DNA of 64,000 bases from positions 1-64,000 of the forward strand of contig NZ_JBGCCA010000031.1 of NCBI RefSeq assembly GCF_041261265.1. The letters are read 5' to 3'. Under the pieces are notes generated by a model. It searched no databases. It was not told where the DNA came from and saw only the letters and a program-made list of their open reading frames with translations. Origin of the DNA: Streptacidiphilus sp. MAP12-33 (GTDB lineage: Bacteria; Actinomycetota; Actinomycetes; Streptomycetales; Streptomycetaceae). This document shows positions 1 through 64,000 of the stretch, piece after piece (position 1 is the first letter of the stretch; every line of letters starts with the position of its first letter). The translations under genes and the position numbers were made by a program.

Positions 1-91
1 TTCAGGCCGTTCAGGCCGTTCAGGCCGTTCAGGCCGTTCAGGCCGTTCAGGCCGTTCAGGCCGTTCAGGCCGTTCAGGCCGTTCAGGCCGT
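1..91. repeat. Perfect tandem repeat (ttcaggccg)x10, truncated by the window edge
   Basis: Direct reading: a 9-bp unit repeated 10 times with no mismatches. It lies immediately 3' of the stop codon (92-94 on minus) of the large AAA+ gene. Confidence 0.9.
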
Positions 92-3000
92 TCAGCCGGC
101 GTAGCCCGCGCAGAGGGTCCGCCAGCGGGCGGACTCCTGGGCGGTGGCGCGGCCGCGCAACTGGGCCAGTTTGAGCAGGTTGGCCTCGGCGGCGCTGCCG
201 AGCGTGCGGGCCTCGGCCAGGTAGTGGTCGTCCAGCAGCGCCTCGACCTCGGCGTCGCTCTGGACCGGGTCGATCCTGGCCGCCAGCTGCGCCATGGTCC
301 GGTAGGAACCCTGGAGCAGGAATGGTGGCTCGGTACGGGTCCGCTCCTCCTGTGCGGCCGAGGCGATGTAGGCGGTGTTGACCGTGAGCACGGTGCGCTG
401 GACCGCACGCAGCCGGGTGAGCGTGGCGACGGCGCGGTCCAGGTCCGGCACCGGCCGGGAGAGCTGGTCGGCCTGGGCGGCCGGGTCGCCGTCGGCGAGC
501 GCCACCAGCAACCGCAGGTCGGCCGGATCGCCACCCGCGAGCGGCGCGAGCACCGGGTTGGCGGCAAGGGCGTTCTCCAGGAAGGAGAGTGCGAACAGGC
601 CCTGGTGTCCGGTCAGCACCTCGCCGAGGTTCCACACGTCCGCGCGGTTCGCCAGCATGTCGGGGATCTCGAAACGCTGCCCGTTGGCGGTGTAGGGGTT
701 GCCCGCCAGGCAGACGGCGAAGCGGCGCCCGCGCAGGTCGAAGCTGCGCGCCACACCGTCACTGACCGCCTCGACGCGGCGCTGGGTGTCGCACAGCGGG
801 ATGAACTTCTGCAACAGCTCGGCGGAGACGTGCTGGATGTCGTCCACGTGCAGCAGCACGTTGCTACCCGCCTCCAGAGCGAACACGATCTTCTCGACCT
901 CGCGGCGGGCGGCGGCGTCGGGCGCGCGGTCCGGGTCGAGGGAGACCGTGCCGTGGCCGAGCGCCGGTCCGTCGACCCGGACCATGAGCAGGCCGAGCCG
1001 GTCGGCGACGTACTCCAGCAGCGTGGTCTTGCCGTATCCGGGCGGCGAGAGGAGCAGCAGCAGCCCGCTGCGGTCGGTGGTGGCCGTCGCGTCGAGCGTG
1101 CCGAGCTGCTTGGCCAGGTTGTCGCCGACCAGCGGCAGGTACACCTGGTCGATGAGCTGGTTGCGCACGAAGCCGGCGAGCGGCTGCGGCCGGTAGTCGT
1201 CCAACCGCAGCCGCGCCCGCTCGGCCCCCAGCACCTCCGCGCGCTGCCGCTGGAAGGCACGGAAGGCGGGCGCCCGCTCCTCCCGGAACGTCCGGGCGCG
1301 GTCGGGCAGTTCGTCGATCCGCACGGTCAGCCGCCCGTCCTTGATCCGGGGGTGCGCTCCGAGCAGACCGGTCACGGTCTCCTCGACGGCGGCGGTGACG
1401 TCGTAACGCGGCAGTCCCGGCGCGACGAGCTGCGCGACGGCCTCGTCGAGGCCGTCGAGACGCGGGGCGCCGGCGCCGGCGCCGGCCGCGCCGGGTGCGC
1501 CGGAGGCGCCGGAGGCGCCGGGTGCGCCGAGGGCACCACCTGCCGAACCACGGGCGTCGCCCCTGTCGCCCCCGTCGACCGTGCCGGAAGCCGCCGGGTC
1601 GCCGGGCACGGAGCCGTAGGCTCCCGCCGCGCCGGTGGCGCTGCTCGCGGCCTGGGCGCCACCCGCACCCCACGCGTCTCCCGCAAGCTCCGCGCGGGAG
1701 GCCGCGTAGGCGGTGAGCCAGGCGGCGGCGAGTTGGTGGCGGGCCGGGATGTCGGTGCCGAGAGCGCGGAGGTCCGCGGTGAGGGCCGAGGCGGCGTCGG
1801 TGTGGTGGAAGCCGTCGAGCAGGGCGCGGGCGGCCAGGCCGGTGGCGAAGCCCTCGCGGGGGCCGGCGAGCTCGGCGAGCAGGTAGTCGCCCGAGCGGGC
1901 CACCGCGCCCGGAAGGCCGAGCTCGTCGGCGAACCCCGCGACCGCGTCGCCGAGTTCCGCCGCCAGCTCGGCGCGTGCCGAGGCCGTCCCGGCCACCCCG
2001 AAGTGGGCACCGGCCAGGGCGAGCGAGCGCGCCCGCCGCTGCCACGCGGACCGCTGCGTGTCCGTCGCGCCGTGTGCCCAGAACAGCTGCGCCGCGGCAC
2101 GGGACTGCGCCGGGAACGCCAGCAGCCCCGCCCCGGCGGACAACCGCAGCAGCGCGTCGAGGATGAGCGCGGCATCGTGGTCGTGCACGCCGCGCTCGTA
2201 CCCCTCGTCGTACGCGCGCTCGGCGGCACTCCGGACCCGGTCGAGCAGCGGCACGGCGGTGACGTCGGGACCGATGTCTTGCGACGAGCCGACGGCCACC
2301 GCCAGGCCCGCGGCACCGCCCGACAGCAGCGCGGCACCCGTCGGCACCAGCGCCCCACCCGCCACCGGCAGCTCCCCCGCAGCGCCCACGACGTGGGGCG
2401 CGGAGCCGTTCAGCGCAGAGCCGTTCAGCGCGGCGGCGCCACCCGCCGTGAGCGACCCGCCCGTTCCCGGCGCGCTCGCGCCCGCGCCTGCCGCGGCCAC
2501 CTCGGCCAGCAGTGCCGCCGCCAGGTACTCCGAGCGGTAGAGCGCGGGCGACTCGCTGACCAGCGGCTGCGTCCAGAACTCCCGGCCGCCCAGCAGCTCG
2601 GGCACGTGCGCCGCGCGGCGGTAGCCGGTGCCGGTGACGAGGAAGGCGAGGCCGTCGCCGTCCGGCTGGAGGGTGAGTTCGACCGGCTCGCGCCGCACGG
2701 CGAAGCGGTGGCGGCCCAGGCGGACGCTCGCGCCGCCGTCCTCGGAGAGGTCGGCGCGGTCGCGCAGTTCGCGCAGGGCGGTGCGGACCGCGCCGGTGAG
2801 GCCGTCCTCCAACTCCTGGGCGCGGACCTGGTCGTCCAGCCCCCGCAGCTCCCCCGCCGCCGCGCGGACCCGCACCGCCATCGGATCGGCGGCCTCGGCG
2901 GCGTGGATGTCGGCGGCGGAGCCGAGGCCCGCGAGCCGACGCCGCAGGGCGTCGAGCGCGCGCCGCGCGGACGCGGCGACGCGGTCGGCGCGCGCGGCGG

Positions 3001-5383
3001 CCTCGTCCAGCAGTGTCTGCCGCCGCGCGGCGAAGGTCTGCTGGATCTCCTCGCGCCGCAGGGCGAGATCCGCGGCGAGGTCCTCGGCCTCGGCAAAGCG
3101 GGCTTCCAGCCCGTCCACGCGCAGCATCAGCCGTGCGAGTTGGTCATCGCAGGCGGCGGGGCTGTCGGCGGCGGCGAGTGCGGCTGTGGTCGCCTGTGCG
3201 AGCAGCGCGGACTCCGCGGCGTGCGCGGCGCGGTGCTCGGTGTCGAGCAGTGCGCGGCGGCGGTTGGCCAGCACCGCGCGGGCGCGGTTGACCGCCGCGA
3301 GCACCTCGCCGATGGCGAGCAGGACGGCCGTCCCGGCGGCCGGATCCGCGGCGACGGCGCCGGTGACCAGATCGGTGACCGTGGCCAGCGCGTCCGCCTG
3401 CTCGGTGAGCCGGTCGGCGAGATGGGCGGCCTCCGCCGCGCTCGCGACGGCCTCCGCCTCCTCGGCCGCGTGCCGGGCCGCCGCGAGCGGGGCCGCGAAG
3501 GCGTCCGGACCCGCGAAGAAGGCGAAGGCGCGCTCCGTCGCCGCCGTCAGCTCGGCGGCCAGCTCCTCCTCGACACGGCACAGCGCGGCCACGTCGAGCT
3601 GCGGCAGCTCGCGCAGCAGCCGGGTGCGGCCCTGGGCCTGGCGCAGCTCGGCGAGCAGCCGCGTCCAGGCGTCGGCGTCGGTGGGCGGCTCGCCGTGCGA
3701 GCGGCGGAAGAGGGAGGCGGCCTCCTCCCGTGCCTCCTCCAGCGCCCGCGCGGCTCGGGCCGCGAGCCCGCGGACGCGAGCCTGCTCGGCGACGACCTGC
3801 TCGGCGGACTCACGCAGCTCGGCGAGCGGCCGCAGCAGACCGAGGTCGGCGAGCCAGTAGTGGCGGCCCGCCGCCTTGGCACAGGCGTCGAGGATCAACT
3901 GCGGTGCCAGGGAGGCCGCCTGGTTGTCCTGGGCGGCGGCGTTGGCGGTGCGCACCACGTCGAGGCAGTCGGCGATGCCGCGCACCAGATCGGCGTTGCC
4001 GATGCGGGCCAGCGGGCCGTCGCCGACCGGCTGGGCGGCGGCGTGGTCGGCCGACTGGAACGGCGTCTCCCAGCGCTGGAGCTCGTGGGTGCGCACCGGC
4101 TCGCGGTCCGGCTTGACCAGCACCAGCGTGCCGTCGGGCAGCAGCGCGTACGCGGCGCCGTGCAGCGCCGCTCCGGCCTCGCGCCGGACGGTGTTCCACG
4201 GCAGCAGCAGCACCTGGGCGCGGCCGGGCCGGCGCAGGACGTAGAGCAGGTCCTCGCCGTTGGGCGCGGGCAGCACGGCGTCGAAGCGCAGCGCATCCCC
4301 TCCCGCCGCGTCCGCGCCCTCCCCGCCCTCCGTGCCCTCCGCGCCCTCGATGCGGAAGGCACGGTGGGTGCCGTCGGCCAGCTCGTAGCCGCCGGGGAAG
4401 ATCAGGCCCTGCTCGGCCGGCAGCAGCCGCGCGCCGAATCCGAGCGAGTCCTGCCTCCGCACCGAGCCGGTACGGGTGTTGACGACCAGGTAGCGGTCGG
4501 CGGGCTCGTTGTAGGGGCGGATGCGCAGGAGCAGCAGCGGGCCGGTCGCGGCGTAGGCGACGGTGGCGTCGGCGAGGCTCTGCAGCGGCTCGTCGACGGG
4601 CTCCTCGAAGAGCACGCGGTCGCCCGGGACGGCGTGGACGGTGAGGCTGCCGCCGGTGGTGGCGACGGAGACCGCGCGGCCTTCGCCGCCGTCGCTGCCG
4701 CCGGCCTCGATCCGGATCCGCCCGTGCTGGTGGTGCTCGCGCCCGACGACGGTCCACGGCAGCACGTAGACTGGCGACTGCGGCAGGTCGCGCTCCCCGT
4801 GGTTGCCGAGGTACTCGACCCGCCCGTCCGTCAGCTGCCAGCTCAGTACCCGCAGGTCACCGTCGTTCTCGCCGGTACGGAAGACCGCCAGCAGCTTGCC
4901 CGACGGCGTGCGGACCAGGTCGGCGAGGCGGGCGCCGCGGTAGTAGCGCAGCAGCTCCGCGAGTTCGCGGTGGAACCGCTCGTCGTCCAGCAGGCCCGGA
5001 ACGGCTGCCGGGTCGAGCGCCGAGCCGTCGAGCGCGTGCAGCGAGAGCAGGCCCGCGTCGAGGTCCGGCGCCGTCGTGCCCAGCAGCAGCACGTCCGGAC
5101 GGACGGCGACGACACCGCAGACGGTGCCCTCGCCGGCCGTGCGCGGCCGCGCCGAGGCCGCGAGCTCCAGCGCGCGGGAGCCGAACTCCTTCTGCCGCGC
5201 CTCGTTGACCTCCGCCGCCCGCCGCCCCAGCTCGACCGCGCGCTCTCCGAGCCGCGCCCGAAGGATCTGGTAGGTGCCGTCCTCGACGCCCATCGCTGCT
5301 TCCCGTGTCCCTTGCTTGTTCTGCTGCCTGTGCCTGTCCTGCGCTCTGACCGGTTTCTCGTCACTTACCGGCCGTGCCACCAC
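92..5383 (-). CDS. Large (1763 aa) conserved uncharacterised protein with a C-terminal AAA+ ATPase domain, last gene of the flotillin operon
   Basis: Six-frame ORF. It has a Walker A 'LLSPPGYGKTTLLEY' and a Walker-B-like 'VLLHVDDIQ' near the C-terminus, and long Ala/Arg/Glu coiled-coil-like central regions. Low-complexity Gly/Ala/Ser linkers are encoded by (GCGCCG)n-like DNA at about 1480-1700 and 2390-2450. It is co-directional and overlaps the flotillin gene by 23 bp. Confidence 0.8.
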   Translation of the reverse strand: MVARPVSDEKPVRAQDRHRQQNKQGTREAAMGVEDGTYQILRARLGERAVELGRRAAEVNEARQKEFGSRALELAASARPRTAGEGTVCGVVAVRPDVLLLGTTAPDLDAGLLSLHALDGSALDPAAVPGLLDDERFHRELAELLRYYRGARLADLVRTPSGKLLAVFRTGENDGDLRVLSWQLTDGRVEYLGNHGERDLPQSPVYVLPWTVVGREHHQHGRIRIEAGGSDGGEGRAVSVATTGGSLTVHAVPGDRVLFEEPVDEPLQSLADATVAYAATGPLLLLRIRPYNEPADRYLVVNTRTGSVRRQDSLGFGARLLPAEQGLIFPGGYELADGTHRAFRIEGAEGTEGGEGADAAGGDALRFDAVLPAPNGEDLLYVLRRPGRAQVLLLPWNTVRREAGAALHGAAYALLPDGTLVLVKPDREPVRTHELQRWETPFQSADHAAAQPVGDGPLARIGNADLVRGIADCLDVVRTANAAAQDNQAASLAPQLILDACAKAAGRHYWLADLGLLRPLAELRESAEQVVAEQARVRGLAARAARALEEAREEAASLFRRSHGEPPTDADAWTRLLAELRQAQGRTRLLRELPQLDVAALCRVEEELAAELTAATERAFAFFAGPDAFAAPLAAARHAAEEAEAVASAAEAAHLADRLTEQADALATVTDLVTGAVAADPAAGTAVLLAIGEVLAAVNRARAVLANRRRALLDTEHRAAHAAESALLAQATTAALAAADSPAACDDQLARLMLRVDGLEARFAEAEDLAADLALRREEIQQTFAARRQTLLDEAAARADRVAASARRALDALRRRLAGLGSAADIHAAEAADPMAVRVRAAAGELRGLDDQVRAQELEDGLTGAVRTALRELRDRADLSEDGGASVRLGRHRFAVRREPVELTLQPDGDGLAFLVTGTGYRRAAHVPELLGGREFWTQPLVSESPALYRSEYLAAALLAEVAAAGAGASAPGTGGSLTAGGAAALNGSALNGSAPHVVGAAGELPVAGGALVPTGAALLSGGAAGLAVAVGSSQDIGPDVTAVPLLDRVRSAAERAYDEGYERGVHDHDAALILDALLRLSAGAGLLAFPAQSRAAAQLFWAHGATDTQRSAWQRRARSLALAGAHFGVAGTASARAELAAELGDAVAGFADELGLPGAVARSGDYLLAELAGPREGFATGLAARALLDGFHHTDAASALTADLRALGTDIPARHQLAAAWLTAYAASRAELAGDAWGAGGAQAASSATGAAGAYGSVPGDPAASGTVDGGDRGDARGSAGGALGAPGASGASGAPGAAGAGAGAPRLDGLDEAVAQLVAPGLPRYDVTAAVEETVTGLLGAHPRIKDGRLTVRIDELPDRARTFREERAPAFRAFQRQRAEVLGAERARLRLDDYRPQPLAGFVRNQLIDQVYLPLVGDNLAKQLGTLDATATTDRSGLLLLLSPPGYGKTTLLEYVADRLGLLMVRVDGPALGHGTVSLDPDRAPDAAARREVEKIVFALEAGSNVLLHVDDIQHVSAELLQKFIPLCDTQRRVEAVSDGVARSFDLRGRRFAVCLAGNPYTANGQRFEIPDMLANRADVWNLGEVLTGHQGLFALSFLENALAANPVLAPLAGGDPADLRLLVALADGDPAAQADQLSRPVPDLDRAVATLTRLRAVQRTVLTVNTAYIASAAQEERTRTEPPFLLQGSYRTMAQLAARIDPVQSDAEVEALLDDHYLAEARTLGSAAEANLLKLAQLRGRATAQESARWRTLCAGYAG

Positions 5384-7517
5384 CGTTCAGCAACCGGGCC
5401 GGGTCCACCGGCAGGGATCCGTCGGCACCCGTGCCGTTCAGCAGCTTCATCAGCAGGGCCAGGTTCCAGGGCCCGCCGGCCGCGAGGGAGCGCAGCACCT
5501 CGGTGGCGTCGTCACCGAAGCTCCGGTCGCCGTTCAGCCACTCCGCGCCCAGCGCCTTGACGGTCTCCGAGCCCTGCACCGCGCCGTCGATGGACTTGCC
5601 GAAGGACACCGCGCCCACCAGCCGGTCCAGGAAGACGCTGTCGCCACCGACGATGTCGATGTCCGCGCTCTCCAGGCCGGCGGCCAGCACCGAGGCCTGC
5701 GCCTCGGCGACCTTGGCCTGGACCTCCAGCGCCGCGAGCCGCACGTCCTTGTCGGCGGCGAGCCGCAGGCGGAACTCCTCGTGCGCCCGGGAGACCTCGT
5801 CGAGGGCGGCCATCGCCGCGGCCTTCTTCTCCAGACCGGCCGCCTCGCCGAGCAGCTTCTCTCGGATCGCCGCGGCCTCGGCGTTGCCCTTGCTCTCCGC
5901 CACGGCGGCCTCGGCCAGGCCGACCTTCTCGATCGCGACGGCCTTCTCCTTCATACCGGCCGCCTCGGCCTCCAGCCGGGCGCGGACGGCGGCCGCCTCC
6001 GCGTTGGCCTTGCTCTCCGCCACGGCGGCCTCGGCCCGACCGACCTTCTCCATCGCGACGGCCTTCTCCATGAGACCGGCCGCCTCGCCCTCCAGCCGCG
6101 CCCGAACACCGGCCGCGTCGGCCAGCGCCTGGCGCTCCGCCACCTCGGCCTCGGCCAGACCGGCGGCACCGGCCAGCGCCCGCTCGCCCTCGGCGCGGCG
6201 CACGTTGGCAGCGGCCTCCAGCTCGGCGCTCTTCTGCGCGGCCTCGGCCAGCACCAGCCGCTCCTTGGCCCTCAGGTGCGCGGCCTGCTCCGCGGCCTCG
6301 GCCGCCTTGATGTCCTTGACCAGCTGCTCCTGGGCCTCCGCCTCGGCGGCGATGATGACGGACTGCCGGGTGCGCTCGGCCTCCTGGACGACGCGGACCC
6401 GCTTGATCTCCTCCTCCTGCTCCGCGACGGTCCGCTCCACCGCGATCCGCTCACGCAGCACCTCGGCCACGCCGCGGCGCTCGACCTCGACCTCCTTCTC
6501 CATCCCGGCCTTGGCCAGCTGCACCTCGCGGTCCCGGTTGACGACCTCCAGCAGCCGGTCCTTCTCGATCCGCTCGGACTCGACGGCCAGGACGCGCTCG
6601 CGGTTCTTCTCGGCGACGGCGATCTCGCGCTGCTGGTTCTCGCGCTGCACGCCGAGCAGCTCCTCGGTGCGCAGCAGCGCGCTGTGCGCCTTGAGCCGCT
6701 CCTCCTCCTGGACCTGCGCGGTGGCGGCCTCCTCCTGCGCCTTCAGCGTCTCGATGCCCTTGCGCTGCCGGATCTCCGCCTCGGCGCGGCGGCGCTCCAG
6801 CTCCAGCACGGCCTCGCGGGCGTCGACGTCCTGACGGGTGATCTCCATCTGCTCGTTGCGCTGGAAGTCGTTGGTGCGGATGTGCTCCAGTGCGGTCAGC
6901 TCGGTGATCTTCCGGATGCCCTGTGCGTCCAGGATGTTGGTCGGGTCGAGCTCGGCCATCGGGGTCTGCTCGAGGTGGTCGATCGCCGCGTCCTCGAGGT
7001 GGTAGCCGTTGAGGTCGGTGCCGATGGCGGCGATGATCCGGTCGCGGAACTCCTCGCGGTGGGTGTAGAGGTCCGCGAACTCCAGTTGCTTGCCGACGGT
7101 GCGCAGCGCCTCGGCGAACTTGGCGCTGAACAGGTTCTGCATGGTCTCCTGGTGGCTCGCCCGCTCGGTGCCGATGGCCTGGGCGACCTTGATGACGTCC
7201 TCTTCGGTCTTGTTGACGCGGACGAAGAAGGTGATCTGGATGTCGGCCCGGATGTTGTCCTTGCAGATCATCCCCTCGCGGCCCTTGCGGGTGATCTCGA
7301 TGGTCTTCACCGAGATGTCCATGACCTCGGCGCGGTGCAGCATCGGCAGCACCAGGGCGCCGGTGAAGCTCACGTCGACGCTCTTGGGACGGGAGACGAT
7401 CAGGGCCTCACCCTGGACGACCTTGCGGAACAGCCGTCCGAAGAGCAGCAGCGTGCCCAGACCGATGAGCAGCAGGACGGCGACGAGTACGCCGATACCG
7501 ATGGTGACGACAGACAT
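5361..7517 (-). CDS. Flotillin / SPFH (band-7) family protein, YqiK/FloT-like
   Basis: It has an N-terminal TM segment and an SPFH domain ('EALIVSRPKSVDVSFTGALVLPMLHRAEVMDISVKTIEI'), followed by a long Glu/Ala/Arg-rich coiled-coil tail, which is typical of bacterial flotillins. Confidence 0.85.
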   Translation of the reverse strand: MSVVTIGIGVLVAVLLLIGLGTLLLFGRLFRKVVQGEALIVSRPKSVDVSFTGALVLPMLHRAEVMDISVKTIEITRKGREGMICKDNIRADIQITFFVRVNKTEEDVIKVAQAIGTERASHQETMQNLFSAKFAEALRTVGKQLEFADLYTHREEFRDRIIAAIGTDLNGYHLEDAAIDHLEQTPMAELDPTNILDAQGIRKITELTALEHIRTNDFQRNEQMEITRQDVDAREAVLELERRRAEAEIRQRKGIETLKAQEEAATAQVQEEERLKAHSALLRTEELLGVQRENQQREIAVAEKNRERVLAVESERIEKDRLLEVVNRDREVQLAKAGMEKEVEVERRGVAEVLRERIAVERTVAEQEEEIKRVRVVQEAERTRQSVIIAAEAEAQEQLVKDIKAAEAAEQAAHLRAKERLVLAEAAQKSAELEAAANVRRAEGERALAGAAGLAEAEVAERQALADAAGVRARLEGEAAGLMEKAVAMEKVGRAEAAVAESKANAEAAAVRARLEAEAAGMKEKAVAIEKVGLAEAAVAESKGNAEAAAIREKLLGEAAGLEKKAAAMAALDEVSRAHEEFRLRLAADKDVRLAALEVQAKVAEAQASVLAAGLESADIDIVGGDSVFLDRLVGAVSFGKSIDGAVQGSETVKALGAEWLNGDRSFGDDATEVLRSLAAGGPWNLALLMKLLNGTGADGSLPVDPARLLNGGGTAGK
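5881..6120. repeat. Internal 120-bp tandem duplication within the flotillin gene (two near-identical copies; a partial third copy at 5821-5880)
   Basis: Sequence lines 5881-6000 and 6001-6120 align almost base for base. They encode the repeated peptide 'RARLE(G/A)EAAG(L/M)(M/K)EKAVA(M/I)EKVG(R/L)AEAAVAESK(A/G)NAEAAA'. Confidence 0.85.
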
Positions 7518-7601
7518 GGCTGTTCCCTTGGATGGACTTCACTGGTGCTGCGAATGAGATGGATGTGCGTTGTGCGTGCGCTGGACGTGCGCTGGCTGTG
7601 A

Positions 7602-8471
7602 CTAGGCGATCGGCGCCGGCATGACCCAGAAGAACTCGCCGTCGGCGTCGTAGTCGTAGATGAGTGCGGCGGCTCCGGCGCGGAGCGTTCCGCCCTCGCC
7701 CGCCGCGTCGTCGAGGCTCTGCCGGACCTGCACCACGGCGGATGAGCCGTCGGCGGAGCGGACCTCGGCCTGACCGAAGTCGGGCCCCACCCGACCGGTC
7801 CTGATCACGCAGCCGAGCCCCACGAAGTCCCGCCGCGAGGGCGGCGGAGAGGGCTCCGGCATCATCCGTGCCAGCGGCACGGCCAGCAGGCGGGCCCCCA
7901 CCCACCCACCGGCGAGCGCGAGCGGCAGCAGGAACCACCGGCCGCCGCCGAGCCATTCAGTGCAGGCGAGCGCGGTGAACCAGCCGAAGGCGACCACGAG
8001 CGAGACCGCCACCGTGACCGGTACCCCACCCAGCCCCGCCGCCCGCCGCGCGGCGGCGTGCCAGTGGTGGCCCCCGCCGCTCTGCCCGCCGCCACTGTGC
8101 CCGCCACCGTGGGCGGCCCCGGCCTGGCCGGGCGGGGCGTGGTGGCCGGCCTGGCCGGTGTGACCGGCCTGTCCCCCGTGGCCCCCACCATGCGCCCCGC
8201 CGTGTCCGCCATGCCCCCCGCCATGACCGGCCTGGCCGCCATGCCCCCAGGCATGGCCGCCGCCGTGTCCCCCGTGTCCCCCGTGACCGGCGGAGCCCGC
8301 ATGCCCACCCCGGGCTCCGTGCAGGTGCGCTCCCCCGACGAGCACCAGCACCCAGTACGCCACCACCACGACCAGCGCGAAGGTGAACACCACGGTCGGA
8401 TAGGCCGTGACCGCCCCCAAAAAGCCCCGCACCGTGCTCGCCTGCCTCTGAACGTCCCCCGAAGCGGCCAC
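7602..8471 (-). CDS. NfeD-like membrane protein (YqiJ/NfeD family, C-terminal OB-fold) with a His/Gly-rich low-complexity insert
   Basis: It has TM helices, a C-terminal 'GLGCVIRTGRVGPDFGQAEVRSADGSSAVVQVRQ' OB-fold-like segment, and a position immediately upstream of flotillin, the classic NfeD-flotillin pairing. The (GHGG)n tract is encoded at about 8080-8340. Confidence 0.7.
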   Translation of the reverse strand: MAASGDVQRQASTVRGFLGAVTAYPTVVFTFALVVVVAYWVLVLVGGAHLHGARGGHAGSAGHGGHGGHGGGHAWGHGGQAGHGGGHGGHGGAHGGGHGGQAGHTGQAGHHAPPGQAGAAHGGGHSGGGQSGGGHHWHAAARRAAGLGGVPVTVAVSLVVAFGWFTALACTEWLGGGRWFLLPLALAGGWVGARLLAVPLARMMPEPSPPPSRRDFVGLGCVIRTGRVGPDFGQAEVRSADGSSAVVQVRQSLDDAAGEGGTLRAGAAALIYDYDADGEFFWVMPAPIA

Positions 8472-8698
8472 CCGTCGCGGACCCGCACGCGTCAGGGTGG
8501 CAGCGCGAACGGCACCACCGCAGTGCGTGATCCCGGCAGTCTTAGCGCCCTCTTAGCATCCGGGTTCAGCTCACAGCAGCGGTGCCGTCCACGGGACCAC
8601 GGCCGGATGGCTAACCTTGCGCGATGCCCACCCGACCGCGCCCCTCCGCTTCACGAGCGCACCCACCCTCCGCGTTCGTCTGGCTCGTCCCGATCGGC

Positions 8699-9205
8699 AT
8701 GCTGGCGGGTGCCGTCGCGGTGTTCCTCGGCGTAGGCCCGAACCTCGCCGGCTCACTCCGGCTGACCGGCGCCCCGGGCACCCTCGCCGTGCACTCCTGT
8801 TCCACGGTGGGATCCGGCAAACAGGCGCACACCCGCTGCACGGGCACCTTCACCTCCGACGACGGAACCGTCCAGGACCCCTCCGCCACCATCGACGTGC
8901 CCCTCGCCACCGGCGGCACCGTCCCGGTCCAGCGCGCCGCAGACGGCTCCCTCGTCCAGGTCGGCGTCGTTCCGGCGGCCGGCTGGATCGCCGTCCTCTT
9001 CCTCGGGCTCGCGACCGCGGCCCTGGGCTGCCTCTGCGCGGTCCTCCTGATCCGCCGCCCGGCCTCGCTCGACCACCTCGGCGTCCTCCGCCCCGACGCC
9101 CCGGAGCGCCGCCTGGCCAAGTACGCCGGCCTCCTCTGCTGCGCGTCCGTCGCGGCCGCCCTGCTGAGCGGCCTGATCTCGGTCGCGGGCCGCCTGGTCC
9201 AGTAG
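8699..9205 (+). CDS. Hypothetical membrane protein (two TM segments). An alternative upstream start lies at 8624
   Basis: Six-frame ORF with hydrophobic segments 'MLAGAVAVFLGVG' and 'WIAVLFLGLATAALGCLCAVLLI' and high GC3. Confidence 0.45.
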   Translation: MLAGAVAVFLGVGPNLAGSLRLTGAPGTLAVHSCSTVGSGKQAHTRCTGTFTSDDGTVQDPSATIDVPLATGGTVPVQRAADGSLVQVGVVPAAGWIAVLFLGLATAALGCLCAVLLIRRPASLDHLGVLRPDAPERRLAKYAGLLCCASVAAALLSGLISVAGRLVQ

Positions 9206-9342
9206 CGACACCCTCGCATCCCAAGCCCTGCCAGGCCACCGACCGGCCCCTGACGAACAGTTGCCGTCACCTACAACCGCAAGAGGCCCCGGACCTACGA
9301 CGGTCCGGGGCCTTTGCGTTGCGTTCCGGCTGGTGAGCCGCA

Positions 9343-9386
9343 GAGCCCCCTGTCGGGTTCGAACCGACGACCCCCGCTTTACAAGA
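9343..9386. repeat. attL of AICE-1, a 44-bp partial tRNA-Thr copy (T-arm to anticodon loop)
   Basis: 'gagccccctgtcgggttcgaaccgacgacccccgctttacaaga' is identical to 23142-23185. Confidence 0.85.
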
Positions 9387-9523
9387 CTGCGAGTGAGACT
9401 CACGCCCTGAGCAGCGGATACGTGGACCTGATGGCGTGGCCGCTCAACTCCCCGTCAGTCACCGCTCGAACCCATCGGACACCGCTCGTTCTGGCACGGT
9501 AGTGGCACGCCCGGGAGAACAAG

Positions 9524-9814
9524 CTACGAGTGGTCCAGCACCTGGGGACAGGTGAGGTCAATCCAGATCCATGGTTCGTGGTGCCACGTCCGTATCTCGC
9601 CGACGATCACTGAAATGACGCTCCCCACCGGCGGGAGTTCTTGCGCGAGTCGGCGCACCTCAGGCTCGCTGCCACGTCGGATGACGTCCATGGATGCGCC
9701 CACGGGCTCGAACCCGTGGATCTTCGCGGTGACACCCCAAGGCCAGTGGCCTGTGATCGTTGCTTCGACTTGAGCACCCTGCGCGAGCTCGCTCAGTGGG
9801 CGTTCGTCAGACAC
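9524..9814 (-). CDS. Hypothetical protein (96 aa), AICE-1 cargo
   Basis: Six-frame ORF with no recognisable motif. Confidence 0.35.
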   Translation of the reverse strand: MSDERPLSELAQGAQVEATITGHWPWGVTAKIHGFEPVGASMDVIRRGSEPEVRRLAQELPPVGSVISVIVGEIRTWHHEPWIWIDLTCPQVLDHS

Positions 9815-10058
9815 GACACCTCCTCTTGGCGCTCACTATAGGGAGCGGCTTTACAGACCGCTCCGCGATCCGGCGGGTCATCCACCCTGACCTGCGAGGA
9901 GTCGTCTTGCGCCCTACGTATCGGGGCTTCTGGTCCGTGACTGGTCCGGATCTTGAACGCCGGCGGCACTGGGTCCTGCATCACGCTCGACGAGGGAGCT
10001 GATCTCCGATCGTTGAAGTTAGTAGGCTCGCGTGCCAGTTGAGATCTAGGGGTGGGCC

Positions 10059-11249
10059 ATGAGGATCAGAGACCTGACGAGTGCCACTGCGGTGGAAAGG
10101 GCACTCGCTGAGTACAACGACTTGGGTGGGCAGCGTTTCCGCGACAAGCACAAGTTCGGCCCCTCGACGCAGTACTACCTCAGTCACGCTGACCTGCTGT
10201 ACGACGCCAAGGCGATCGCCGGCGTCGCTTACGGCTACCAGCATCGGACCAGCGGTCCGTTGTCAAACGACCAGTTCGATGGTGGCGAGGCGGCCACAAA
10301 CCCCGTACTGCGCGCCATGGGGTTCACGGTCCTCAACAGCCACACGGAGACCGTAGACGCAGAGCGGGAGTGGCGCCTGGCTGTGTGGCGGAATCTGCTC
10401 GGACGGCGGGACAGCTCCGGGCTGGTCACCGCGGACGCCATTCGCTCAGTAGGTGCATACGGCAACTACCGTGGCATCTGGACAGACAAAGCCCGTACCC
10501 AGAAGATCCATCCCGACGGCGTGACGATCGGACTCAAGCACACCGGCCAACACTACCCCGACGACCTGAACGAGAACGGAGCGCTGTACCACTACCCGGT
10601 CACACGGCAGCCAGGCCGTGACCTCGGTGAAGTCAACGCCACGAAGGCGGCCGCCACGCTGCGGCTTCCCCTGTTTGTGATCACCGAGCATGGCGACCTC
10701 CGAGGCGTACACCTTGCATGGGTAGAGGGCTGGGAGGACGAGAGCAGCCTGTTCCTGGTCAACTTCGGCGAGACCCCGCCCGTACAAGTCCTGGACCACG
10801 ACCGCTCAGAGGAGCAGCCGTTCCAGCTCGAAGGCAACAGACGCCGCCGACGGAACGGGACTGTGGTCACACGACCGGACCAGGCCCGATTCAAGCTCGA
10901 AGTGTTCCAGCGGTACGGTCCACACTGCCCCCTCTCGGGGATCGCGATTCCCCAGATGATCGAGGCAGCCCACCTCCGAGGCGACGCTGACGGCGGTACC
11001 TCCGACGCCCGCAACGGCCTGCCAATGAACGCGGCACTTCACAGGGCCTTTGACGCCCACCTCTTCGCCATCAACCCTGACACCCTGACCGCAGAGGCGC
11101 GCCCTGGAGGACCAAGCCTGGGAGCCATGGGCATCGTGCACCCAAAGCTTGCCCTGGACCGCCAGCCGCACCCAGAGGCCCTTCGGTGGCGCTACAACGA
11201 GTGGCTGCGCTGCACCGGCCGAGAAGCGGAAGTACCAGCCGACGAGTAG
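10059..11249 (+). CDS. HNH-family nuclease with N-terminal putative modified-DNA reader domain(s). Candidate type IV (modification-dependent) restriction enzyme
   Basis: The C-terminus 'CPLSGIAIPQMIEAAHLRGDADGGTSDARNGLPMNAALHRAFDAHLFAINPD' matches the HNH_2 / McrA-like nuclease motif (C..C, AAH, NGL, HxxFD). The upstream domains have no catalytic motif. The region has lower GC than the flanks. Confidence 0.7.
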   Translation: MRIRDLTSATAVERALAEYNDLGGQRFRDKHKFGPSTQYYLSHADLLYDAKAIAGVAYGYQHRTSGPLSNDQFDGGEAATNPVLRAMGFTVLNSHTETVDAEREWRLAVWRNLLGRRDSSGLVTADAIRSVGAYGNYRGIWTDKARTQKIHPDGVTIGLKHTGQHYPDDLNENGALYHYPVTRQPGRDLGEVNATKAAATLRLPLFVITEHGDLRGVHLAWVEGWEDESSLFLVNFGETPPVQVLDHDRSEEQPFQLEGNRRRRRNGTVVTRPDQARFKLEVFQRYGPHCPLSGIAIPQMIEAAHLRGDADGGTSDARNGLPMNAALHRAFDAHLFAINPDTLTAEARPGGPSLGAMGIVHPKLALDRQPHPEALRWRYNEWLRCTGREAEVPADE

Positions 11250-11667
11250 GCAGACTGGTTACGCCAGAAGCCCCGCTCCATTCGGCGCGGGGCTTCTGCG
11301 TTGGTTCGCTCGGCAAGGTTCAAACTGCAACCTTTGATCCGCAGCTCTTGCCGGACGAGTCATTCGTGGACAACCGCGCCTGTGGGGCGGCAGACTCCCC
11401 AGGCCATGCAGCAGCAACGTGAGTTGCTGTCCCTCACTGCTGTACGCGACGACTGCCGTCATACAGCGCAGTCCGTGATCTGAAGTCACTCACGTGCTTC
11501 AGCGAGCGACTCCGATGGCAGCAATCGAGACTCATCCTCTACAGCCGCGATGTAGTCGCCCAGGGTCAAGTCCCCGGCCGCAAGCGAGTAAGCCAGCAAG
11601 CTGACTGGCTGCTCAGCCATGCCATTCCCCATCCTTCGGCGTACTCGTCGAGCAAACGCAACGCACG

Positions 11668-12054
11668 CTAGTGGCTGCTGTAGTTGATCGTCAGAATCGC
11701 CACTACCCGGTGTGCGTCCCCGTCGGCCTCAACGCGGTACTCATCATTGAACTGGTAATCGATGCGGGCCGCACCACTTACCTCGTAGTGAGTTGTCCGC
11801 GACCACCCCGGCCCCTGCGGCTTGCCGGCCTTTCCTCGCAGGATGCAGGTCGATGCAACAGGTGCCGGATTGCCAGGATCGTGGGACACGTGATCCCAGA
11901 ACTGTTGAGCCTGCTGCAACCCAACCCGATCCGCCAACTGCTCATACAAGCGCTTGAACCGCCTGTGAACCAAGACGCGATATTTAGGCTGCTCGTCTGG
12001 CTTTCCACCAGGACGCCTGGCCGGCTCATGCGGGTCGTAGGCGCTGCTACTCAT
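11668..12054 (-). CDS. YoeB/Txe-like (RelE/ParE superfamily) toxin
   Basis: 'RGKAGKPQGPGWSRTTHYEVSGAARIDYQF...HRVVAILTINYSSH' resembles the YoeB 'GKGKPEPLKHNLSGFWSRRI...' core. It overlaps the upstream antitoxin ORF by 8 bp. Confidence 0.55.
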   Translation of the reverse strand: MSSSAYDPHEPARRPGGKPDEQPKYRVLVHRRFKRLYEQLADRVGLQQAQQFWDHVSHDPGNPAPVASTCILRGKAGKPQGPGWSRTTHYEVSGAARIDYQFNDEYRVEADGDAHRVVAILTINYSSH

Positions 12055-12511
12055 CTTCGGGCCGAGGCGCGGTCACGAAGTCTGCGGGGTCGTGTTGGCC
12101 GAGCAGGATACTGCGCCGCAGAGGGTCTTCCAGCTGTCGGGCGGTGGTCCGCCAAGCCTGCAGACAGTCCTCTAGGACGCTGACGTGACCGTCTGCATGA
12201 GCTGCCGTGAGGGCCGCCTGGAGCTCCGCAAGGAACTCCCGAAGATCCTCATCGTCGAAGACTCGAAGCCATGCCAGGTCACCGAGAGCACTGACATCTC
12301 TGCCTGCTCCGCGGCTGATGATTGCCTCCAGGCGCACGGCTGCTTGCGACCAATCCGCCAGGGTCTCTAGCAGGTGCAGGCGACTCTCAGGCAACATGAC
12401 CAGGCTAGTGCCATCCTTGTCGCGGACCCTCGCGAGGCCGCTACGCGCCGCTGTCAGGAGCTCAACTCGCTTGGTAGCTAGATCGCTGGCTTGAAAGATG
12501 GTGTCAGTCAT
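12047..12511 (-). CDS. Phd/YefM-family antitoxin (N-terminal domain) with an extended C-terminus
   Basis: The N-terminus 'MTDTIFQASDLATKRVELLTAARSGLARVRDKDGTSLVMLPESR' is a typical YefM/Phd fold signature. It sits immediately upstream of, and overlaps, the toxin gene. Confidence 0.6.
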   Translation of the reverse strand: MTDTIFQASDLATKRVELLTAARSGLARVRDKDGTSLVMLPESRLHLLETLADWSQAAVRLEAIISRGAGRDVSALGDLAWLRVFDDEDLREFLAELQAALTAAHADGHVSVLEDCLQAWRTTARQLEDPLRRSILLGQHDPADFVTAPRPEDE

Positions 12512-12550
12512 AGCTCCTCCTGTTTGCTAGGATCCTACGTACGATCGTGA

Positions 12551-13876
12551 TTGTCAACGTGGCATCCGGGTGACCCGGCCAAGGTCAGGAGGTGGCGCAA
12601 CTTGAGCGGGCCAAGGCCGTTTGACGCGCGCGAGGCACTGATGTGCGAGACCGACAAGAACCCCGGCACCTCATGGCGCACAGTAAGCCTCGTCACTAGC
12701 CTCAGACACCTCCTCGCCCGCAACCAAGAGGCAGACAACACCTCCCAGGAATCTCGGGCAGATGCCCTCCGCGCGATAGCCAGCGAGCTGACACGCCGCG
12801 GCATCGATGCCGACTCCCTGATTCGCTACGGGCTCTGCATTGAGGTTTTCTCCCCACTTCTCGGTGCCGCGATCCTGAAGAACATAATCCCCAAAAAAGA
12901 CCTGGGGAGGATCCTCGGACTTAGCCCCGAAGACCTGGAAGCTTGGCGCGATGTTCTCGACATTCAAGCGTCGGTCGCGCCAGCGCCAGGTGATGATGAC
13001 TTCGCAGGGTTCGTCCAAGTCACCATCGAGTCGTTTGGGCCGCGAGTGATTACATGGATCCTCTACGCCCCCGTAGATGACTTGATCACCTTGCGCCCGC
13101 CGCAGCCGGCAGAGCTAGAAGAGGCTCTGAATTTTGCCGACCCGTCCGCAGAGCTCATAAAAGAGTATCGCTGGGTTGTCGATCGCTTCTCAGAGACATT
13201 CGTGCGGGATTGGTCGGAGCATTCCCTTCGACAGGAGTACCTGTGGATCCAAGGGCGCGCCCTGCCCCCCTGCCCTCCCGCGCTGATGGGGGATCGGCTG
13301 GTCACTCGCAGCGAACTGGAAGCTGAGATAGCGCGCCGCGCCGTCCTGCCGCCCACCGAGCCGTCGCCGTTGGAGTCAGTCGACTCCGGGGGGAGGCTCG
13401 TCATCGAAATGGAGAACCACGCGCGCCTGCTGCTCTCCGAGGGCCGTTATCGCGAGGCAGCTGCCCTCTTTGAGTTTGCCGAGAAACGGCGCCCCGAGGA
13501 CCCTTCGATTCACAACGACATGGGGTTCTGTCTCATTCCAGTAAACTCTCGCGAGGCCCTCAAGCATCTCAATTCTGCCGCAGCACTCGGATACCATCCC
13601 GCAGCAATCAATACATACAACATCATGTGCTGCCAGTTCGACGGGCGGGACTTTCACTCCCTCGTTGGCACGGCCGGAAAATATTGGGATACCCAGCTGG
13701 AGAACCGGGCCACCCCCGGAACTTTGTGGCGCTGGAGCAGCAGGGACTCATGGCAACTGGTGAATACAAAGGACGCCAGAAAGGCGATCGCCACGCTGGC
13801 TCACCAGGTTTGCACCACCGAAGGCTGGAAGGAGCTCGAACAGCTTTGGTTTGATCGGCTTGAAGAATTGGCGTGA
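12551..13876 (+). CDS. Hypothetical protein with a C-terminal TPR-like repeat, lower-GC cargo of unknown function. The start is uncertain (possible TTG at 12602 with an AGGAGG RBS at 12587-12592, or ATG at 12641)
   Basis: Six-frame ORF of 441 aa containing 'EGRYREAAALFEFAEKRRPEDPSIHNDMGFCLI' (TPR-like). GC is about 55-58% against a backbone above 70%. It is divergent from the TA pair. Confidence 0.55.
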   Translation: MSTWHPGDPAKVRRWRNLSGPRPFDAREALMCETDKNPGTSWRTVSLVTSLRHLLARNQEADNTSQESRADALRAIASELTRRGIDADSLIRYGLCIEVFSPLLGAAILKNIIPKKDLGRILGLSPEDLEAWRDVLDIQASVAPAPGDDDFAGFVQVTIESFGPRVITWILYAPVDDLITLRPPQPAELEEALNFADPSAELIKEYRWVVDRFSETFVRDWSEHSLRQEYLWIQGRALPPCPPALMGDRLVTRSELEAEIARRAVLPPTEPSPLESVDSGGRLVIEMENHARLLLSEGRYREAAALFEFAEKRRPEDPSIHNDMGFCLIPVNSREALKHLNSAAALGYHPAAINTYNIMCCQFDGRDFHSLVGTAGKYWDTQLENRATPGTLWRWSSRDSWQLVNTKDARKAIATLAHQVCTTEGWKELEQLWFDRLEELA

Positions 13877-14406
13877 TTGCTCTACCGGGCCGACCAGTCC
13901 CGGAGCCGTGTTTCTGCGCGTCGGTGCATTCCCACCACTCCCCCCCTGACATCCCGTCCGCCGTCGACCCACACGCACGTGGAGCGGGCTTGCCCCCTGG
14001 GGTCCAGATGGAGCGCGCCACTGTACGAACGATCTGGACCCCAGGGGGCAAGTCTGCTCGGCTCTGCCTGGGTCGATGGCGGTCGGGATGGCAGTCCCCT
14101 CCCCAGCCCCTACGGCCTGCACCCTCGGCACGGCCCGGTCATCCCGGTGCCGGCTGATCCCCTGTCGTCCAGACAGTCAGTCCGACTCTTGCCCCTGCCT
14201 CCGCTTGCGGTCCGCCCCGCCGGGCGGCGCGGGGCGAAGACAGGAGCGCGCCCGAGCGGGGGCGGGCCGCGCCGCGCAAGCGGCGTGGTCCCTTGATTCA
14301 GTAGAGAAAGTCATCACCACTCCCCTCTCCACCTCATCTCACCTCGAACGATTCACGTCAACCACGCTGCCGCGCTTGGCGCGCTCGCCCCGTACTGCTC
14401 TTCTCG

Positions 14407-14829
14407 TCAGGCCTCGTCGTCCGCAGAGCGGACCCAAGCCAACTGCGCCTCGCTTAGCGGCGGATCGAACCCTTCGGGGAACATCAGCATCCGTTGGTCC
14501 GGCCAGATGTTCACAGGCCCGTGCCCTTCGCAGTGGTGGGCAATGAGGTGGGGCCCTTCCCCGCATTGCTCGTGTATGTACGGACGTTCGTGGGTCTGAC
14601 AGATGGACCAGTAGAGCGAACACTCGTGGTCATCGGCATCCGGCGGGTCGGCGAACCCAGGGTCGCGGACAATGACCGTCACCCGCTCCTGCTTGTTGAA
14701 GCGCGGGATGGGTCCAGGGTCGCACCACAGCAAACGAGGGGGCAGCACCTCAGCTCGCCTGCTCCTGATCGAGGAGCACTCGCCCGTCGTGAGTTCGGAC
14801 CAGGGGCGCATAGTCATCGCGCAGCGCAT
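14407..14829 (-). CDS. Hypothetical Cys/His-rich protein, overlapping and downstream of the NUDIX gene
   Basis: Six-frame ORF. It is co-directional with the nudix gene and overlaps it by 80 bp, so its start is probably internal. Confidence 0.35.
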   Translation of the reverse strand: MRCAMTMRPWSELTTGECSSIRSRRAEVLPPRLLWCDPGPIPRFNKQERVTVIVRDPGFADPPDADDHECSLYWSICQTHERPYIHEQCGEGPHLIAHHCEGHGPVNIWPDQRMLMFPEGFDPPLSEAQLAWVRSADDEA

Positions 14830-15196
14830 CGTGGATGCGGACGGCGTAGACCTGGCCCATGCTGGCGGTGACTTCCTCCGGGGTCAGCCACTCAACCGCG
14901 GCTGTCTCATCCGAGAGCTGTTCGTGCCCGCTTTCAGGGTGGCAGCGGAAGACCAGAGCGACGACGCCCCTCGCGAGGTTCTTGTAGACGCCGGTCAGAC
15001 GCTCCACGCCGACCTTGATGCCGGTCTCCTCGTAAACCTCTCGGCGAACGCCGTCCTCGATCGTCTCCGTGAGTTCCAGCACCCCGCCCGGCGGCTCCCA
15101 GGTGGCGTTATCGGCGCGCTGAATGGCAAGGATGCGGCCATCCTCACGGACGACGACTCCGGCGACGGACACGGAGTGCTGCGGCGTGGTACTCAT
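14750..15196 (-). CDS. NUDIX hydrolase (MutT-like), a typical AICE gene
   Basis: The Nudix box 'GGVLELTETIEDGVRREVYEETGI' is present. Confidence 0.8.
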   Translation of the reverse strand: MSTTPQHSVSVAGVVVREDGRILAIQRADNATWEPPGGVLELTETIEDGVRREVYEETGIKVGVERLTGVYKNLARGVVALVFRCHPESGHEQLSDETAAVEWLTPEEVTASMGQVYAVRIHDALRDDYAPLVRTHDGRVLLDQEQAS

Positions 15197-15197
15197 G

Positions 15198-15211
15198 TAC
15201 AGGAGACTAGG
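15198..15211. promoter_or_regulatory. Putative KorSA operator 'ctcaTGTACAggag' in the nudix/kor divergent promoter region
   Basis: A near-palindrome centred on TGTACA. Its exact reverse complement occurs at 16097-16110. Confidence 0.5.
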
Positions 15212-15225
15212 GGACGGTAAGGACT

Positions 15226-16008
15226 ATGGGGAACGTAGACGCGGCCTCGGCTTCGGGCGCACCGAAGTACTTGCAGATCGCAGAGGACCTGGCCGCGCAG
15301 ATCCGTTCAGGCGGGCTGGCTCCGGGGGACCCGGTGCCGAGTGAAGCTGAGCTGATGGCCCGGTACAACTCTGCGTCGGGCACCGTGCGAAAGGCCGTGG
15401 CTGAGCTGCGGACTCAGCAGCTCGTGGAAACTCACCACGGGAAGGGCTCGTTCGTGCGCCGGCGTCCGCCGGTTCAGCGGAAGTCCTCGGATCGCTTCCG
15501 GCGTTCACACCGACAGGCGGGCAAGGCTGCCTACATCGCGGAGGTCGAACAGTCGGGCGGAGTCCCCTCGGTGGCGGTCCTCCATGTCGGCGCCGCGCCG
15601 GCTCCAGAGGGCATCGCCGCGCGGCTCGGGGTGGAGCCTGGCACGAAGGTGCTCGCACGTCGCCGGCGCTACTTCTTGGATGGCACCCCGACCGAAGAGG
15701 CCACGTCCTACCTGCCGTGGGATGTGGTCAAGGACATCCCAGAGATGTTCCAGGAGAACCCCGGCGGCGGTGGAATCTATGCCCGACTTGAAGAACACGG
15801 CTACCGGCTCGCCGACTTCACCGAGACTGTGCGGGCACGGCTGGCCACCAAGGCTGAGGTGTCGGCGCTTGCCCTGAGCCCTGGCGCGCCGGTGCTGCAT
15901 CTGATCCGTGATGCCCGCACGGTGGACGGGCGGGTGGTCGAGGTCTGCGACACGCTCATGTCCGCTGACCAGTTCGTTCTTGATTATCGCTTCGCCGCTG
16001 GCGACTGA
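15226..16008 (+). CDS. GntR-family transcriptional regulator, KorSA-like (kil-override) repressor
   Basis: It has an N-terminal winged HTH 'APGDPVPSEAELMARYNSASGTVRKAVAELRTQQLVETHHGKGSFV' and a UTRA-like C-terminus. Palindromic operators flank the gene. Confidence 0.8.
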   Translation: MGNVDAASASGAPKYLQIAEDLAAQIRSGGLAPGDPVPSEAELMARYNSASGTVRKAVAELRTQQLVETHHGKGSFVRRRPPVQRKSSDRFRRSHRQAGKAAYIAEVEQSGGVPSVAVLHVGAAPAPEGIAARLGVEPGTKVLARRRRYFLDGTPTEEATSYLPWDVVKDIPEMFQENPGGGGIYARLEEHGYRLADFTETVRARLATKAEVSALALSPGAPVLHLIRDARTVDGRVVEVCDTLMSADQFVLDYRFAAGD

Positions 16009-16062
16009 CGGAGCCTCAACCTCCGTATCCCGTCCCGAGATTCTTTCCGGGGCGGGTTTACT

Positions 16063-16110
16063 TATGTACAGGAGTAGGGCACTCTCTAATCATCGCTCCT
16101 GTACATGAGT
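16063..16110. promoter_or_regulatory. Inverted pair of the same operator motif (cttatgtacaggag ... ctcctgtacatgag) upstream of the pra-position gene and traSA
   Basis: Two copies in inverted orientation are separated by 20 bp, immediately upstream of the 16145 ATG. Confidence 0.5.
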
Positions 16111-16144
16111 GCAGGAGAAAGCCTCATCTAGAGGAGTCGGCTCA

Positions 16145-16489
16145 ATGCCTGCCTTCAAGATCGACCTTTCGACCGCAGTCGTCTTCGTCGCCGTCGGACC
16201 GGCGCCCAAGCTGAAGAACAAGAAGACCGGTGAGCTCGCCACCGACGCGGTGACCGGCGCCGTGATGCACACCGTGGGTCTGCTGGTCTCGGACGAGGGC
16301 GACGGGAACCTGCTGACCGTGAGCGTCCCGGAGTCGGGCCTGCCGCCCGAGGGCATCGCCGTCGGCACCATGGTCGCGGTGACCGGCCTCAAGGCCCGCG
16401 ACTGGGAGAACGAGTTCAACGGCGAGAAGCGGCACGGGATCGCGTTCCGCGCCATGGCCGTCACCCCGTTCGCGCCGGCGAAGGGCTGA
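16145..16489 (+). CDS. Hypothetical protein in the pra position (possible OB-fold / ssDNA-binding-like)
   Basis: The ORF begins 'MPAFKIDLSTAVVFVAV'. The tail 'WENEFNGEKRHGIAFRAMAVTP' is reminiscent of SSB OB-folds. It lies between kor and tra, as pra does in pSAM2. Confidence 0.4.
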   Translation: MPAFKIDLSTAVVFVAVGPAPKLKNKKTGELATDAVTGAVMHTVGLLVSDEGDGNLLTVSVPESGLPPEGIAVGTMVAVTGLKARDWENEFNGEKRHGIAFRAMAVTPFAPAKG

Positions 16490-16494
16490 TCGCG

Positions 16495-17880
16495 GTGAAC
16501 GACCTCCTCGCTCTCATCGAGACCGGCGCCCCGTTAGCCACCGTCGCGGGCGGTGCCCTGTACACCCGCAGCCACGCCCCGCGCGCGTACTGGTCCGCGG
16601 TCGGCCTGCCGGCCACGCTGGTCCGCATGCGCCGGGACTGGGCGGAGACCATGGACGCCTGCGGGCTCGCCACCGAGCCGCCGCTGTGGCGGATCCTGGC
16701 TACCCAGCGCGGTGACAACGCCGTGCGGCGCCCGGTCCCGCCAAAGGTCCGCATGGTACAGCCCTCGACCATGGGCGTCCGGGTCCGCATCCGGCTCGCC
16801 AAGGGGATGACCACGGAGACCGTGTCCAAGGCGGCTGAGGCTCTGCGGCACGCCTGGCAGGTCCACGCGGTCTACGTGACCGAGGTCCGCCCCGGCGTCG
16901 TCGACCTCCGCATCATGGGCTTCGACGTGCTGGCGAACGTCGTGGTCCCGTCCCGGATCACCGCGAAGAACACCGGCCCCGTTCGGGTTCCGGTCGCCCT
17001 GGCCTCCGACGGCCGGCCGTACGTCCGCGACTACCGCGCGGTTCCGCACGGCCTGACCCTTGGGGCGAACCAGTCGGGCAAGTCCATGTTCGCCCGCAAC
17101 CTGGTCCACGGCCTGGCCTCTCAGCCGGTCGCCCTGTGCGGGATCGACTGCAAGAAGGGCGTCGAACAAGCCCCCTTCGGCCCGCGGCTGTCGGCGCTTG
17201 CGATTGACCCCGACCTTGCCCTTGATCTGCTGCGGGTCCTGGTCAACGTCGAGATGGCCCGCCGCTACGACCTGATCCGCGACCACCTCGGCATCCCCGG
17301 CACAGTCGGCGACGGCGAGATAGCCGCCGACGTGTGGGGCCTGCCCGAGCCTCTGCGCCCCGTGCCGCTGGTGCTGATCGTGGACGAGATCGCCGAACTG
17401 CTGCTGTCGACGAAGAAGAACGACCCCCGCCGAGACGAGACCATCACGCTCCTGGTCCGCTTCGCCCAGCTCGCCCGCGCCGCCGGCATGTACCTGGAAG
17501 TCATGGGCCAGCGCTTCGGTGCCGACCTCGGCCCCGGCGCCACCCTGCTGCGCTCCCAACTCACCAACCGCGTCGTCCACCGCGTTAACGACACCGAATC
17601 CGCCCGCATGGGCCTCGGCGACGTCTCCGATGAGGCGATGCACGCGGCCACCGCGCTCAGCCCCTACCTGCCCGGCTGCGCGATCGTCGGCGACACCTCC
17701 GGGCAGTGGCAGCGCATCCGCACCCCGTACCGCTCCCTGTCGGAGACCGCCAGGCACTGCGCCGCGCACGCGCACCTCGTGCCGGACCTGCCCGCGCTGA
17801 ACCCGTTCCGCCCCGTCCCGCCGGCCGACGCTGTGCCCGAGGACGCGCCGGTGTACATCCCGGCCCCCGCCGCCTCGTAG
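16495..17880 (+). CDS. FtsK/SpoIIIE-family dsDNA translocase, TraSA-like conjugal transfer protein
   Basis: Walker A 'LGANQSGKSMFARN' and Walker B 'LVLIVDEIAELL' are present, in a typical AICE position. Confidence 0.8.
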   Translation: MNDLLALIETGAPLATVAGGALYTRSHAPRAYWSAVGLPATLVRMRRDWAETMDACGLATEPPLWRILATQRGDNAVRRPVPPKVRMVQPSTMGVRVRIRLAKGMTTETVSKAAEALRHAWQVHAVYVTEVRPGVVDLRIMGFDVLANVVVPSRITAKNTGPVRVPVALASDGRPYVRDYRAVPHGLTLGANQSGKSMFARNLVHGLASQPVALCGIDCKKGVEQAPFGPRLSALAIDPDLALDLLRVLVNVEMARRYDLIRDHLGIPGTVGDGEIAADVWGLPEPLRPVPLVLIVDEIAELLLSTKKNDPRRDETITLLVRFAQLARAAGMYLEVMGQRFGADLGPGATLLRSQLTNRVVHRVNDTESARMGLGDVSDEAMHAATALSPYLPGCAIVGDTSGQWQRIRTPYRSLSETARHCAAHAHLVPDLPALNPFRPVPPADAVPEDAPVYIPAPAAS

Positions 17881-17965
17881 CGGTCGAGAACGCCCCTGGT
17901 CGGCGCCCCTGCGCGCCAAGTCCCTACCCGAGCCATGCCCGAAACCACTTCGAAAGGACCCTCCC

Positions 17966-18259
17966 GTGACCGTCCACCTGGGCTTCTACGCCGCCGCCGA
18001 CACCACGGTCAACCTGCACGACTACGGCACCGAGCGGACCCCGATCCTCTCCCTCGGCAACATCGCCGAGCACCTGACCATCAGCGCGCTCGACAGCATC
18101 CCGCTGACCGACCACCTGACTTTCGCCCGGCACCTCGCCGCCGCCGCGGCCGACTACCTCGCCGCGCTGGAGATGTACGCCGCCCAGTCCGCGCCGATCA
18201 AGCCCCGGCGCCGCAACCGCCGTCGCCGTCCGCGCGCCGCCGCGAAGACAACGGCCTGA
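17966..18259 (+). CDS. Spd-like small hypothetical protein
   Basis: ORF in the spread-gene region with an Arg-rich C-terminus. Confidence 0.4.
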   Translation: MTVHLGFYAAADTTVNLHDYGTERTPILSLGNIAEHLTISALDSIPLTDHLTFARHLAAAAADYLAALEMYAAQSAPIKPRRRNRRRRPRAAAKTTA

Positions 18260-18261
18260 CT

Positions 18262-18432
18262 GTGGCGACCCGACGAAAGCCCGCCGCCAAAGCACCACCT
18301 GTGTGCCCCTCCTGCGCCGGTACCGGACAGGTCGCCGTCACCGTCCGGGTCGGCCGCAAGCGCCGCAACGCCGGCCAGCAGGAAGGCATCTGCCTCGGCT
18401 GCTTCGGCTCCGGCACCGCCGACCCCGAGTAG
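18262..18432 (+). CDS. Small CxxCxGxG zinc-ribbon protein (56 aa)
   Basis: GTG start directly after the preceding stop. The sequence is 'CPSCAGTGQVAV...CLGCFGSGTA'. Confidence 0.35.
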   Translation: MATRRKPAAKAPPVCPSCAGTGQVAVTVRVGRKRRNAGQQEGICLGCFGSGTADPE

Positions 18433-18508
18433 TCCGATCGCCGGAGTCGGGCGGCCGGCCAAACGCCCCGCTCGCCTCCGGTCCCAACTGTGAACGGAGA
18501 AAGCTCCG

Positions 18509-19189
18509 ATGAACCGCCGTCTCCTACCCCGCGTGGATGCGGTGCTGGTGCAGGCCGTGATCGCCGCCGCGCTGTCCTTCGCCCACCTCCACGACGTGGC
18601 GATGGCCGCCGGGCAGACCGGCTGGAAGGCATGGGCCTACCCCATCTCGGTGGATCTGCTCTTGGTCGCTGCCTGGCGCCGACTGCGGCAGAACCGCTCC
18701 GCCCGACTGGCCTGGGCCTGGTTCACCATCGCCCTCGCTGCATCCCTCGGTGCCAACGTCGCCACCGCCGGATTCCTCGACATGCACCACGCCCCGGCCT
18801 GGCTGCGGATGCTCGTCGCCGGCTGGCCCGCCGCCGCGTTCCTCGGCGGCACCCTCCTCGCCCACGATCGCGCCCCGCACACCGAACCCCCGACCCCGCC
18901 CGTCGTCCCGGCACCGGCGCCCGTTCTCGACGTCGAGCGCGAAGACCCCCCGGTCTACCTCGACGAACCGGCCCCGGAACTGCCCGAGCCCGAGCCGGCA
19001 CCGGCGCTCCCGCCGGCTCCAGCGATGACCGTCCCGGCCGCGCTGCTCAACCACGCCCGCTCGATCGCTGCCGACCACCAGACCCGGACCGGTGCCCCGA
19101 TCGACCCGGACGCGCTGCGCACCCGGCTCGGTGTCCCGCCCCAGCTCGCTACCGCGATCCTCGCCCAGCTCGAAGGAGTCCCGGCATGA
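18509..19189 (+). CDS. SpdB-like membrane protein (DUF2637-like N-terminus)
   Basis: The N-terminus 'LVQAVIAAALSFAHLHDVAMAAGQTGWKAWAYPISVDLLLVAAW' resembles the 42924 gene of AICE-2. It has a Pro-rich linker. Confidence 0.6.
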   Translation: MNRRLLPRVDAVLVQAVIAAALSFAHLHDVAMAAGQTGWKAWAYPISVDLLLVAAWRRLRQNRSARLAWAWFTIALAASLGANVATAGFLDMHHAPAWLRMLVAGWPAAAFLGGTLLAHDRAPHTEPPTPPVVPAPAPVLDVEREDPPVYLDEPAPELPEPEPAPALPPAPAMTVPAALLNHARSIAADHQTRTGAPIDPDALRTRLGVPPQLATAILAQLEGVPA

Positions 19190-19377
19190 CCATCCAGCTC
19201 CCCCTGGTCGTCGTCCTCGGCCTGATCGTCTGGCTGCTCGTCAAGGTCATGCGCCTGCGGCTGTGGATCGTCGCCGTGGTCCTGCTCTTCGGCTTCTACC
19301 TCGCTCACACCATGTTTGCCCCGGTGATCAACGACACCACCAAGACCGGCGTCGACGTCGTCAACCAGCACCGCTGA
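19186..19377 (+). CDS. Small membrane protein (63 aa), translationally coupled (ATGA overlap)
   Basis: 'MTIQLPLVVVLGLIVWLLVKVMRLRLWIVAVVLLFGFYLAH'. Confidence 0.45.
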   Translation: MTIQLPLVVVLGLIVWLLVKVMRLRLWIVAVVLLFGFYLAHTMFAPVINDTTKTGVDVVNQHR

Positions 19378-19398
19378 CCTGGAAGGAAACGATCCGCC

Positions 19399-19743
19399 AT
19401 GGGAATCCGCCCGACCTTCGCCCCCGGCTCGAACCAGCCCTACGTCATCACGCAAACCCCGCCCCCGGCCCCGCTCCCGGTACCGGTCCAGCAGCCGACG
19501 GCTCCGGCCCCGGCCAACTACCAGCAGCAGCCGGCCACGTACTACGCCCCGCCCGCCCCGGTCATCGTCCGAGCGGCCCGACCCTCGGTCGCCCCGTACG
19601 TCGCCGGCGGCATCGGCGCCGTCGTCGCCGTGATCGTCGCCGGTGCCATCGCGATCGGCATCCTCCTCGCCCTCGCCGTCGCCTCGGTCGCCGTCAAGGG
19701 CCTGGTCAACAGCCTCAAGGAGCACGGCCCCACCCGCGACTAG
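19399..19743 (+). CDS. Pro-rich membrane protein (Spd-like)
   Basis: It has a Pro/Gln-rich N-terminus and a C-terminal TM 'GGIGAVVAVIVAGAIAIGILLALAVASVAV'. Confidence 0.5.
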   Translation: MGIRPTFAPGSNQPYVITQTPPPAPLPVPVQQPTAPAPANYQQQPATYYAPPAPVIVRAARPSVAPYVAGGIGAVVAVIVAGAIAIGILLALAVASVAVKGLVNSLKEHGPTRD

Positions 19744-19837
19744 CTACACCTCGGGGCGACCGATCCCGGCCAAGGAATCACGGTCGCCCCGAGCCCTCCC
19801 AGCCCCGATCAACTCACAGGACAGGAGTCCCACCATC

Positions 19838-20032
19838 ATGCCCGCGAACACCAACTCCGTGCGCATCTGCTCCAACTGCGACGGCTTCCCCGTCGCCCAC
19901 GTCTCCATCGGCTCCCGCCAGCCGGACGGCACGCTGCCCACGCTGCCTGCGGTCTGCCTCCACTGCTCCGGCACCGGCCACGTCCCCGCCACCACGGCCA
20001 AGACCCCGGCCCTCACCCCGGCCGGTCGGTGA
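19838..20032 (+). CDS. Small CxxC...CxxCxGxG zinc-ribbon protein
   Basis: 'CSNCDGFPV...CLHCSGTGHV', a paralogue of the 18262 gene. Confidence 0.4.
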   Translation: MPANTNSVRICSNCDGFPVAHVSIGSRQPDGTLPTLPAVCLHCSGTGHVPATTAKTPALTPAGR

Positions 20033-20036
20033 CGTC

Positions 20037-20207
20037 ATGGGCCTCCTCGACTGGCGCGACTCCAAGCACTGGTCCAACACCCCCGACGACTGCGTGATCT
20101 GCGACAAGCCCACCAACCTGCGCTCCGACCGCGGGAAGCCCGTCCACAAGGTCTGCGCGGAGGACTGGAACGAGCAGCACGCCCGCCCCGAGGGTGAGCG
20201 CTCCTGA
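20037..20207 (+). CDS. Small Cys-containing protein (56 aa)
   Basis: 'CVICDKP...HKVCAEDW'. Its stop overlaps the rep start (TGATG). Confidence 0.35.
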   Translation: MGLLDWRDSKHWSNTPDDCVICDKPTNLRSDRGKPVHKVCAEDWNEQHARPEGERS

Positions 20208-21673
20208 TGGCGTTGACGCTGAACCCGTTCACGGACCCCACACTCGCCGGTGGGGCCCGTGGCCGGCACTTCGACGACGTGACGGACGACCTCGCGCGCC
20301 TGTCCGCCCGCGGTGACCTGCCCCGACTGGTTGAGCAGATCCGCCGCACTGGTGGCTGCGCGAACCCGATCAACCTGTGGGGCTCCAAGACCATCCGCCA
20401 CCTGCCCACCGGCCTCGCGCTCAGCGAGTACAGCACCGCCGACGAACCGGGCGGACGCCTCAAGGTCGCCTGCGGCAACCGCCGGGCCACCCGGTGCCCC
20501 ACCTGCTCGGCCACCTACGCCGCAGACACCTACCACCTCATCCGCGCCGGCCTTGTCGGCGACCACACCAAGGACGTCCCCGCCACGGTCCGAGACTGCC
20601 CGCGGGTCTTCGCCACCCTCACGGCCCCATCGTTCGGCCCCGTCCACAACCGCCCCGACACCGGACGCTGCCGCTGCGGCCGACAGCACGCCAAGACCGA
20701 CCCCATGTTGGGCTCGCCGCTCGACCCCGAGCGATACGACTACGCGCACGCGGTCCTGTGGAACAACTGGGCTTCCGAGCTGTGGCGCCGCTTCACCATC
20801 TACCTGCGCCGCGAGCTCGCGAAGGCGTCCGGCCTCACCCGCCGCGAGTTCGACGACACGGTCAAGCTCGCCTTCGGAAAGGTCGCCGAGTACCAACGCC
20901 GCGGCGCCGTGCACTTCCACGCCGTCATCCGCCTCGACGGCGCCGGCCCGCCCGGAGCCACCCCGCCCGCCTGGGCCACGGTCTCACTGCTCCACCGCGC
21001 GATCCGGTCCGCCGCCCGGTCGGTCACAGTTCCGCTCGATGCCGCCGACCCCCACCCCGCCCGAGTCCTGCGCTGGGGCGATCAAATCGACGTCCGCCCC
21101 ATCCGGGCCTTCGGCGACGGCTCCCAGATCACCGAACAGGCCGTGGCCTCCTACGTCGCCAAGTACGCCACGAAGGCCGCCGAGGTCACCGACAGCGTCG
21201 ATCGCCGACTCCACTCCCTCGGCGCCCTGGCCGACTACGACTTGCCCGACCACACCCGGCGTCTGATCGAGACCTGCTGGGAACTCAACGACGCCTACCC
21301 GGAACGGCTGCTCGCGCACTGGTCCCACATGCTCGGCTTCCGCGGGCACTTCTCGTCCAAGTCCCCCCGCTACTCCACCACCCTCGGCGCCTTACGCCAG
21401 GCACGCGCCGACTACCGCGCCCAACAGACCCACGAGGAACTGCGCGAACGGCTCCTCGCCGCCGGCCTGCCCGACCTGGACGACATGGAACACGACGGCG
21501 AAACCCTCGTCCTCGCCCACTGGATCTACGCCGGCCAAGGCCACACCCCCGGCGAATCCCTGCTCGCCGCCACCATCGCCGAACAGATCGAACACAACCG
21601 CACCGCCGCCAGAGAGGAGCGCCAATCGCTGCTCCCGAGCCGAGAGGAGGGACAGGCATGGACCGCCTGCTGA
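20207..21673 (+). CDS. RepSA-like replication initiator protein (rolling-circle type, pSAM2 family)
   Basis: The N-terminus 'CANPINLWGSKTIRHLPTGLALSEY...CGNRRATRCPTCSATYAADTYHLIRAGLVG' is typical of AICE RepSA. Confidence 0.7.
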   Translation: MALTLNPFTDPTLAGGARGRHFDDVTDDLARLSARGDLPRLVEQIRRTGGCANPINLWGSKTIRHLPTGLALSEYSTADEPGGRLKVACGNRRATRCPTCSATYAADTYHLIRAGLVGDHTKDVPATVRDCPRVFATLTAPSFGPVHNRPDTGRCRCGRQHAKTDPMLGSPLDPERYDYAHAVLWNNWASELWRRFTIYLRRELAKASGLTRREFDDTVKLAFGKVAEYQRRGAVHFHAVIRLDGAGPPGATPPAWATVSLLHRAIRSAARSVTVPLDAADPHPARVLRWGDQIDVRPIRAFGDGSQITEQAVASYVAKYATKAAEVTDSVDRRLHSLGALADYDLPDHTRRLIETCWELNDAYPERLLAHWSHMLGFRGHFSSKSPRYSTTLGALRQARADYRAQQTHEELRERLLAAGLPDLDDMEHDGETLVLAHWIYAGQGHTPGESLLAATIAEQIEHNRTAAREERQSLLPSREEGQAWTAC

Positions 21674-21879
21674 CAGTGCGTGAGGTGGCCGAACGACTCG
21701 GCACCTGGGAAACGAGCAAGGAGCGCTTTCCCCGCCGGCTGATCGAGGAACGCCGCATCGAGTTCGTCCACGTGGGCCGCCACGTCCGGATCAAGGAAAG
21801 CGTCCTGGCTGCCTACGTCGAGGCCAACACCGTGCGCCCCGTGGTTCGTCGGCGTCGGTTCGGGGCGGTGGCTGCCTGA
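21658..21879 (+). CDS. xis: Excisionase (Xis), helix-turn-helix
   Basis: 'MDRLLTVREVAERLGTWETSKERFPRRLIEERRIEFVHVGRHVRIKESVL'. It overlaps the rep end and is coupled to the int start. Confidence 0.75.
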   Translation: MDRLLTVREVAERLGTWETSKERFPRRLIEERRIEFVHVGRHVRIKESVLAAYVEANTVRPVVRRRRFGAVAA

Positions 21880-23045
21880 TGGCCAACAGCAAAGGCGCAC
21901 GCCGCCGGTTCGGCTCGGTCCGGCAGCTCCCGTCTGGCCGGTGGCAGATCCGCTACCCCGATCCCCTCACGGGGCTCCTGCGGACTGGTGAGCAGACCTA
22001 CGCGACCAAGACCGATGCTGAGATCGCGCTGACACTGATCGAGGCCGACATCACTCGGAATCAGTGGGTTGACCCGGACTCCGGAAAGACCAACTTCGCC
22101 GTCTTCGCGGACGCCTGGTTCCGGGACCGCAAGCTGGAGGAGAGGACGCGGGAGAGGTACGAGGGTGTCATCCGTCTGCACATCCGGCCGCAGCTCGGTG
22201 GGTTGACGCTCTCCGAGATCACTCCCGCACGTGTGCGCTCCTGGCGGACGGTGCTCCTTGCTGAGGGCGTTGGTGAGCCGACCGTGGTCAAGGCATATCA
22301 GCTTCTTCGCGCCATCATGAACACCGCTGTGGATGACGAGTTGATCCAGCGCAATCCGTGTCGGATCAAGGGGGCTGACCGCTACGACGTGCCCGAGCGT
22401 CCGACCCTGACGATCCAGGAGGTGTACGCGGTGGCGGGGGCGATCCAACCGCAGTGGCGCGCGCTGATCCTGCTGGCGGCCTTCACCACGCTGCGCTTCG
22501 GGGAGTTCGCCGCGCTCCGCCGGCGGGATGTGGATCTGGAAGCGCGCGTCTTGTGGGTCCGACGCAATCAGGCTGAGCTGAGCAGCGGAAAGCTGATCGA
22601 GAAGGCACCCAAGAGTCGCGCCGGCTTCCGCCCGGTCGCGTTCCCCGTCGACATCGTCCCGGACCTTGAGCACCACCTCACGATGCACGCGAGCAAGAAG
22701 GACGACGGGCCATTCTTCGTCGGTCCGCGGGGTGGCCGGCTGCGGCGGAGCAACTTCGGAGACGACTGGGCTGATGCCTGTAAGGCCGCCAAGGTCACCG
22801 TGGACGCTCACTTCCACGATCTCCGCCACACCGGGAACACCCTAGCGTCGCAGAACGGGGCGAGCACCCGAGAGCTCATGATCCGCATGGGTCACAGCAC
22901 CCCGCGCGCGGCGTTGATCTACCAGCACATGACCAGTGACCGCGATCGTGTGATCGCCGACCGGATGGGCGAAGCGGTCCGCAAGGCGCTCGGCAAGGAG
23001 GACCCTCCGGAGCCTTCTGGCACGCCAGTGGCACGGCCCGAGTAG
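21879..23045 (+). CDS. int: Tyrosine recombinase / integrase (Int) of AICE-1
   Basis: It has an N-terminal arm-binding-like 'RFGSVRQLPSGRWQIRYPDPLTG', a catalytic region 'HDLRHTGNTLASQNGASTRELMIRMGHSTPRAALIYQH' (R...HxxR...Y), and sits adjacent to the tRNA att site. Confidence 0.9.
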   Translation: MANSKGARRRFGSVRQLPSGRWQIRYPDPLTGLLRTGEQTYATKTDAEIALTLIEADITRNQWVDPDSGKTNFAVFADAWFRDRKLEERTRERYEGVIRLHIRPQLGGLTLSEITPARVRSWRTVLLAEGVGEPTVVKAYQLLRAIMNTAVDDELIQRNPCRIKGADRYDVPERPTLTIQEVYAVAGAIQPQWRALILLAAFTTLRFGEFAALRRRDVDLEARVLWVRRNQAELSSGKLIEKAPKSRAGFRPVAFPVDIVPDLEHHLTMHASKKDDGPFFVGPRGGRLRRSNFGDDWADACKAAKVTVDAHFHDLRHTGNTLASQNGASTRELMIRMGHSTPRAALIYQHMTSDRDRVIADRMGEAVRKALGKEDPPEPSGTPVARPE

Positions 23046-23139
23046 CGGCCTCCACCGGTCGAACACCGACGAAGGGCCAGTCCGAGAGGCTTACCGCCTC
23101 CGAGCTGGCCCTTCTCACGTTCTCGCGATCTCTCGCGGA

Positions 23140-23216
23140 TGGAGCCCCCTGTCGGGTTCGAACCGACGACCCCCGCTTTACAAGAGCGGTGCTCTGGCCA
23201 GCTGAGCTAAGGAGGC
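23140..23216 (-). tRNA. tRNA-Thr (anticodon UGU), 77 nt with an encoded CCA
   Basis: The manual fold 'GCCTCCT TA GCTC AGCTGGCCA GAGC A CCGCT CTTGTAA AGCGG GGGTC GTCGG TTCGAAC CCGAC AGGGGGC T CCA' has all stems paired. Confidence 0.85.
23142..23185. repeat. attR of AICE-1, a 44-bp core inside the intact tRNA-Thr gene
   Basis: Identical to 9343-9386. Confidence 0.85.
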
Positions 23217-23479
23217 GCGGTTGGCAGTGTACCGGGCGGGCGGAGTGGATGGCGGGTGCATTTTGTGCCGAGGGAGGGCTGACAAGCACACCATCGGACA
23301 GGTAACGTCACCCGGAGTTCACTTCGCTGGTGGACTAGACCTCATCGTGGACCGTGCCGCTCCGGCGGGTTGGTACGGGGTGCGGGAGGGCGACAGAAGC
23401 GACAAGTTCATACGGACACACCCCCCTTTACATCGGATCGTCCGGCACGTTCCTGCCGGTGAAGGAGAGCAGAAGCACT

Positions 23480-24580
<1,101 letters not shown>

Positions 24581-24635
24581 CCGAGCGACGGACCGACCGG
24601 ACCGACCGGACCAGGACAACCGGTTCGCGTCATCG

Positions 24636-24690
24636 GCAAAAAGCGCGGAAGCCGCCCGGGTTCGCCCGGGCGGCTTCCGGCTTTTCGGGA
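24636..24690. terminator. Bidirectional intrinsic terminator hairpin (A-tract / GC stem / T-tract)
   Basis: 'aaaaagcgcggaagccgcccgggttcgcccgggcggcttccggcttttc'. Confidence 0.7.
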
Positions 24691-24765
24691 GAATTCCGAC
24701 ACCAGACTCACTCGTTGGAGTGACGCAATGTCGCCGAATCATCACGCCTCGCTAGCATCGCCGCT

Positions 24766-25194
24766 GTGAAGCAGCTAGCTCGCCGCATCGGCCGATCTCT
24801 CGCCTTCGTACTGCCGCTCGTCCTCGTGACGACCGGCACCCTCGCCGTCGCCAAGGTCTCCTGGGCACCGCCGGCCACCGCCGACGTCCAGTCGCTGACG
24901 GCCGCGGCCGACGCGCAGGCCCCGGCGCAGCCCGCCCCCGTCGCCCCCGACGCCGCCCTCCGGGCGCGCCTGCTCCGGGAGTTGACGGTCAAGAGCCCCG
25001 CCGTCGCGCTGAACGACCTGGAGCGCACCATGGACCGTGAACCGTCGCTGCGCCAGTACTGCTCCTCGCTGGCGCGCGAGCTCGGCCAGGCCGCCGTCCG
25101 GAAGTACCACGGCGACGTGCACAAGGCGCTCTCCTACGCCCGCCCCGTGTGCGACGCGTCCTTCGCGGCGGGTTCCCTCAGCCCGGCGAATTGA
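24766..25194 (+). CDS. Secreted hypothetical protein (signal peptide)
   Basis: The N-terminus is 'MKQLARRIGRSLAFVLPLVLVTTGTLAVA'. Confidence 0.5.
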   Translation: MKQLARRIGRSLAFVLPLVLVTTGTLAVAKVSWAPPATADVQSLTAAADAQAPAQPAPVAPDAALRARLLRELTVKSPAVALNDLERTMDREPSLRQYCSSLARELGQAAVRKYHGDVHKALSYARPVCDASFAAGSLSPAN

Positions 25195-25263
25195 TGCACT
25201 GGTTCAGGTGACCATCGGGTGACGTCGGGCCTCGCTCACACTTCTGCCCACTAGGGTGAGGCC

Positions 25264-26037
25264 ATGACCGCAGAGCACCTCATCCCCTCCGCCGGGGGGT
25301 CGCCGCTGGCCAAGCCGACGGTGACGCAGGCCGTGATCCTGGCCGGCGGCCAGGGCTCCCGTCTCCGCCCGTACACCGACGACCGTCCCAAGCCGATGAT
25401 CGAGATCCCCGGCACCGGCGTTCCGATCATCGGCCACCAGCTCCAGTGGCTGGCCGAGGAGGGCGTCACCGACGTCGTCGTCTCCTGCGGTTACCTCGCC
25501 GACGTGCTTCAGGACTACCTGAAGACCGCCGACCTGGGGCTGAACGTCAGCACCGTGGTCGAGACCGAGCCGCTGGGCCGCGGCGGCGGCCTGAAGTTCG
25601 CAGCCTCCTCGCTGCCGCGCCAGAACGAGCCCTGGTACGCCACCAACGGCGACATCTGGACCCGTTTCTCGCTGCGCGACATGTCCGGCTTCCACGCGGC
25701 CCGTGACGCCCACGCGACGCTCGCCCTGGCCCGTCCGCGCCTGCCCTGGGGCACGGTGGACGTCGACCAGTTCGGCAACATCCTGGACTTCATCGAGTCC
25801 CCGCCGTCGCCGTACCTCATCAACGCCGGCGTGTACGTCTTCTCGGCCCAGTTCGCCTCCATGCTGCCGGACCTGGGCGACCACGAGCGCTCCACGTTCC
25901 CGCGTCTGGCCCGCGAGCGTCGCCTCTCCGGCTACGAGCTGCCGCAGGGCGTCTACTGGCGCGCGATCGACACCGCCAAGGACCTCAGCGAGGCCGCCAA
26001 GGAGCTCGCCGCCGTCCGCGCTGCCGCCGAGGCCTGA
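25264..26037 (+). CDS. Sugar-phosphate nucleotidyltransferase (NTP_transferase family)
   Basis: 'AVILAGGQGSRLRPYTDDRPKPMIEIPG' is the G-x-G-T/S-R motif. Confidence 0.75.
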   Translation: MTAEHLIPSAGGSPLAKPTVTQAVILAGGQGSRLRPYTDDRPKPMIEIPGTGVPIIGHQLQWLAEEGVTDVVVSCGYLADVLQDYLKTADLGLNVSTVVETEPLGRGGGLKFAASSLPRQNEPWYATNGDIWTRFSLRDMSGFHAARDAHATLALARPRLPWGTVDVDQFGNILDFIESPPSPYLINAGVYVFSAQFASMLPDLGDHERSTFPRLARERRLSGYELPQGVYWRAIDTAKDLSEAAKELAAVRAAAEA

Positions 26038-26165
26038 GCCCGACCCAAGTGGTGACCCCGTGGCCTGGCCCAAGTGGTCTGAACCCCATGGTTTGAACCC
26101 TGTGGCCTGACGCGGAGGGCTGACCCCGTGGCCTGACCCGTGCTGACCCGCGGCCTGAGCAACCG
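26034..26165. repeat. Degenerate short tandem repeats (variants of ccccgtggcctgac)
   Basis: About six imperfect copies lie in the intergenic region. Confidence 0.5.
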
Positions 26166-26185
26166 GCCGTGAACCCGAGACAGAA

Positions 26186-26222
26186 AGAAGGACCCCCGGC
26201 CCAGGGCCGGGGGTCTTTCTCG
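26186..26222. terminator. Intrinsic terminator hairpin shared by convergent genes
   Basis: 'gaaggacccccggcccagggccgggggtctttctc'. Confidence 0.65.
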
Positions 26223-26238
26223 TCGTGCGGCCGGCGGC

Positions 26239-27735
26239 TCAGCCACCACCGCCCAGCAGGCCGCCGATCACGCCGCTGCCACTCGACGGGGTCGGCGCGG
26301 GCGCCGGGTTGTGGGAGCGGGTCGGCGGAGCGCCGGCACCGCCGGTGCCACCGGCCGTGCTGCCGGTGCCCGTGGCGCCGCTGTGGCCCGTCGTGGTGCC
26401 GCGGTGGTGCTTCGCGGACGCCGAGGGCGAGGGCTTGGCAGCCGCCGGGGAGGTGGCGCCGGACTTCGGCGTCACGCCCACCGGGACCGGCACCTCGCCG
26501 GTCGGCCAGGCACCGACCGGCAGGACCTGCGTCGGCGCCTCGGACGGCTGCTGCTGCTCGGCCGGGACCGTCGTGGTCTGCGTGACGTGCGAGGCCCGCA
26601 CCGCCGCGCCGAGCGCGGAGCCGAGCAGCAGCGTCACCCCCACCACGACGGTGGTCAACACGACGCCCCGCCGCATCACCCGGCGCCGCAGCTGCGCGAC
26701 GCGCGCCTGCTCGCCGAGCCGATGCCAGGCCTCCAGGTGCAGCCAGCCGTCCAGCGAGAACATCGGCGCGCCGGCCAACAGCAGCGGGCTCCAGGCGGCC
26801 AGGTAGATGATCTCCGGGGTGTCGTAGACCGGGACCGTCCGCCAACTCACCGTCACCAGCAGCGCGAAGGAGAGCGTCATCGCCACGGCGGCGGTGAAGC
26901 GCTGCCACAGACCCAGCACCGCCAGCACGCCGACGTTGATCTGGACGAAGGCCACCGCCAGCCCCGCGCCCACCGGGTGGGCCAGCGCCAGCTGCATCAG
27001 CGGCTGCGCGACGCTCCACGGGTGCAGCGCCTGCATCCAGTGCACCATCGAGCCGCGTGCGCCGCCGTCGAAGAAGACGGGGTCGCACAGCTTGCTGAAG
27101 CCGGCGTAGATGGAGAACAGGCCGAGGAAGACGCGCAGCGGCAGCAGGACCAGGCCGAGGTCGACGCGCTTGTTCGACTGCCAGGTCTCGTGCTGGGACG
27201 CGCCGGTGCTCTCGCCCGTGTCCGGGAGCGGAGGCCTGCGCGCGGCCGGCTCGAAGACCTGGACGTCGGTCAGGTCGTCGCCGTAGCCGTCGAGGTCGGC
27301 GAGGCTGAGCGGCTGGGTCGTCTCCAGCTCCTGGGTGCGCGGCCCCGGGGACTGCGGCGGCACGCCGAGGATGCCCGGCTGCACGCCCGGCGTGACGCCG
27401 GGGACCACCAGGTCCAGCTGCCCCGTCCAGGTGATCGGCGTCACCCGTCCGCGGCGGCGCGGCATCGCCGCGACCCCGCGGACGCCCGCGGCGGCGCCGA
27501 CGGCGCCCGCGCCGACGAGCATGGACTCACGTCTGCCCACGTCGACGCCGACCAGGCCCGCGTCGACCAGCGAGCCCGCGGGCGGGGTGAAGCGGACTCG
27601 GAAGCTCGCGGTGGTGGTGTTGAGCCGCGAGGGGTCCGACGGCACCTTGACCATGTTGAGCATGGGCTCGCCGCCGTCTATCCCACCGGCGTTCGCCGCC
27701 GTGGGACGAGGACGGGTACGTGTTCTGGTGTCCAC
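26239..27735 (-). CDS. DoxX-family membrane protein with a long disordered S/T/G/P-rich C-terminal tail (the start may lie downstream)
   Basis: The DoxX core is 'LLPLRVFLGLFSIYAGFSKL...'. The C-terminus is low-complexity. Confidence 0.6.
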   Translation of the reverse strand: MDTRTRTRPRPTAANAGGIDGGEPMLNMVKVPSDPSRLNTTTASFRVRFTPPAGSLVDAGLVGVDVGRRESMLVGAGAVGAAAGVRGVAAMPRRRGRVTPITWTGQLDLVVPGVTPGVQPGILGVPPQSPGPRTQELETTQPLSLADLDGYGDDLTDVQVFEPAARRPPLPDTGESTGASQHETWQSNKRVDLGLVLLPLRVFLGLFSIYAGFSKLCDPVFFDGGARGSMVHWMQALHPWSVAQPLMQLALAHPVGAGLAVAFVQINVGVLAVLGLWQRFTAAVAMTLSFALLVTVSWRTVPVYDTPEIIYLAAWSPLLLAGAPMFSLDGWLHLEAWHRLGEQARVAQLRRRVMRRGVVLTTVVVGVTLLLGSALGAAVRASHVTQTTTVPAEQQQPSEAPTQVLPVGAWPTGEVPVPVGVTPKSGATSPAAAKPSPSASAKHHRGTTTGHSGATGTGSTAGGTGGAGAPPTRSHNPAPAPTPSSGSGVIGGLLGGGG

Positions 27736-27870
27736 ATCCCACTAACCGGCCGAGGGGCCGGAAGGACACTCCCGGTTGACAGCCGACCGGGCGAGCCGTA
27801 ATACGAACCACTCGGTCGGGTTCGGGCCGGGGGAACGTCGCGAACGTCAGGGGCGCGGGGCTCTGCTTGA

Positions 27871-28011
27871 TCAACTGCGTGCGCGACAAGCCACCGACGT
27901 GCGGATGGTCCCCGCTGAACAGGGCCATCCGCACAGGGTGGTTGCTCGCGCCCGTAGTTGATCGAGCAGAACAGGTGGTTGCTCGCGCCCGCAGTTGATC
28001 AAGCAGGGCCC
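27871..28011. repeat. Cluster of three about 33-bp REP-like units (one inverted, two direct) 'ggtgg(t/c)tg(c/t)tcgcgc(c/a)cg(c/t)agttgatc(g/a)agcag'
   Basis: Direct reading. A related copy lies at 57148-57190. Confidence 0.7.
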
Positions 28012-28044
28012 CGCGCCCCCGGACGGTGCAACCGGAGGTGGTGC

Positions 28045-29058
28045 CTACTTCTTCGGCTTCGCGCGCAGGCGGGCGGCCTCGTAGAGGACGATGCCGGCGG
28101 CCACGCCCGCGTTGAGGGACTCGGCCTGGCCCGGCATCGGGATACGGACCGTCAGGTCGCAGGTCTCGGCGACCAGGCGGGACATGCCCTTGCCCTCCGA
28201 GCCCATGACGACCACGACGGGGCCCGTCAGCGCGTCGAGGTCGACGAGGTCGTGCTCGCCGTCCGCGGCCATGCCGACGACGAAGAGGCCGGCCTTCTTG
28301 TAGGCCTCCAGCGCACGCGTCAGGTTGCTGGCCCGGGCGACCGGGACCCGCGCCGCCGCGCCGGAGGAGGTCTTCCACGCGCCGGCCGTCATGCCGGCCG
28401 AGCGGCGCTCGGGGACGACGACGCCGTGGCCGTCGAACGCCGCGACGGAGCGGACGACCGCGCCGAGGTTGCGGGAGTCGGTGATGCCGTCGAGCGCGAC
28501 GATCAGCGGGGCGTCACGGTTGACGCCGGCCGCCGCCACGAGGTCGTCCGGGTGGGCGTACTCGTACGGCGGGACCTGGAGGATCAGGCCCTGGTGGTTG
28601 TGGCCCTCGGCGAGGTTGTCCAGTTGCTGGCGCGGGGCCTCCATCAGCGGGACGCCGCGCTCGGTGGCCAGCGACAGCGCGTCGCGGACGCGGTCGTCGT
28701 TGTCGATGAACTGCTGGACGTACAGCGCGGACGCGGGAACGTCACCCTGCAGCGCCTCCAGCACGGAGTTGCGGCCGTAGACCAGCTCCGCGCCGGACTT
28801 GCCGGTGCGGCCGTGGACGCCGCCGCGGCGCGCGCCGCGCGCCTTGTTGTCGGCGGCACGCTTGGCGGCGGCATTCGCGGCGCGCTGCTTCGGGTGGCCC
28901 TTGCGCGCCTCACCGGGCGGCGTCGGGCCCTTGCCCTCGAGCGCCCGACGGCTGTGGCCACCCGTGCCGACCGACGCGCCCTTCTTCGATCCGGGGTTGC
29001 GGCGGTTCCTGCGCTGGCTGTTGCCGGCCATGGGTGCTGTCCTGCTTCCTGCTGACAC
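28045..29058 (-). CDS. rlmB: 23S rRNA (guanosine-2'-O)-methyltransferase RlmB (SpoU/TrmH family) with an Arg/Gly-rich N-terminal extension
   Basis: The SpoU motifs 'LIVALDGITDSRNLGAVVRS', 'VVVVMGSEGKG' and 'IPMPGQAESLNAGVAAGIVLYE' are present. The start may be the ATG at 29031. Confidence 0.85.
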   Translation of the reverse strand: MSAGSRTAPMAGNSQRRNRRNPGSKKGASVGTGGHSRRALEGKGPTPPGEARKGHPKQRAANAAAKRAADNKARGARRGGVHGRTGKSGAELVYGRNSVLEALQGDVPASALYVQQFIDNDDRVRDALSLATERGVPLMEAPRQQLDNLAEGHNHQGLILQVPPYEYAHPDDLVAAAGVNRDAPLIVALDGITDSRNLGAVVRSVAAFDGHGVVVPERRSAGMTAGAWKTSSGAAARVPVARASNLTRALEAYKKAGLFVVGMAADGEHDLVDLDALTGPVVVVMGSEGKGMSRLVAETCDLTVRIPMPGQAESLNAGVAAGIVLYEAARLRAKPKK

Positions 29059-29082
29059 TGCTACTACGGGCTTAAGAAAAGG

Positions 29083-30504
29083 TCACTTGTTGAGGGTCCA
29101 GCGCGAGCCGTCCGCGCGGTCCTCGATGTTGAGCCCGGCCTGGACCAGGCGGTCACGGATGGCGTCGGAGGTGGCCCAGTCCTTGCGCTCGCGGGCAGCC
29201 TGACGCTGCTCCAGGACGAGCCGGACCAGCGAGTCCACCACGCCGTGGAGGTCCTCGCCCGAGCCCGGGCCGGCCCAGAACGGGTCGAGCGGGTCCATGC
29301 CCAGCACACCGAGCATCGCACGGACCTCCGACATACGCGCGACCGCGCTCTCCTTGTCGTCGGCGGCGAGTGCGGCGTTGCCCTGCCGGACGGCGGTGTG
29401 GACGATCGCCATGGCGCCGGGGACGCCGAAGTCCTCGTCCATCGACTCGGCAAAGGCGGGCGGCACGTCGGCGGCGGGCTCGACCGCGCCGTGCAGCTCG
29501 ACCACCCGCTGAAGGAAGGACTCGATGCGGTTGAAGCCGGTCTCGGCCTCGCGCAGCGCGTCCTCGCTGTACTCGATGGTGGAGCGGTAGTGCGGCGTGC
29601 CGAGGTAGTAGCGCAGCACGACGGGCCGCCAGTTCACGACCATCTCGGAGACCAGCACCGAGTTGCCGAGCGACTTGCTCATCTTCTCGCCGCTGAGGGT
29701 CACCCAGGCGTTGTGCAGCCAGTAGGTGGCGAAGTCGTCGCCGAAGGCCTTGGACTGGGCGATCTCGTTCTCGTGGTGCGGGAAGATCAGGTCCCGCCCG
29801 CCGCCGTGGATGTCGAAGCCGCGGCCCAGGTACTTGTGCGCCATGGCGGAGCACTCCAGGTGCCAGCCGGGGCGCCCGCGGCCCCACGGGGTGGGCCAGC
29901 TGGGCTCGCCGGGCTTGGCGGCCTTCCACATGGCGAAGTCGCGCGGGTCGCGCTTGCCCGTCTCGCCCTCGCTCTCGGGCTGGCGCAGGTTGTCCAACTC
30001 CTGGTGCGACAGCGCGAGGTAGTCGGCGTAGGAGGTGACGGAGAAGTAGACGTTGCCCTCGGGCGTCGCGTAGGCGTGACCGCGCTCGATGAGCGCCTGC
30101 ATCATCTCGATCATCTCGGTGATGTGCCCGGTCGCGCGCGGCTCGCCGGTCGGCGGGAGGCAGCCGAGCGCGGTGTAGCCGTCGTTGAAGGCGCGCTCGT
30201 TGGCGTAGGCGATCTGCCACCAGGGCAGGCCGAACTCACGCGACTTGGCGATGATCTTGTCATCGATGTCGGTGACGTTCCGGACGAAGGTGACGTCGTA
30301 GCCGCGGTGGGCGAACCACCGGCGGATGATGTCGAAGTTCAGGCCGGAGCGGATGTGACCGATGTGCGGCGCGGCCTGGACGGTCGCTCCGCACAGGTAG
30401 ATCGACACGCAGCCCGGCGTGCTCGGGACGAAGTCGCGGACCTGGCCGGAGGCGGTGTCGTGCAGGCGAATGCTCACCCCACCAGGGTAGTGGGCGGCGG
30501 GCAC
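29083..30504 (-). CDS. cysS: Cysteine--tRNA ligase
   Basis: It has the HIGH motif 'APHIGHIRS', 'KMSKSLGN' and the Cys-binding 'HLECSAM'. An alternative GTG start lies at 30467. Confidence 0.9.
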
Positions 30505-30652
30505 TGCACTACGCCCATCGGGGGACGGGCCACACTGCTTTATCGCCGTTGTTGCACTGCCGTCAGCTTTGCGGGTGACGGCAGTGCGACGGAGAGGACC
30601 GGGACCGGGTCGGCGACTCAGTAGCGACGACTCGGACGACTCAGTGGAGACG

Positions 30653-31164
30653 TCAGTAGACGAGCGCGGTCGCGACGGCGGTCAGGCCCTCCGCGCGGCC
30701 GGGGAAGCCGAGGCCGTCCGTGGTCGCCCCGGAGACGGAGACGGGCGCTCCGACCGTGGCCGAGAGCAGTTCCTGCGCCTCCGCCCGCCGCATGCCGATC
30801 TTCGGGAACGGTCCGACGACCTGCACGGCGACGTTGCCGATCTCGAATCCGGCCTCGCGGACGATGCGGGCCGCCTCGGCCAGCAGCTTCACGCCGGGGG
30901 CGCCGGCCCACTCGGGGCGGTCGGTGCCGAAGTGGGCGCCGAGGTCGCCGAGGCCGGCGGCGGAGAAGAGGGCGTTGCAGGCTGCGTGGGCGACGACGTC
31001 GGCGTCGGAGTGGCCGTCCAGGCCGACCTCGTAGCCGTCCCACCGCAGTCCGGCGACCCAGAGCTCACGGCCGGCGGCGAAGGCGTGGGTGTCGGTGCCG
31101 ATGCCGGTGCGCGGCAGCCGGTACCCGGGGGCACCGGCTGCCGCGGTGGCGGGCTCAGTACTCA
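30653..31164 (-). CDS. ispF: 2-C-methyl-D-erythritol 2,4-cyclodiphosphate synthase
   Basis: '[25 protein letters not shown]...[14 protein letters not shown]'. The start is at the ATG 31164, within the longer six-frame ORF. Confidence 0.85.
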
Positions 31165-31919
31165 TCGCGGGACCTCCGGCGGGCCAGGACGGCCTCGGCG
31201 AGGACCAGGTCGAGCGGGCGGGTGACCTTGAAGGCCTCCTCGTGACCGGGCACGACCACGACGCGGCCGCCGAAGCGCTCGACGAGCCCGGCGTCGTCGG
31301 TCGCGTCGACACCCTCCTCGACGGCCTTGGCGTGGACGCGGTCGAGCACGTCACGGCGGAAGCCCTGCGGCGTCTGCACGGCGCGCAGGGTGGCGCGGTC
31401 GGGGGTGCCGACGACGGGCTCGGGCAGGCCGGCGGCGCGGGCCGGGGTGACCTGCTTGACGGTGTCGGCGAGCGGGACGGCCGGCACGACGGCCTCGGCG
31501 CCGTCGGCGACGGCGCGCGCGACGGCGTCGACCACGTCGACGGGGACGAGCGGGCGTGCGGCATCGTGCACGAGGACGACGTCGATGTCGGCCGGGAGCG
31601 CGGCGAGGCCGGCCCGGACCGACTCCTGGCGGGTCTCGCCGCCGGGCACCACGACGAGAGCGGCGCTCTCGCGTTCGCCGATCGCGTCCGCGAGCAGTGC
31701 TCTCACTTCGGCGACGCCGTCCTTGGGCGCCACCACCACGACCGTGCCGACGGCGCGCGAACGCGCCAGCACCCGGACCGCGTGGACGAGGATGGGCACC
31801 CCGCCGAGCTCGCGCAGCGCCTTCGGGGCACCGGGCCCCAGTCGCTCACCGCGTCCCGCTGCGGGCACCACTGCTGCGGCGTTCAGGTTTGGTCCCTTCG
31901 GGGATGTGGGTACGGTCAA
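31155..31919 (-). CDS. ispD: 2-C-methyl-D-erythritol 4-phosphate cytidylyltransferase
   Basis: '[26 protein letters not shown]...[10 protein letters not shown]'. It overlaps ispF by 10 bp. Confidence 0.85.
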
Positions 31920-32130
31920 GGCGTGCCGGGCTCAGCGCCCTTCCGTGAAGCGCACCTTGACGCTTGCGCCCGGCAGCGGACCACCACACGGTGGACCACC
32001 AGGCACCGCACCATGTTCGGCGTACGCCTCAGCGCCCGGCGATGCAACCGCCAGGCGCTGGGACGAACGAGAAGAACCGCATGGGCACACGTCTGCGCGC
32101 GGGCAGGGCGCGCAACCGTGTGTCTGCGTA

Positions 32131-32613
32131 CTACGAGGCGAGCACCTCGTCGAGCAGCGTCTCCGCCTTGTCCTCGTTGGTGTTCTCCGCGAGCGCGAGC
32201 TCGCTCACCAGGATCTGGCGCGCCTTGGCGAGCATCCGCTTCTCACCAGCGGACAGCCCGCGCTCGCGCTCGCGACGCCAAAGGTCGCGCACAACCTCGG
32301 CGACCTTGATAACGTCACCCGAGGCGAGCTTCTCCAGGTTCGCCTTGTAGCGGCGGGACCAGTTGGTCGGCTCTTCGGTGTACGGTGCTCGCAGCACCTC
32401 GAAGACCCGGTCCAGACCGTCCTGGCCGACCACGTCGCGCACGCCGACGAACTCGGCGTTCTCTGCAGGAACGCGCAGCGTCAGGTCGCCCTGCTGCACC
32501 TTGAGCACCAGATAGGTCTTGTCCACACCTTTGATCTGGCGAATTTCGATGGCCTCGATCAGCGCGGCCCCGTGATGGGGGTAGACCACGGTGTCGCCAA
32601 CCTTGAACGTCAT
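32131..32613 (-). CDS. carD: CarD-family transcriptional regulator (RNAP-binding)
   Basis: '[39 protein letters not shown]'. Confidence 0.85.
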
Positions 32614-32988
32614 GTGACAGGTACCCCTTCCGTGGCTTTCCAGAGTAACACGCTCCGGGCCGTATCAGAAGGGCGTTTCCGCAGGTCAGAGCTGGTTCGC
32701 AGGCTTGACAACGGCCCCGGTTCCGTGCTGCGACCCCTGTTCGAGAACCCCTTCTCGCAGGTCGGAGCGGTTGTCCACGAACCTGCGCGAAGGCCGTCAC
32801 CCTGCAATGATCTTGCGTTCAGGGCGTTATCCAACCGTGATCTGATCTTCGTCCAGGCGGGTCCACCGACCTGTTCGGACCGGCTCGTGGGTGCGACACG
32901 GGCTACCCCGTGTGGAGCGGATAAAGGCCCTCGGTAATCTGAACGCGGACCAGAACCTTCAAACCGTTCAACAAGGAGCACCCTCCCC

Positions 32989-33621
32989 GTGAGCCGCAGT
33001 CTTCGTCGCGGCGCGGTCGCCGCCGTCATCGCCGTCGCGATCGCCCCCGTCCTCGCCGCCTGCTCTGCGGGGTCCAGCGCGGCGACCCTTCAGGTCAAGC
33101 CGAACGCAGCCGCCACCGCCATCAGCAATGGCCAGCTCAAGCTGAACGGCGTGGCCGTCGTCACCGACGCCCAGGGCAACGCGCCGGCCAGCGTCATCGC
33201 GAGCATCGCCAACAACGAGACGCAGGCCGAGAACCTCGTCTCGGTCACCGTCGGCACCACCGCCGCCACCCTGACGGGCACCACGGCCATCCCGAGCGGC
33301 TCCGCACTGAGCCTGGGCACCCCGGGCGCCAACGCCACGCTGGCGACCGTGCCGACCCTGGACCAGCCCGCGGGCGCCAACATCCCGGTGACCTTCGTCT
33401 TCGCCAACGGCGGCTCGGTCACGCTGAACGCCCAGATCCAGACCGGCACCGGCGAGTACGCCCCGTACGCCCCGGCCACGCCGACGCCGACCCTGACCGC
33501 GGTGCTGCCCTCGGCCAGCGGCACCGGCCTGCCGGCCGCGTCCGGCTCGGCCGCCGCGCACGAGACCAAGAAGGCCGGCGAGCCCAAGAAGACCTCGCCG
33601 TCGCCCAGCTCCACGCACTGA
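32989..33621 (+). CDS. Putative lipoprotein (lipobox 'LAACSAG'), Ala/Thr-rich
   Basis: It has a signal peptide and a lipobox, and is low-complexity. Confidence 0.55.
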   Translation: MSRSLRRGAVAAVIAVAIAPVLAACSAGSSAATLQVKPNAAATAISNGQLKLNGVAVVTDAQGNAPASVIASIANNETQAENLVSVTVGTTAATLTGTTAIPSGSALSLGTPGANATLATVPTLDQPAGANIPVTFVFANGGSVTLNAQIQTGTGEYAPYAPATPTPTLTAVLPSASGTGLPAASGSAAAHETKKAGEPKKTSPSPSSTH

Positions 33622-33639
33622 CGCGTCACCTCGCACGTC

Positions 33640-33688
33640 ACATCACAAGAGGCCGGGGCGGCACCGAATGTTCGGTGCCGCCCCGGCC
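33640..33688. terminator. Bidirectional intrinsic terminator
   Basis: 'gaggccggggcggcaccgaatgttcggtgccgccccggcctctttcg'. Confidence 0.7.
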
Positions 33689-33721
33689 TCTTTCGAGTGA
33701 ACCTCGTCCTGCTCGGGCCGA

Positions 33722-34408
33722 TCAGGGCTCGAACTTGTAGCCCAGGCCGCGCACGGTGACCAGGTAGCGCGGGGCGCCCGGGTCCGGCTCGATCTTCGCG
33801 CGCAGGCGCTTGACGTGGACGTCGAGGGTCTTGGTGTCGCCGACGTAGTCGGCGCCCCAGACCCGGTCGATCAGCTGCATACGGGTGAGCACCCGGCCCG
33901 CGTTGCGCAGCAGCATCTCCAGCAGGTCGAACTCCTTGAGCGGCAGGTCGACCTTGGCGCCGTCGACGGTCACCACGTGACGGTCCACGTCCATGCGGAC
34001 CGGGCCGGCCTCCAGCGCGCCGGGGCCACCACTGGTCTCCTCGGTCTCGCCGCGGCGGCGCAGCACCGCGCGGATCCGGGCGACGAGCTCACGGGTCGAG
34101 TAGGGCTTGGTGACGTAGTCGTCCGCCCCTATCTCCAGCCCGACGACCTTGTCGATCTCACTGTCCTTGGCGGTGACCATGATCACCGGTACGGAGGACT
34201 TGGCACGCAACTGGCGGCAGACCTCGGTACCCGGCAGGCCGGGCAGCATCAGGTCGAGCAGCACCAGGTCCGCGCCGTTGCGCTCGAACTGGTCCAGCGC
34301 GTCGGGGCCGGTGGCGGCGATGGCCACCTCGAAGCCCTCCTTGCGCAGCATGTAGGAGAGGGCGTCGCTGAAGGACTCCTCGTCCTCGACGACAAGCACA
34401 CGGGTCAC
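33722..34408 (-). CDS. phoP: OmpR-family response regulator PhoP
   Basis: It has a receiver 'VLVVEDEESFSDAL...DLVLLDLMLPG' and a winged-helix C-terminus. Its GTG start overlaps the phoR stop (GTGA). Confidence 0.85.
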   Translation of the reverse strand: MTRVLVVEDEESFSDALSYMLRKEGFEVAIAATGPDALDQFERNGADLVLLDLMLPGLPGTEVCRQLRAKSSVPVIMVTAKDSEIDKVVGLEIGADDYVTKPYSTRELVARIRAVLRRRGETEETSGGPGALEAGPVRMDVDRHVVTVDGAKVDLPLKEFDLLEMLLRNAGRVLTRMQLIDRVWGADYVGDTKTLDVHVKRLRAKIEPDPGAPRYLVTVRGLGYKFEP

Positions 34409-35721
34409 GGCATGGCCTCCGGGGCGGCAGGGGTGGTGGTGGGAGCAGGGGGGTGGGCGTCGGGGCCGGCGGGCAGGTCGCCGGCTCCGTCGTGGTCGGC
34501 GGGGTCGTCGAGGACGGCTGGGCCGTCGAAGTCGGGGTGGCCGACGGCGTTGAGTCCGGTGGCGTTCTCGGTGCCCTTCACGGTGGGCAGGCGCAGGGTG
34601 AACGTCGAGCCCTGGCCCTCGACACTCCACACTGCCACGCTGCCGCCGTGGGACGCGGCGACGTGCTTGACGATGGAAAGGCCGAGGCCGGTGCCCCCGG
34701 TGGCGCGGGAGCGGGCCGGGTCGACCCGGTAGAAGCGCTCGAAGATCCGGTCGCGGTCCTTCTCGGAGATGCCCACACCCTGGTCGGTGACGGATATCTC
34801 CACCAGGTCCTGCTTGCCGCCGGGGAGCTTGCGGGCCGCGATGGCCACCCGGGTACGGGCGGGGCTGTAGTTGACGGCGTTCTCCACGAGGTTGCCCAGC
34901 GCCGCGGCGAGCTGGCCGCGGTTGCCGTAGAGCTGGAGGCCCGCGATGCCACCGGCGGCCATGGTGATCTGCTTGGCCGCGGCCTGGTGGCGGCAGCGGT
35001 CCATCGCCTCGGCGACCAGCTCGTCGATCGGCACCATCTCGGCGTCGACCAGACGGACGTCGTCCTGGACCCGGGAGAGCTCGATGATCTCCTGCACCAG
35101 GTTGGTCAGCCGGGCGGACTCGATCAGCATGCGGCCGGCGAAGCGGCGCACCGCCTCGGGGTCGTCGCTGGCGTCCTGGACCGCCTCGGAGAGCAGCGAG
35201 AGGGCGCCGACGGGCGTCTTCAGCTCGTGCGAGACGTTGGCGACGAAGTCGCGGCGCACCGCCTCGATCCGCCGGGCCTCGGTCAGGTCCTCGACCAGCA
35301 CCAGCACCAGCCGGGACCCCAGCGGCGCGACGCGGACGGAGACCGCGAGCAGCTCACCCCCGCCGCTCGCGCGTCTGGGGATGTCGAGGTCGGCCTGCCG
35401 TATCTCGCCGTCACGCCGGGTGAGCCGGCCCATGGCGAGGATCGCGTCGACGGCGATCGCCCCTCCCCGCACCAGCCCGAGGGCGTAGGCGGCGGAGCTC
35501 GCCTTGATCACCTGATCGCTCTCGTCCAGCACGACGGCGCAGGAGCGCAACACCGACAGCACGGTGTCCACACCCGGCGGCAGAGCCGGTTCCTCCTGCT
35601 GGTCGGTGCGCTTGGAGGGCAGGTGCTCCTTCTCGCTCCAGCGGAAGGCGAGCGCGGCGGTAAGGCCGACTCCGAGCCCGACGAGCGCGCTGACGGAGGC
35701 GGCGGCCACGTTCACATCCAT
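34405..35721 (-). CDS. phoR: Sensor histidine kinase PhoR
   Basis: It has an N-terminal TM, the H-box 'VSHELKTP' and HATPase 'GGTGLGLSIVKH'. Confidence 0.8.
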   Translation of the reverse strand: MDVNVAAASVSALVGLGVGLTAALAFRWSEKEHLPSKRTDQQEEPALPPGVDTVLSVLRSCAVVLDESDQVIKASSAAYALGLVRGGAIAVDAILAMGRLTRRDGEIRQADLDIPRRASGGGELLAVSVRVAPLGSRLVLVLVEDLTEARRIEAVRRDFVANVSHELKTPVGALSLLSEAVQDASDDPEAVRRFAGRMLIESARLTNLVQEIIELSRVQDDVRLVDAEMVPIDELVAEAMDRCRHQAAAKQITMAAGGIAGLQLYGNRGQLAAALGNLVENAVNYSPARTRVAIAARKLPGGKQDLVEISVTDQGVGISEKDRDRIFERFYRVDPARSRATGGTGLGLSIVKHVAASHGGSVAVWSVEGQGSTFTLRLPTVKGTENATGLNAVGHPDFDGPAVLDDPADHDGAGDLPAGPDAHPPAPTTTPAAPEAMP

Positions 35722-35900
35722 GCCAATCAGCGTAAGCGCACGTCGGTGACCTGCCGTAACCCTCGGACAATGCGCTCAGCCGCCGGATGCCGAGAATTCA
35801 CCTTCACGTCTCCGGTGGTTCACTCCTGCTGAGGACGTGGGTCGTCCGGGCGGCGCACAGTAGTCTGCGAACACCCGTCCAGGAGGGATGAGAGCTAAGC

Positions 35901-36578
35901 ATGCGCGACGCGTACCACGAGGAACTCGACTCGATCAGCGACGGCCTGGTGGAGTTGGCCCGCCTGGCCGGCTCCGCGATGGGCCGGGCGACCACGGCGC
36001 TGCTCGACGCCGACCTGGAGCTGGCGGAGTCCGTGATCGCCGCGGACGAGAAGCTGGACCAGCTGCACCATGACCTGGAGAACCGCGCCATCGCGCTGCT
36101 GGCCCGCCAGCAGCCGGTCGCGACCGACCTGCGCATCGTGGTCACCTCCCTGCGCATGAGCGCGGACCTGGAGCGCAGCGGCGACCTGGCCCGCCACGTG
36201 GCCAAGCTGGCCCGGCTGCGCTACCCGGAGTCCGCGGTCCCGCAGGACCTGCACCCGATCATCCTGGAGATGGGCCAGCTCGCCCAGCGCCTGATCGCCA
36301 AGGCCGGTCAGGTGATCGCGACCAAGGACGTCGACGAGGCGCTGGAGCTGGAGCGCGACGACGACCGGATGGACGAGCTGCACAAGCTGCTCTTCGCCCA
36401 CCTGCTCGACGACCGCTGGCACCACGGTGTGGAGACGGCGGTCGACGTCACGCTCTGCGGCCGCTACTACGAGCGCTTCGCCGACCACGCGGTCTCGGTG
36501 GCCAAGCGCGTGGTCTTCCTGGTCACCGGCGAGCACGCGGACGACTTCGTCCCCGAGGCCGGCCCCGGCCAGGAGTAA
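35901..36578 (+). CDS. phoU: Phosphate signalling complex protein PhoU
   Basis: It has two PhoU repeats ('DLRIVVTSLRMSADLERSGD', 'DVTLCGRYYERFADHAV') and is divergent from phoRP, as in Streptomyces. Confidence 0.85.
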   Translation: MRDAYHEELDSISDGLVELARLAGSAMGRATTALLDADLELAESVIAADEKLDQLHHDLENRAIALLARQQPVATDLRIVVTSLRMSADLERSGDLARHVAKLARLRYPESAVPQDLHPIILEMGQLAQRLIAKAGQVIATKDVDEALELERDDDRMDELHKLLFAHLLDDRWHHGVETAVDVTLCGRYYERFADHAVSVAKRVVFLVTGEHADDFVPEAGPGQE

Positions 36579-36718
36579 CCCTTGCGTGGGGGCGCTCAAA
36601 CGGGCGTACGGGTGAGCCCGTACGCCCGTTGACGCTGCGTACACGGGCCATTTCACTGGGGGACAGACGGGCCCGCCGATCGCACGGGCCCGGCAGCCAC
36701 GAGGAGGACCTGTCTCCA

Positions 36719-36892
36719 TGGCCCGTATCACGCAAAGCCTGACTCCGACTCCCCCGTCCCCGACCCCACCGGCGTCGAACGCACCCACCCGGCTCCCCTT
36801 GCTGGGCGCCTGCGGCTGCGGCTCGGGCTGCGGCTGCGGCTGCCAGTCCGGCGGCACCTGCCAGTGCGGTGGGGGCTGCTGCTCGCACTGAG
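36719..36892 (+). CDS. Small Cys-rich (metallothionein-like) peptide, 57 aa, not in the ORF track
   Basis: Manual translation gives 'MARITQSLTPTPPSPTPPASNAPTRLPLLGACGCGSGCGCGCQSGGTCQCGGGCCSH*' with 13 Cys in the C-terminal 27 residues. Confidence 0.5.
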
Positions 36893-36960
36893 CAACCAAG
36901 GCACCAAGCGCCGAGGAACCAAGCGCTGAGGAACCGAGCGCCGAGGAACCGAGCACGAGG
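36893..36960. repeat. About 16-bp tandem repeat (gaggaacc[a/g]agcgc[c/t]) of roughly four copies directly after the metallothionein-like ORF
   Basis: Direct reading. Confidence 0.6.
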
Positions 36961-37037
36961 CGGCGACGCGGCGCGTCACCGGGAAGCCGTGGGGTCCGCT
37001 CGCCCCACGGCTTCGCCAGGCGGCGCCGACCTGCCGG

Positions 37038-37256
37038 CTACCAGCCCTGCTCCAAGGTGGGCCTGCGCTCCGCGCCCTTCAGCATGTCGACGGACCTGGC
37101 GTGCTCGTCCCCGACCCGGTCCCGTACCTGGACGCCGAGGGCGTCGACCAGGGTCATCGCCGAGGGCGTGAACCACGCCAGCAGGTAGCTCTGCTGGGCG
37201 GCGAGCGGAGCTCCGTCCGCCCCCCCTCCAGCCGAGCCTCCCCTACCCGCGCCGAC
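37038..37256 (-). CDS. Possible small ORF or 3' gene fragment ending '...AMTLVDALGVQVRDRVGDEHARSVDMLKGAERRPTLEQGW'
   Basis: High GC3 in this frame. The N-terminal limit is unclear, and the upstream part of the listed ORF is antisense to 37313-37687. Confidence 0.25.
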   Translation of the reverse strand, partial: VGAGRGGSAGGGADGAPLAAQQSYLLAWFTPSAMTLVDALGVQVRDRVGDEHARSVDMLKGAERRPTLEQGW

Positions 37257-37312
37257 GGGAACCAAATGCTTCCCCGACGGGTCTTCGAGGTCGGACGTCG
37301 AGGGGAGCAGGG

Positions 37313-37687
37313 GTGGGCGCGCGGATCGGGGCACGCGGAGCGGTCGTGGGCGTGGTGGCACTCGCCCTGGCGCTCGCGAGCGGATGGTGGCTGCACTACC
37401 GGATGACCTACAAGACCTTCGCGTGGTGGTCGGCGCCGCAGAAGCTGTACTACTGCGGCCGGGACTACGACCCGTCCGGCACGGTCGCTGCACTGCCGAA
37501 GGGCGACGGCCGGCTCACCGAGGTGTACCGCTTCGGGTTCGGCTCCTGGCCGGTCTACAAGCAGACATGGACGCCGCAGGCTGCCGGGCCTCACTGCTCG
37601 CCCTCCGGGTCGGGGACGGCGGTCGTGCTCTACCTTGTCCGCGGGACCCACGCGGTCGACCAGTACAACCTCTCCGGTGGCCCGTGA
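37313..37687 (+). CDS. Hypothetical secreted/membrane protein
   Basis: It has a signal-like N-terminus 'GAVVGVVALALALASGWW' and is followed by a strong hairpin. Confidence 0.45.
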   Translation: MGARIGARGAVVGVVALALALASGWWLHYRMTYKTFAWWSAPQKLYYCGRDYDPSGTVAALPKGDGRLTEVYRFGFGSWPVYKQTWTPQAAGPHCSPSGSGTAVVLYLVRGTHAVDQYNLSGGP

Positions 37688-37744
37688 CCGACCGGCCGAC
37701 GACGGCCCGGAAGAGGCTGGGAAGAGAAGAGGGCCCCTCAGCCG

Positions 37745-37783
37745 CGCCGTGTGCGCGGGTGAGGGGCCCGGTGGTGCGGGTCG
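37745..37783. terminator. GC-rich hairpin terminator
   Basis: 'gggcccctcagccgcgccgtgtgcgcgggtgaggggccc'. Confidence 0.6.
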
Positions 37784-38000
37784 TTACTTCTTGCCCTGGG
37801 TCTGGGGGGCCCTATTTTCGACCCTGGTCAGCGGGCTGAGCACCTCAGCTGACCTCCTATTGGGCAGTCGTTGTACGTCGTCATTGGTCGTCCTAGGGCG
37901 ACCCCGGAGGGCCCAGAGAGGGCCCAGCGGTGGACCCCTGACCGATGAAGAGGAGCAGCCCGCGCCCGGCTTGCGGTCGACCCCGGACGGATACTCCCGG

Positions 38001-38912
38001 TCAGCCGGTCGTCCGCTTCATCTCGTCCGCCGCCCCTCCGGATCTTTGCTCCGCGCCACCTTTGCGGAGGTGCTCCAGAGCCTCTCCGACCGCGAGCGAC
38101 TGATCTTTGTCCGCCTCCCAGCGGGCCATCACCTCGGCGGCGGCAAGGGCTTGTTCCGCGGGCAGTCCCTTCGCGCGAAGCGCATCCGCGACCTCAAGCA
38201 TCTCGGGCCCCCACCGCCAAGCACGAGCCGCAATCTTGGGGATGTAGTCGACCTCGGACAGGTAGCTGCCACCTCGCCCTGCCGCGATGTCCAGCAGCTC
38301 ATCCCCTACGCCGTGGGCTTCTGCGAGTCCGTACGCCACCGCAGCAAGCGCCCGGCTCGCCTTCTGGTAGGCGCTGTAGGACAGCTTGAGAGCCGACGCT
38401 TGGCCGTAGTGGTCTGCCGAGAGCGCCTTGACGTGGACGCCCGTGCCCGCGAACAGGCCCTCAATGATCCGAACCGCTCGCATTGGGCCAGCAAGGTAGA
38501 GCCGCGCGGTCTTGGAGCCTCTGGGCGGCGAGCCCACCACCGCGCCATCAATGACCGCCTTGGCCGTGCCGTTCAAGCCCAAGCGCGCGGCGATCCGCGT
38601 CACGCGAACGGGCGAGATCGCGTTGCACTCCACGAAGATCCCTGCGAATCGGAGACTCGCCACGGCTTCGGCCACATCCTCGGCGTGGGCCGGCGGGCAG
38701 ATGCTCAGAACTACGCCGGAGCGCTCCACTAGCTCGCCCAGCGTCCGCACCTCCGTAAGACCTGCGGCGCGCGCCCTGGCCCTGCTGGCTTCGCTCCGCC
38801 CTGCGCTGCACCAAAGCACGGTCGCGCCAGCATCCGCCGCCTGCGCGGCGATGGCCGCGCCCATGCTGCCCGGGTGGAGCACCCCGACCACTGGCTTTAG
38901 AGCGCCGGTCAT
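38001..38912 (-). CDS. NAD(P)-binding dehydrogenase (6-phosphogluconate-dehydrogenase-like Rossmann N-terminus; DUF1932-like)
   Basis: 'MTGALKPVVGVLHPGSMGAAIAAQAADAGATVLW' is a GxGxxG/A Rossmann motif. GC is about 62%. Confidence 0.6.
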   Translation of the reverse strand: MTGALKPVVGVLHPGSMGAAIAAQAADAGATVLWCSAGRSEASRARARAAGLTEVRTLGELVERSGVVLSICPPAHAEDVAEAVASLRFAGIFVECNAISPVRVTRIAARLGLNGTAKAVIDGAVVGSPPRGSKTARLYLAGPMRAVRIIEGLFAGTGVHVKALSADHYGQASALKLSYSAYQKASRALAAVAYGLAEAHGVGDELLDIAAGRGGSYLSEVDYIPKIAARAWRWGPEMLEVADALRAKGLPAEQALAAAEVMARWEADKDQSLAVGEALEHLRKGGAEQRSGGAADEMKRTTG

Positions 38913-39499
38913 GGCAACCACTCGTCCAACAGCGGCACCGATCGCATGGCCTCTGACGAAACGGCATCGTGGATCAGCTCTGCGCTCGCCTGTGGGCTGG
39001 CCTGCTCCGTGTCGATGACGAGGGCCCACCCCGGTTCTCTGTGGTGCTCAAGGAGGTCAAGGCGAGTCTCATCCCACACCTCCAACCGCGCAGGCACGTC
39101 CTGATCCCCCCGACGCTCGCACCGACTCGCCGTCGCCGTTCGCGAGCACCACAGCAAGACCCTGACCCATCCGGCGGGATACTTCTCGACCGCCACGGCT
39201 CCGGCAATCTGTCCCATGTGCAGGATCGGGACGGTGCCGGCGTCGAACATCTCCGTCAGCCCTGCCCGATCGATCCCGTATCGGGCGCCATAACGCTCGT
39301 TGCTGTAGAGCAGCCCGCCGCTGGCGTCCAGCTCCGCCAGATGGTCGGCAGTGGTGAGCCGGTATCCCGTCGTTCTGCCCGGTCCCGCCTTGAGCCGCTG
39401 GAAGAGTCGATAGGCGCTGCTGAGCGAGGACAGTTCGGCGGTAACTGTGTCCTTCCCAGCCCCCGGAGGGCCGTAGAGAATGACGCCCTTGGGCTTCAC
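38909..39499 (-). CDS. P-loop kinase, guanylate-kinase / PhnN (ribose-1,5-bisphosphokinase)-like
   Basis: 'VILYGPPGAGKDTVTAEL' and 'YSNERYGARYGIDRAGLTEMFDAGTVPILHMG' parallel the recalled PhnN/GK pattern 'GPSGSGKDSLLAEL...[29 protein letters not shown]'. Confidence 0.55.
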   Translation of the reverse strand: MKPKGVILYGPPGAGKDTVTAELSSLSSAYRLFQRLKAGPGRTTGYRLTTADHLAELDASGGLLYSNERYGARYGIDRAGLTEMFDAGTVPILHMGQIAGAVAVEKYPAGWVRVLLWCSRTATASRCERRGDQDVPARLEVWDETRLDLLEHHREPGWALVIDTEQASPQASAELIHDAVSSEAMRSVPLLDEWLP

Positions 39500-40500
39500 A
39501 GTCCGCCTCCGCTCAACATGTCGCGTGCCTGGTCGGCAGCAGCGATGGCTGCCCCCAAGCGGTTGTCAACGATGAAGTGGGGCCCCTGCGGGCGTAGTTC
39601 GAGATTGAGTGACGCGAGGTACTCGTCCCACGCTTCCATCTTCCACACGTCGCGTGCAGCGCCTCGGAATTCGATGTACTCGCGCATCGAGTCGGGATCG
39701 CACTCGACCCAGATGCTGGCCACTGCCACGCGCTTGGACTTGCAGCGGTTGTAGAAACGCTGCATCCAGTCCGACTGGGAAAATTCAAGGATGAACGGGG
39801 CGTCCAGGATGGTGGAGATTCCGCAGTCAAGATTGTCCCACGCCGCCTCCATGAGGCACCGATATTCGAGCGGGCGCACTTTTTCCCTGTATAGATCGGA
39901 GCTGCGGTCGTTTGCCTCTCCACCGAGCGCCACCAATAGCTGGTCAACGAGAGGGCGAGTGAGCGAATCCTTGTCCAGGATCGGCCAACCGGTAAGACCA
40001 CCGAGGAACTTCGCATACTCCGACTTGCCGCTACCCGCGAAGCCCCCCACCAGTAGGACCGTGGGGCCGCTAGTCACGTCTCCGCTCGTACGCCTCTGCC
40101 AAGCATCAATAACCCGCTCACGTAGGGCCGACCCATCGACCCCATCTGATCCCTCTTGGATGCTGCCAAGCGCCTCGCGGATGATCTGCGACTGATCGGG
40201 AAGCACATCCGCCGTACGCATGGTCTGCACTGGGGCACCCTCTCCGGGGAGCGCGCGGCGGAAACCAAGCTCAGACTCACTCAGACGGTAAAGCAGGCTG
40301 TAAGCGCGTCGATAGTGCGGGCCGGGGAAAGATGTTCCCTTTTCGTGCGCCCATATCGTTTGGAAATTGGCGGCAACGTTCAGACTGTGCCGCTCACCAA
40401 TCTCGCGAAGCAGTTCCCCGGATTCCTCCAGGGTCAGCCCGTGCTTTTCGCGCGCCTTGCGCAACGTCTCCGGTGTCCAATCTGGATGCTGCCGCGACAT
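39496..40500 (-). CDS. HTH (XRE-like) domain fused to a P-loop NTPase/kinase (AAA_33 / zeta-toxin-like fold)
   Basis: An RBS 'aggagggg' precedes the ATG at 40500. It has an N-terminal 'TPETLRKAREKHGLTLEESGELL' and a Walker A 'LLVGGFAGSGKSEYAKFLG'. GC is about 55%. Confidence 0.55.
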   Translation of the reverse strand: MSRQHPDWTPETLRKAREKHGLTLEESGELLREIGERHSLNVAANFQTIWAHEKGTSFPGPHYRRAYSLLYRLSESELGFRRALPGEGAPVQTMRTADVLPDQSQIIREALGSIQEGSDGVDGSALRERVIDAWQRRTSGDVTSGPTVLLVGGFAGSGKSEYAKFLGGLTGWPILDKDSLTRPLVDQLLVALGGEANDRSSDLYREKVRPLEYRCLMEAAWDNLDCGISTILDAPFILEFSQSDWMQRFYNRCKSKRVAVASIWVECDPDSMREYIEFRGAARDVWKMEAWDEYLASLNLELRPQGPHFIVDNRLGAAIAAADQARDMLSGGGL

Positions 40501-40708
40501 TTCCCCTCCTAGGAAACAGCTCGCTGCGGCGAGTGTAGCCACTCGCCGCAGCGCTGAAAAGTCGTGATAAAGCTCGTGATACTAGACGTGTAAAAGCGGG
40601 CCCCGAAACCTGGATAAGGGACCGTGATACCGACTTTGCCGAATCGGGTGTGAAGTGGAGCACAGCCGAAGGAGGGCAGACAGATGCAGGAGTCAGGGCA
40701 CAAGACAG

Positions 40709-40750
40709 AGGGGTGGCGACGACATGTCGTTGTCGTCGCCACCCCTCTGC
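40709..40750. terminator. Perfect hairpin 'agaggggtggcgacgacatgtcgttgtcgtcgccacccctct' downstream of the GntR gene
   Basis: A 19-bp perfect inverted repeat. Confidence 0.6.
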
Positions 40751-40761
40751 CCCCAAGCGGA

Positions 40762-41112
40762 TCACCGGCCTTCAAGCTCCGCGACCCGCGCCCGGAGATC
40801 CTGCACCTCGGTGCGCAGGGCAGCCACTTCCCCCCGCAGTTGGTCGAGATCGGCCGGCGGCAGGGACTTGGCCGCAATGGCTGCGGCATCGGGAACCAGG
40901 AACGCCGCCTTCCCCTGATGGCTCTTCACGAGGCCAGCTTCACGAAGCTGAGCCACAGCAGAGCGAATCACGGTCACTGAGACGTCGTAGCGCTGCTCAA
41001 GCTGCGACAGCGAGGGAATTCGACCGGCGGCATCGAACTCGCCGGCCGCGATCCTCGCCCGAAGGTCTTCGGACACCTGCTGATAGGCGGGCTTTCCGGA
41101 CCAATCGACCAT
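40762..41112 (-). CDS. GntR-family regulator (HTH only plus a C-terminal coiled coil), Kor-like repressor of AICE-2
   Basis: 'MVDWSGKPAYQQVSEDLRARIAAGEFDAAGRIPSLSQLEQRYDVSVTVIRSAVAQLREAGLVKSHQGKAAF'. Confidence 0.7.
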   Translation of the reverse strand: MVDWSGKPAYQQVSEDLRARIAAGEFDAAGRIPSLSQLEQRYDVSVTVIRSAVAQLREAGLVKSHQGKAAFLVPDAAAIAAKSLPPADLDQLRGEVAALRTEVQDLRARVAELEGR

Positions 41113-41202
41113 CAAGGCTCCACATCTCGAATGCTTCTCTGCCCCATAGTGCCCCATCCGAGACGCGGAGGAACACACTCCGATTCTCGCTCGGCTAGGG
41201 GA

Positions 41203-41250
41203 CTTGCCAACTCTGTCTCTCTGCCCCACAGTAACTGTGAGACAGAGAGA
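41203..41250. promoter_or_regulatory. Long imperfect palindrome 'ctctgtctctctgccccacagtAactgtgagacagagagacagag' upstream of the GntR gene, a putative operator
   Basis: The 22-bp arms have 18/22 complementarity (a 3-nt bulge plus one mismatch, at ccc/c versus tc/c). Confidence 0.5.
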
Positions 41251-41447
41251 CAGAGTCTCGCCCGGAGGCCCCGTGAGACGGGCTGAAGGAAGCACTTGTT
41301 CCTTGAGAACTCAACAGTGGATGAGATTCTGGGGCGTCCCGCCTCCCCAACGCCGAGCCCATAGAGAGGGCTGCCGGCCAAGGCGGGCCGCGCGGCATCA
41401 AGGCCGCGCACGTAACCGGCCGCAGGACCCGCGAGGGTCTTGCCTCC

Positions 41448-41592
41448 GGTTCTACAGGTGCCGCCTTGCGCGGCGCCTCTCTTGCTTCGGACGACGGCGA
41501 CTGGTCTCCCGCCAAGGTTCACAGCCGCCCGCGTCCGCTTTCATCGCCCTGAGCGCAGGGCGGCTGGTCTCCCGCCAAGGTTCACAGCCGCC
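41448..41592. repeat. Iteron-like direct repeats: two exact 29-bp copies 'ctggtctcccgccaaggttcacagccgcc' plus a degenerate third
   Basis: Copies lie at about 41503 and about 41562, with a relative at about 41438. They sit upstream of the 41631 gene. Confidence 0.7.
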
Positions 41593-41630
41593 CCGCTCGG
41601 GCCTTCTACCGCTTCAAGGAGAGAAGACCC

Positions 41631-41918
41631 GTGAAGACCATGGTTGCAGGCCACGAGGCCACCTCCGCGGAGGACTTCGTGGCGCTCGCGCTCGGCATCG
41701 ACCGCGAGCTGTTCACCGGCACTCCCGACGAGACGCCGATGGACCGCGAGGCGCGCATGGACGTCGCCTCCGCGATCCTCGCCGAGCTCTACGAGAACGA
41801 CCGGGCCGCGTGGCGCTACGCCCGCGAGCTGCTGCGCACCGCGCCGGTCCCCCTGCGGCGCCGCCCGGCGCCCCGCCCCCGCACCCGTGCCCGCGTCGTT
41901 CGATCGGCGGTGGCGTGA
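41631..41918 (+). CDS. Hypothetical small protein (95 aa)
   Basis: An RBS 'aaggagag' precedes the GTG start. It is translationally coupled (TGATG) to the downstream wbl. Confidence 0.45.
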   Translation: MKTMVAGHEATSAEDFVALALGIDRELFTGTPDETPMDREARMDVASAILAELYENDRAAWRYARELLRTAPVPLRRRPAPRPRTRARVVRSAVA

Positions 41919-42727
41919 TGCCCAAGCGCCGCACGCACCTGCGCCTCGCGACGGTGGCCACCCCGGCCGCGCCGCAGCGTGGGACCTACATCACCTTGAG
42001 CGTCCCCGAGGACACGCGCCTGTCCGGCGCGGTGTGCCGCGAGGTCGCCCCTGACGTGTTCTTCCCCGAGCCCGACGACACCGAGGGCGCGGCGGAGGCC
42101 AAGCGGCTGTGCGCCGCCTGCGCGATCCGGCCGCTGTGCCTGGCGGGCGCGATCGAGCGCGACGAGCGCTACGGCATCTTCGGCGGGCTGAACACCGCCG
42201 AGCGCGACGCCCTGTCCGGCCGCCCCGGCTGCGGGACGCGCAGCGGCTACCGCCGTCACCTCATGGGCGGCGAGCCCGCCTGCGCCGCGTGCCGCGCGGC
42301 CAACACCGCCGCGAGCGCGGCCGACCGGGCCCAGCGCAACGCCAAGCGGCAGCCCTCGCCCGGCTGCGGCACCCGCACCGGCTACCAGCAGCACCGCGCC
42401 GCGGGCGAGCGCGTCTGCGCCGCCTGCCTGGTGGCGAACACCGAGTACGTCTGGGCCCAGACCGGGGCCCGGCGCGAGGACCGTACCCGCACCCAGGCCG
42501 CCCACCGTGAGGCCGCCCGGCAGCGCCGCGCGACCGAAACCGCACAGCAGGAGATGGGCCGGTGCTGCGGCACCCGCCACGGCTACCGCCTGCACCGCCT
42601 CGCGGGTGAGCCCGCCTGCGATGCCTGCCTGGAGGCGAACACCGCCTACAGCCGCGCCTACCGCAAGGCCCACCGCACCACCCCCGCCGCCGCGATCGGC
42701 GCCGACCGGATCGGAGAGGCCGCATGA
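41918..42727 (+). CDS. WhiB-like (Wbl) Fe-S transcription factor with three tandem C-terminal Cys-repeat modules
   Basis: The Wbl core is 'CREVAPDVFFPE...AKRLCAACAIRPLCLAGAIERDERYGIFGG'. It is followed by three repeats of 'CGTRxGYxxHxxxGExxCxACxxAN'. Confidence 0.7.
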   Translation: MPKRRTHLRLATVATPAAPQRGTYITLSVPEDTRLSGAVCREVAPDVFFPEPDDTEGAAEAKRLCAACAIRPLCLAGAIERDERYGIFGGLNTAERDALSGRPGCGTRSGYRRHLMGGEPACAACRAANTAASAADRAQRNAKRQPSPGCGTRTGYQQHRAAGERVCAACLVANTEYVWAQTGARREDRTRTQAAHREAARQRRATETAQQEMGRCCGTRHGYRLHRLAGEPACDACLEANTAYSRAYRKAHRTTPAAAIGADRIGEAA

Positions 42728-42927
42728 GGAACCGTCAGCCCTTCTACGGGCCGCAGCAGCAGACCTCCGGCGGGGACCGGCCGGTGGCCCAGCTCGCCGC
42801 CTGGGGCGCCGCCGCCGGGATGGTCTGGGAGTTCCACCACTACGGCATCCCGGCTCTCGCCGGCGCCGCGGGCGCGTACCTGGTGGTCCTGATCGTGCTC
42901 AAGGCGTGGCTCGGGGGTGCTCGATGA
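42724..42927 (+). CDS. Small membrane protein (67 aa)
   Basis: ATGA-coupled at both ends. It has the TM 'AYLVVLIVLKAWL'. Confidence 0.4.
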   Translation: MRNRQPFYGPQQQTSGGDRPVAQLAAWGAAAGMVWEFHHYGIPALAGAAGAYLVVLIVLKAWLGGAR

Positions 42928-44009
42928 GCCGCGCCCGCGCCGCCGGTTGGGGTCTGGCCGTGCCCGGCCTGCTGGCCCTGGCGATGTCTGCCACGACGTC
43001 GTACGCCTACCTCGGGCAGCGTCTCGGGATCACGTGGACCGTGGAGCGTGGGTTCCTGGCGGTCACCGGGGAGTCCGCGATCCTGGCCCTGTCGGTCTAC
43101 GCGTGGGCCACCCGCACGCGGGGACCGGCCCGCCTCGCGCTGGGCGCGGTGCTGATTCAGGCGCTCCCTGCCTACGCGCTGTCCGGCGGTACGGGCGGTA
43201 CGGTCCGGGTGATCCTCGGGCCGGTGCTGCTGGCCGTGGTGCTCCACCTGCTGCTCGGGCTGGAGGTCCGGGCCCGTGGCGAGCACGCGGCCGGCCTGCT
43301 CGGGCAGGCGCTGCGCGAGGCGCGCGAGCGCCTGACTGCCTGGCTGGGCATCGGCCGCCGCGGGAGCGACTCCGCGGCGATTGCCCGCAGCCGCGCCGCT
43401 GACCGCGCGGTGGCCCTCGCCGATGCCCTTGCGGGCGCCAACGAGGGCGGCTGGAAGGCCCGGAGGCTGTCCGCTCGGCTGGCCGCGGCGATCGACGCTG
43501 CCCAACACGGGCTGCCCGCGGATGAGGCGGCAGCCGCCGAACAGCACGTCGTGGCCCGCGTGGTGCGCCGCCGCTCGGTCAAGGGCTTGGCCCGTATCGA
43601 GCAGCAGCACACCTGGTCCCTCGCCGCCGCACCCCGCGTGGCGCCGGAGGAGCCCGAGCTGCCGGTGTACGTCACGCCCGACCCCGCGCCTCTCCTCCCC
43701 ACGCAGCCGTCTGTAGCGGCACCAGCCACCCGGCCGCGCCGTGCGACGGGGAAGGTCCCGAACGCGGCGCGCACCAACCCGCCGAAGCGCACGGACGCGG
43801 AGGTGCTGGACGAGGCCCGCGCGCTGACCGCGGACTGGCCGGACGAGAAGCTGACCGCGGCCGGCATCCGCAAGGCGGTGCACGTCGCCCAGGACCGGGC
43901 GCGCGAGCTGCGCGAGCAGCTCAAGGCGGAACGCGCCGCCCGCCCCTCTCTCCATTCCGTTCCGGCCCCCGACGAGACGGACGGCATCACGGACGAGGGC
44001 GCGGCCTGA
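42924..44009 (+). CDS. SpdB-like membrane protein (DUF2637-like)
   Basis: It has N-terminal TM helices similar in architecture to the 18509 gene. Confidence 0.55.
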   Translation: MSRARAAGWGLAVPGLLALAMSATTSYAYLGQRLGITWTVERGFLAVTGESAILALSVYAWATRTRGPARLALGAVLIQALPAYALSGGTGGTVRVILGPVLLAVVLHLLLGLEVRARGEHAAGLLGQALREARERLTAWLGIGRRGSDSAAIARSRAADRAVALADALAGANEGGWKARRLSARLAAAIDAAQHGLPADEAAAAEQHVVARVVRRRSVKGLARIEQQHTWSLAAAPRVAPEEPELPVYVTPDPAPLLPTQPSVAAPATRPRRATGKVPNAARTNPPKRTDAEVLDEARALTADWPDEKLTAAGIRKAVHVAQDRARELREQLKAERAARPSLHSVPAPDETDGITDEGAA

Positions 44010-44074
44010 CCGCCGTCCCACTCCGCACAGCAGGGCTTCCCTTTCCTGCTCTGCCTTCCAAGGAGGCATCTGCC

Positions 44075-44302
44075 ATGTCGTGGCACACGAACTCCCACCG
44101 CGACAACAGCCGCCCGGTCGTCCAGCACACCAGCGACGTGTCCGGCGACATCACCACCGTCGTGATCAGCGACAGCACCGGCCCGGTCGTCGCCGGAAGC
44201 GGCTCCGTCACCATCACCTGCGCCTCCGGCACCACCCTGCAGTTCAGCGGCGACGGCTTCACCTTCAGCGCCGGCGACGGCACGTCGAAGCGGGCCCAGT
44301 GA
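44075..44302 (+). CDS. Hypothetical small protein
   Basis: ORF. Confidence 0.35.
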   Translation: MSWHTNSHRDNSRPVVQHTSDVSGDITTVVISDSTGPVVAGSGSVTITCASGTTLQFSGDGFTFSAGDGTSKRAQ

Positions 44303-44667
44303 GGTTCTACGACCCCACCGGCCAACGCTTCGGTATCCCCACCTACCCGTTCCGCCTCGCCCCGGACGGCTACGCCACGCGCCGCCAACTGCGCGCGGAC
44401 GGGCTTCGTCCCGGAGGCCAAGAGGTCGCCGCACAGATCCTGTGGCGCTCGCGCAAGACCCGGGGCGGAGTGCGGGTCGCCTACCTGTACCGGCGCGACC
44501 TCGCCAAGCCCGTCCGGCCGATGACTCCGGGCAAGACCGCCGCCCTCGCCGCGGCGATGCTCGCCCGCCGGACCTGCCCCGTGTGCCGGCACGACGTCGG
44601 CTACGTGGTGCAGAGGTCCGTTGGGGCGTGCGTCCCGTGCCAGGACACCGCCGCGCTCGCGGCCTGA
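44299..44667 (+). CDS. Hypothetical protein with a C-terminal CxxC...CxxC
   Basis: It has a GTG start coupled to the previous stop, and contains 'CPVCRHD...CVPC'. Confidence 0.35.
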   Translation: MRFYDPTGQRFGIPTYPFRLAPDGYATRRQLRADGLRPGGQEVAAQILWRSRKTRGGVRVAYLYRRDLAKPVRPMTPGKTAALAAAMLARRTCPVCRHDVGYVVQRSVGACVPCQDTAALAA

Positions 44668-44714
44668 GGACCAGCGCAACCACCGCTGCCATCGCTTGAG
44701 TTGGAGAACCGACC

Positions 44715-44945
44715 TTGACCGGCAAGAACAACAGCAAGTCCGAGCCCGTGATGCGATTCCAGGGCCTGATGGGCGCCATCGTGACCGTGGGCGTCACCGA
44801 CACGGGCGAGTACGGCGTCTGGTACTGGCACTGCAACGGCTGCATCGACTCCCACGACGACACCAACATGGACCGCCTCCGCGACAGCGCGAACGAGCAC
44901 GCCGCCACCTGCCGCGCTCTGCCGCCCGAGCACGCCGCCGCGTAG
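44715..44945 (+). CDS. Hypothetical small protein
   Basis: ORF. Confidence 0.3.
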   Translation: MTGKNNSKSEPVMRFQGLMGAIVTVGVTDTGEYGVWYWHCNGCIDSHDDTNMDRLRDSANEHAATCRALPPEHAAA

Positions 44946-44990
44946 CGCCCGCACCGGTCCCCTTGCACAGACCGCTACCAGCCGGGGCGC

Positions 44991-47285
44991 GTGACGCCTG
45001 CCAGCAGAGACGCGCCCCGGCCGCCCTTCACCCATCGCTATGAGGAAGGTCCCTCAGTGAACCACGACCCGCTCAACGAGCCCGTGGAGCCCGACGACCT
45101 GCCGGTGTACCTGCCGACCGACACCAGCGGCGGCGAGGTGCTGCCGTTCCCCGACCGCTTCCCCAGGCCCCCGACCGACACCCCCACCACCGGGCCGACC
45201 GACACCCCGCCCCTCGCCCCGACCACGGCCCCGACCGCGCCGGCGGATGAGGACGACGAGGACGACGAGGAGTCGGCGCCCAAGCCCACCGTTCCGGCCG
45301 ACCCGCCGAACCTTGCCCCGCCGGGGATAACCGAGGTCAACCGGCGACCGATCGTGCCGGAGTGGATGCAGAACAAGCCCGACTTCCTCTCCGCGACCGG
45401 CCGGGCGCTTGGGCACTTCGGGTACGCGTTCGCGTTCCACGCGATCCGCTGCCCGTACTACACCCTCCGACTGCTCACCACCGCCCCGCGCGGGACGGTC
45501 CGGTTCATCTCTGCGACCAACCGTTGGGTGTGGGACAGCGAGGCGGCCCCGCTACGCGCCCACGCCGTCCTGACGGAGGACGCGGGCCAGTACATGACTC
45601 TCGTCCGCTCGCGTGACCGCAAGGTCCGACTCAGGGTCGCCCTCATGCTCGTGGCGTCCGTGTTCGGGACCGTGTTCGCCCTCACGACCTACGTCATGGC
45701 GCCGGCCGCCCTGTGGGCCCTGGCGAGCTCCGCGCTGATGGTGCTGGGGTGGCGCGGCCGACCCGAGGACAAGCCCATCATCGGCCCCGCGGTCATCAAG
45801 TCGGAGTTGGAGAAGCTCACCACCTCCATCGTGCTGCGGGCGCTGGGTGCGATCGGGAACGACCGGATCAACCGGGCGCTGCTCAAGGGCGGCGAGGGCG
45901 TCAAGTTCACCTCGGAGATCACCCGCGACGGGCCCGGCTACCGCGCGGACATCGACCTGCCCTACGGCGTGACGCCCGAGGACATCATGGAGAAGCGCAA
46001 GGCCCTGGCCTCGGGGCTTCGGCGCAAGCTCGGGTGCGTGTGGCCGGGCCCCAACCCGGACTCCCACGAGGGCGCGTTGATCCTGTGGGTGGGCGACAAG
46101 CCCATGAACGAGACGAAGAAGCCCGCGTGGCCGCTGCTCAAGGCCGGTGTGGTGGACCTGTTCAAGCCGGTCGTGTTCGGCAACGACCAGCGCATGCGCG
46201 AGGTCTGCGTGTCGCTGATGTTCGCCGCCGTGTGCGTCGGCTCCATCCCGCGCATGGGCAAGACGTTCCTGATGCGGCTTCTGCTGCTGATCTGCGCACT
46301 GGACCCGCGGGCGCAGATCTACGCGTTCGACTTCAAGGGCACCGGCGACTTCTCCCCGCTGGAGCCGGTCTGCCACGCCTACCGCGCCGGCGACGACGAG
46401 GACGACATCGCCTACGTCGTGGCCTGCCTCAAGGAACTGCGCGAGGAGATGCGGCGCCGCACCAAGGTGATCCGCTCCCTGCCCAAGAGCGTGTGCCCGG
46501 AGTCCAAGGTCACCCCGGAACTCGCCAACCGCAAGGAACTGGGGCTGCACCCGATCGGGGTGGCGCTGGACGAGTGCCAGATCGCGTTCGAGCACCCCAC
46601 CTACGGCGCGGAGATTGAGGCCATCTGCACCGACCTGACCAAGCGCGGGCCGGCGCTGGGCATCATCCCGATGTTCGGCACGCAGCGCCCCGACGCCAAG
46701 TCGCTGCCCACCGGCATCAGCTCGAACCTGGTGCTCAAGTTCTGCCTCAAGGTCCTCGGTCAGCCCGCCAACGACATGGTGCTGGGCACGTCGATGTACA
46801 AGGCGGGCATCCGCGCCACCATGTTCTCCCGCTCCGACAAGGGCATCGCGTGGATGGCCGGCGAGGGCGACGACCCGCAGATCGTCTGCTCCGCCTATGT
46901 GGACGCCCTTGCCGCCGAGCAGGTCGTGATCCGCGCCCACAAGATGCGCGAGCAGTACGGCAACATCACCGGCTACGCCGCCGGTGTGGAGCCGGAGACG
47001 CTCGTGGCGCCGACGTACGACCTGCTCTCCGACGTCCTCGCCGTTGTGCCGGTGGACGAGGAGAAGGTGTGGAACGAGAAGGTTGCCGGCCGCCTCGCCG
47101 AGCTGCGCCCGGAGGTCTACGGCGGCTGGAAGGGCGAGACGGTCACCACGAACCTCAAGCCGCACGGCGTGCCGGTGCAGGACGTCTGGGGCACCCCGAC
47201 CGGTGGCGGCAAGGGCACCACCCGCCGCGGCATCGCCCGAGCCGACGTCCTCAAGGCACACACGGAGCGTGACCGCAGCGCGTAG
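44991..47285 (+). CDS. FtsK/SpoIIIE-family conjugal DNA translocase (TraB-like)
   Basis: It has a Walker A 'GSIPRMGKTFLMR', a Walker B 'GVALDECQ' and N-terminal TM segments. A possible GTG start lies at 45057. Confidence 0.8.
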   Translation: MTPASRDAPRPPFTHRYEEGPSVNHDPLNEPVEPDDLPVYLPTDTSGGEVLPFPDRFPRPPTDTPTTGPTDTPPLAPTTAPTAPADEDDEDDEESAPKPTVPADPPNLAPPGITEVNRRPIVPEWMQNKPDFLSATGRALGHFGYAFAFHAIRCPYYTLRLLTTAPRGTVRFISATNRWVWDSEAAPLRAHAVLTEDAGQYMTLVRSRDRKVRLRVALMLVASVFGTVFALTTYVMAPAALWALASSALMVLGWRGRPEDKPIIGPAVIKSELEKLTTSIVLRALGAIGNDRINRALLKGGEGVKFTSEITRDGPGYRADIDLPYGVTPEDIMEKRKALASGLRRKLGCVWPGPNPDSHEGALILWVGDKPMNETKKPAWPLLKAGVVDLFKPVVFGNDQRMREVCVSLMFAAVCVGSIPRMGKTFLMRLLLLICALDPRAQIYAFDFKGTGDFSPLEPVCHAYRAGDDEDDIAYVVACLKELREEMRRRTKVIRSLPKSVCPESKVTPELANRKELGLHPIGVALDECQIAFEHPTYGAEIEAICTDLTKRGPALGIIPMFGTQRPDAKSLPTGISSNLVLKFCLKVLGQPANDMVLGTSMYKAGIRATMFSRSDKGIAWMAGEGDDPQIVCSAYVDALAAEQVVIRAHKMREQYGNITGYAAGVEPETLVAPTYDLLSDVLAVVPVDEEKVWNEKVAGRLAELRPEVYGGWKGETVTTNLKPHGVPVQDVWGTPTGGGKGTTRRGIARADVLKAHTERDRSA

Positions 47286-47443
47286 CGGACACCGCTCGCA
47301 CCGGTGCTAGACCTAGCGGCCCGCGCTGCTAGGTCTAGCACCCCTACTAGCACTTCATTTGGGCTCTGGCCAGGGACCTCGTAGCTAGCAGCCCACCTGC
47401 GAAAACACCCCGAACCCCGGTTTCGAGCCCCTGGGAGACCCCC

Positions 47444-47686
47444 GTGCTCACCGCTATAGCCTGCCTACTCATCGTTACGCTCGGTTACGGCATCGTGTGT
47501 GCGGCGCAGCCGTTCGGGCGCTGCCGCCGGTGCCGCGGCTTCGGCTTCCACTTCAAGACCGACCGCCGCGGCCGGATGCGCCGCGGCAAGGACTGTCGCC
47601 GCTGCAAGGCCACCGGCTACCGCATCCGCACCGGCCGCCACCTGTACAACCTCGCCCTGCGCCTCTACCGCGAGGGCACCCGATGA
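47444..47686 (+). CDS. Small Cys/Arg-rich membrane protein
   Basis: ORF with 'CRRCRGFGFHF...CRRCKATGY'. Confidence 0.4.
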   Translation: MLTAIACLLIVTLGYGIVCAAQPFGRCRRCRGFGFHFKTDRRGRMRRGKDCRRCKATGYRIRTGRHLYNLALRLYREGTR

Positions 47687-47937
47687 CCGTCCGGGCCGCC
47701 CGCGCCGCAACGCTCGCCCTCACCGCCGCGCTGGCCGGCGCGTGCGCCGCGCCAGAAGCCGACGTCTCCGGGACCGTCATCGACCGCTACCCGTGGCACA
47801 ACCCCGCCACCCACAGCGAAGAACTGCGGCTCACGATCCGCCTCGCCGACGGCAGCACCATGTCGTTCCGGGTCTACGACCCCACCTACGGCAAGTGCTT
47901 CCGCGGCTCCCACTACCCCGCCTGCAAGAACCGCTGA
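47683..47937 (+). CDS. Small putative lipoprotein
   Basis: ATGA-coupled. Contains 'LAGACAAPEAD'. Confidence 0.4.
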   Translation: MTVRAARAATLALTAALAGACAAPEADVSGTVIDRYPWHNPATHSEELRLTIRLADGSTMSFRVYDPTYGKCFRGSHYPACKNR

Positions 47938-47954
47938 GCGACAGGAGAGCCATC

Positions 47955-48149
47955 GTGTTCGTCACCATCTCGCTCGTCGTCCTGTTCGGCGCCGCCGCCC
48001 TGTTCATGATCCGCAACCGGGCGCTGGCGATCAGCGGCGGGCTCGTCGCCGCCCTCTTCGGCTTCTACCTCGCCCGCACCGGCGCCGCCCCGACCATCGG
48101 CCACGCCGTGACCGCGGTCATCCACTACCTCAACAACGTCGCCCACTAG
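47955..48149 (+). CDS. Small membrane protein
   Basis: An RBS 'acaggagag' precedes the GTG start. It has two TM segments. Confidence 0.4.
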   Translation: MFVTISLVVLFGAAALFMIRNRALAISGGLVAALFGFYLARTGAAPTIGHAVTAVIHYLNNVAH

Positions 48150-48169
48150 CCCCGGAAGGAACCCCCGCC

Positions 48170-48679
48170 GTGGACATCAGCCCGAACGCGCCGGACCTCC
48201 GGCCCGCCCCGCTCGTCCTCCCGGCCGCGCCGATGGAGCCCACCCGCTACTCGCCGGTGCTCCCCGCCGACCTCATCGACCGCACCCCGGTCCTCGCCCA
48301 CCAGCTCGCCATGTTGATGGCTGCCCAGCAGTACGCCGCCGCCCCCGCCCCGCCGCCCGCACCGCCGGTCGAGACGCGGGTGTCGGGGCGGGCCAAGGGC
48401 GCCGCCCTCGTCGCGGTGGCCGGCGGGACCGGCGTCGGCGCCGCGGCAACCGGCGTCGGCTACGCCGCCGGACTGATCGCATCCGCAGGGAGTGGACTCA
48501 TGACCGCAGCCATCGCGCTGGCCATCGCCACCGGCTCCATCTTCGCCCTGACCCTGCTGCTCCGCGGCACCCTCGCCCCCCGCGGCGGCAGGGACAGCGG
48601 CACCACCTACGTCACGCAGAACGTCACCGCGACCGGCCTGTTCGGCCGCGCCCACGGCACCGTCAACAACTACCGCTGA
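48170..48679 (+). CDS. Spd-like membrane protein
   Basis: It has a Pro-rich N-terminus and C-terminal TMs. Confidence 0.45.
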   Translation: MDISPNAPDLRPAPLVLPAAPMEPTRYSPVLPADLIDRTPVLAHQLAMLMAAQQYAAAPAPPPAPPVETRVSGRAKGAALVAVAGGTGVGAAATGVGYAAGLIASAGSGLMTAAIALAIATGSIFALTLLLRGTLAPRGGRDSGTTYVTQNVTATGLFGRAHGTVNNYR

Positions 48680-48695
48680 ACAGGGGGAAGGCCGC

Positions 48696-48944
48696 ATGAG
48701 CTGGGCGAGCAAGGACAACCCCGGCATCTACGTGTTCGCGCCGTCCCCCGAGAGCTACCCGTGGTCGATGCGTGCGCCCTCCCCGACGCCGAGGGCGCAC
48801 TACGTGTGCCGCTGCGGCCAAACCAACGCCGCCGTGGGCGAGGACGCCGTCAAGGCGCTGATCAGTGAGTACCTCACCCACATGAAGGCGACGCACCCGG
48901 ACCTGCCCGAGGTCCCCGGCGGGCAGGCCAAGCGCGCCGCCTGA
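48696..48944 (+). CDS. Small hypothetical protein
   Basis: ORF. Confidence 0.35.
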   Translation: MSWASKDNPGIYVFAPSPESYPWSMRAPSPTPRAHYVCRCGQTNAAVGEDAVKALISEYLTHMKATHPDLPEVPGGQAKRAA

Positions 48945-49048
48945 TTCACATCTGCATCAACTCCAGTACACAGCAGCCAAATTGAAGATCCGTGCTGCGC
49001 GCCGAAGCCCAGAAAGGCCCCTTTGAGGGCCTGAGAGGACTCTGCGGG

Positions 49049-49897
49049 ATGGAATCCACCTTCGACCTGATGAACGTCGCTCTGGCGGTCGCACAACGCG
49101 GTCGCCCGGTCCTTCCGCTCGCCGTGGGCAAGCTTCCCTTCGGAAACTGCGGCGCCTGCCAGAAGAGCCGCTGCGGGGACCGTCCGAACATGCTCAAGCC
49201 CGGCCCGTGTCGGTGTCCGCGCCCATGCCATGGGTGGGCCGCGGCCACCACCGACCCGCGCGTCATCACCTCGCCCCACTGGGCTGCGGCCTGGCGGCGC
49301 GCGGAGGCCCTGGCCTACCACCCCGGGGGCGCCGGGCTGACCGTGCTGGACCTCGACAACGCCGACGCGGTCGCGTGGGCCAGGGAGCATCTACCGGCCA
49401 CGCTGACCGTGGCCACGACCCGCGGCGAGCACTGGCTCTACCGCGGGGCGATGCGCTCCCGCAACAGCGTGCGGCCCGGCATAGACATCAAGTCCACGAT
49501 GGCCTACGCCCGCTGGCTCGGTCCCGGCATCGGTGCCATAGCGGCGCTCCCCGACGCGGTGCGTGCGTTGGCCGCGAAGGAGCCCGCCCCGGTCCGGCCG
49601 GCGGCTCAGGTCAACGTCGTGCCCCCGGGCGCCGCTGGCAGGCAGTGCCGTCACCGCACGCCCGCCTATCTTGACCGTGGCATCGACATGGCGGAGCAGC
49701 GCATCACCGAGGCCCGCGAAGCGATCCACAACACCGTGTACCGGACGTTCCTCGCCGTGTTGTCGGCCCACGGCCGGTGCGGCTGCCTCACCGACGCCCA
49801 CGTCGCGCGCCTATTCACCGCCGCGCAGGCCAAGGGCGAATCGCCGCGGCATTGCACCGACGCATGGGCCAACGCCCGCAGCAAGTTGGGACTGTAG
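49049..49897 (+). CDS. Bifunctional DNA primase/polymerase (prim-pol) N-terminal-domain protein, the replication initiator of AICE-2
   Basis: 'LAVAQRGRPVLPLAVGKLPFGNCGACQ...GAGLTVLDLDN' is the prim-pol fold signature. Confidence 0.6.
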   Translation: MESTFDLMNVALAVAQRGRPVLPLAVGKLPFGNCGACQKSRCGDRPNMLKPGPCRCPRPCHGWAAATTDPRVITSPHWAAAWRRAEALAYHPGGAGLTVLDLDNADAVAWAREHLPATLTVATTRGEHWLYRGAMRSRNSVRPGIDIKSTMAYARWLGPGIGAIAALPDAVRALAAKEPAPVRPAAQVNVVPPGAAGRQCRHRTPAYLDRGIDMAEQRITEAREAIHNTVYRTFLAVLSAHGRCGCLTDAHVARLFTAAQAKGESPRHCTDAWANARSKLGL

Positions 49898-49899
49898 CC

Positions 49900-51375
49900 A
49901 TGTCCGACGACGACAAGACCCCGGCCCGCGAGATCATCGCCGACTACGCGCGGCAGCACTTCCGGTACTTCCGCACCGCCGACGGGACCGTGTACGCGCA
50001 ACAGAACGGCCACCCCGTGGCCCGCCCGATCCGCTCGCAGGGCACCTCGGGCAGCCACCGGCAGGAGCTCATGGTGGGCCTGTTCAACGACGGGCACGGG
50101 GTGTTCAACGGCACCGCGCTCAAGGAAGCGCTGGACCTCATTGAGGCCCTCGCGCTGATCCAAGACGTCCAACCCGTGCACATCCGTGTCGCGCCGGGAT
50201 TCGACGGTGCAACGTGGCTGGACCTGGGCCGCAACGACGGGCAGTCCATCCGGATCCACCCCACCGGCTGGGACACCCTCACCCCCAACCCGCAGGAGGT
50301 GTGCTGGCGACGTACCCAGCTCACCGGCGAACTCCCCCTACCCGCCCGGGACACGAACGGCAAGGGCATCGACCTCCTCCTGGGCCTGTGCAACTTCGCC
50401 AGTGCGGAGACCGAGACCCTCGCCCTCGCCTGGCTGATCGGCTGCCTCGGACCGTCCGTGCCGGTCCCCGCACCCTTCCTCACCGGCCCCCAAGGCGCGG
50501 GCAAGTCCACCGGGGGACGGATGCTCGTCAGGGTCATCGAAGGCATGAGCGGCGACCTGCGCCGGGCACCGAAGGACGAAGAGAACCTGATCGCGGCCGT
50601 GGCTGCCGGGTGGGTCACCGCCCTGGACAACCTCTCCCACCTGGCCCCCGACCTGTCTGACCTGATGTGCTGCATCGTCACCGGCGCCGAAACCATCAAA
50701 CGCGCCCTCTACACCGACGGGGATGTCGTCCGCGCCCGCTACCGCCGGCCCCTGCTGCTGACCGGCATCGACGTCGGCGTGATCCGCCCCGACCTCGCCG
50801 AACGCCTCCTCCCGCTACGTCTGGAACGCCCCCGCACCCGGCGCACCGAAGCCGAGCTGTGGACGGAGTTCGAAGAGGCCCTACCCGTCATCCTCGGGTC
50901 TCTCCTCGACCTCACGGTCAAGGTCCGCGCAGCCGAGGCCGACATCCCCACCGATCTGCGCATGGCCGACTTCGCCCACCTGTGCGCACAACTCGACGTC
51001 GCCACCGGCCTCACCTCGCTGGGCGCTTACCGGACCAGCCTGGACGACCTCAACGACGACGTCATCGAAGGCGACCTCCTCGCACAGACCGTCCTCCAGC
51101 ACGCCGCCGGCCTCGACGCGGGAGCAGAGGAACGCAAGACGTCCGCCGAGTGGCTCCAGGTGCTGACCCACCTCTACACCGGCGACGGCTTCCGCCCCCT
51201 GCCCAAGGGCTGGCCCACCACGGGCAAGGTCCTCTCCGACCGCCTCAAGCGGCTCCAGCCCACCCTCACCGCCCGCGGCGTCCTGATCGACTGGGGCCGC
51301 AACAAAGCAGCCCGCTACATCGAGATGGCCCGCCCACCGGCACCGCCGCCGAACGCGCAGGAACAGGCGTTCTGA
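49900..51375 (+). CDS. Phage/plasmid primase C-terminal (P4/D5-type) SF3 helicase-like ATPase
   Basis: It has a Walker A 'LTGPQGAGKSTGGRM', follows prim-pol and is coupled to it. Confidence 0.6.
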   Translation: MSDDDKTPAREIIADYARQHFRYFRTADGTVYAQQNGHPVARPIRSQGTSGSHRQELMVGLFNDGHGVFNGTALKEALDLIEALALIQDVQPVHIRVAPGFDGATWLDLGRNDGQSIRIHPTGWDTLTPNPQEVCWRRTQLTGELPLPARDTNGKGIDLLLGLCNFASAETETLALAWLIGCLGPSVPVPAPFLTGPQGAGKSTGGRMLVRVIEGMSGDLRRAPKDEENLIAAVAAGWVTALDNLSHLAPDLSDLMCCIVTGAETIKRALYTDGDVVRARYRRPLLLTGIDVGVIRPDLAERLLPLRLERPRTRRTEAELWTEFEEALPVILGSLLDLTVKVRAAEADIPTDLRMADFAHLCAQLDVATGLTSLGAYRTSLDDLNDDVIEGDLLAQTVLQHAAGLDAGAEERKTSAEWLQVLTHLYTGDGFRPLPKGWPTTGKVLSDRLKRLQPTLTARGVLIDWGRNKAARYIEMARPPAPPPNAQEQAF

Positions 51376-51534
51376 CCTGCAACTGAACGCCCCGAAAGGC
51401 AAGAGGAGCACCACCGCGCCCCGGGGTGCTCCTCTTGCTATTCGGCGCAGCGCGCCGCCCGTGGTCGCGCCGCGAAGCGGCTCCTTCTTCTCGTTCTGAC
51501 GCGCACCACACCACAACGACAACCCCATCTCTTG

Positions 51535-51790
51535 TCCTAAGAGAAGAGATCCTGCGTCACCCGCGTCACCCGAGGTCGAAAAGGGCGCCTGAGCTGCCAC
51601 TACAGCGGTGACGCAGCCGCCGACGGCTGCGTCATCCTGCGTCACCTGCGTCACCACCGGGTGACGCAGACCCGTGCCGGTGACGCACCCCCGAAACCTC
51701 TGCGTCACCCAAAGCCGCAGGCCAGAAGCACGGATGACGCGGATGACGCGGTGACGCAGAACGCGGCACCTCGGACAGACATGGCGTCGA
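51535..51790. repeat. Dense array of about 12 copies of the GTGACGCAG / CTGCGTCAC motif in both orientations
   Basis: Direct reading, between the rep genes and xis. Confidence 0.8.
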
Positions 51791-51812
51791 GAACCCAGAA
51801 ACCGAGGACTCA

Positions 51813-52058
51813 ATGAGCCGAATACGTTCCGCTCAATCCGACCAGGACACCGCGCTCCACAGCGTCCTGCCCGATAGGTACCTCACGACCGACGACATCG
51901 CCGAAATCTTCGACGTACCCATCGAAACGGTCTACCAGTGGCGCAGAAAACGCACGGGTCCCCCCGGCTTCCGCATCGGCAAGCACGTGCGTTACGACCC
52001 CGCTGAAGTGAGGGCCTACGTCGCTCAGCTCAAGAACGTCGACCGCGCCGCGGCTTGA
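51813..52058 (+). CDS. xis: Excisionase / AlpA-like HTH DNA-binding protein
   Basis: 'LTTDDIAEIFDVPIETVYQWRRKRTGPPGFRIGKHVRYDPAEVRAYV'. Confidence 0.7.
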   Translation: MSRIRSAQSDQDTALHSVLPDRYLTTDDIAEIFDVPIETVYQWRRKRTGPPGFRIGKHVRYDPAEVRAYVAQLKNVDRAAA

Positions 52059-52134
52059 CGCAGCCTCTCGCACCACCAGGGGTGGCCGTCGGACGGCCAC
52101 CCCTTCTCAACACTGAGAAGGGACTCCGCCTCCA

Positions 52135-53370
52135 TTGGCAGGGAGCATCCAAGACCGTTGGTACAAGACCATCACCGACGCCGAGGGGAAGACGGTTCGC
52201 CTCAAGACCGACCGCTACGGGAAGGGCATGCGCTACCGGGCCCGCTACTTCACGCCCGATGGAGAGCGAAAGACCAAGTCCTTCCCTGACGGGCAGAAAC
52301 GCCTCGCCGAGCAGTGGCTGAGCAACGTCACTGCGGATGTTGCTCGTGGCGACTTCATCGACCCCAACGCATCCCGCGTGACGTTCCAGGCGTTCGCTGA
52401 GAAATGGCTCGAAACCCAAAGCGGCGACCCGAACACCAGGGCATCCATGGTGTCGCAACTCACACTGCATGCCTTTCCTCGCATCGGCCCGCGTCCGCTT
52501 GGGTCGTTCCAGCCAAGTCACATTCGCGAGTTTGTGACGCAACTCGAAGCGTCCGGCATGTCCGGCTCGTACGCCCGCGTCATCTTCTCCAACGTTCGCG
52601 CTGTGCTCTCAGCGGCCGTGGAGGATGGGTGCCTTCGGCGGAATCCCTGCAACTCGCGGACGGTCACCCTGCCGGCCATGGGCATGCGGCGAGTCGTGCC
52701 ATGGGAGCCTGACCGCGTCTTCACGGTGCGTGCCGCCATGGTCGAACGCTTCCGGCCCATGGTCGACGTGGGTGCCGGATGCGGCCTGCGGCAAGGCGAG
52801 ATTCTTGGCCTTTCCGTCGATGACATCGACTTCGACAGCGGCACCTTGCACGTCGTACAACAGCTGAAGCTGAGCCTGAGCAAGCCCGTGTTCGCGCCCC
52901 CGAAGGGAGGAAAGCTCCGCGACGTACCGTTGCCCGACCCCGTGGCGGAGTCGCTGCGCGCGCACATCGAGCGGTTCCCGCCCGTAGAGATCAAGCTCCC
53001 GTGGATGCGGGCGAACGGCCAGCCGGTGACCCGTCGGCTCATCTTTACAGGCCCCAACGGCGGGCACGTCTGGCGGACGTCGTTGAACGAAGACCATTGG
53101 AAGCCCGCACTCGCGCAGGCGGGCGTCATCCCGAAGGCCAAGAGTCGCGAGCACGCTGCCGCCCGCGAGCACGGCATGCACGCGCTGCGGCACTTCTATG
53201 CCTCGGTGCTGCTGGACGCGGGGGAGAGCATCAAGGCCCTCGCCGAGTACCTCGGCCACTCCGACCCGGGGCTGACGCTGAAGGTGTACGCACACCTCAT
53301 GCCGAGCAGCCGGGACCGCGCCCGCAAGGCCCTCGAACGCGTCCTCCAGCCCCAGGGGTCGGAGGACTGA
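52135..53370 (+). CDS. int: Tyrosine integrase of AICE-2
   Basis: It has an N-terminal arm-binding 'RLKTDRYGKGMRYRARYFTPDGE' and a catalytic 'HALRHFYASVLLDAGESIKALAEYLGHSDPGLTLKVYAHL' (R..HxxR..Y). Confidence 0.9.
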   Translation: MAGSIQDRWYKTITDAEGKTVRLKTDRYGKGMRYRARYFTPDGERKTKSFPDGQKRLAEQWLSNVTADVARGDFIDPNASRVTFQAFAEKWLETQSGDPNTRASMVSQLTLHAFPRIGPRPLGSFQPSHIREFVTQLEASGMSGSYARVIFSNVRAVLSAAVEDGCLRRNPCNSRTVTLPAMGMRRVVPWEPDRVFTVRAAMVERFRPMVDVGAGCGLRQGEILGLSVDDIDFDSGTLHVVQQLKLSLSKPVFAPPKGGKLRDVPLPDPVAESLRAHIERFPPVEIKLPWMRANGQPVTRRLIFTGPNGGHVWRTSLNEDHWKPALAQAGVIPKAKSREHAAAREHGMHALRHFYASVLLDAGESIKALAEYLGHSDPGLTLKVYAHLMPSSRDRARKALERVLQPQGSED

Positions 53371-53394
53371 GGGCCCAGAGTGGTCCCCGATCAC

Positions 53395-53437
53395 AAAAAA
53401 GCCTCCCACCCGCGCCATTCGCGCAGGTGGGAGGCAT
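53395..53437. terminator. Intrinsic terminator of gpmA (minus strand)
   Basis: 'aaaaaagcctcccacccgcgccattcgcgcaggtgggaggc'. Confidence 0.65.
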
Positions 53438-53448
53438 GATCATGTTTT

Positions 53449-54210
53449 CTACTTCTTCTTGCCCTGGTTCTTGACCGCCTCGATCGCGGCGGCGGCGGCC
53501 TCCGGGTCGAGGTAGCGGCCGCCCTTGGTGAGGGGCTTGAAGTCGGCGTCGAGCTCGTAGACGAGCGGGATGCCGGTGGGGATGTTGAGCCCGGCGATGG
53601 CCTCGTCGGAGATGTCGTCGAGGTGCTTGACCAGCGCGCGCAGCGAGTTGCCGTGGGCGGTGACCAGGACCGTGCGGCCGGCGGCCAGATCCGGGACGAT
53701 CGCGTCGTACCAGTACGGCAGCATGCGGTCGACGACGTCCTTGAGGCACTCGGTCTGCGGGCGGATGTCGCCCGGCAGCTCGGCGTAGCGGAGGTCGTGG
53801 GCCTGCGAGTACTCGGCGTCGTCGGCGAGCGCGGGCGGCGGGGTGTCGTAGGACCGGCGCCAGAGCATGAACTGCTCCTCGCCGAACTCGGCGAGGGTCT
53901 GCGCCTTGTCCTTGCCCTGGAGCGCGCCGTAGTGGCGCTCGTTCAGGCGCCAGCTGCGGTGGACCGGGATCCAGTGGCGGTCCGCGCGGTCCAGCGCGAT
54001 CTGTGCGGTGCGGATGGCGCGGCGCAGCAGGGAGGTGTGCAGCACGTCGGGCAGCAGGCCCTCGGCGGCGAGCAGCTCGCCGCCGCGTACGGCCTCCTTC
54101 TCGCCCTTGGCGTTCAGGTCGACGTCGACCCAGCCGGTGAACAGGTTCTTCTCGTTCCACTGGCTCTCGCCGTGGCGGAGCAGCACAAGACGGTAGGGAG
54201 CATCAGCCAT
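53449..54210 (-). CDS. gpmA: 2,3-bisphosphoglycerate-dependent phosphoglycerate mutase
   Basis: '[26 protein letters not shown]' and 'HGNSLRAL' are present. The start is at the ATG 54210. Confidence 0.9.
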
Positions 54211-54315
54211 GGCCCCGAGCCTAGTCCAGGTCGTAATCCGCTGGCGCCGCCGTCTCAGCGGCGAGTAATGTCCCCGATGCTGATCTGACACTTACCTGCC
54301 GAGGTCGGAGCACCA

Positions 54316-55743
54316 ATGGCCACCCCTGCCCCTGCCCCACTCCCCCGTCTCCGCACCGCCGTCCGGGAATCCGTCGGCGGTCTGCCCCGCACCTTCTGGT
54401 GGCTGTGGACCAGCACGCTGGTCAACCGCCTGGGCAGTTTCGTCGTCACCTTCCTCACCCTCTACCTGACCACCACCCGCGGTTTCTCCCCGGCCGTGGC
54501 GGGTCTGGTCGTCTCCGCCTTCGGGCTCGGCGGCGTGTTCGGGGCGATCGGCGGCGGTGTGCTGGCCGACCGCCTGGGCCGGCGGCCCACCCTGCTCGCG
54601 GCCCAGTCGCTCGCAGCGCTGACCACCGTGCTGCTCGGCTACACCACCCAGCCCGAGCTGATCGCGCTGGTCGCCGCTCTGCTCGGGCTCACCAGCAACG
54701 CCGCCCGCCCGGCCATCTCGGCGATCATGGCCGATCTGGTGCCCGGCGCCGACCGGGTCCGCGCCTTCTCGCTGAACTACTGGGCGGTCAACATCGGCTT
54801 CGCCGTGTCCGCCTCGGTGGCGGGTGCGCTCTCCGCCCACGGCTACCTGCTCCTCTTCTACGGCGACGCGATCACCACGCTGCTCTGCGCCGTCGTGGTC
54901 TTCCTCCGCATCCCCGAGACCCGGCCCGAGCGAGCCGTCCCGCAGGAGACCGCCGCGGAGCCGGGGGTCGGCCTCGGGACGGTCTTCCGCGACGGGCCGT
55001 TCATCTCCCTGGTGGGCCTGACCTTCCTGCTGTCGATGGTGATCGGCCTGGGCCAGATCGCCCTGCCCGTCGTGATGGGGCGCCAGGGCTATTCGGCGAG
55101 CCAGTTCGGCCTGGTCGTCGCGGTCAACGGCGCGCTGATCGTGCTCGTCCAGATCCCGGCCACCCGGATGATCAAGGGACGCAGCCGCACCGGAGTGCTG
55201 GTCGCCGCCTCGCTGCTGTTCGGCCTCGGCATGGCCCTGTGCGGCCTCGCCGGCAGCATGGCCTTCTACGCCCTGACCGTCGGGGTGTGGACACTCGGCG
55301 AGATCATCTGGACGCCCGTCAACCAGGCGCTGGTGGCCGAGCTCTCCCCGGTCCACGGGCGCGGACGCTACCAGGGCGTCTTCTCCCTGGCCTGGCAGGT
55401 GTCCGCGTTCCTGGCGCCGCTCGCCGCCGGTGCGATGCTCGCCGGATGGGGCGCCGGCTCGGTCTGGACCACCTGCGCGCTCCTCGGCCTGCTCGCCGCG
55501 GGCGGCTACGTCGCGCTGACGCGCGGCCGCTCCGGCCGCCACCTCGCGGCGGCCCGCGCCGCCCAGGCGGCGCCCGCCGCCCAGCTCGCTCAGACCGCGC
55601 AGGCCGTACAGGCCGTACAGGCCGACCGGGCCGCCCCGCCCGGCGCGTCGGTGACCGGCGCGTCGGTGACCGGCACGTCGGCGACCGGCGCCACGGAGTC
55701 CCGCGCGGACAATTCGGATGCCACCGCCCCGGCCTGCTCCTAG
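54316..55743 (+). CDS. MFS transporter
   Basis: 12 TM-like hydrophobic segments and 'ADRLGRRPTLL'. Confidence 0.75.
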   Translation: MATPAPAPLPRLRTAVRESVGGLPRTFWWLWTSTLVNRLGSFVVTFLTLYLTTTRGFSPAVAGLVVSAFGLGGVFGAIGGGVLADRLGRRPTLLAAQSLAALTTVLLGYTTQPELIALVAALLGLTSNAARPAISAIMADLVPGADRVRAFSLNYWAVNIGFAVSASVAGALSAHGYLLLFYGDAITTLLCAVVVFLRIPETRPERAVPQETAAEPGVGLGTVFRDGPFISLVGLTFLLSMVIGLGQIALPVVMGRQGYSASQFGLVVAVNGALIVLVQIPATRMIKGRSRTGVLVAASLLFGLGMALCGLAGSMAFYALTVGVWTLGEIIWTPVNQALVAELSPVHGRGRYQGVFSLAWQVSAFLAPLAAGAMLAGWGAGSVWTTCALLGLLAAGGYVALTRGRSGRHLAAARAAQAAPAAQLAQTAQAVQAVQADRAAPPGASVTGASVTGTSATGATESRADNSDATAPACS

Positions 55744-55753
55744 AGTGCCGGGC

Positions 55754-57040
55754 ATGGGACACAGCACGAACGCGAACGCGAACGAGATCGTGATCCGCCT
55801 CATCGGCGACGAGGACCTGAGCGCCTGGGGCCAGGCCCTCAACGCCGGGTTCATGCGGCCGAAGGGCGACGGCTCACCCGAGTTCTCCCGTCAGCGGTTC
55901 GAACTCGGCCGTGCCCTGGGCGCGTTCGACGGCGCCCGGTGCGTGGGCACCTTCCGCAGCTTCGCCAAGGAGCTGACCGTGCCCGGCGGCGCCACGCTCG
56001 TCGCCGACGCGGTGACCAACGTGACCGTCTCCGCGACGCATCGCCGCCGCGGCCTGCTCAACCGGATGATGCGCCAGGACCTCGACGCGGCCGTCGCCCG
56101 CGGCGAGGCCTTCGCCATGCTGATCGCCGCCGAGTTCGGCATCTACGGCCGCTACGGCTTCGGCCCGGCCACCGCCCAGCGCGGCAGCCTCATCGACAAG
56201 CACCGCGCGGGCGGCATCCGCGTCCCGGCCGCGTCCGACGAGGGCAGCATCGAACTGATCACCATGGCCGAGTACGGCAAGATCGGCCCGGAGCTCCACG
56301 ACCGCTTCCGCCGCACCCGACCCGGCGCGGTCTCCCGCGAGGACTTCGTCTGGCGCAACAAGACCGGCGAGATCGTCGACCCCGGCGACACCTTCAAGGA
56401 GCCGCTGGTCGCCCTCTACCGCGACGCGGCGGGTGTCCCCGCGGGCCTGCTGGCCTACCGGATCTCCGACGGCGGGTGGCGCAACTGGGTGCCGCAGCAG
56501 ACCACGCTCAAGGTCGAGGACTACTTCGCCGTCGACTGGGCGGCGGAGGCCGCGCTGTGGCGCTACGCCCTCCAGGTCGACTGGATCCAGCGCGTCGAGG
56601 TCTGGGACCTGGCCCCGGACTCGCCGCTGCCGCTGGCCCTGCACGACCAGCGCGCGTGCGTCGACAACAACGACAGCACCGGGGACTTCCTCTGGGTCCG
56701 CATCCTCGACGTGGCGCAGGCCTTCTCCGCCCGCACCTACGACGCGCCGGGGCGCGTCGTGTTCGACGTCTCCGACACCATGGGCTACACCGCCGGCCGC
56801 TTCGTCCTCGACGCGGCCGAGGACGGCACCGGCCGCTGTCTCGCGTCGGGTTCGACGGACGACGCGGTCGTCGACTTCGCCCTCGACGTCAGCCAGTTGG
56901 CGGCCGTGTACTTCGGCCACAGCACGCTCGGCCGGCTGGCGGAGGCGGGCTTGCTGGAGCCGCGTCGCGAGGGCGGCCTCCGGGCCGCGCAGCGGGTGCT
57001 CCGCACCGACCGCGCACCGTGGTGCCCGGACGTGTTCTGA
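55754..57040 (+). CDS. GNAT acetyltransferase, Eis-like (GNAT plus a sterol-carrier-like C-terminus)
   Basis: 'VTVSATHRRRGLLNRMMRQDLDAAVARGEAFAML'. The length and architecture are Eis-like. Confidence 0.65.
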   Translation: MGHSTNANANEIVIRLIGDEDLSAWGQALNAGFMRPKGDGSPEFSRQRFELGRALGAFDGARCVGTFRSFAKELTVPGGATLVADAVTNVTVSATHRRRGLLNRMMRQDLDAAVARGEAFAMLIAAEFGIYGRYGFGPATAQRGSLIDKHRAGGIRVPAASDEGSIELITMAEYGKIGPELHDRFRRTRPGAVSREDFVWRNKTGEIVDPGDTFKEPLVALYRDAAGVPAGLLAYRISDGGWRNWVPQQTTLKVEDYFAVDWAAEAALWRYALQVDWIQRVEVWDLAPDSPLPLALHDQRACVDNNDSTGDFLWVRILDVAQAFSARTYDAPGRVVFDVSDTMGYTAGRFVLDAAEDGTGRCLASGSTDDAVVDFALDVSQLAAVYFGHSTLGRLAEAGLLEPRREGGLRAAQRVLRTDRAPWCPDVF

Positions 57041-57130
57041 GGCTCCCGCTCCCGCAGGGAGCCGCTCCCGACCCAGCGGCGCGAGGCTCCGCTCCCGCGG
57101 GGAGCCGCACCCGACCCAGGGGCGCGAGGC
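57036..57130. repeat. About 2.3 tandem copies of a 43-bp hairpin unit 'gaggctcccgctcccgcagggagccgctcccgacccagcggcgc'
   Basis: Direct reading. Confidence 0.7.
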
Positions 57131-57147
57131 TCCGCCGCGTGGCCGCG

Positions 57148-57190
57148 ACAGGTCCGGGGCACTCAGGGCCATCCGCACCCCGTTGGTTGC
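57148..57190. repeat. Dispersed REP-like element related to 27871-28011 ('ggccatccgcac...ggttgctcgcgccc')
   Basis: A shared about 30-bp core. Confidence 0.6.
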
Positions 57191-57273
57191 TCGCGCCCAC
57201 GCAGGGGGCACCTCCGGGGCACCTCCCGGCCGAAGGCTGGGGAGGAGCCGCACATCAGCAGAGCCCCGCGCCC

Positions 57274-58176
57274 TTACGGGGCTTCGCCCCGCAGGAGCTT
57301 GAGGGTCACCACGTCCTCGGCGTGGCCGAAGCCCGGGGCGGCGCTGCGGTCCGGGGTCTCCAGGATCAGCGGGACGCCCGCCGTCGCCGGGTGGCGGAAC
57401 AGCTCGGCGAAGGGCTCCGCCCCGATGCGGCCGTCACCGATGTTCGCGTGACGGTCCTTGCGCGCGCCGACGACGTCCTTGGAGTCGTTGGCGTGGATCA
57501 GCTTCAGCCGGCCCGGGCCGAACGACCGCTCCAGCAGGTCCAGCGCCCGGGCCACCCCGCCCGCCACGGCGAGGTCGTGGCCGGCCGCGAAGACGTGGCA
57601 GGTGTCGAGGCAGACACCGAGCGCGGGATGGAAGTCCAGCGCGTCCGCGTACTCGGCGAGGTCCTCGATCCGCGAGCAGAGCGACTCGCCCTGCCCCGCC
57701 GTCGGCTCCAGCAGCAGCGGGGGCAGACCGTCCGCCTCCACCTGGTCCAGCAGCGGCAGGACGTCCGCCCTGACCTGCCCCATCGCCTCCGCCCTGCGGC
57801 CCGCGCCTACCGCCGAGCCGGTGTGGACGACCACGCCGCGCGCCCCGATCGCGCGCCCGCGCACGAGCGAGTGCCGCAAGGACTCCGCAGAGCGTTCGCG
57901 GGTCGCGGCCGAGTCGGAGCCAAAGTTGATCAGGTAGGGGGCGTGGACATAGGCGGGCAGGTCCCGCCGCGCGCACTCCTCACGGAAGGCGCGGTCGTGG
58001 GCCGGGTTGCCGACGGGCGTGGCCCAGCCACGCGGGTTGGCGACGAAGACCTGGACGGCCTCGGCGCCGATCCGCTCCGCATAGGCGAGCCCGGTGCCCA
58101 CGAGCCCGCGGGCGGCGACGGGCACGTGGGCCCCGATCGGGTTGCGGCGGCGAAGCGGGTCTTGCTGGTCGTTCAC
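57274..58176 (-). CDS. nfo: Endonuclease IV (AP endonuclease family 2)
   Basis: 'HAPYLINFGS', 'VVHTGS' and 'LCLDTCHVFAAGHD'. Confidence 0.85.
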   Translation of the reverse strand: MNDQQDPLRRRNPIGAHVPVAARGLVGTGLAYAERIGAEAVQVFVANPRGWATPVGNPAHDRAFREECARRDLPAYVHAPYLINFGSDSAATRERSAESLRHSLVRGRAIGARGVVVHTGSAVGAGRRAEAMGQVRADVLPLLDQVEADGLPPLLLEPTAGQGESLCSRIEDLAEYADALDFHPALGVCLDTCHVFAAGHDLAVAGGVARALDLLERSFGPGRLKLIHANDSKDVVGARKDRHANIGDGRIGAEPFAELFRHPATAGVPLILETPDRSAAPGFGHAEDVVTLKLLRGEAP

Positions 58177-58221
58177 CCGTGCAGCATGCCACGCCCCGTC
58201 GGGGCGACCTCCCGCGACCTC

Positions 58222-58815
58222 TCAGGCCTCCGGCTCGACAGCGACCCGCAGCCCGGCGAGCGCCGCGGTCCCGGCCGGATCGGCACCGGCCTTCGGCGCC
58301 GCGATGCCGACCGCGTCCAGCGGGCGCAACGGACCTGCGCCGTCCACGCCGCGCCGGCTCTCGTGCTGGTGCGGTGTGCAGAGGTAGACGGCGCGCAGAC
58401 CGCCGCCCTCCCGCGCGGGTGCCGCCACCACGCGGTCCATGCGGGCCGGGCCCGCACAGACCGGGCAGTCCTGCGTCCCCCGCCGCGCCTGCCGGCTCGG
58501 GTGCGGTTCCCTGGCCGCGACGAGGTGGATCGGGTAGACGAGGAAGACCGGCACGACCAGCAGTCGCCCGGCGACGGACGCGAACAGCACGAGGGTCAGC
58601 ACACCGGCGAACACGGCCACCGCGAGGCGGTAGGACATCCGCGGCCAGAGCGTCGCGAGACCGTGGAGGCCCATCAGCACCGGAACCTGGACAGCCGCCG
58701 TCAGCAGGCCGAGCGCCAGCGCGAACGGCAGGAGCGGCCACAGGCCGAAGGCCAGTGGGAGACCGAAGGTGACCAGCATCCAGACCAAGGCGAATCTGCC
58801 CACCTCCCGGCTCAC
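58222..58815 (-). CDS. Membrane protein with a C-terminal CxxC zinc-ribbon (paralogue of the next gene)
   Basis: It has a GTG start coupled to the upstream stop, TM helices and 'CPVCAGP...CTPHQH'. Confidence 0.4.
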   Translation of the reverse strand: MSREVGRFALVWMLVTFGLPLAFGLWPLLPFALALGLLTAAVQVPVLMGLHGLATLWPRMSYRLAVAVFAGVLTLVLFASVAGRLLVVPVFLVYPIHLVAAREPHPSRQARRGTQDCPVCAGPARMDRVVAAPAREGGGLRAVYLCTPHQHESRRGVDGAGPLRPLDAVGIAAPKAGADPAGTAALAGLRVAVEPEA

Positions 58816-59297
58816 CGGTCGGCCCGCCCTGGTGCCGTCCGGGTCGGCGAACCTGGTGCGTTCACTCGGGCCTCTTCTCGGGGCTCTTCTCGGGACGAAG
58901 CTCCTTCGGCGCGCAGTGGCCCGCCTTCGTCCGCCCAGCGCCAGCTGCGGTGCTCCACCACGGCGCACGTGTACACCGCGCGCAGCCGCAGTTCGCCGGA
59001 GTCGTCGATGCGAGCGGCCTCGATGACAGCGGCGGACAGGACCCCACCGCACTCGGGACACCACTCAGCCGCACGTGTCCGTTGCGACCATGTCGACAGG
59101 GCCGCGATCGCAGCGAAAAGCGCCCCGAGGGGGATGAGCAGCGAGAAAGGACCGACGAAGAAGGTCGCGAGCGCGGTGATCGTCAGCACGAGCAGCAATC
59201 CCCCTACCGCAACGAACAGTGCGACACCGATCGTCGCGGCACGCCACAGCAGGCCGTCTCGCTGGCGCACGCAGGCCACGCCCTCGGTCGCGTTCAT
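58812..59297 (-). CDS. Membrane protein with a C-terminal CxxC zinc-ribbon
   Basis: 'MNATEGVACVRQ...' with TMs and 'CPECGGV...CAVVEH'. Confidence 0.4.
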   Translation of the reverse strand: MNATEGVACVRQRDGLLWRAATIGVALFVAVGGLLLVLTITALATFFVGPFSLLIPLGALFAAIAALSTWSQRTRAAEWCPECGGVLSAAVIEAARIDDSGELRLRAVYTCAVVEHRSWRWADEGGPLRAEGASSREEPREEARVNAPGSPTRTAPGRADR

Positions 59298-59449
59298 CGC
59301 GTCCCTCCGAGCCGCTCCGGCCAGTGGGCCGTCACTGCTGCGGCGATCAGACCGAGGCCCAGTCCCACGCCGGACAGGCCAAGCGCCAGGCCGAGGAGCA
59401 GGGAGAGCGTGAAGCCCTCGCCGAGGCCGCGCCACGGAAGGCGCGCCAT
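59294..59449 (-). CDS. Small membrane protein
   Basis: 'MARLPWRGLGEGFTLSLLLGLALGLSGVGLGLGLIAAAV'. Confidence 0.3.
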   Translation of the reverse strand: MARLPWRGLGEGFTLSLLLGLALGLSGVGLGLGLIAAAVTAHWPERLGGTR

Positions 59450-59580
59450 GTCGTCGACGGCGGCGGTGGCGGTGGCGGTGGCGGTGGCCGACGGTGGCCA
59501 CGCATCCCCACTGATCACTCTGCCGCTCACCCTGGTCTCCCCTCCTGCGGCCGCGCCGGAGGGACCGAGCCGGGCTCGGG

Positions 59581-60450
59581 TCAGTCCTTGGCGCGCCGCC
59601 TGCGCTTGGTGCCGCCCTCGGCCCCTGCCTTCGCGGCAGCCGGACGGACGACGGTCGCCTTGCCGATCGACGTGTGGCCGATGGTCGGCAGGACGAATTC
59701 CTTGATCATGTCCACCGCGTCGCGAACCAGCGGGCGGAAGACCCGGTAGCGCGACAGGGTGACGAGCTTGGCGACGAACGGGGCGCAGCGCTTGACGAAG
59801 GCCCGGCTGCGTTCGGTGTCGTCGGTGCGGTCGAAGACCCAGTACAGGACGACGACCATGAGGTGCAGCCAGAGCAGGTCGGGCAGCAGCTCGTCCAGCT
59901 CCGGGTCGATCTTCGGGCCGAGGTCGGAGCCGTCCAGAACCTCACGGAAGAGCTGGACGGCCGTCTCGCGGGCCGGGTGGGACTCGTTGGAGAAGGGGCT
60001 CAGCGCGCTGTCCGGATCCGCCGCGGTCCGGAAGAACTGCGCGGCGAACTCGTGGTACGGCGCGGCGCAGTCGATCCACGACTCCAGGGCGATGGTGAGC
60101 CGGTCCGAGAAGTCGGTCCGGCCCTCCATCCGGGCGCGGGCGTCGACCAGGTGCTCGTAGGTCATCCGGTCGTAGAACCCCTGGATCAGGAATTCCTTGC
60201 CCTGGTAGTAGTAGTAGGCGTTCCCGACCGAGACGCCCGCCTCCGCGGCGATCGCGCGCATCGTGGTCTTCTCGTAGCCCCGCTCCTGGAACAGGCGCAT
60301 GGCCGTCTCCAGGATCAGCGCGCGGGTTCGCTCGCTCTTCGCCGTCTTCGCGTTCTCCGCGCCTTCCGGATGCTCCGAGCTCTCCGGCTGCTCCGCGTGC
60401 GCGGTGGCGGCCGGGGTCTCGGTGGACGGGGCTGGCAGTTCGTCGGTCAC
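59581..60450 (-). CDS. TetR-family transcriptional regulator
   Basis: 'RTRALILETAMRLFQERGYEKTTMRAIAAEAGVSVGNAYYYY'. Confidence 0.85.
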   Translation of the reverse strand: MTDELPAPSTETPAATAHAEQPESSEHPEGAENAKTAKSERTRALILETAMRLFQERGYEKTTMRAIAAEAGVSVGNAYYYYQGKEFLIQGFYDRMTYEHLVDARARMEGRTDFSDRLTIALESWIDCAAPYHEFAAQFFRTAADPDSALSPFSNESHPARETAVQLFREVLDGSDLGPKIDPELDELLPDLLWLHLMVVVLYWVFDRTDDTERSRAFVKRCAPFVAKLVTLSRYRVFRPLVRDAVDMIKEFVLPTIGHTSIGKATVVRPAAAKAGAEGGTKRRRRAKD

Positions 60451-60459
60451 GGATCGAGG

Positions 60460-61008
60460 CTATCCGGACCATGCCCGGCAGTCGGCGCCGCAGGAGGGAT
60501 CGTCGTCCCCTGGGCCGGTCGCGGCTGCGGCGGCCGCCCCCCGCGCGGTCGCCGCAGCCGTTCCCGTCCCCCCTCCCCCGTCGCGGCGGGTCAGGAGCTT
60601 GCGCCCCGTCGCCGCCGCGACCACCGCCGCCCGGGCGAGCGGAAGCCCGGCCGGCGTGCTGAGCCGGTGCGCAATGGTCCGGTGGCCGGCCAGCGCCCAC
60701 AGGCAGACGATCCAGGCCGCCTGGCCCTCGTAGACCTGGCCCGCGTCGCCGACCACGGTGATCTCGGCCTGCGCCCGCACCTGGTCCAGCTGCGGGAACC
60801 TGGCCCTGGCCTCCGCCGAGCCCACGTCGACGAAGTACAGCGGCACGAGCTGCCGCTGCCGCTCCAGCCAGCGGCGCAGGAAGCTGCACAGAGGGCAGTC
60901 CGGATCGGACAGCACCGTCAGCCAGTGGACCGGAGCGTCGCCGGCTCCCCGGTCCGTGGCCGGCTGCGACTGCCGCGACCGCCGCACCGGCGGCTGCGCG
61001 TGGGACAT
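60460..61008 (-). CDS. DCC-family thiol-disulfide oxidoreductase (DUF393)
   Basis: 'LTVLSDPDCPLCSFLRRWLERQ'. Confidence 0.6.
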   Translation of the reverse strand: MSHAQPPVRRSRQSQPATDRGAGDAPVHWLTVLSDPDCPLCSFLRRWLERQRQLVPLYFVDVGSAEARARFPQLDQVRAQAEITVVGDAGQVYEGQAAWIVCLWALAGHRTIAHRLSTPAGLPLARAAVVAAATGRKLLTRRDGGGGTGTAAATARGAAAAAATGPGDDDPSCGADCRAWSG

Positions 61009-61011
61009 CGC

Positions 61012-61437
61012 TCAGACCTGCGGAGCGACGGGCGGCGCGGTGGGCAGGGTCCAGCCGGTCGGCGGGACCGGCGGCCTGGGCTCGTTGCGCGTCCGGGCGC
61101 TGACCCGGAAGCGGTTGAGCACGTAGACGTTGAGCAGGTGCATCACACCCAGGACCAGCAGCACCGTGCCGACCTTGTAGGACAGGGCGCGGAACACCCC
61201 GGGCACGTCCTGCACGTCGTTGTCGCCGACGCGCAGCCACAGTGCGACGAAACCCAGGTTGACCAGGTAGAAGCCGACCACCAGCAGGTGGTTCACGGCC
61301 TCGGCCAGCTTCTCGTTCCCGTGGAAGACGTCCGCCAGGAACACGCGGCCCGCCCGGCTCAGCGTCCGGCCGACCCAGACCGTGAGCGACAGGCTCAACG
61401 CCAGGTAGACCACGTAGGTGACGACGGTGGAGTTCAT
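61012..61437 (-). CDS. Membrane protein (DUF), the first gene of a membrane-DCC-TetR operon
   Basis: The start 'MNSTVVTYVVYLALSLSL' is at 61437. The upstream part of the six-frame ORF is a translation of the palindromic operators. Confidence 0.5.
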   Translation of the reverse strand: MNSTVVTYVVYLALSLSLTVWVGRTLSRAGRVFLADVFHGNEKLAEAVNHLLVVGFYLVNLGFVALWLRVGDNDVQDVPGVFRALSYKVGTVLLVLGVMHLLNVYVLNRFRVSARTRNEPRPPVPPTGWTLPTAPPVAPQV

Positions 61438-61471
61438 CTCGGCAGCCCTTCGACCTTCGATCAAGCGATTC

Positions 61472-61530
61472 TTGAACGCGTTCAAATCCTGCGCTCGAGA
61501 GGAGCGTAGCAGCTTTTTGAACGCGTTCAA
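61472..61530. promoter_or_regulatory. Two perfect 14-bp palindromes TTGAACGCGTTCAA (61472-61485 and 61517-61530), a putative TetR operator pair
   Basis: Direct reading, immediately upstream of the 61437 start codon. Confidence 0.6.
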
Positions 61531-61636
61531 GATGCCGGGCGAGACCGGAACCTCAGATCTGGATCAGATGTGTTGTGGGCCCGGACCGGGCTGGGCACAG
61601 TGACCTCGAAAGCCCGAGGCGAAGGGGGAGCAGGAG

Positions 61637-61981
61637 ATGCTGATCGGGTTGTTGATCGTCGTCGCTGTCGTCGCGGTCCTGGTACCGGTGGCCGTGGACC
61701 GTGCGCAGAAGAGGCGCCAGGCGGGCGGACACCCGCAACGCCCCGTCCCGTTCCCACCGCGGGACGGGCTGTCCTACCTGCCGGACTCCGACCCGACGCG
61801 GATGCCGTGGACCGACCCCGGCCTCCCTGGCGCCACGCAGCACCACGGGGGCCACCACCACGGCGGTCACCAGGGCGTCGACAGTCACCACAGCCAGCAC
61901 CACGGCCACCACGACAGCGGCTCGTCCTGGTCCGGCTCCTCCGGTTCCTCCGACTTCGGCGGCGGCCACCACCACGGCTGA
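61637..61981 (+). CDS. Small membrane-anchored His-rich protein
   Basis: It has an N-terminal TM and a C-terminal 'HHGGHHHGGHQGVDSHHSQHHGHHD...GGGHHHG'. Confidence 0.45.
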   Translation: MLIGLLIVVAVVAVLVPVAVDRAQKRRQAGGHPQRPVPFPPRDGLSYLPDSDPTRMPWTDPGLPGATQHHGGHHHGGHQGVDSHHSQHHGHHDSGSSWSGSSGSSDFGGGHHHG

Positions 61982-62046
61982 CGGCACACACGACGAGGGG
62001 CCGGGCGGCTCACGCCACCCGGCCCCTCGTCGTCGTCCCTGAGGGC

Positions 62047-63063
62047 TCAGCCCACCCCGAGCCTGCTCGTCTCCCACAGCACCAGTGCTGTCAGCACCGC
62101 GAACACCAGCACCACCGCACCGGCCTGCGCCCACGGCCGCACCTTGCCGCGCGGCGCGAAGGCGAATCCCGCCCCGACCGCCAGGCCGGCGAGCAGACCG
62201 CCGAGGTGGCCCTGCCAGGAGTCGATCCCGGCCGAGACGACCATCCACAGCACGAACATGGCCAGCAGGCCGTTGCCGCCCAGCGGGTCGTTGCGCAGCC
62301 GGCGGCTCATCACCCAGTACCCGCCGACCAGCCCGAAGATCGCACCGGAGGCACCGAGCGTGGGGGTGTCCGGCGCCAGCAGGTAGACAGCGGTCGACCC
62401 GCCCAGCGCGGCGACCAGGTAGAGCGCCACGTAGCGGGCCCGGCCGAGCTGGGCCTCCATCACCGGACCGAGGCGCCACAGCCAGATCATGTTGAACAGG
62501 ATGTGGAAGATCCCGATGCCGCCCGCCGGCAACGCGTGCAGGAACGCCGAGGTCAGCAGGCGGTAGTACTCGCCGTGCGCGACGCCGACGGCCGTCGCCC
62601 CGTCCGGCAGCACGCCCGGCCAGATGAAGATCGGCTGCCCGGGAGAGGTGTAGCCCCGGCCCAGCAGGTCGAAGCGGTCGACCACCGTGGTGTCACGCAG
62701 CTCGCCGACGTAGGCGAGCAGGTTGAGCAGGATCAGCGTGATCGTCGCGATCGGCGGCCCGCCGGCGATCCGCCCGCCGAAGACCGTCCGCGCCCGGCGC
62801 TGCGACTTCACGCCCTCGCGCAGGCATTCGGGGCAGTGGAAGCCGACGGAGGCGGCCCGCATGCAGTCCGGACAGATGACGCGCTCGCACCGGGTGCAGC
62901 GCACGTAGCACTCGCGGTCCGGGTGGCGATAGCAGGTCGACACCGCGGGCGGCGCGTCGACGGGCGCGTCGACCGGCGCGGCCTGGGAGGGGATCCCCGC
63001 CGCGGACGGACCCGCGTGCGGCGCCCCTGCGGAGGTTGGCTGCGCGTTCTCCTGGTGCTCCAT
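62047..63063 (-). CDS. Rhomboid-family intramembrane serine protease with an N-terminal zinc-ribbon
   Basis: 'GASGAIFGLVG' (the catalytic Ser) and 'FLHALPAGGIGIFHILFNM' (the catalytic His). The N-terminus has CxxC..CxxC. Confidence 0.8.
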   Translation of the reverse strand: MEHQENAQPTSAGAPHAGPSAAGIPSQAAPVDAPVDAPPAVSTCYRHPDRECYVRCTRCERVICPDCMRAASVGFHCPECLREGVKSQRRARTVFGGRIAGGPPIATITLILLNLLAYVGELRDTTVVDRFDLLGRGYTSPGQPIFIWPGVLPDGATAVGVAHGEYYRLLTSAFLHALPAGGIGIFHILFNMIWLWRLGPVMEAQLGRARYVALYLVAALGGSTAVYLLAPDTPTLGASGAIFGLVGGYWVMSRRLRNDPLGGNGLLAMFVLWMVVSAGIDSWQGHLGGLLAGLAVGAGFAFAPRGKVRPWAQAGAVVLVFAVLTALVLWETSRLGVG

Positions 63064-63239
63064 GCGGCCTGCGGCTCCACTCGGTGCGACAGTGCGAGGC
63101 GGCCGCGCCGAACGGCAGCCGATCGCGGGGCGGTCTCGGGACGATCGATGTGGAGGCTAGCGAAGCCCCGGCGGCACCGAAAGGCGCGGGCCCCGGCACG
63201 ACGTCCGCCCGTGGCTCCGGCACCGGCCGGGCCGGTGCC

Positions 63240-63992
63240 CTACCGCACCCGGTACTCGTAGGGCGTCGTCGTGGCGAGCTGCGCGAAGCCGAGCCGGGCC
63301 AGGATCGGGCGGCTCTGGTCGGAGGCGTCGACGAAGAGGTAGCGGTAGCCGCGCTCGACGGCCACCCGGGCCCGGTGGGCCACCAGCGCCCGGTAGATGC
63401 CGCGGCCGCGCCACTCGGCGACGGTGCCGCCGCCCCACAGACCGGCGAAGTCGGTGCCCTCGTTGAAGTCCATCCGCGCCGCGCAGACCGGCCGGTCCCC
63501 GGCCATGGCCAGCAGCACCTGCAGGCTCTCCGGGGCGACCTCCAGCTGGGCGAGCAGGCGCGCCTTGATCCGCGGGCCCGTGCCGACGGCGAAGGCCTCG
63601 TCGTGCACGGCGGCCACCAGGTCCACGCCGGCGGCGTCGGCCACCGTCACCAGTTCGACGCCGTCCGGCAGCGGCGCCGCGATCCGGGCGACGACCGCGG
63701 CCTCGGCGACCATCAGCGCCTCCGTGTCCTCGGCGGCGAACCCGGCCGCCGTCAGCCGCACCCCGAGGTCGGCGGGCTGGTCATGGCTGTACAGCTTCCA
63801 CTCGAAGCTCTCGACGTCCGGCCGCGCGCCGTACTCGGCCACCTGCCGCGCGATCGCCTCGTCCGCCCCGGCCGCGTCCAGCCCCGACCAGAGCACCCCG
63901 TTCCACAGCTCCCCCGGCCCCACCTGCCGCACCACGTCCCCGACCCGCTCGACGCGCGCCAGCGCGTGATCGGGGCGGGCCTCCCGGCGCAT
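63240..63992 (-). CDS. GNAT-family N-acetyltransferase
   Basis: 'AARMDFNEGTDFAGLWGGGTVAEWRGRGIYRALV' is the GNAT motif A. Confidence 0.7.
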   Translation of the reverse strand: MRREARPDHALARVERVGDVVRQVGPGELWNGVLWSGLDAAGADEAIARQVAEYGARPDVESFEWKLYSHDQPADLGVRLTAAGFAAEDTEALMVAEAAVVARIAAPLPDGVELVTVADAAGVDLVAAVHDEAFAVGTGPRIKARLLAQLEVAPESLQVLLAMAGDRPVCAARMDFNEGTDFAGLWGGGTVAEWRGRGIYRALVAHRARVAVERGYRYLFVDASDQSRPILARLGFAQLATTTPYEYRVR

Positions 63993-64000
63993 CTGTCGGT

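What the first reader, a model, noticed from the sequence alone, without database searches (positions are those of the whole stretch)
92..8471. NfeD-like / flotillin / 1763-aa AAA+ protein operon
A minus-strand operon couples an NfeD-like OB-fold membrane protein and a flotillin with a giant protein. The giant protein's only recognisable catalytic element is a C-terminal AAA+ module (GYGKTT ... VLLHVDDIQ). The rest is long coiled-coil-like and low-complexity sequence. The flotillin overlaps the giant gene by 23 bp, which suggests co-translation. The function of such giant flotillin-associated ATPases is not established to my knowledge.
Basis: partly seen in the sequence, partly recalled or inferred. 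Interest (0 to 1): 0.55.

Follow-up and report, generated by a model that had tools for sequence, protein, structure and literature searches.

The report
Flotillin operon with giant AAA+ ATPase
This is a real three-gene operon (small YqiJ-like membrane protein, flotillin, 1733-residue AAA+ ATPase) whose gene arrangement is already described and which matches part of the Pseudomonas aeruginosa bac/PspA operon. It is a new member of a known but functionally unsolved membrane-stress module.

Summary
The three minus-strand genes exist and are coding. The window matches Streptacidiphilus sp. MAP12-33.

Two details of the finding fail:
- The giant gene starts at ATG 5293 (1733 aa), not GTG 5383. The 23-bp overlap is therefore a longest-ORF artefact, and a 67-nt spacer separates the genes.
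- The part before the AAA+ module is not mainly coiled coil and low complexity. It holds a seven-bladed beta-propeller (Pfam DUF3686, E 8e-102), a spectrin/talin-like helical rod (with DUF7902) and a conserved helical domain. The two low-complexity stretches are lineage-specific inserts.

A flotillin gene lies directly upstream of the giant gene in all 81 related loci with upstream DNA, across six phyla. A YqiJ-like gene precedes it in at least 70 of 78. Beta- and gammaproteobacterial loci add DUF2170 and PspA.

Ravi et al. 2024 described this neighbourhood, including the PspA-less short form. The P. aeruginosa homologue is BacE (PA3728) of the co-transcribed bacABCDEF operon.

Most likely it is a membrane-stress module in which the ATPase remodels flotillin or PspA-type assemblies. 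That mechanism is inferred, not shown.

The parts
7602..8471 (-). YqiJ/BacC-like small membrane protein: three hydrophobic segments and a beta-rich C-terminal domain. It is 289 aa from GTG 8471. Homologues suggest the real start may be GTG 8432.
   Evidence: GC3 is 0.88. It aligns with the gene upstream of flotillin in 21 other loci, sharing the motifs FPTVVFT..YW, GLGGVP, PLRRLF and FGQAEV. hhalign against E. coli YqiJ gives probability 88.7%, E 2.5e-6. The Pseudoalteromonas BacC homologue hits it at E 4e-11. No Pfam NfeD or YqiJ match.
8037..8330 (-). Gly/His-rich low-complexity insert (GHGGHGG...) in the loop after the first membrane segment of the YqiJ-like protein
   Evidence: Present only in the window and its closest relatives L003 and L004. 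Other homologues have a short acidic linker here.
5361..7517 (-). Flotillin (YqiK/BacD/PaFlo3 type), 718 aa: N-terminal membrane segment, SPFH domain at residues 33-176, long Glu/Ala-rich coiled coil, C-terminal tail
   Evidence: Pfam Band_7 E 6.1e-11, 43.1 bits against a cut-off of 23.6. 29% identical to E. coli YqiK, E 1e-38. 37-94% identical copies lie directly upstream of the giant gene in 81 loci. GC3 is 0.96.
92..5293 (-). Giant BacE-like AAA+ ATPase, 1733 aa (PGAP name 'DNA repair ATPase')
   Evidence: 100% match to P0001 of Streptacidiphilus sp. MAP12-33. Pfam DUF3686 7.8e-102 and DUF7902 2.5e-16. Start codon fixed. GC3 is 0.93.
4064..5167 (-). Seven-bladed beta-propeller (residues 43-410, the core of DUF3686), preceded by an N-terminal helix (residues 3-37)
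   Evidence: AlphaFold2 model with mean pLDDT 84 shows 28 strands in seven groups of four. Foldseek matches WD40-type propellers such as DCAF1, YncE and Ski8, at E about 2e-6 and probability 1.0.
2741..4015 (-). Helical rod (residues 427-851) made of long antiparallel helices. It includes DUF7902 (residues 597-680, nt 3254-3505).
2264..2491 (-). Lineage-specific low-complexity insert 1 (about residues 935-1010)
   Evidence: 92% gaps among 28 homologues for residues 951-1000. The part inside the model (residues 909-930) has pLDDT below 50.
1666..2263 (-). Conserved helical middle domain (about residues 1011-1209) with the invariant motif G-V-H-D-x-D (G1035, H1037, D1040)
   Evidence: pLDDT mostly above 90. 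Invariant columns Y1032, G1035, H1037, D1040 and R1065. The same motif was picked as the most conserved pattern.
1454..1681 (-). Lineage-specific low-complexity insert 2 (about residues 1205-1280)
   Evidence: 88% gaps among homologues for residues 1201-1250. pLDDT about 30 for residues 1209-1274.
554..1066 (-). AAA+ ATPase core (about residues 1410-1580): Walker A SPPGYGKTT (nt 1022-1039), Walker B LLHVDD (D1484/D1485, nt 839-844), sensor-1 N1532, conserved R1550
95..553 (-). C-terminal helical lid and tail (residues 1581-1733) with the conserved motif EPPF.LQGSYR
   Evidence: Helices with pLDDT 80-96. Invariant R1653, P1656 and R1665.
5294..5360 (-). 67-nt spacer between the flotillin stop and the giant-gene start, with a ribosome-binding-like GGGAAG
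   Evidence: No stable hairpin (z -0.6).
7518..7601 (-). 84-nt spacer between the YqiJ-like gene and the flotillin gene
   Evidence: No stable hairpin (z -0.5). No terminator match on this strand.
8472..8623 (.). Divergent intergenic region that should hold the operon promoter
   Evidence: The neighbour 8624-9205 is a plus-strand gene for a small membrane protein. No sigma-70 consensus match, which says little for an actinomycete.

Best explanation
The locus is the short, PspA-less form of a conserved membrane-stress module. Its three genes correspond to BacC (YqiJ-like three-segment membrane protein with a beta-rich C-terminal domain), BacD (YqiK-type flotillin) and BacE (giant AAA+ ATPase) of the Pseudomonas aeruginosa bacABCDEF operon.

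Shown here:
- The three genes are real and contiguous, with no terminator-like structure between them.
- They are inherited together across six phyla.
- The giant protein is built of a seven-bladed beta-propeller, a spectrin/talin-like helical rod, a conserved helical domain and one MoxR/CbbQ-like AAA+ module whose ATPase motifs are conserved.

Inferred:
- The flotillin forms an oligomeric scaffold on the cytoplasmic face of the membrane, together with the YqiJ-like partner, as other SPFH-NfeD pairs do.
- The giant protein oligomerises through its AAA+ module, as AAA+ proteins normally do.
- It reaches the flotillin through its rod and propeller.
- It spends ATP to assemble, remodel or take apart the flotillin scaffold, PspA-type polymers encoded elsewhere, or their clients, during envelope stress.
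For: Identity:
- Pfam DUF3686 plus DUF7902 plus AAA.
- At least 1999 homologues, and 447 clusters at 50% identity, keep the full-length architecture down to about 24% identity.

Linkage:
- Flotillin lies directly upstream in 81 of 81 loci with upstream DNA. The YqiJ-like gene is found in at least 70 of 78. No other gene is universally conserved.
- DUF2170 and PspA sit immediately upstream in 11 beta- and gammaproteobacterial loci.
- In P. aeruginosa the order is DUF2170, PspA, 213 aa, 688 aa, the 1746-aa DUF3686 protein, then PLD, next to recJ and lasB. This makes the giant homologue PA3728/BacE.

Literature:
- Ravi et al. 2024 describe this operon and its abbreviated form, and propose sub-membrane assembly and remodelling (PMC11237479).
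- RT-PCR shows bacA to bacF are one transcript. A sigma-54 site is proposed. BacB to BacF rise 6- to 13-fold in a bacA mutant (PMC10948618).
- PA3731 accumulates on osmotic shock (PMC2587700).
- PA3728-PA3732 are induced by phage infection (PMC12041424).

Structure:
-.
- Walker A, Walker B, sensor-1 and R1550 are conserved, so ATPase activity is under selection.
Against: - No experiment addresses the giant ATPase itself in any organism.
- No physical contact between it and the flotillin was tested or modelled here.
- Deleting paFlo3 (bacD) in P. aeruginosa PA14 gave only about 20% less biofilm and no stress phenotype (PMC13086221).
- The window holds no PspA, DUF2170 or PLD gene, so any link to PspA in this organism is indirect.
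- The Walker B motif is DD rather than DE, and no aromatic pore loop is evident between the Walker motifs (my reading of the sequence). A threading mechanism is therefore not implied.
- The closest structural relatives, MoxR-type ATPases, normally work with a VWA-domain partner. None of the neighbouring genes scanned against Pfam matched one, and none is universally conserved next to the module.
Confidence: 0.6

Rival explanations
1. Client-directed quality control. The flotillin cage corrals damaged or unfolded membrane proteins. The giant AAA+ protein extracts or unfolds those clients rather than remodelling the scaffold. This would parallel FtsH inside the HflK/C cage, but without a protease domain.
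Against: There is no protease domain or partner protease in any locus. No aromatic pore-loop motif is evident (my reading of the sequence). The best structural matches are MoxR-type remodellers, not unfoldases.
Confidence: 0.2
2. Anti-phage defence or abortive-infection module. The membrane-associated complex senses phage-induced envelope damage, and the ATPase triggers a response. In some Pseudomonas loci that response would involve the adjacent PLD-family protein and helicase-nuclease.
For: PA3728-PA3732 are induced by two virulent phages (PMC12041424). The family is patchily distributed, in at least 581 of 185,579 species genomes, and horizontal transfer has been inferred for paFlo3. PLD follows the giant gene in 5 loci, and an SF1 helicase with a REase-like domain follows in 2. 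The window operon lies about 900 bp from an integrated element.
Against: PADLOC gives no match beyond a P-loop-only hit to IetA at E 0.005. No homologue was found in 2.9 million viral contigs. Only 13 of 72,556 plasmid records carry one, mostly megaplasmids or chromids. In P. aeruginosa the gene sits between recJ/lasB and thrC, and its 90%-identity cluster holds 3222 sequences, which suggests a core gene. PLD and the helicase are not conserved parts of the module.
Confidence: 0.1
3. MoxR-type maturation chaperone. Like CbbQ-CbbO or NorQ-NorD, the ATPase would remodel a specific enzyme or insert a cofactor. The flotillin would serve only as an anchor.
Against: None of the neighbouring genes scanned against Pfam matched a VWA/MIDAS partner or a candidate target enzyme, and no such gene is conserved next to the module. 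The only invariant partners are the flotillin and the YqiJ-like protein. About 1400 residues of propeller and rod have no counterpart in MoxR proteins.
Confidence: 0.05
4. A DNA-repair ATPase, as the Pfam description of DUF3686 and the PGAP product name say.
For: Only the names. Weak P-loop-limited similarity to RuvB, E 0.004-0.04.
Against: No DNA-binding, nuclease or helicase domain was found by Pfam, NCBIfam or fold search. The RuvB similarity covers about 35 residues around Walker A. The invariant neighbours are membrane proteins. No paper in the library holds the terms DUF3686 or PF12458, or the name together with flotillin.
Confidence: 0.03

Closest known systems
Pseudomonas aeruginosa bacABCDEF operon (PA3732-PA3727), specifically BacC-BacD-BacE
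   Same: Same three proteins in the same order: a YqiJ-like membrane protein of about 213 aa, a flotillin of about 688 aa and a DUF3686/DUF7902/AAA+ giant of 1746 aa. The related Pseudomonas giant in L011 is 36% identical to the window protein over its full length. Co-transcription is shown there by RT-PCR (PMC10948618).
   Different: The window operon lacks bacA (DUF2170, CesT-like), bacB (PspA) and bacF (PLD). No sigma-54 context is expected in an actinomycete (my own knowledge). The window proteins carry lineage-specific Gly/His-rich and Ala/Gly-rich inserts.
[quoted passage not shown] 2024, mSystems, PMC11237479)
   Same: Exactly this composition and domain description. That paper reports the short form as more widely distributed than the PspA-linked form and suggests it may work with PspA encoded elsewhere.
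   Different: Nothing substantive. This report adds structure-based detail: seven blades, a spectrin/talin-like rod and a MoxR/CbbQ-like AAA+ fold. It also adds adjacency counts.
E. coli yqiJ-yqiK and B. subtilis yuaF-floT (short NfeD-type protein plus flotillin)
   Same: The first two genes are of this type. The flotillin matches YqiK at E 1e-38 and the family profile matches YqiJ at probability 88.7%.
   Different: E. coli has no giant ATPase downstream of yqiK. sibD/ibsD and hldE follow instead.
HflK/C-FtsH and Vps4-ESCRT-III (an AAA+ machine paired with a membrane scaffold)
   Same: The working logic is similar: a membrane-bound SPFH or ESCRT-III/PspA-type polymer coupled to an AAA+ ATPase. 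This is an analogy used for the mechanism.
   Different: There is no protease domain, no MIT domain, and the AAA+ fold is closest to MoxR/CbbQ rather than the classical clade. No homology was found beyond the AAA+ core.
MoxR-family AAA+ ATPases (CbbQ, NorQ, RavA)
   Different: No VWA partner was found among the neighbouring genes scanned. There are about 1400 extra N-terminal residues. The Pfam AAA_5 model does not reach significance on the window protein.

Membership tests
BacE-like giant ATPase family (Pfam DUF3686 + DUF7902 + C-terminal AAA+) | N-terminal DUF3686 (PF12458) match above the curated cut-off | tested here: met
   E 7.8e-102, 341.5 bits against a cut-off of 25, covering profile positions 1-431 of 448
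BacE-like giant ATPase family (Pfam DUF3686 + DUF7902 + C-terminal AAA+) | DUF7902 (PF25472) in the helical middle region | tested here: met
   E 2.5e-16, 60.1 bits against a cut-off of 26
BacE-like giant ATPase family (Pfam DUF3686 + DUF7902 + C-terminal AAA+) | A single C-terminal AAA+ module with conserved Walker A, Walker B and sensor-1 | tested here: met
BacE-like giant ATPase family (Pfam DUF3686 + DUF7902 + C-terminal AAA+) | Gene lies directly downstream of a YqiK-type flotillin gene | tested here: met
   True in the window and in 81 of 81 related loci with upstream DNA
SPFH / flotillin | Band_7/SPFH domain above the Pfam gathering score, after an N-terminal membrane segment | tested here: met
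   43.1 bits against 23.6, residues 33-176. A hydrophobic N-terminus at residues 4-27 is visible.
SPFH / flotillin | Homology to a named bacterial flotillin | tested here: met
   E. coli YqiK: 29% identity over 481 residues, E 1e-38
NfeD (Pfam PF01957) / YqiJ (DUF1449) | Match to the Pfam NfeD or YqiJ models | tested here: not met
   No family matched the window protein. Among 22 homologues only one matched YqiJ_N, at E 0.42. No NfeD chain appeared in the profile search of solved structures.
NfeD (Pfam PF01957) / YqiJ (DUF1449) | Profile-level homology to E. coli YqiJ, with the same layout of membrane segments plus a C-terminal beta domain, encoded directly upstream of the flotillin | tested here: met
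   hhalign probability 88.7%, E 2.5e-6, 129 columns covering the second and third membrane segments and the C-terminal domain. Position upstream of the flotillin.
NfeD (Pfam PF01957) / YqiJ (DUF1449) | OB fold of the C-terminal domain | not tested
Only the sequence pattern is available.
Psp (PspA-linked) envelope-stress operon | pspA (with or without the DUF2170/CesT-like gene) in the same operon | tested here: not met
   Nothing below E 0.3 in tblastn of the 64-kb window. Present only in 11 beta- and gammaproteobacterial loci.
MoxR-type AAA+ (AAA_5) | ATPase fold closest to MoxR-family members | tested here: met
MoxR-type AAA+ (AAA_5) | Significant match to the Pfam AAA_5 model | tested here: not met
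   AAA_5 is not among the hits for the window protein at E up to 0.1. It is only 'faint' in homologues.
MoxR-type AAA+ (AAA_5) | VWA/MIDAS-domain partner gene nearby | tested here: not met
   None of the neighbouring genes scanned against Pfam matched a VWA family. No further conserved neighbour exists.
Known anti-phage defence systems (PADLOC-DB 2.0) | Match of any of the three proteins to a defence-system model | tested here: not met
   Only a P-loop-limited IetA hit at E 0.005 for the giant protein, and none for the other two
DNA-repair ATPases | A DNA-binding, nuclease or helicase domain, or linkage to repair genes | tested here: not met

The most novel reading that the evidence does not exclude
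The giant protein is a new kind of bacterial membrane-remodelling motor. A ring of MoxR-like AAA+ modules would carry long spectrin-like arms tipped with beta-propellers that grip a flotillin cage or PspA/ESCRT-III-type polymers. ATP would drive their assembly or disassembly. Functionally this would be a bacterial counterpart of Vps4 for SPFH or PspA scaffolds, evolved from a different AAA+ clade.
Probability: 0.3. Interest if true: 0.65.

Novelty: new member of a known kind. Interest (0 to 1): 0.3.

Why it matters
How bacterial flotillins and PspA-type polymers are assembled and recycled is unsettled. Ravi et al. point out that it is unknown how PspA homologues without an associated AAA ATPase regulate their assembly.

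This family is a conserved ATPase that is always encoded next to a flotillin, from actinomycetes to Pseudomonas. That makes it a direct experimental handle on the question.

The present locus adds no new principle. It does show that the three-gene core stands alone in Actinomycetota. The report also gives a domain map (propeller, rod, MoxR-like motor) that can guide experiments. It further shows that the database name 'DNA repair ATPase' has no support.

Tried and rejected
- **Plus-strand ORFs.** The long ORFs 224-5560 and 5274-7601 were rejected as antisense shadows by codon-position GC. ORF 8611-9270 (minus) was rejected in favour of 8624-9205 (plus) for the same reason and because its translation is implausible.
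- **GTG 5383 start and 23-bp overlap.** Rejected.
- **Family libraries.** NCBIfam gave nothing useful for any of the three proteins. PADLOC gave nothing beyond a P-loop hit.
- **Solved structures by sequence.** Single-sequence and profile searches found only Walker-A-limited hits for the giant protein, none for the flotillin and none meaningful for the YqiJ-like protein.
- **Pfam NfeD and YqiJ models.** No hit on 22 family members.
- **Literature.** Searches for DUF3686, PF12458 and 'DNA repair ATPase' with flotillin returned nothing.
- **Encoding contigs.** The look-up of the window protein itself was not on record.
- **Viral contigs.** No relatives.
- **Further conserved operon members.** An all-against-all ORF clustering found none beyond the three genes. 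Most extra clusters were frame shadows of the high-GC genes.
- **Eight Streptomyces loci.** No YqiJ-like gene was detected at the thresholds used. They were not examined further.


Full report
**1. What is in the sequence**

The region has about 75% G+C. The three minus-strand ORFs named in the finding are present. Their codon-position GC is typical of real genes in a high-GC actinomycete: third positions are 0.88-0.96 and second positions are lowest. The equally long plus-strand ORFs are antisense shadows.

The giant protein is identical to a deposited protein of Streptacidiphilus sp. MAP12-33 that has 1733 residues. That protein starts at ATG 5293, not at the GTG 5383 given by the longest-ORF rule. 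Four observations support the ATG:
- In an alignment with the four closest relatives, conservation starts abruptly at the ATG, and the 67 nt before it diverge with indels.
- The 90-nt extension has GC3 of only 0.70.
- GGGAAG lies 5 nt upstream of the ATG.
- The N-termini of distant homologues align with this start.

The reported 23-bp overlap with the flotillin gene is therefore an artefact. The genes are separated by 67 nt, and the first two by 84 nt. Neither spacer folds better than shuffled sequence, and no terminator-like site lies on this strand. The gene upstream of the operon (8624-9205) is on the other strand. The unit therefore has exactly three genes.

**2. The three proteins**

*Flotillin.* The middle protein has an SPFH/Band_7 domain above Pfam's cut-off. 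It is 29% identical to E. coli flotillin YqiK (E 1e-38).

*Small membrane protein.* It matches no Pfam model, neither NfeD nor YqiJ. It does align along its length with the gene that precedes the flotillin in other loci. A profile of that alignment matches E. coli YqiJ with 88.7% probability (E 2.5e-6). 'NfeD-like' is thus acceptable only in the loose sense of the YqiJ/YuaF-type partner of flotillins. In this lineage the protein carries a Gly/His-rich insert of about 100 residues.

*Giant protein.* It is not mostly coiled coil and low complexity.
- Pfam finds DUF3686 (E 7.8e-102) and DUF7902 (E 2.5e-16).
- Two AlphaFold2 models (mean pLDDT 84 and 83.5) were built on 46-sequence alignments.
- They show an N-terminal helix and 28 strands in seven groups of four, which is a seven-bladed propeller.
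- A run of long antiparallel helices (residues 427-851) and a small beta domain follow.
- Next come a well-ordered helical domain with an invariant G-V-H-D-x-D motif, the AAA+ core, and a helical C-terminus.
- Foldseek matches the propeller to WD40-type propellers.
- The two low-complexity stretches are lineage-specific inserts, absent from about 90% of the aligned homologues, and are predicted disordered.
- Walker A, Walker B (DD rather than DE), sensor-1 and a conserved arginine are invariant or nearly so across the family.

**3. Conservation and context**

The family is moderate in size:
- 447 clusters at 50% identity match the N-terminal 720 residues at E up to 0.001.
- Full-length proteins of 1550-2036 residues occur down to about 24% identity.
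- At least 581 of 185,579 species genomes carry a relative. They span Actinomycetota, Pseudomonadota, Bacteroidota, Myxococcota, Planctomycetota and Bacillota.

In the 83 loci fetched, the pattern is uniform:
- A flotillin gene (37-94% identical to the window's) lies directly upstream of the giant gene in all 81 loci that have upstream DNA.
- A YqiJ-like gene lies directly upstream of that in at least 70 of the 78 loci where the DNA is available.
- Clustering of all flanking ORFs found no other universally conserved gene.
- In 11 beta- and gammaproteobacterial loci a DUF2170 gene and a PspA gene precede the trio. A PLD-family gene follows in 5 loci.
- None of these extra genes occurs in the window.

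The family is absent from 2.9 million viral contigs. It is rare on plasmids: 13 of 72,556 records, mostly megaplasmids or chromids.

**4. What is already known**

Ravi et al. 2024 (PMC11237479) describe an operon that joins CesT/Tir-PspA with three further genes:
[quoted passage not shown] - a three-segment membrane protein typified by YqiJ/YuaF.

A PLD hydrolase is sometimes present as well. They state that abbreviated operons with only the flotillin, the YqiJ/YuaF protein and in some cases this ATPase are more widely distributed, and may work with PspA encoded elsewhere. The window is such an abbreviated operon.

In P. aeruginosa the homologous genes are bacC, bacD (PaFlo3) and bacE. I confirmed that the P. 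aeruginosa DUF3686 protein (1746 aa) lies in the order DUF2170, PspA, 213 aa, 688 aa, giant, PLD, next to recJ and lasB. That makes it PA3728/PA14_16190. Published data for that operon are:
- RT-PCR shows one transcript from bacA to bacF, a sigma-54 site is proposed, and BacB to BacF rise 6- to 13-fold in a bacA mutant (PMC10948618).
- PA3731 accumulates on osmotic shock (PMC2587700).
- PA3728-PA3732 are induced on phage infection (PMC12041424).
- Deleting paFlo3 has only a marginal biofilm effect (PMC13086221).

None of the papers found addresses the activity of the giant ATPase. None supports the database name 'DNA repair ATPase'.

**5. How it most likely works**

Shown: gene identity, operon structure, strict co-inheritance with a flotillin, domain architecture, and conservation of the ATPase motifs.

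Inferred from established knowledge of SPFH-NfeD cages, HflK/C-FtsH and Vps4-ESCRT-III:
- The flotillin and its YqiJ-like partner form a membrane-bound scaffold.
- The giant protein oligomerises through its AAA+ module and docks through its propeller and rod.
- It uses ATP to remodel the scaffold, PspA-type polymers or their clients during envelope stress.

I put about 0.9 on the identity and operon statements and about 0.4 on the remodelling mechanism.

Rivals, with my confidence in each:
- A client-unfolding role: 0.2.
- An anti-phage role: 0.1. Induction by phage and the patchy distribution speak for it. The lack of any PADLOC match, the absence from viral contigs, the rarity on plasmids and the apparently core position in P. 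aeruginosa speak against it.
- A MoxR-type maturation chaperone: 0.05. No VWA partner was found among the neighbours scanned.
- DNA repair: 0.03. This rests on the name only.

**6. Verdict**

The arrangement is already in the literature, so this is a new member of a known kind. The unresolved function of a conserved flotillin-linked ATPase keeps it moderately interesting (0.3).

Noticed in passing
window 9343-23185: An integrated element of about 13.8 kb is bounded by a perfect 44-bp direct repeat (9343-9386 and 23142-23185). The right copy lies inside tRNA-Thr(TGT) at 23140-23216. G+C is lower than in the flank (0.61-0.73 against 0.75). It carries HNH, TPR, GntR/UTRA and FtsK/SpoIIIE genes, so it looks like an actinomycete integrative conjugative element.
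   Followed up: partly
window 1-91: A 9-bp tandem repeat ACGGCCTGA occurs about 10 times. It starts at the stop codon of the giant gene and runs off the window edge. Each unit carries an in-frame TGA. It folds much better than shuffles (z -3.5), but only because of self-complementary repeats.
   Followed up: no
window 8037-8330 (minus strand): The YqiJ-like protein carries a Gly/His-rich insert of about 100 residues (GHGGHGG...). It is shared only with the closest relatives L003 and L004. Such a composition could bind metal, but this is unexplained.
   Followed up: no
window 2174-2191 (minus strand; residues 1035-1040 of the giant protein): An invariant G-V-H-D-x-D motif, with Y1032 and R1065 also invariant, sits in a well-ordered all-helical domain between the rod and the AAA+ module. 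It is conserved across all phyla sampled and its role is unknown.
   Followed up: no
window 8624-9205 (plus strand): A divergently transcribed gene encodes a small protein with two hydrophobic segments. The overlapping minus-strand ORF 8611-9270 is a frame shadow.
   Followed up: partly
L011 13196-17169 (Pseudomonas sp.); also L015, L043: In some Pseudomonas loci the giant gene is followed by a rhomboid protease gene, the PLD gene and an SF1 helicase fused to a REase_MTES_1575-like domain. This is not seen in P. aeruginosa (L083), where PLD follows directly.
   Followed up: partly
P0083 and P0084 (Nonomuraea sp. NBC_00507): Two distinct full-length family members of 1604 and 1607 aa are reported on the same 12.69-Mb contig. 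Some actinomycetes therefore carry two copies of the giant ATPase.
   Followed up: no

Follow-up and report, generated by a model that had tools for sequence, protein, structure and literature searches.

What occupies the 13.8 kb enclosed by two identical copies of a tRNA segment in the genome of Streptacidiphilus sp. MAP12-33, and does this DNA form a single mobile element? We addressed this question in a stretch of 64,000 nucleotides (the window), in which a perfect 44-bp direct repeat, with copies at 9343-9386 and 23142-23185, bounds the interval. A first-pass annotation had proposed a pSAM2-type actinomycete integrative and conjugative element (AICE) lying in a tRNA-Thr(UGU) gene, and had taken Streptomyces as the host. 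The host is instead Streptacidiphilus, but the proposed element was supported, since profile searches verified all the modules it named, in the order described for pSAM2. Our results indicate that the interval 9343-23185 is very probably an integrated, apparently intact AICE of the pSAM2 (RepSA/TraSA) type that carries a 4.1-kb cargo insert.

We began with the boundaries. The 44-mer GAGCCCCCTGTCGGGTTCGAACCGACGACCCCCGCTTTACAAGA has two exact copies in the window, identical at 44/44 positions, and a third copy is absent from the window at up to 3 mismatches; shuffled sequences gave a match in 0/100 cases, so that none is expected by chance. With the whole tRNA as query, blastn-short likewise returned no degenerate extra att copy. 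The sole tRNA that ARAGORN finds in the window, in agreement with Rfam, is a minus-strand tRNA-Thr(UGU) (23140-23216); msiK and its leader RNA come after it. The segment of identity begins in the anticodon loop of this intact tRNA and extends to C74, as is typical of AICE att sites. The repeat is perfect, as first described, but it ends 2 nt before the 3' end of the gene, within the gene-encoded CCA, and so is not exactly the final 44 nt.

The attL core (23142-23185) lies within the functional tRNA, which adjoins the integrase end of the element, and the attR core (9343-9386), at the opposite end, is the displaced copy of the tRNA 3' part; the native sequence that comes after it on the tRNA strand does not supply a CCA. 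Integration at a tRNA 3' end through identical att segments, leaving the tRNA intact, is the arrangement expected of an AICE. The right arm (P arm, 23046-23141) spans the 96 bp between int and the core and contains a terminator-like hairpin after int together with the CA of the tRNA's CCA, supplied by the element; in the left arm (9387-9523), which would be P' in the reconstructed attP, CACCGCTCG occurs twice in direct orientation at a spacing of 20 bp, and these repeats are possible arm-type sites. The predicted circular form measures 13,799 bp. Because synteny with other genera is lacking in the left flank (1-9342), the empty attB was reconstructed: its tRNA end reads ...GGGGGCTC followed by TGC, without CCA, and most empty-site homologues end alike. 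Comparison of the relatives' upstream regions with the window by tblastx gave nothing above noise on the left side of the tRNA, and a membrane protein encoded in the left flank is an orphan, with no relatives in the contig scan and only itself retrieved by a homologue search.

The genes between the cores follow the published pSAM2/AICE layout, korSA-pra-traSA...repSA-xis-int-att (PMC2440964, PMC8584621, PMC3218068), and Pfam and NCBIfam matches cover Phage_integrase, HTH_17, RepSA, FtsK_SpoIIIE, DUF2637, GntR with UTRA, NUDIX and the SCO3933 family. The element has its own replication module, a RepSA rolling-circle initiator (20207-21673, plus strand) that matches the Pfam model "Replication initiator protein, pSAM2" over its full length (PF20199, E = 1.5e-146), with the HUH motif present as HFH and the tyrosine motif as YVAKYATK. 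A tblastn search with this protein did not retrieve the Rep of pMR2, consistent with the SAM2 rather than the MR2 subfamily. Xis (HTH_17, 21676-21879, plus) and a 388-aa tyrosine integrase (21879-23045, plus), whose R, HxxR and Y residues were seen by inspection and whose family has thousands of members, complete a repSA-xis-int operon with intact translational coupling, a 2-nt gap separating repSA from xis and a TGATG overlap joining xis to int.

Transfer would depend on an FtsK/SpoIIIE-family, TraSA-like DNA translocase (16495-17880, plus; PF01580, E = 4.6e-29) with both Walker A (GANQSGKS) and Walker B (LVLIVDE) motifs; there are no type IV secretion system genes among the ORFs, in keeping with the single double-stranded DNA translocase of AICEs. 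Upstream lie a GntR/HutC-type, KorSA-like repressor gene with a UTRA domain (15226-16008, plus) and then a gene for a SCO3933-family, Pra-like regulator (16109-16489, plus; NCBIfam NF051478, E = 1.1e-37), the succession found in pSAM2-type elements: SCO3933 has been reported as a Pra homologue, and pra of pSAM2 lies downstream of korSA (PMC8584621). Divergent from korSA is a Pif-like NUDIX hydrolase gene (14750-15196, minus; E = 3.6e-19), kept at the same position in related elements. A 96-aa backbone gene without a Pfam family (9524-9814, minus) occupies the left end. All core genes are full length, and their lengths equal those of their homologues.

Between traSA and repSA, seven small plus-strand genes (17966-20207) encode hydrophobic, zinc-ribbon and DUF2637 products: genes 1 (17966-18259), 2 (18262-18432, a CxxCxGxG zinc ribbon), 3 (18509-19189, a DUF2637 membrane protein also present in pMR2), 4 and 5 (19186-19377 and 19399-19743, both hydrophobic), 6 (19838-20032, a zinc-ribbon paralogue of gene 2 that matches a called gene in a related Kitasatospora element) and 7 (20037-20207). 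For gene 6, its paralogy and the called gene led us to prefer this reading over a minus-strand ORF at 19744-20016, which was dropped. Position and hydrophobicity suggest a Spd-like role for the run, in which no Spd-specific profile matched. These genes had been described as ATGA-coupled, which holds literally for one overlap (19186-19189), but for repSA and int the link to the gene before them is TGATG, and elsewhere the gaps measure 2-95 nt.

We then compared occupied and empty sites, a comparison made between species. Among 18 Streptomyces and Kitasatospora msiK loci that keep the adjoining tRNA-Thr(UGU), 17 lack such an integrase, and the remaining one (L001) has only an integrase remnant beside the tRNA. 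In Kitasatospora sp. NPDC058048 (L082), the tRNA-Thr/msiK site is likewise occupied by a related AICE, with the same backbone order and with identities of 76% for Int, 73% for Xis, 68% for RepSA, 59% for TraSA and 78% each for KorSA and the nudix protein; its tRNA contains the identical 44-mer, and its cargo consists of NERD and GGDEF proteins as opposed to the HNH, DUF6247 and TPR proteins found here, its left end being outside the DNA compared. Three further loci (L092, L105 and L137) retain the hairpin described below and a C-terminal integrase fragment as remnants of the family, and another (L081) is a 5.2-kb derivative without tra. Megablast of the whole element against a plasmid collection retrieved no closely related element, the matches being confined to repSA, at about 73% identity, and to the hairpin, and exact-protein look-ups for sister strains (msiK, RepSA and Int) returned no record. 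In this between-species comparison, neither of the two observations that the first-pass annotation had named as contrary to its reading was made: the 44-bp repeat did not prove to be other than the core, and the same 14 kb was not seen without a flanking duplication. What the cargo encodes (including a type IV enzyme akin to ScoMcrA), the homologue of Pra and the hairpin at the backbone edge go beyond what had been noted before.

GC content falls to 61-65% over 9400-14200, compared with 70-73% in the tra-rep region and 72-80% in the host flanks. The earlier estimate was about 5 kb of lower-GC cargo at the left end; the insert itself is about 4.1 kb (about 9815-13930) and lies between the 96-aa backbone gene and the conserved hairpin. 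In the metagenome locus L105 a 61%-identical homologue of that gene directly abuts the hairpin, which places the low-GC block inside the backbone and not beside it.

The first cargo gene (10059-11249, plus) encodes a 396-aa protein predicted to be a type IV modification-dependent restriction endonuclease; in it, a ScoMcrA_N head is combined with SRA-like reader and HNH_2 domains (Pfam HNH_2, E = 4.6e-10; PADLOC mREase_IV and HNH). Residues 11-93 match the ScoMcrA structure 5zmm, in agreement with a precomputed PF26345 (ScoMcrA_N) assignment, and the AF2 model (pLDDT 89) gave as top Foldseek matches TagI (E = 1.5e-7), ScoMcrA, the SRA domains of SUVH5/UHRF1 and VcaM4I. The model thus points to the fusion of a modified-base reader domain with an HNH nuclease that characterizes SRA/PUA-HNH enzymes; the 396 residues contain no match to a sulfur-binding domain. 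The probable target of the enzyme is incoming DNA that has been methylated or hydroxymethylated. A 94% identical HNH protein (P0123), encoded on the same Kitasatospora contig as the related AICE, was considered as part of that AICE and rejected, as its gene is 170 kb distant, in a kdp neighbourhood. The other cargo genes encode a 128-aa protein (11668-12054, minus), which overlaps by 8 nt the upstream gene for a 154-aa DUF6247 protein (12047-12511, minus), and a 441-aa protein with weak TPR matches (12551-13876, plus). The overlapping pair may be a two-gene module of toxin and antitoxin-like partner. PDB sequence searches with the TPR, DUF6247 and 128-aa proteins gave no informative match, and PADLOC matched none of these three, its hits being confined to the HNH enzyme and the nudix protein. 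There is precedent for such cargo: ScoMcrA is borne by the AICE SLP1, near attR (PMC3009677), and restriction-modification and toxin-antitoxin cargo, as well as an AICE at tRNA-Thr, have been reported (PMC9513070).

At the att-distal edge of the backbone, on the left in this element, lies a long hairpin of about 150 nt (13946-14094, plus; conserved block 13931-14165), with inner arms at 13982-14009 and 14032-14059 and the conserved loop GGAGCGCGCCACTGTACGAACG. It occupies this edge in constant orientation in RepSA-type AICEs, and we found 10 plasmid or AICE copies as well as 57 viral and metagenome loci. For the region from the hairpin to the nudix gene, comparison across metagenome AICEs yielded nothing informative for the window. 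Of its 61 base pairs, 25 show compensatory changes, a strong covariation, with loop and flanks conserved; its many G-U/G-T pairs form on the rep-sense strand only, making the structure strand-specific. It has no Rfam family, the only matches being sub-threshold and meaningless ones to miRNA precursors, and a literature search for its sequence found no description. To our knowledge, the single-strand origin of pSAM2-type rolling-circle replication has long been missing. We tentatively suggest, as a possibility that falls short of being probable, that RepSA-type AICEs share here an undescribed strand-specific structured element that could be their single-strand (lagging-strand) origin, and that the short spacer adjoining it could be a preferred point of cargo entry.

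From the pSAM2 paradigm we infer how the element would have arrived and how it may be regulated. The tyrosine integrase would have recombined attP, identical to the 3' part of tRNA-Thr(UGU), with the chromosomal gene by crossover in the anticodon-loop region, so that the 3' half of the tRNA now comes from the element, the native one having been displaced to the opposite end. Quiescence would be maintained by the KorSA-like repressor together with the Pif-like nudix protein; upon derepression, the Pra-like activator would switch on repSA-xis-int, leading to excision and rolling-circle replication, and the FtsK-like TraSA would pump double-stranded DNA into recipient hyphae, with spread aided by the small membrane and zinc-ribbon proteins before reintegration. 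The lower-GC 4.1-kb block with the restriction enzyme, the DUF6247 module and the TPR protein would have been inserted between the small backbone gene and the hairpin.

Other histories could give a similar picture. The element might be an AICE by descent that is now immobilised or decaying, chromosomally fixed and kept solely for its cargo; decay and pseudogenised cargo are common among AICEs (PMC9513070), and this very family is represented by the remnants L001, L092, L105 and L137 and by the tra-less L081. We consider this unlikely here, given that all backbone ORFs are full length with catalytic motifs kept, the att cores do not differ at any of their 44 positions and the coupling of repSA, xis and int is unbroken.

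The sharp GC drop in the left 4-5 kb also raises the idea that an AICE and an independent genomic islet bearing the low-GC genes accumulated at the same att site, since AICEs are known to accumulate in tandem at tRNA genes (PMC2440964, PMC9513070) and the HNH gene stands alone in other genomes (L088). However, a third att copy, even a degenerate one, is absent, the low-GC block has no second integrase, and the position of the 9524-9814 gene to the left of that block, with the L105 arrangement, speaks for an insertion within the backbone; we therefore regard it as very improbable. A prophage or phage satellite shares the pattern of tyrosine integrase and Xis at a tRNA 3' end (PMC2440964), but capsid, portal, terminase, tail and lysis genes are all absent, RepSA, the FtsK-like translocase, KorSA, Pra and nudix are present instead, and a length of 13.8 kb falls short of actinophage size, leaving this explanation with almost no credibility. 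An apparently intact pSAM2-type AICE with inserted cargo remains our preferred reading.

AICEs are abundant in Streptomycetaceae, and integration in tRNA-Thr, variable cargo and restriction-enzyme cargo are already documented for them, so that the element adds little as an AICE. It nevertheless gives Streptacidiphilus, a little-studied genus, a clean and apparently intact example that could supply an int/attP pair for tRNA-Thr(UGU) and illustrates the carriage of defence genes on AICEs. The hairpin could matter more than the element itself: were it to prove the single-strand origin, the account of how pSAM2-type elements replicate would be complete, and AICE backbones, as well as what remains of them, could be recognized by this sequence.

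Among known systems, TagI and VcaM4I, modification-dependent SRA/PUA-HNH enzymes, are the best structural matches to the model of the cargo enzyme, at only 13-17% sequence identity, and the predicted structure has the ScoMcrA-type N-terminal head in addition. SLP1 of Streptomyces coelicolor is also an AICE in a tRNA gene, with the type IV enzyme ScoMcrA (Sco4631) near attR (PMC3009677). Both enzymes combine a ScoMcrA_N head, an SRA domain and an HNH nuclease, although ScoMcrA, at 561 aa, has an extra sulfur-binding domain that is not seen in the 396-aa protein, and SLP1 differs in its replication/transfer backbone and its target, tRNA-Tyr. The 11.2-kb AICE pMR2 of Micromonospora rosaria, in tRNA-Phe, has an Int that is 43% identical and shares DUF2637, an FtsK-like Tra and a GntR/UTRA regulator; the same hairpin is present, separated from int by att and oriented towards rep as it is here; its RepSA belongs to the MR2 subfamily, and it has no cargo between att and hairpin. 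The likeness to pSAM2 of Streptomyces ambofaciens (10.9 kb), which rests on gene order and profile matches and not on pairwise protein identity, extends to the RepSA initiator, the repSA-xis-int operon beside att, a tyrosine integrase acting on a tRNA 3' part, the FtsK-like TraSA, the GntR regulator KorSA followed by Pra and, putatively, a Pif-like nudix protein and small hydrophobic genes that may serve transfer and spread. The element described here differs from pSAM2 in its target, tRNA-Thr(UGU) instead of tRNA-Pro, in its host genus, and in being 2.9 kb larger because of its cargo.

The evidence supports a complete pSAM2-type actinomycete integrative and conjugative element (AICE) at 9343-23185, integrated at tRNA-Thr(UGU) and carrying a ScoMcrA-like restriction enzyme, and this element is probably still mobile. 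The pSAM2-type interpretation proposed in the first-pass annotation was borne out by the 44-bp att repeat, the full set of modules and the presence of a related AICE at the same site in another genome. The target gene (23140-23216, minus strand; Rfam tRNA, 64.5 bits) is the only tRNA gene of the window, where the 44-mer GAGCCCCCTGTCGGGTTCGAACCGACGACCCCCGCTTTACAAGA has two exact copies, at 9343-9386 (attR core) and, inside the tRNA, at 23142-23185 (attL core). No further copy was found in the window at up to 3 mismatches (0 of 100 shuffled sequences gave a match), and blastn-short with the whole tRNA as query detected no degenerate third tRNA copy in the 64 kb. On the tRNA strand the repeat starts in the anticodon loop (TCTTGTAA...), takes in the T arm and the acceptor stem and ends at C74, two bases before the gene-encoded CCA; the first-pass annotation had therefore placed the duplication at the right coordinates but was inexact in calling it the last 44 nt of the tRNA.

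The 3' half of this tRNA (AGCGGGGG...GAACCC) is identical in the window, in the related AICE locus of Kitasatospora sp. NPDC058048 (L082) and in a Streptomyces exfoliatus locus (L001); the other Streptomyces genes (AGCGAAGG...GAATCC) depart from it at three positions. The attB as reconstructed terminates in ...GGGGGCTC followed by TGC, without CCA, as do most genes at element-free sites. This is the outcome predicted for an element that provides the tRNA's 3' half following a crossover close to the anticodon loop. In Streptomyces sp. HU2014 (L081, CP097123.1, 6047-11307), an integrase with 77% identity to that of the window resides in tRNA-Arg(CCU), within a 5.2 kb tra-less derivative that is bounded by a 43-bp repeat and encodes GntR, HNH, RepSA, Xis and Int. 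The tRNA-Arg(CCU) and tRNA-Thr(UGU) targets share an identical anticodon stem-loop except for the anticodon itself, a likeness that would fit core recognition at the anticodon arm.

Given the high GC content of this DNA, ORFs were screened by codon-position GC and then submitted to profile searches. Next to the tRNA lie a tyrosine integrase with SAM-like N domains and a Phage_integrase match of E 1.2e-16 (21879-23045), an excisionase with an HTH_17 domain (21676-21879) and RepSA (20207-21673), which matches PF20199, "Replication initiator protein, pSAM2", over its full length (E 1.5e-146) and in which the HUH motif HFH and YVAKYATK are visible. Beyond seven small genes (17966-20207), among them those for a DUF2637 membrane protein, two hydrophobic proteins and two CxxCxGxG zinc-ribbon paralogues, follow an FtsK/SpoIIIE translocase with Walker A and B motifs (16495-17880, E 4.6e-29), a SCO3933-family regulator (16109-16489, NCBIfam E 1.1e-37), a GntR+UTRA regulator (15226-16008) and a divergently oriented NUDIX gene (14750-15196). 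The zinc-ribbon paralogues of this transfer/spread run (18262-18432 and 19838-20032) show weak matches to the DnaJ central domain, and their DNA similarity had been reported as repeat family D3. The small genes had been described as ATGA-coupled; this applies to one overlap (19186), two others being TGATG overlaps (20207, 21879) and the remaining gaps measuring 2-95 nt. Published pSAM2/AICE modules comprise a repSA-xis-int operon beside att, KorSA, Pra, Pif (nudix), TraSA and small hydrophobic Spd proteins (PMC2440964, PMC3218068); SCO3933 has been reported as the Pra homologue, and in pSAM2 pra lies downstream of korSA (PMC8584621).

The integrase matches one from Streptacidiphilus sp. MAP12-33 at 100% identity, with a second-best match of 77%, and belongs to a family of 3988 members at E <= 1e-30, chiefly from Kitasatospora and Streptomyces. 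To the right of the tRNA are an msiK leader RNA, an msiK-type ABC ATPase and a nucleotidyl transferase, a flank syntenic in Streptomyces and Kitasatospora, and the tRNA-Thr(UGU)-msiK pairing is kept as far as Arthrobacter and Microbacterium. The leader motif (23415-23473; Rfam RF01747, 54.7 bits) precedes the ATPase gene (23480-24580) beside the integration site. Left of the tRNA no synteny with Streptomyces or Kitasatospora was found, and a homologue search retrieved the 193-aa membrane protein encoded there (8624-9205) from the same strain alone, making it an orphan. This strain-specific flank (7602-9205) also contains a minus-strand ORF (7602-8471) with direct repeats spaced 18-42 nt (8128-8283).

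At the same tRNA-Thr/msiK site, the Kitasatospora AICE (L082) has the gene order of the window, nudix(-), gntR, SCO3933-like, ftsK, DUF2637, repSA, xis, int, with protein identities of 59-78% and an identical 44-mer in the tRNA, but different cargo (NERD and GGDEF proteins). Such an integrase was found in no other of the 80 msiK loci examined, and 17 of the 18 Streptomyces/Kitasatospora loci with tRNA-Thr(UGU) beside msiK lack it, the S. exfoliatus NRRL B-2924 locus (L001) holding only a fragment. This remnant (7459-8021; 71% identity over 92 aa) adjoins a tRNA-Thr(UGU) identical in sequence to that of the window, and represents an element of this family that has decayed at the shared site.

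The AICE itself is of low general interest, and its most interesting aspect is a conserved structured hairpin that lay outside the original finding. Apart from repSA, 13931-14165 was the one region of the element with matches in plasmid records, among them Micromonospora rosaria pMR2 and an AICE remnant that adjoins a RepSA pseudogene. It forms a long hairpin (13946-14094, about 150 nt) whose loop is conserved; the ssDNA dG is -79.3 kcal/mol, and the folding z is -9.2 on the plus strand versus -5.3 on the minus strand. Alignment of ten copies gave 61 pairs with 97.3% of cells paired, compared with 30-40% in slid controls, and compensatory changes at 25 pairs, a number reached in 0 of 500 shuffles. 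Many G-U pairs would become A-C mismatches on the opposite strand, and the rep-sense strand is therefore the functional one. No Rfam family matched the hairpin, and a literature search found no mention of its sequence.

Searching viral and metagenome sequences with a 23-nt motif from the hairpin 3' flank yielded 2 viral and 55 metagenome loci; the hairpin recurs in comparison loci L083-L087 and L090-L149. Recognisable AICE genes occur in 18 of the motif loci and in a plasmid remnant (L085), always downstream and in constant orientation, and the fullest loci (L095 and L103 among them) have the order hairpin(+), 1.1-1.9 kb, nudix(-), gntR, SCO3933-like, ftsK, DUF2637, repSA, int. The hairpin marks, in fixed orientation, the att-distal edge of RepSA-type AICE backbones, pMR2 included. 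About 20 hairpin loci whose downstream sequence extends for 2.5 kb or more show no recognisable AICE genes, and some are remnants where the hairpin precedes the C-terminal fragment of an integrase and a tRNA. Such a fragment alone lies within 80-300 bp downstream of the hairpin in a plasmid (L092, 7001-7466) and in two further loci (L105, 297-1215; L137, 966-1194); in these remnants the stretch from nudix through the N-terminus of the integrase has apparently been lost, and in L105 a tRNA-like 3' fragment, read by eye, comes after it. In another locus (L112, 5614-6000), some 150 nt separate a partly truncated hairpin copy from an intact tRNA-Tyr(GUA) upstream of it, and the 8 kb that follow contain no recognisable AICE genes. 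An AICE review describes no single-strand origin for pSAM2-type elements, and a candidate single-strand origin is our preferred hypothesis for the hairpin, the alternatives being a structured RNA or a terminator-like element.

GC content is 61-65% over 9400-14200 versus 70-73% in the tra-rep region, which could be read as the accretion of two elements. A small gene at the left end (9524-9814) is part of the backbone: it has a 61%-identical homologue in the metagenome locus L105, about 25 bp from the conserved hairpin. The roughly 4.1 kb at 9815-13930 are therefore an insertion into the spacer between them. The location of this block inside a backbone spacer, together with the lack of a third att copy, argues against accretion. 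Within the insertion, a DUF6247 protein gene overlaps a 128-aa ORF, which may together form a toxin-antitoxin pair, and a 441-aa protein shows weak TPR matches; profile, PADLOC and PDB sequence searches gave no further assignment for these three proteins.

The product of the remaining cargo gene (10059-11249) is 396 aa long and contains an HNH_2 domain; we read it as a putative type IV, modification-dependent restriction enzyme of head-SRA-HNH layout that lacks a sulfur-binding domain. This reading draws on PADLOC matches to type IV mREase and HNH models, alignment of 83 N-terminal residues with ScoMcrA (5zmm), precomputed ScoMcrA_N and HNH_2 Pfam domains, and an AlphaFold model (34 homologues as input, pLDDT 89.4) whose best PDB matches were the SRA-HNH enzyme TagI, ScoMcrA, the SUVH5/UHRF1 SRA domains and VcaM4I. 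Homologues with 85-94% identity are present in other genera, one of them solitary in a chromosomal kdp context (L088). In Streptomyces sp. NPDC048710 (L089, 8317-11191), an 88%-identical ScoMcrA_N-SRA-HNH copy lies at one end of an AICE-like element of the Prim-Pol/SSB type, ~100 bp past an HTH_17 (Xis-like) gene and the 461-aa ORF next to it, which has no Pfam match. Judged from these contexts, the restriction gene travels independently of the backbone, and it appears to associate with unrelated AICE backbones. ScoMcrA itself is carried near attR by the AICE SLP1 (PMC3009677), which therefore provides a direct precedent for cargo of this kind as well as for where it lies.

What the first reader, a model, noticed from the sequence alone, without database searches (positions are those of the whole stretch)
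10059..11249. AICE-1 cargo: an HNH_2-type nuclease with N-terminal reader-like domains, a candidate modification-dependent (type IV) restriction enzyme
The C-terminal approximately 60 aa carry the full McrA-like HNH_2 signature (C-x2-C, EAAH, NGL, HRAFD). The approximately 330 aa upstream have no nuclease motif and resemble base-modification reader folds (PUA/EVE- or SRA-like) only loosely. It sits in a lower-GC island, next to a TA pair and an unknown protein, on a conjugative element. That context is typical for mobile defence cargo that would restrict incoming modified DNA.
Basis: partly seen in the sequence, partly recalled or inferred. Interest (0 to 1): 0.6.

Follow-up and report, generated by a model that had tools for sequence, protein, structure and literature searches.

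The report
Predicted modified-DNA-cutting restriction enzyme on AICE
This gene very probably encodes a one-protein restriction enzyme that reads a chemically modified DNA base with an SRA-like pocket domain and cuts with an HNH nuclease; it rides as cargo on a small conjugative element, and it is a plausible but fairly ordinary, untested member of a known class.

Summary
The ORF is real: 10059-11249 (+), 396 aa, 100% identical to an NCBI 'putative restriction endonuclease' of Streptacidiphilus sp. MAP12-33.

It has three modules:
- Residues 1-94 are a ScoMcrA-type head domain (Pfam PF26345 ScoMcrA_N; PDB 5ZMM).
- Residues about 273-345 are an HNH_2 nuclease with H305, N319 and H328 conserved.

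This lineage lost the family's zinc ligands, as did the active enzyme VcaM4I.

The gene is monocistronic and has no adjacent DNA methyltransferase and no conserved partner gene. It lies in a low-GC cargo end of a pSAM2-type AICE bounded by a perfect 44-nt repeat in tRNA-Thr. Homologues occur on other AICEs, in prophages and as solitary insertions.

Best reading: a type IV modification-dependent endonuclease, most likely for 5mC/5hmC. It is a new member of a known kind, of modest interest.

The parts
10059..11249 (+). Gene for the 396-aa head / SRA-like / HNH_2 endonuclease. It is monocistronic: the upstream neighbour is divergent and the downstream neighbour is convergent.
   Evidence: ORF. 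It is 100% identical to NCBI MEY9875981.1/WP_370118566.1, 'putative restriction endonuclease', and has more than 240 homologues.
10059..10340 (+). Residues 1-94: ScoMcrA-type N-terminal head domain (PF26345 ScoMcrA_N). Its function is unknown even in ScoMcrA.
   Evidence: phmmer to 5zmm_A residues 11-93, E 1.1e-8. Profile search E 5.8e-17. PADLOC mREase_IV matches residues 11-94. The Pfam name is given.
10344..10814 (+). Residues 96-252: linker helix plus a divergent SRA-fold (PUA-superfamily) domain, the presumed modified-base reader. The conserved block is H161-x-G163-x-x-Y166-x-D168-[D/E]169 ... Y177-H178-Y179-P180-x-T182, followed by D188, E191 and K196.
10875..11093 (+). Residues 273-345: HNH_2 beta-beta-alpha-Me nuclease domain. 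It carries H305 (general base), N319 and H328 (metal ligand), and is a zinc-less variant (C293S, C324N, H327L relative to the family consensus).
   Evidence: Pfam PF13391 matches residues 290-339. The alignment to VcaM4I 6yex puts H224/N241/D250 opposite H305/N319/H328. Column counts.
11094..11246 (+). Residues 346-396: conserved C-terminal extension (P370, W377, W382; helix 372-385). It is a possible dimerisation element.
   Evidence: Invariant columns. Secondary structure. The role is inferred.
9343..9386 (.). Distal att repeat of the integrated element.
   Evidence: Perfect 44-nt direct repeat with 23142-23185.
23142..23185 (.). att repeat inside tRNA-Thr(TGT) (23140-23216, minus strand), next to the integrase gene.
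14750..23045 (.). pSAM2-type AICE backbone: NUDIX 14750-15196 (-), GntR/UTRA 15226-16008 (+), FtsK/SpoIIIE Tra 16495-17880 (+), DUF2637 18509-19189 (+), RepSA 20207-21673 (+), tyrosine integrase 21879-23045 (+).
   Evidence: Pfam hits.
11668..13876 (.). Other cargo next to the nuclease: a 128-aa ORF (-) that overlaps a DUF6247 ORF (12047-12511, -), and a 441-aa ORF (12551-13876, +) with a weak TPR match. None of these co-occurs with the nuclease in other genomes.

Best explanation
The gene encodes a self-contained type IV (modification-dependent) restriction endonuclease built as head - reader - nuclease.

Proposed mechanism:
- The SRA-fold middle domain binds duplex DNA and flips a modified base into a pocket. 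The base is most likely 5-methyl- or 5-hydroxymethyl-cytosine. The pocket would be lined by the conserved Tyr166 / Asp168-Asp169 / Tyr177-His178-Tyr179 block.
- Binding positions or releases the C-terminal HNH_2 domains, which probably dimerise as in TagI, VcaM4I and ScoMcrA.
- The HNH_2 domains then nick or cut nearby DNA with one divalent metal ion. H305 acts as general base and H328 as metal ligand.
- The host's own unmodified DNA is spared, so no partner methyltransferase is needed.

As low-GC cargo at the far end of a pSAM2-type AICE, the enzyme would protect the host, and so the element, from phages or incoming DNA that carry that modification.

Shown: the domain composition, the intact catalytic motif, the fold, the mobile-element context, and the lack of a partner gene. 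Inferred: base flipping, dimerisation, the identity of the modification, and the defence role.
For: - The head domain is homologous to that of the type IV enzyme ScoMcrA. PADLOC's type IV model also hits it.
- Foldseek's best PDB match is the SRA-HNH enzyme TagI, aligned across both domains in the same order (E 2e-7).
- The most conserved residues of the middle domain, across 107 representatives clustered at 50% identity, lie on the strand-loop-strand where SRA domains hold the flipped base. Y166 is kept in 97%, D168 in 97%, Y177 in 98%, Y179 in 96% and T182 in 99%. For comparison, TagI uses Tyr55/Asp58/Tyr67 and UHRF1 uses Tyr466/Asp469/Tyr478 (PMC6212794).
- The HNH residues H305/N319/H328 are conserved. 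They align with the mutagenesis-validated H224/N241/D250 of VcaM4I, which has the same zinc-less C-x-x-T-G form.
- This reader domain is almost always fused to an HNH nuclease: 116 of 148 representatives.
- A Sinorhizobium protein has the same head and HNH_2 but a DUF3427 reader in the middle, which shows that the middle module is swappable.
- No DNA methyltransferase was found next to the gene or anywhere on the element. No partner gene is conserved across 60 loci.
- The gene recurs on AICEs (L046, L055, L065), in prophages (L009-L012 and L014) and as a solitary insertion (L068).
Against: - No sequence-level link to SRA could be made. Pfam SAD_SRA gives no hit, and only 1 of 148 relatives gives E 0.006. 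hhalign against the UHRF1 SRA gives probability 0.4%. A family HMM scores UHRF1 no better than shuffled sequences.
- The correspondence of pocket residues is a manual, topology-guided inference. Model coordinates could not be superposed.
- No member of this family has been characterised, as far as I could find.
- ScoA3V (Sco5330) is a PUA-like-HNH enzyme described only from actinomycetes. It shows 6mA-stimulated nicking rather than 5mC cutting (PMC6765204). If it is related, the cytosine prediction would be wrong.
- The head domain has no known function.
Confidence: 0.65

Rival explanations
1. The architecture is the same, but the divergent SRA-like domain reads something other than 5mC/5hmC. 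Candidates are N6-methyladenine (as reported for the actinomycete PUA-like-HNH nickase ScoA3V), phosphorothioate-independent backbone features, or a hypermodified phage base. The enzyme may mainly nick.
For:
- Lutz et al. 2019 describe ScoA3V as a PUA-superfamily domain 'of a different clade' fused to HNH. Its homologues are found only in Streptomyces, Nocardiopsis and Micromonospora, and it shows 6mA-stimulated nicking. That taxonomic range resembles the head-containing branch here.
- The nearly invariant H178 between the two tyrosines has no counterpart in the UHRF1 or TagI motifs.
Against: - The best structural matches are cytosine-modification readers, not YTH, ASCH or EVE domains.
- A conserved carboxylate pair follows the first pocket tyrosine. 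This is the feature that selects cytosine in SRA domains.
- No S. coelicolor A3(2) protein appeared by name among the 240 listed relatives or the 64 genome loci. This is weak evidence, because the lists were truncated and the species representative may lack the islet.
Confidence: 0.17
2. The protein is a selfish or housekeeping nuclease of the mobile element rather than a defence enzyme. It could be a phage-type HNH that assists terminase or DNA packaging, a homing or nicking enzyme, or a modification-independent toxic nuclease that stabilises the element.
For: - In five Streptomyces genomes a homologue 70-72% identical lies immediately upstream of an HTH protein, a large terminase and an SPP1-type portal (L009-L012 and L014). 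That is the classical position of packaging HNH proteins.
- In the window it sits beside a possible addiction pair.
- The isolated HNH domain of VcaM4I is a non-specific toxic nuclease.
Against: - Packaging HNH proteins are small and lack reader domains. The terminase in those prophages is of the Terminase_6N (T4-like) family.
- The same gene is found on AICEs with no packaging machinery, and as a lone insertion between an acetyltransferase gene and tig-clpP.
- No isolated phage in INPHARED carries a full-length copy.
- The reader domain is under strong conservation.
Confidence: 0.1
3. The protein is a catalytically weak or inactive DNA-binding protein (a modification sensor or regulator), because it has lost the structural zinc site of its family.
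For: Three of the four presumed zinc ligands of the family consensus are replaced: C293S, C324N and H327L.
Against: - The catalytic H-N-H triad, D316, R318, G320 and D332 are all retained and are invariant among the 36 aligned head-carrying homologues.
- VcaM4I has the same zinc-less form and is an active, phage-restricting enzyme.
Confidence: 0.05

Closest known systems
SRA-HNH type IV endonucleases (TagI, ScoA3IV/Sco5333, TbiR51I)
   Different: The TagI SRA is recognisable by sequence (E 1e-20 to UHRF1), whereas this one is not. TagI and ScoA3IV use a classical zinc-containing HNH (CxxC/CxxD), whereas this protein has a zinc-less HNH_2. This protein also has an extra 94-aa head domain.
ScoMcrA (Sco4631; head-SBD-SRA-HNH; PDB 5ZMM)
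   Same: The N-terminal head domain is homologous (about 40% identity over 83 residues). It is an actinomycete type IV enzyme on a laterally acquired island, with an SRA-like domain before the HNH.
   Different: There is no sulfur-binding domain, so phosphorothioate recognition of the ScoMcrA kind is not expected. NCBIfam PT-DNA_restrict scores only 20 bits, over the HNH part, against a cut-off of 180. ScoMcrA's HNH has a four-Cys zinc finger, and this protein's does not.
VcaM4I (EVE-HNH; PDB 6YEX)
   Same: It is the closest solved nuclease domain by sequence (profile E 1.9e-4). It has the same C-x-x-[S/T]-G zinc-less HNH_2 form, and the catalytic residues align. It has a PUA-superfamily reader followed by a linker and an HNH.
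   Different: The VcaM4I reader is an EVE domain, whereas this one is closest to SRA. VcaM4I has no head domain.
ScoA3V (Sco5330), a PUA-like-HNH 6mA-stimulated nickase (Lutz et al. 2019)
   Same: It is an actinomycete-restricted fusion of a weakly PUA-like domain with an HNH, and it has no partner methyltransferase.
   Different: The relationship could not be tested because the sequence could not be retrieved with these tools. Its reported preference is 6mA, not 5mC.
Head-DUF3427-HNH_2 protein of Sinorhizobium meliloti pSymB (UIJ95456.1)
   Same: It has the same head and the same HNH_2 domain (29% identity overall, E 5e-31).
   Different: Its middle reader is DUF3427, not the SRA-like domain.

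Membership tests
Pfam HNH_2 (PF13391) nucleases | Profile match above the gathering score | tested here: met
   39.6 bits against a cut-off of 21, residues 290-339. All 36 homologues match.
Pfam HNH_2 (PF13391) nucleases | [quoted passage not shown] | tested here: met
   H305, N319 and H328 are invariant in 36 homologues and kept in 86-93% of 107 family representatives. They align to VcaM4I H224/N241/D250.
SRA-HNH type IV endonucleases (TagI / ScoA3IV) | SRA-fold domain N-terminal to the HNH | tested here: met
SRA-HNH type IV endonucleases (TagI / ScoA3IV) | Sequence membership of the SAD/SRA family (PF02182) | tested here: not met
   No hit at E up to 10. Only 1 of 148 relatives hits, at E 0.006. 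hhalign and HMM tests against the UHRF1 SRA are negative. Precomputed Pfam lists only PF13391 and PF26345.
SRA-HNH type IV endonucleases (TagI / ScoA3IV) | Flipped-base pocket: two aromatic walls plus a carboxylate that reads the cytosine Watson-Crick edge | tested here: inconclusive
   A conserved Y166-x-D168-[D/E]169 ... Y177-H-Y179-P-x-T182 block lies at the topologically equivalent strand-loop-strand. Residue equivalence could not be checked by superposition.
SRA-HNH type IV endonucleases (TagI / ScoA3IV) | Structural zinc site in the HNH (CxxC/CxxD plus a second Cys pair) | tested here: not met
   Only C290 remains. Positions 293, 324 and 327 are S, N and L.
SRA-HNH type IV endonucleases (TagI / ScoA3IV) | Cleavage dependent on 5mC/5hmC | not testable with these tools
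   This needs enzymology or in-vivo restriction assays.
ScoMcrA-like PT-dependent endonucleases | N-terminal head domain (ScoMcrA_N) | tested here: met
ScoMcrA-like PT-dependent endonucleases | Sulfur-binding domain (SBD) | tested here: not met
Type IV (modification-dependent) restriction systems in general | Stand-alone nuclease with no cognate DNA methyltransferase | tested here: met
   No methyltransferase was detected among the ORFs of the element that were scanned. None lies next to homologues in L065, L066 or L068. No neighbour is conserved in 60 loci.
pSAM2-type AICE (context) | Tyrosine integrase, RepSA, FtsK-like Tra, GntR (KorSA-like), NUDIX (Pif-like), and att duplication in a tRNA gene | tested here: met
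Type II toxin-antitoxin pair (neighbours 11668-12511) | Recognisable toxin and antitoxin families | tested here: inconclusive
   Only DUF6247 hits, for the upstream gene (27.9 bits against a cut-off of 26.9). The 128-aa partner has no hit in Pfam, NCBIfam, PADLOC or the PDB. The 8-nt gene overlap is the only other support.

The most novel reading that the evidence does not exclude
The divergent SRA-like domain defines a large, uncharacterised reader clade: 683 clusters at 50% identity, almost always fused to HNH. Its ligand may not be 5mC/5hmC. It could be 6mA, as in ScoA3V, or a hypermodified base of actinophages. The ScoMcrA_N head would then be a portable module of a 'head - swappable reader - HNH' scaffold (SBD+SRA, DUF3427 or SRA-like) with a regulatory or second-site DNA-binding role. 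If so, the family would offer a new modification specificity and a handle on the unexplained head domain.
Probability: 0.2. Interest if true: 0.55.

Novelty: new member of a known kind. Interest (0 to 1): 0.3.

Why it matters
If the prediction holds, this is one more example of type IV restriction carried as AICE or prophage cargo in actinomycetes. That cargo is part of why Streptomyces-like hosts reject methylated DNA from E. coli, which is a practical obstacle in genetic engineering. The family is large and untested. Its reader is an SRA fold that no sequence model currently recognises, so annotation pipelines call these proteins only 'HNH endonuclease'. A characterised member could give a new modification-dependent enzyme for epigenetic mapping, and could help assign a role to the ScoMcrA head domain. 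None of this would overturn current understanding.

Tried and rejected
- Sequence-level assignment of residues 96-252 failed in every test. These were Pfam at E up to 10, a PDB profile search, hhalign against the verified UHRF1 SRA sequence, and a family HMM against UHRF1 with 999 shuffled decoys.
- An SBD, and so phosphorothioate reading, was rejected.
- I tried to establish whether ScoA3V (Sco5330) belongs to this family. No supplementary text is held for the paper and no other paper mentions the enzyme. It did not appear by name in the protein lists or among the 64 genome loci. The S. coelicoflavus homologue lies on an AICE, not in the Sco5330 islet. The question stays open.
- SCO4213 was considered as a characterised relative. 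It is Mrr-like, so it is unrelated.
- A conserved partner gene or operon was searched for in 60 loci, and none was found.
- Promoter and terminator scans around the gene found nothing.
- The Foldseek search of AFDB50 was unavailable.
- The BFVD and INPHARED searches found only isolated HNH domains in phages.
- The TA identity of the neighbours could not be supported.

Full report
**Observation.** The window has an ATG-initiated ORF at 10059..11249 on the + strand, encoding 396 aa. A purine-rich stretch (AGGGGTGGG) lies just upstream of the ATG. The gene is real. Its product is 100% identical to NCBI protein MEY9875981.1/WP_370118566.1, 'putative restriction endonuclease [Streptacidiphilus sp. 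MAP12-33]'. It has more than 240 homologues, mostly full-length among the 120 listed, in Streptomyces, Kitasatospora, Micromonospora, Nonomuraea, Amycolatopsis and relatives. Pfam HNH_2 matches residues 290-339. The motifs EAAH (302-305), NGL (319-321) and HRAFD (328-332) are present. The sequence is C290-P-L-S293. Comparison with 107 family representatives shows that this lineage has replaced three of the four likely zinc ligands of the family consensus: C293S, C324N and H327L. The nuclease motif is followed by about 57 more residues, so it is not at the extreme C-terminus.

**Context.** GC falls to 0.61-0.64 between 10 and 14 kb, against 0.70-0.79 around it. A perfect 44-nt direct repeat lies at 9343-9386 and 23142-23185, and the second copy is inside a tRNA-Thr(TGT) gene. 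Between the repeats lie these genes:
- a tyrosine integrase (21879-23045)
- a pSAM2-type replication initiator, RepSA (20207-21673; E 1.5e-146)
- a DUF2637 protein
- an FtsK/SpoIIIE transfer protein (16495-17880)
- a GntR/UTRA regulator (15226-16008)
- a NUDIX protein (14750-15196)

This is a 13.8-kb pSAM2-type AICE, and the nuclease gene is at its integrase-distal, low-GC cargo end. The gene is monocistronic: the upstream neighbour (9524-9814) is on the other strand and the downstream neighbour is convergent. The supposed TA pair could not be confirmed. It consists of a DUF6247 gene and an overlapping 128-aa gene that has no hit in any library. No DNA methyltransferase was detected on the element.

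**Anatomy of the protein.**
- *Head, residues 11-94.* These match the head domain of ScoMcrA (PDB 5ZMM), with E 1.1e-8 for the single sequence and 5.8e-17 for a 36-sequence profile. The precomputed Pfam family PF26345 is named ScoMcrA_N, and PADLOC's type IV model hits the same stretch. In ScoMcrA this head is small, flexibly attached and of unknown function (PMC6224610).
- *Nuclease, residues about 273-345.* The profile alignment to VcaM4I (6YEX) places H305, N319 and H328 opposite H224, N241 and D250. Mutagenesis showed these to be the active-site residues of that enzyme. VcaM4I has the same zinc-less C-x-x-T-G form and is an active, phage-restricting enzyme, so the missing CxxC does not argue against activity.
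- *Linker and tail.* A low-confidence arginine-rich linker (about 258-270) joins reader and nuclease. A conserved C-terminal tail (P370, W377, W382) follows the nuclease.

**How far the SRA call goes.** Every sequence-based test of SRA membership failed:
- Pfam SAD_SRA gives no hit for this protein or its 36 homologues.
- Only one of 148 distant relatives gives a weak hit (E 0.006).
- hhalign of the family alignment against the UHRF1 SRA sequence gives 0.4% probability. That sequence was verified residue by residue against the PDB.
- A family HMM scores UHRF1 no better than shuffled copies.

By contrast, the TagI SRA is recognisable from UHRF1 at E 1e-20. So this is a divergent clade of the fold, not a member of the curated SRA sequence family.

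The conservation pattern is still suggestive. Across 107 representatives clustered at 50% identity, the best-conserved residues of the domain are:
- H161 (93%) and G163 (97%)
- Y166 (97%) and D168 (97%)
- position 169, which is Asp or Glu in 102 of 107
- Y177 (98%), H178 (93%), Y179 (96%), P180 (99%) and T182 (99%)

These lie on the strand-loop-strand that holds the flipped base in SRA domains. UHRF1 uses Y466/D469/Y478-T479 there and TagI uses Y55/D58/Y67-T68. The carboxylate is what selects cytosine over thymine and purines (PMC6212794). The residue-by-residue correspondence is my inference. I could not superpose coordinates.

**The family.** A profile of the middle domain finds 683 clusters (50% identity) at E up to 1e-3, and 254 at E up to 1e-30. 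Of the 148 best, 97 carry HNH_2, 17 carry classical HNH and 2 carry HNH_5. Two architectures dominate. One is a headless form of about 290-310 aa (reader plus HNH), widespread in metagenomes and in Thermoleophilia, Chloroflexota and Acidobacteriota MAGs. A Sinorhizobium pSymB protein has the same head and HNH_2 but a DUF3427 domain in the middle. Head and nuclease therefore form a scaffold into which different reader modules are inserted. This is what one expects if the middle domain is the specificity module of a modification-dependent enzyme.

**Genomic behaviour.** Among 64 loci from species-representative genomes, none of the window's neighbouring cargo genes travels with the nuclease, and no other neighbour is conserved. 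The contexts found were:
- other pSAM2-type AICEs, at the same cargo position: S. coelicoflavus L065 (GntR-NUDIX, FtsK, SpdB, RepSA), and L046 and L055
- prophages, just upstream of an HTH protein, a large terminase and an SPP1-type portal: L009-L012 and L014
- another integrative element in S. noursei
- a lone insertion between an acetyltransferase gene and tig-clpP-clpX in Actinacidiphila reveromycinica

No DNA methyltransferase is adjacent in any of the annotated contexts (L065, L066, L068). A mobile, single-gene unit with no partner methyltransferase fits a type IV enzyme. The authors of the PUA-HNH screen used the same argument (PMC6765204).

**Mechanism proposed.** The following steps are inferred from homologues. 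The protein dimerises through its HNH domains, as TagI, VcaM4I and ScoMcrA do. Each SRA-like domain scans DNA and flips a modified cytosine into the Tyr/Asp pocket. Binding tethers or de-represses the nuclease pair through the flexible basic linker. The nuclease then nicks or cuts nearby with a single metal ion, using H305 as base and H328 as ligand. Unmodified host DNA is spared. I put about 0.65 on 'modification-dependent endonuclease working this way'. Within that, I put roughly 0.45 on 5mC/5hmC specifically.

**Rivals.**
- *A different ligand.* The main rival keeps the architecture but changes the ligand. Lutz et al. characterised ScoA3V (Sco5330), an actinomycete-restricted fusion of a weakly PUA-like domain 'of a different clade' with HNH. 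It shows 6mA-stimulated nicking. I could not obtain its sequence, so its kinship with this family is untested.
- *A packaging or homing role.* The position next to terminase genes in five prophages suggests this. It is contradicted by the reader domain, by the non-phage contexts and by the absence of full-length copies in isolated phages.
- *An inactive sensor.* This is unlikely, given the intact active site and the VcaM4I precedent.

**Comparison and novelty.** Functionally the protein looks like an SRA-HNH type IV enzyme. By membership it fails two features of that family, SAD_SRA sequence membership and the zinc-binding HNH. It also lacks the SBD that defines ScoMcrA-type phosphorothioate enzymes. 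It is best described as a mosaic: a ScoMcrA head, a divergent SRA-fold reader and a VcaM4I-type HNH_2. This particular combination appears uncharacterised, and public annotation calls it only 'HNH endonuclease'. It still belongs squarely to the known class of modular PUA-superfamily-HNH modification-dependent endonucleases. Interest is modest.

Noticed in passing
window 52171-53367 (+) and 40897-41100 (-); GC dips at 39-41 kb and 51-53 kb: There is a second tyrosine-integrase homologue (27% identical to the AICE integrase, E 1e-31) and a second GntR-like stretch, each near a low-GC patch. Together they suggest another integrated element in the window.
   Followed up: no
L009-L012 and L014, about 10001-15550: In five Streptomyces genomes a homologue 70-72% identical to the nuclease sits inside a prophage, directly upstream of an HTH (small-terminase-like) gene, a Terminase_6N large terminase and an SPP1-type portal.
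   Followed up: partly
L070 3995-5134 (Sinorhizobium meliloti pSymB, UIJ95456.1): This protein has the same ScoMcrA-type head and HNH_2 nuclease but a DUF3427 domain in place of the SRA-like domain. It lies next to IS elements and a RecQ helicase. It is evidence for reader-module swapping on a common scaffold.
   Followed up: partly
window 10926-11075 (residues 290-339): The window protein and its actinomycete relatives have lost the family's CxxC and the second Cys/His pair (C293S, C324N, H327L), giving a zinc-less HNH_2 like that of VcaM4I. 84 of 107 family representatives keep Cys at position 293.
   Followed up: yes
window 7602-8471 (-), tandem repeats 8164-8289: An ORF just outside the element encodes a His/Gly-rich protein (runs of GHGG). 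It contains four degenerate 30-nt tandem repeats.
   Followed up: no
window 11668-12511 (-): Two overlapping ORFs were proposed as a TA pair. The upstream one barely passes DUF6247. The 128-aa downstream one has no hit in Pfam, NCBIfam, PADLOC or the PDB. Neither accompanies the nuclease in other genomes.
   Followed up: partly
L043 10001-10931 (Kitasatospora sp. NPDC058115): The best segment is 91% identical to the nuclease gene, but the match spans only 931 nt for residues 1-394. This suggests a deleted or frameshifted copy.
   Followed up: no
L068 10001-11203 (Actinacidiphila reveromycinica): The homologue is a solitary insertion between an Eis-like acetyltransferase gene and the tig-clpP1-clpP2-clpX housekeeping cluster. 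No other mobile-element genes lie within 10 kb.
   Followed up: no
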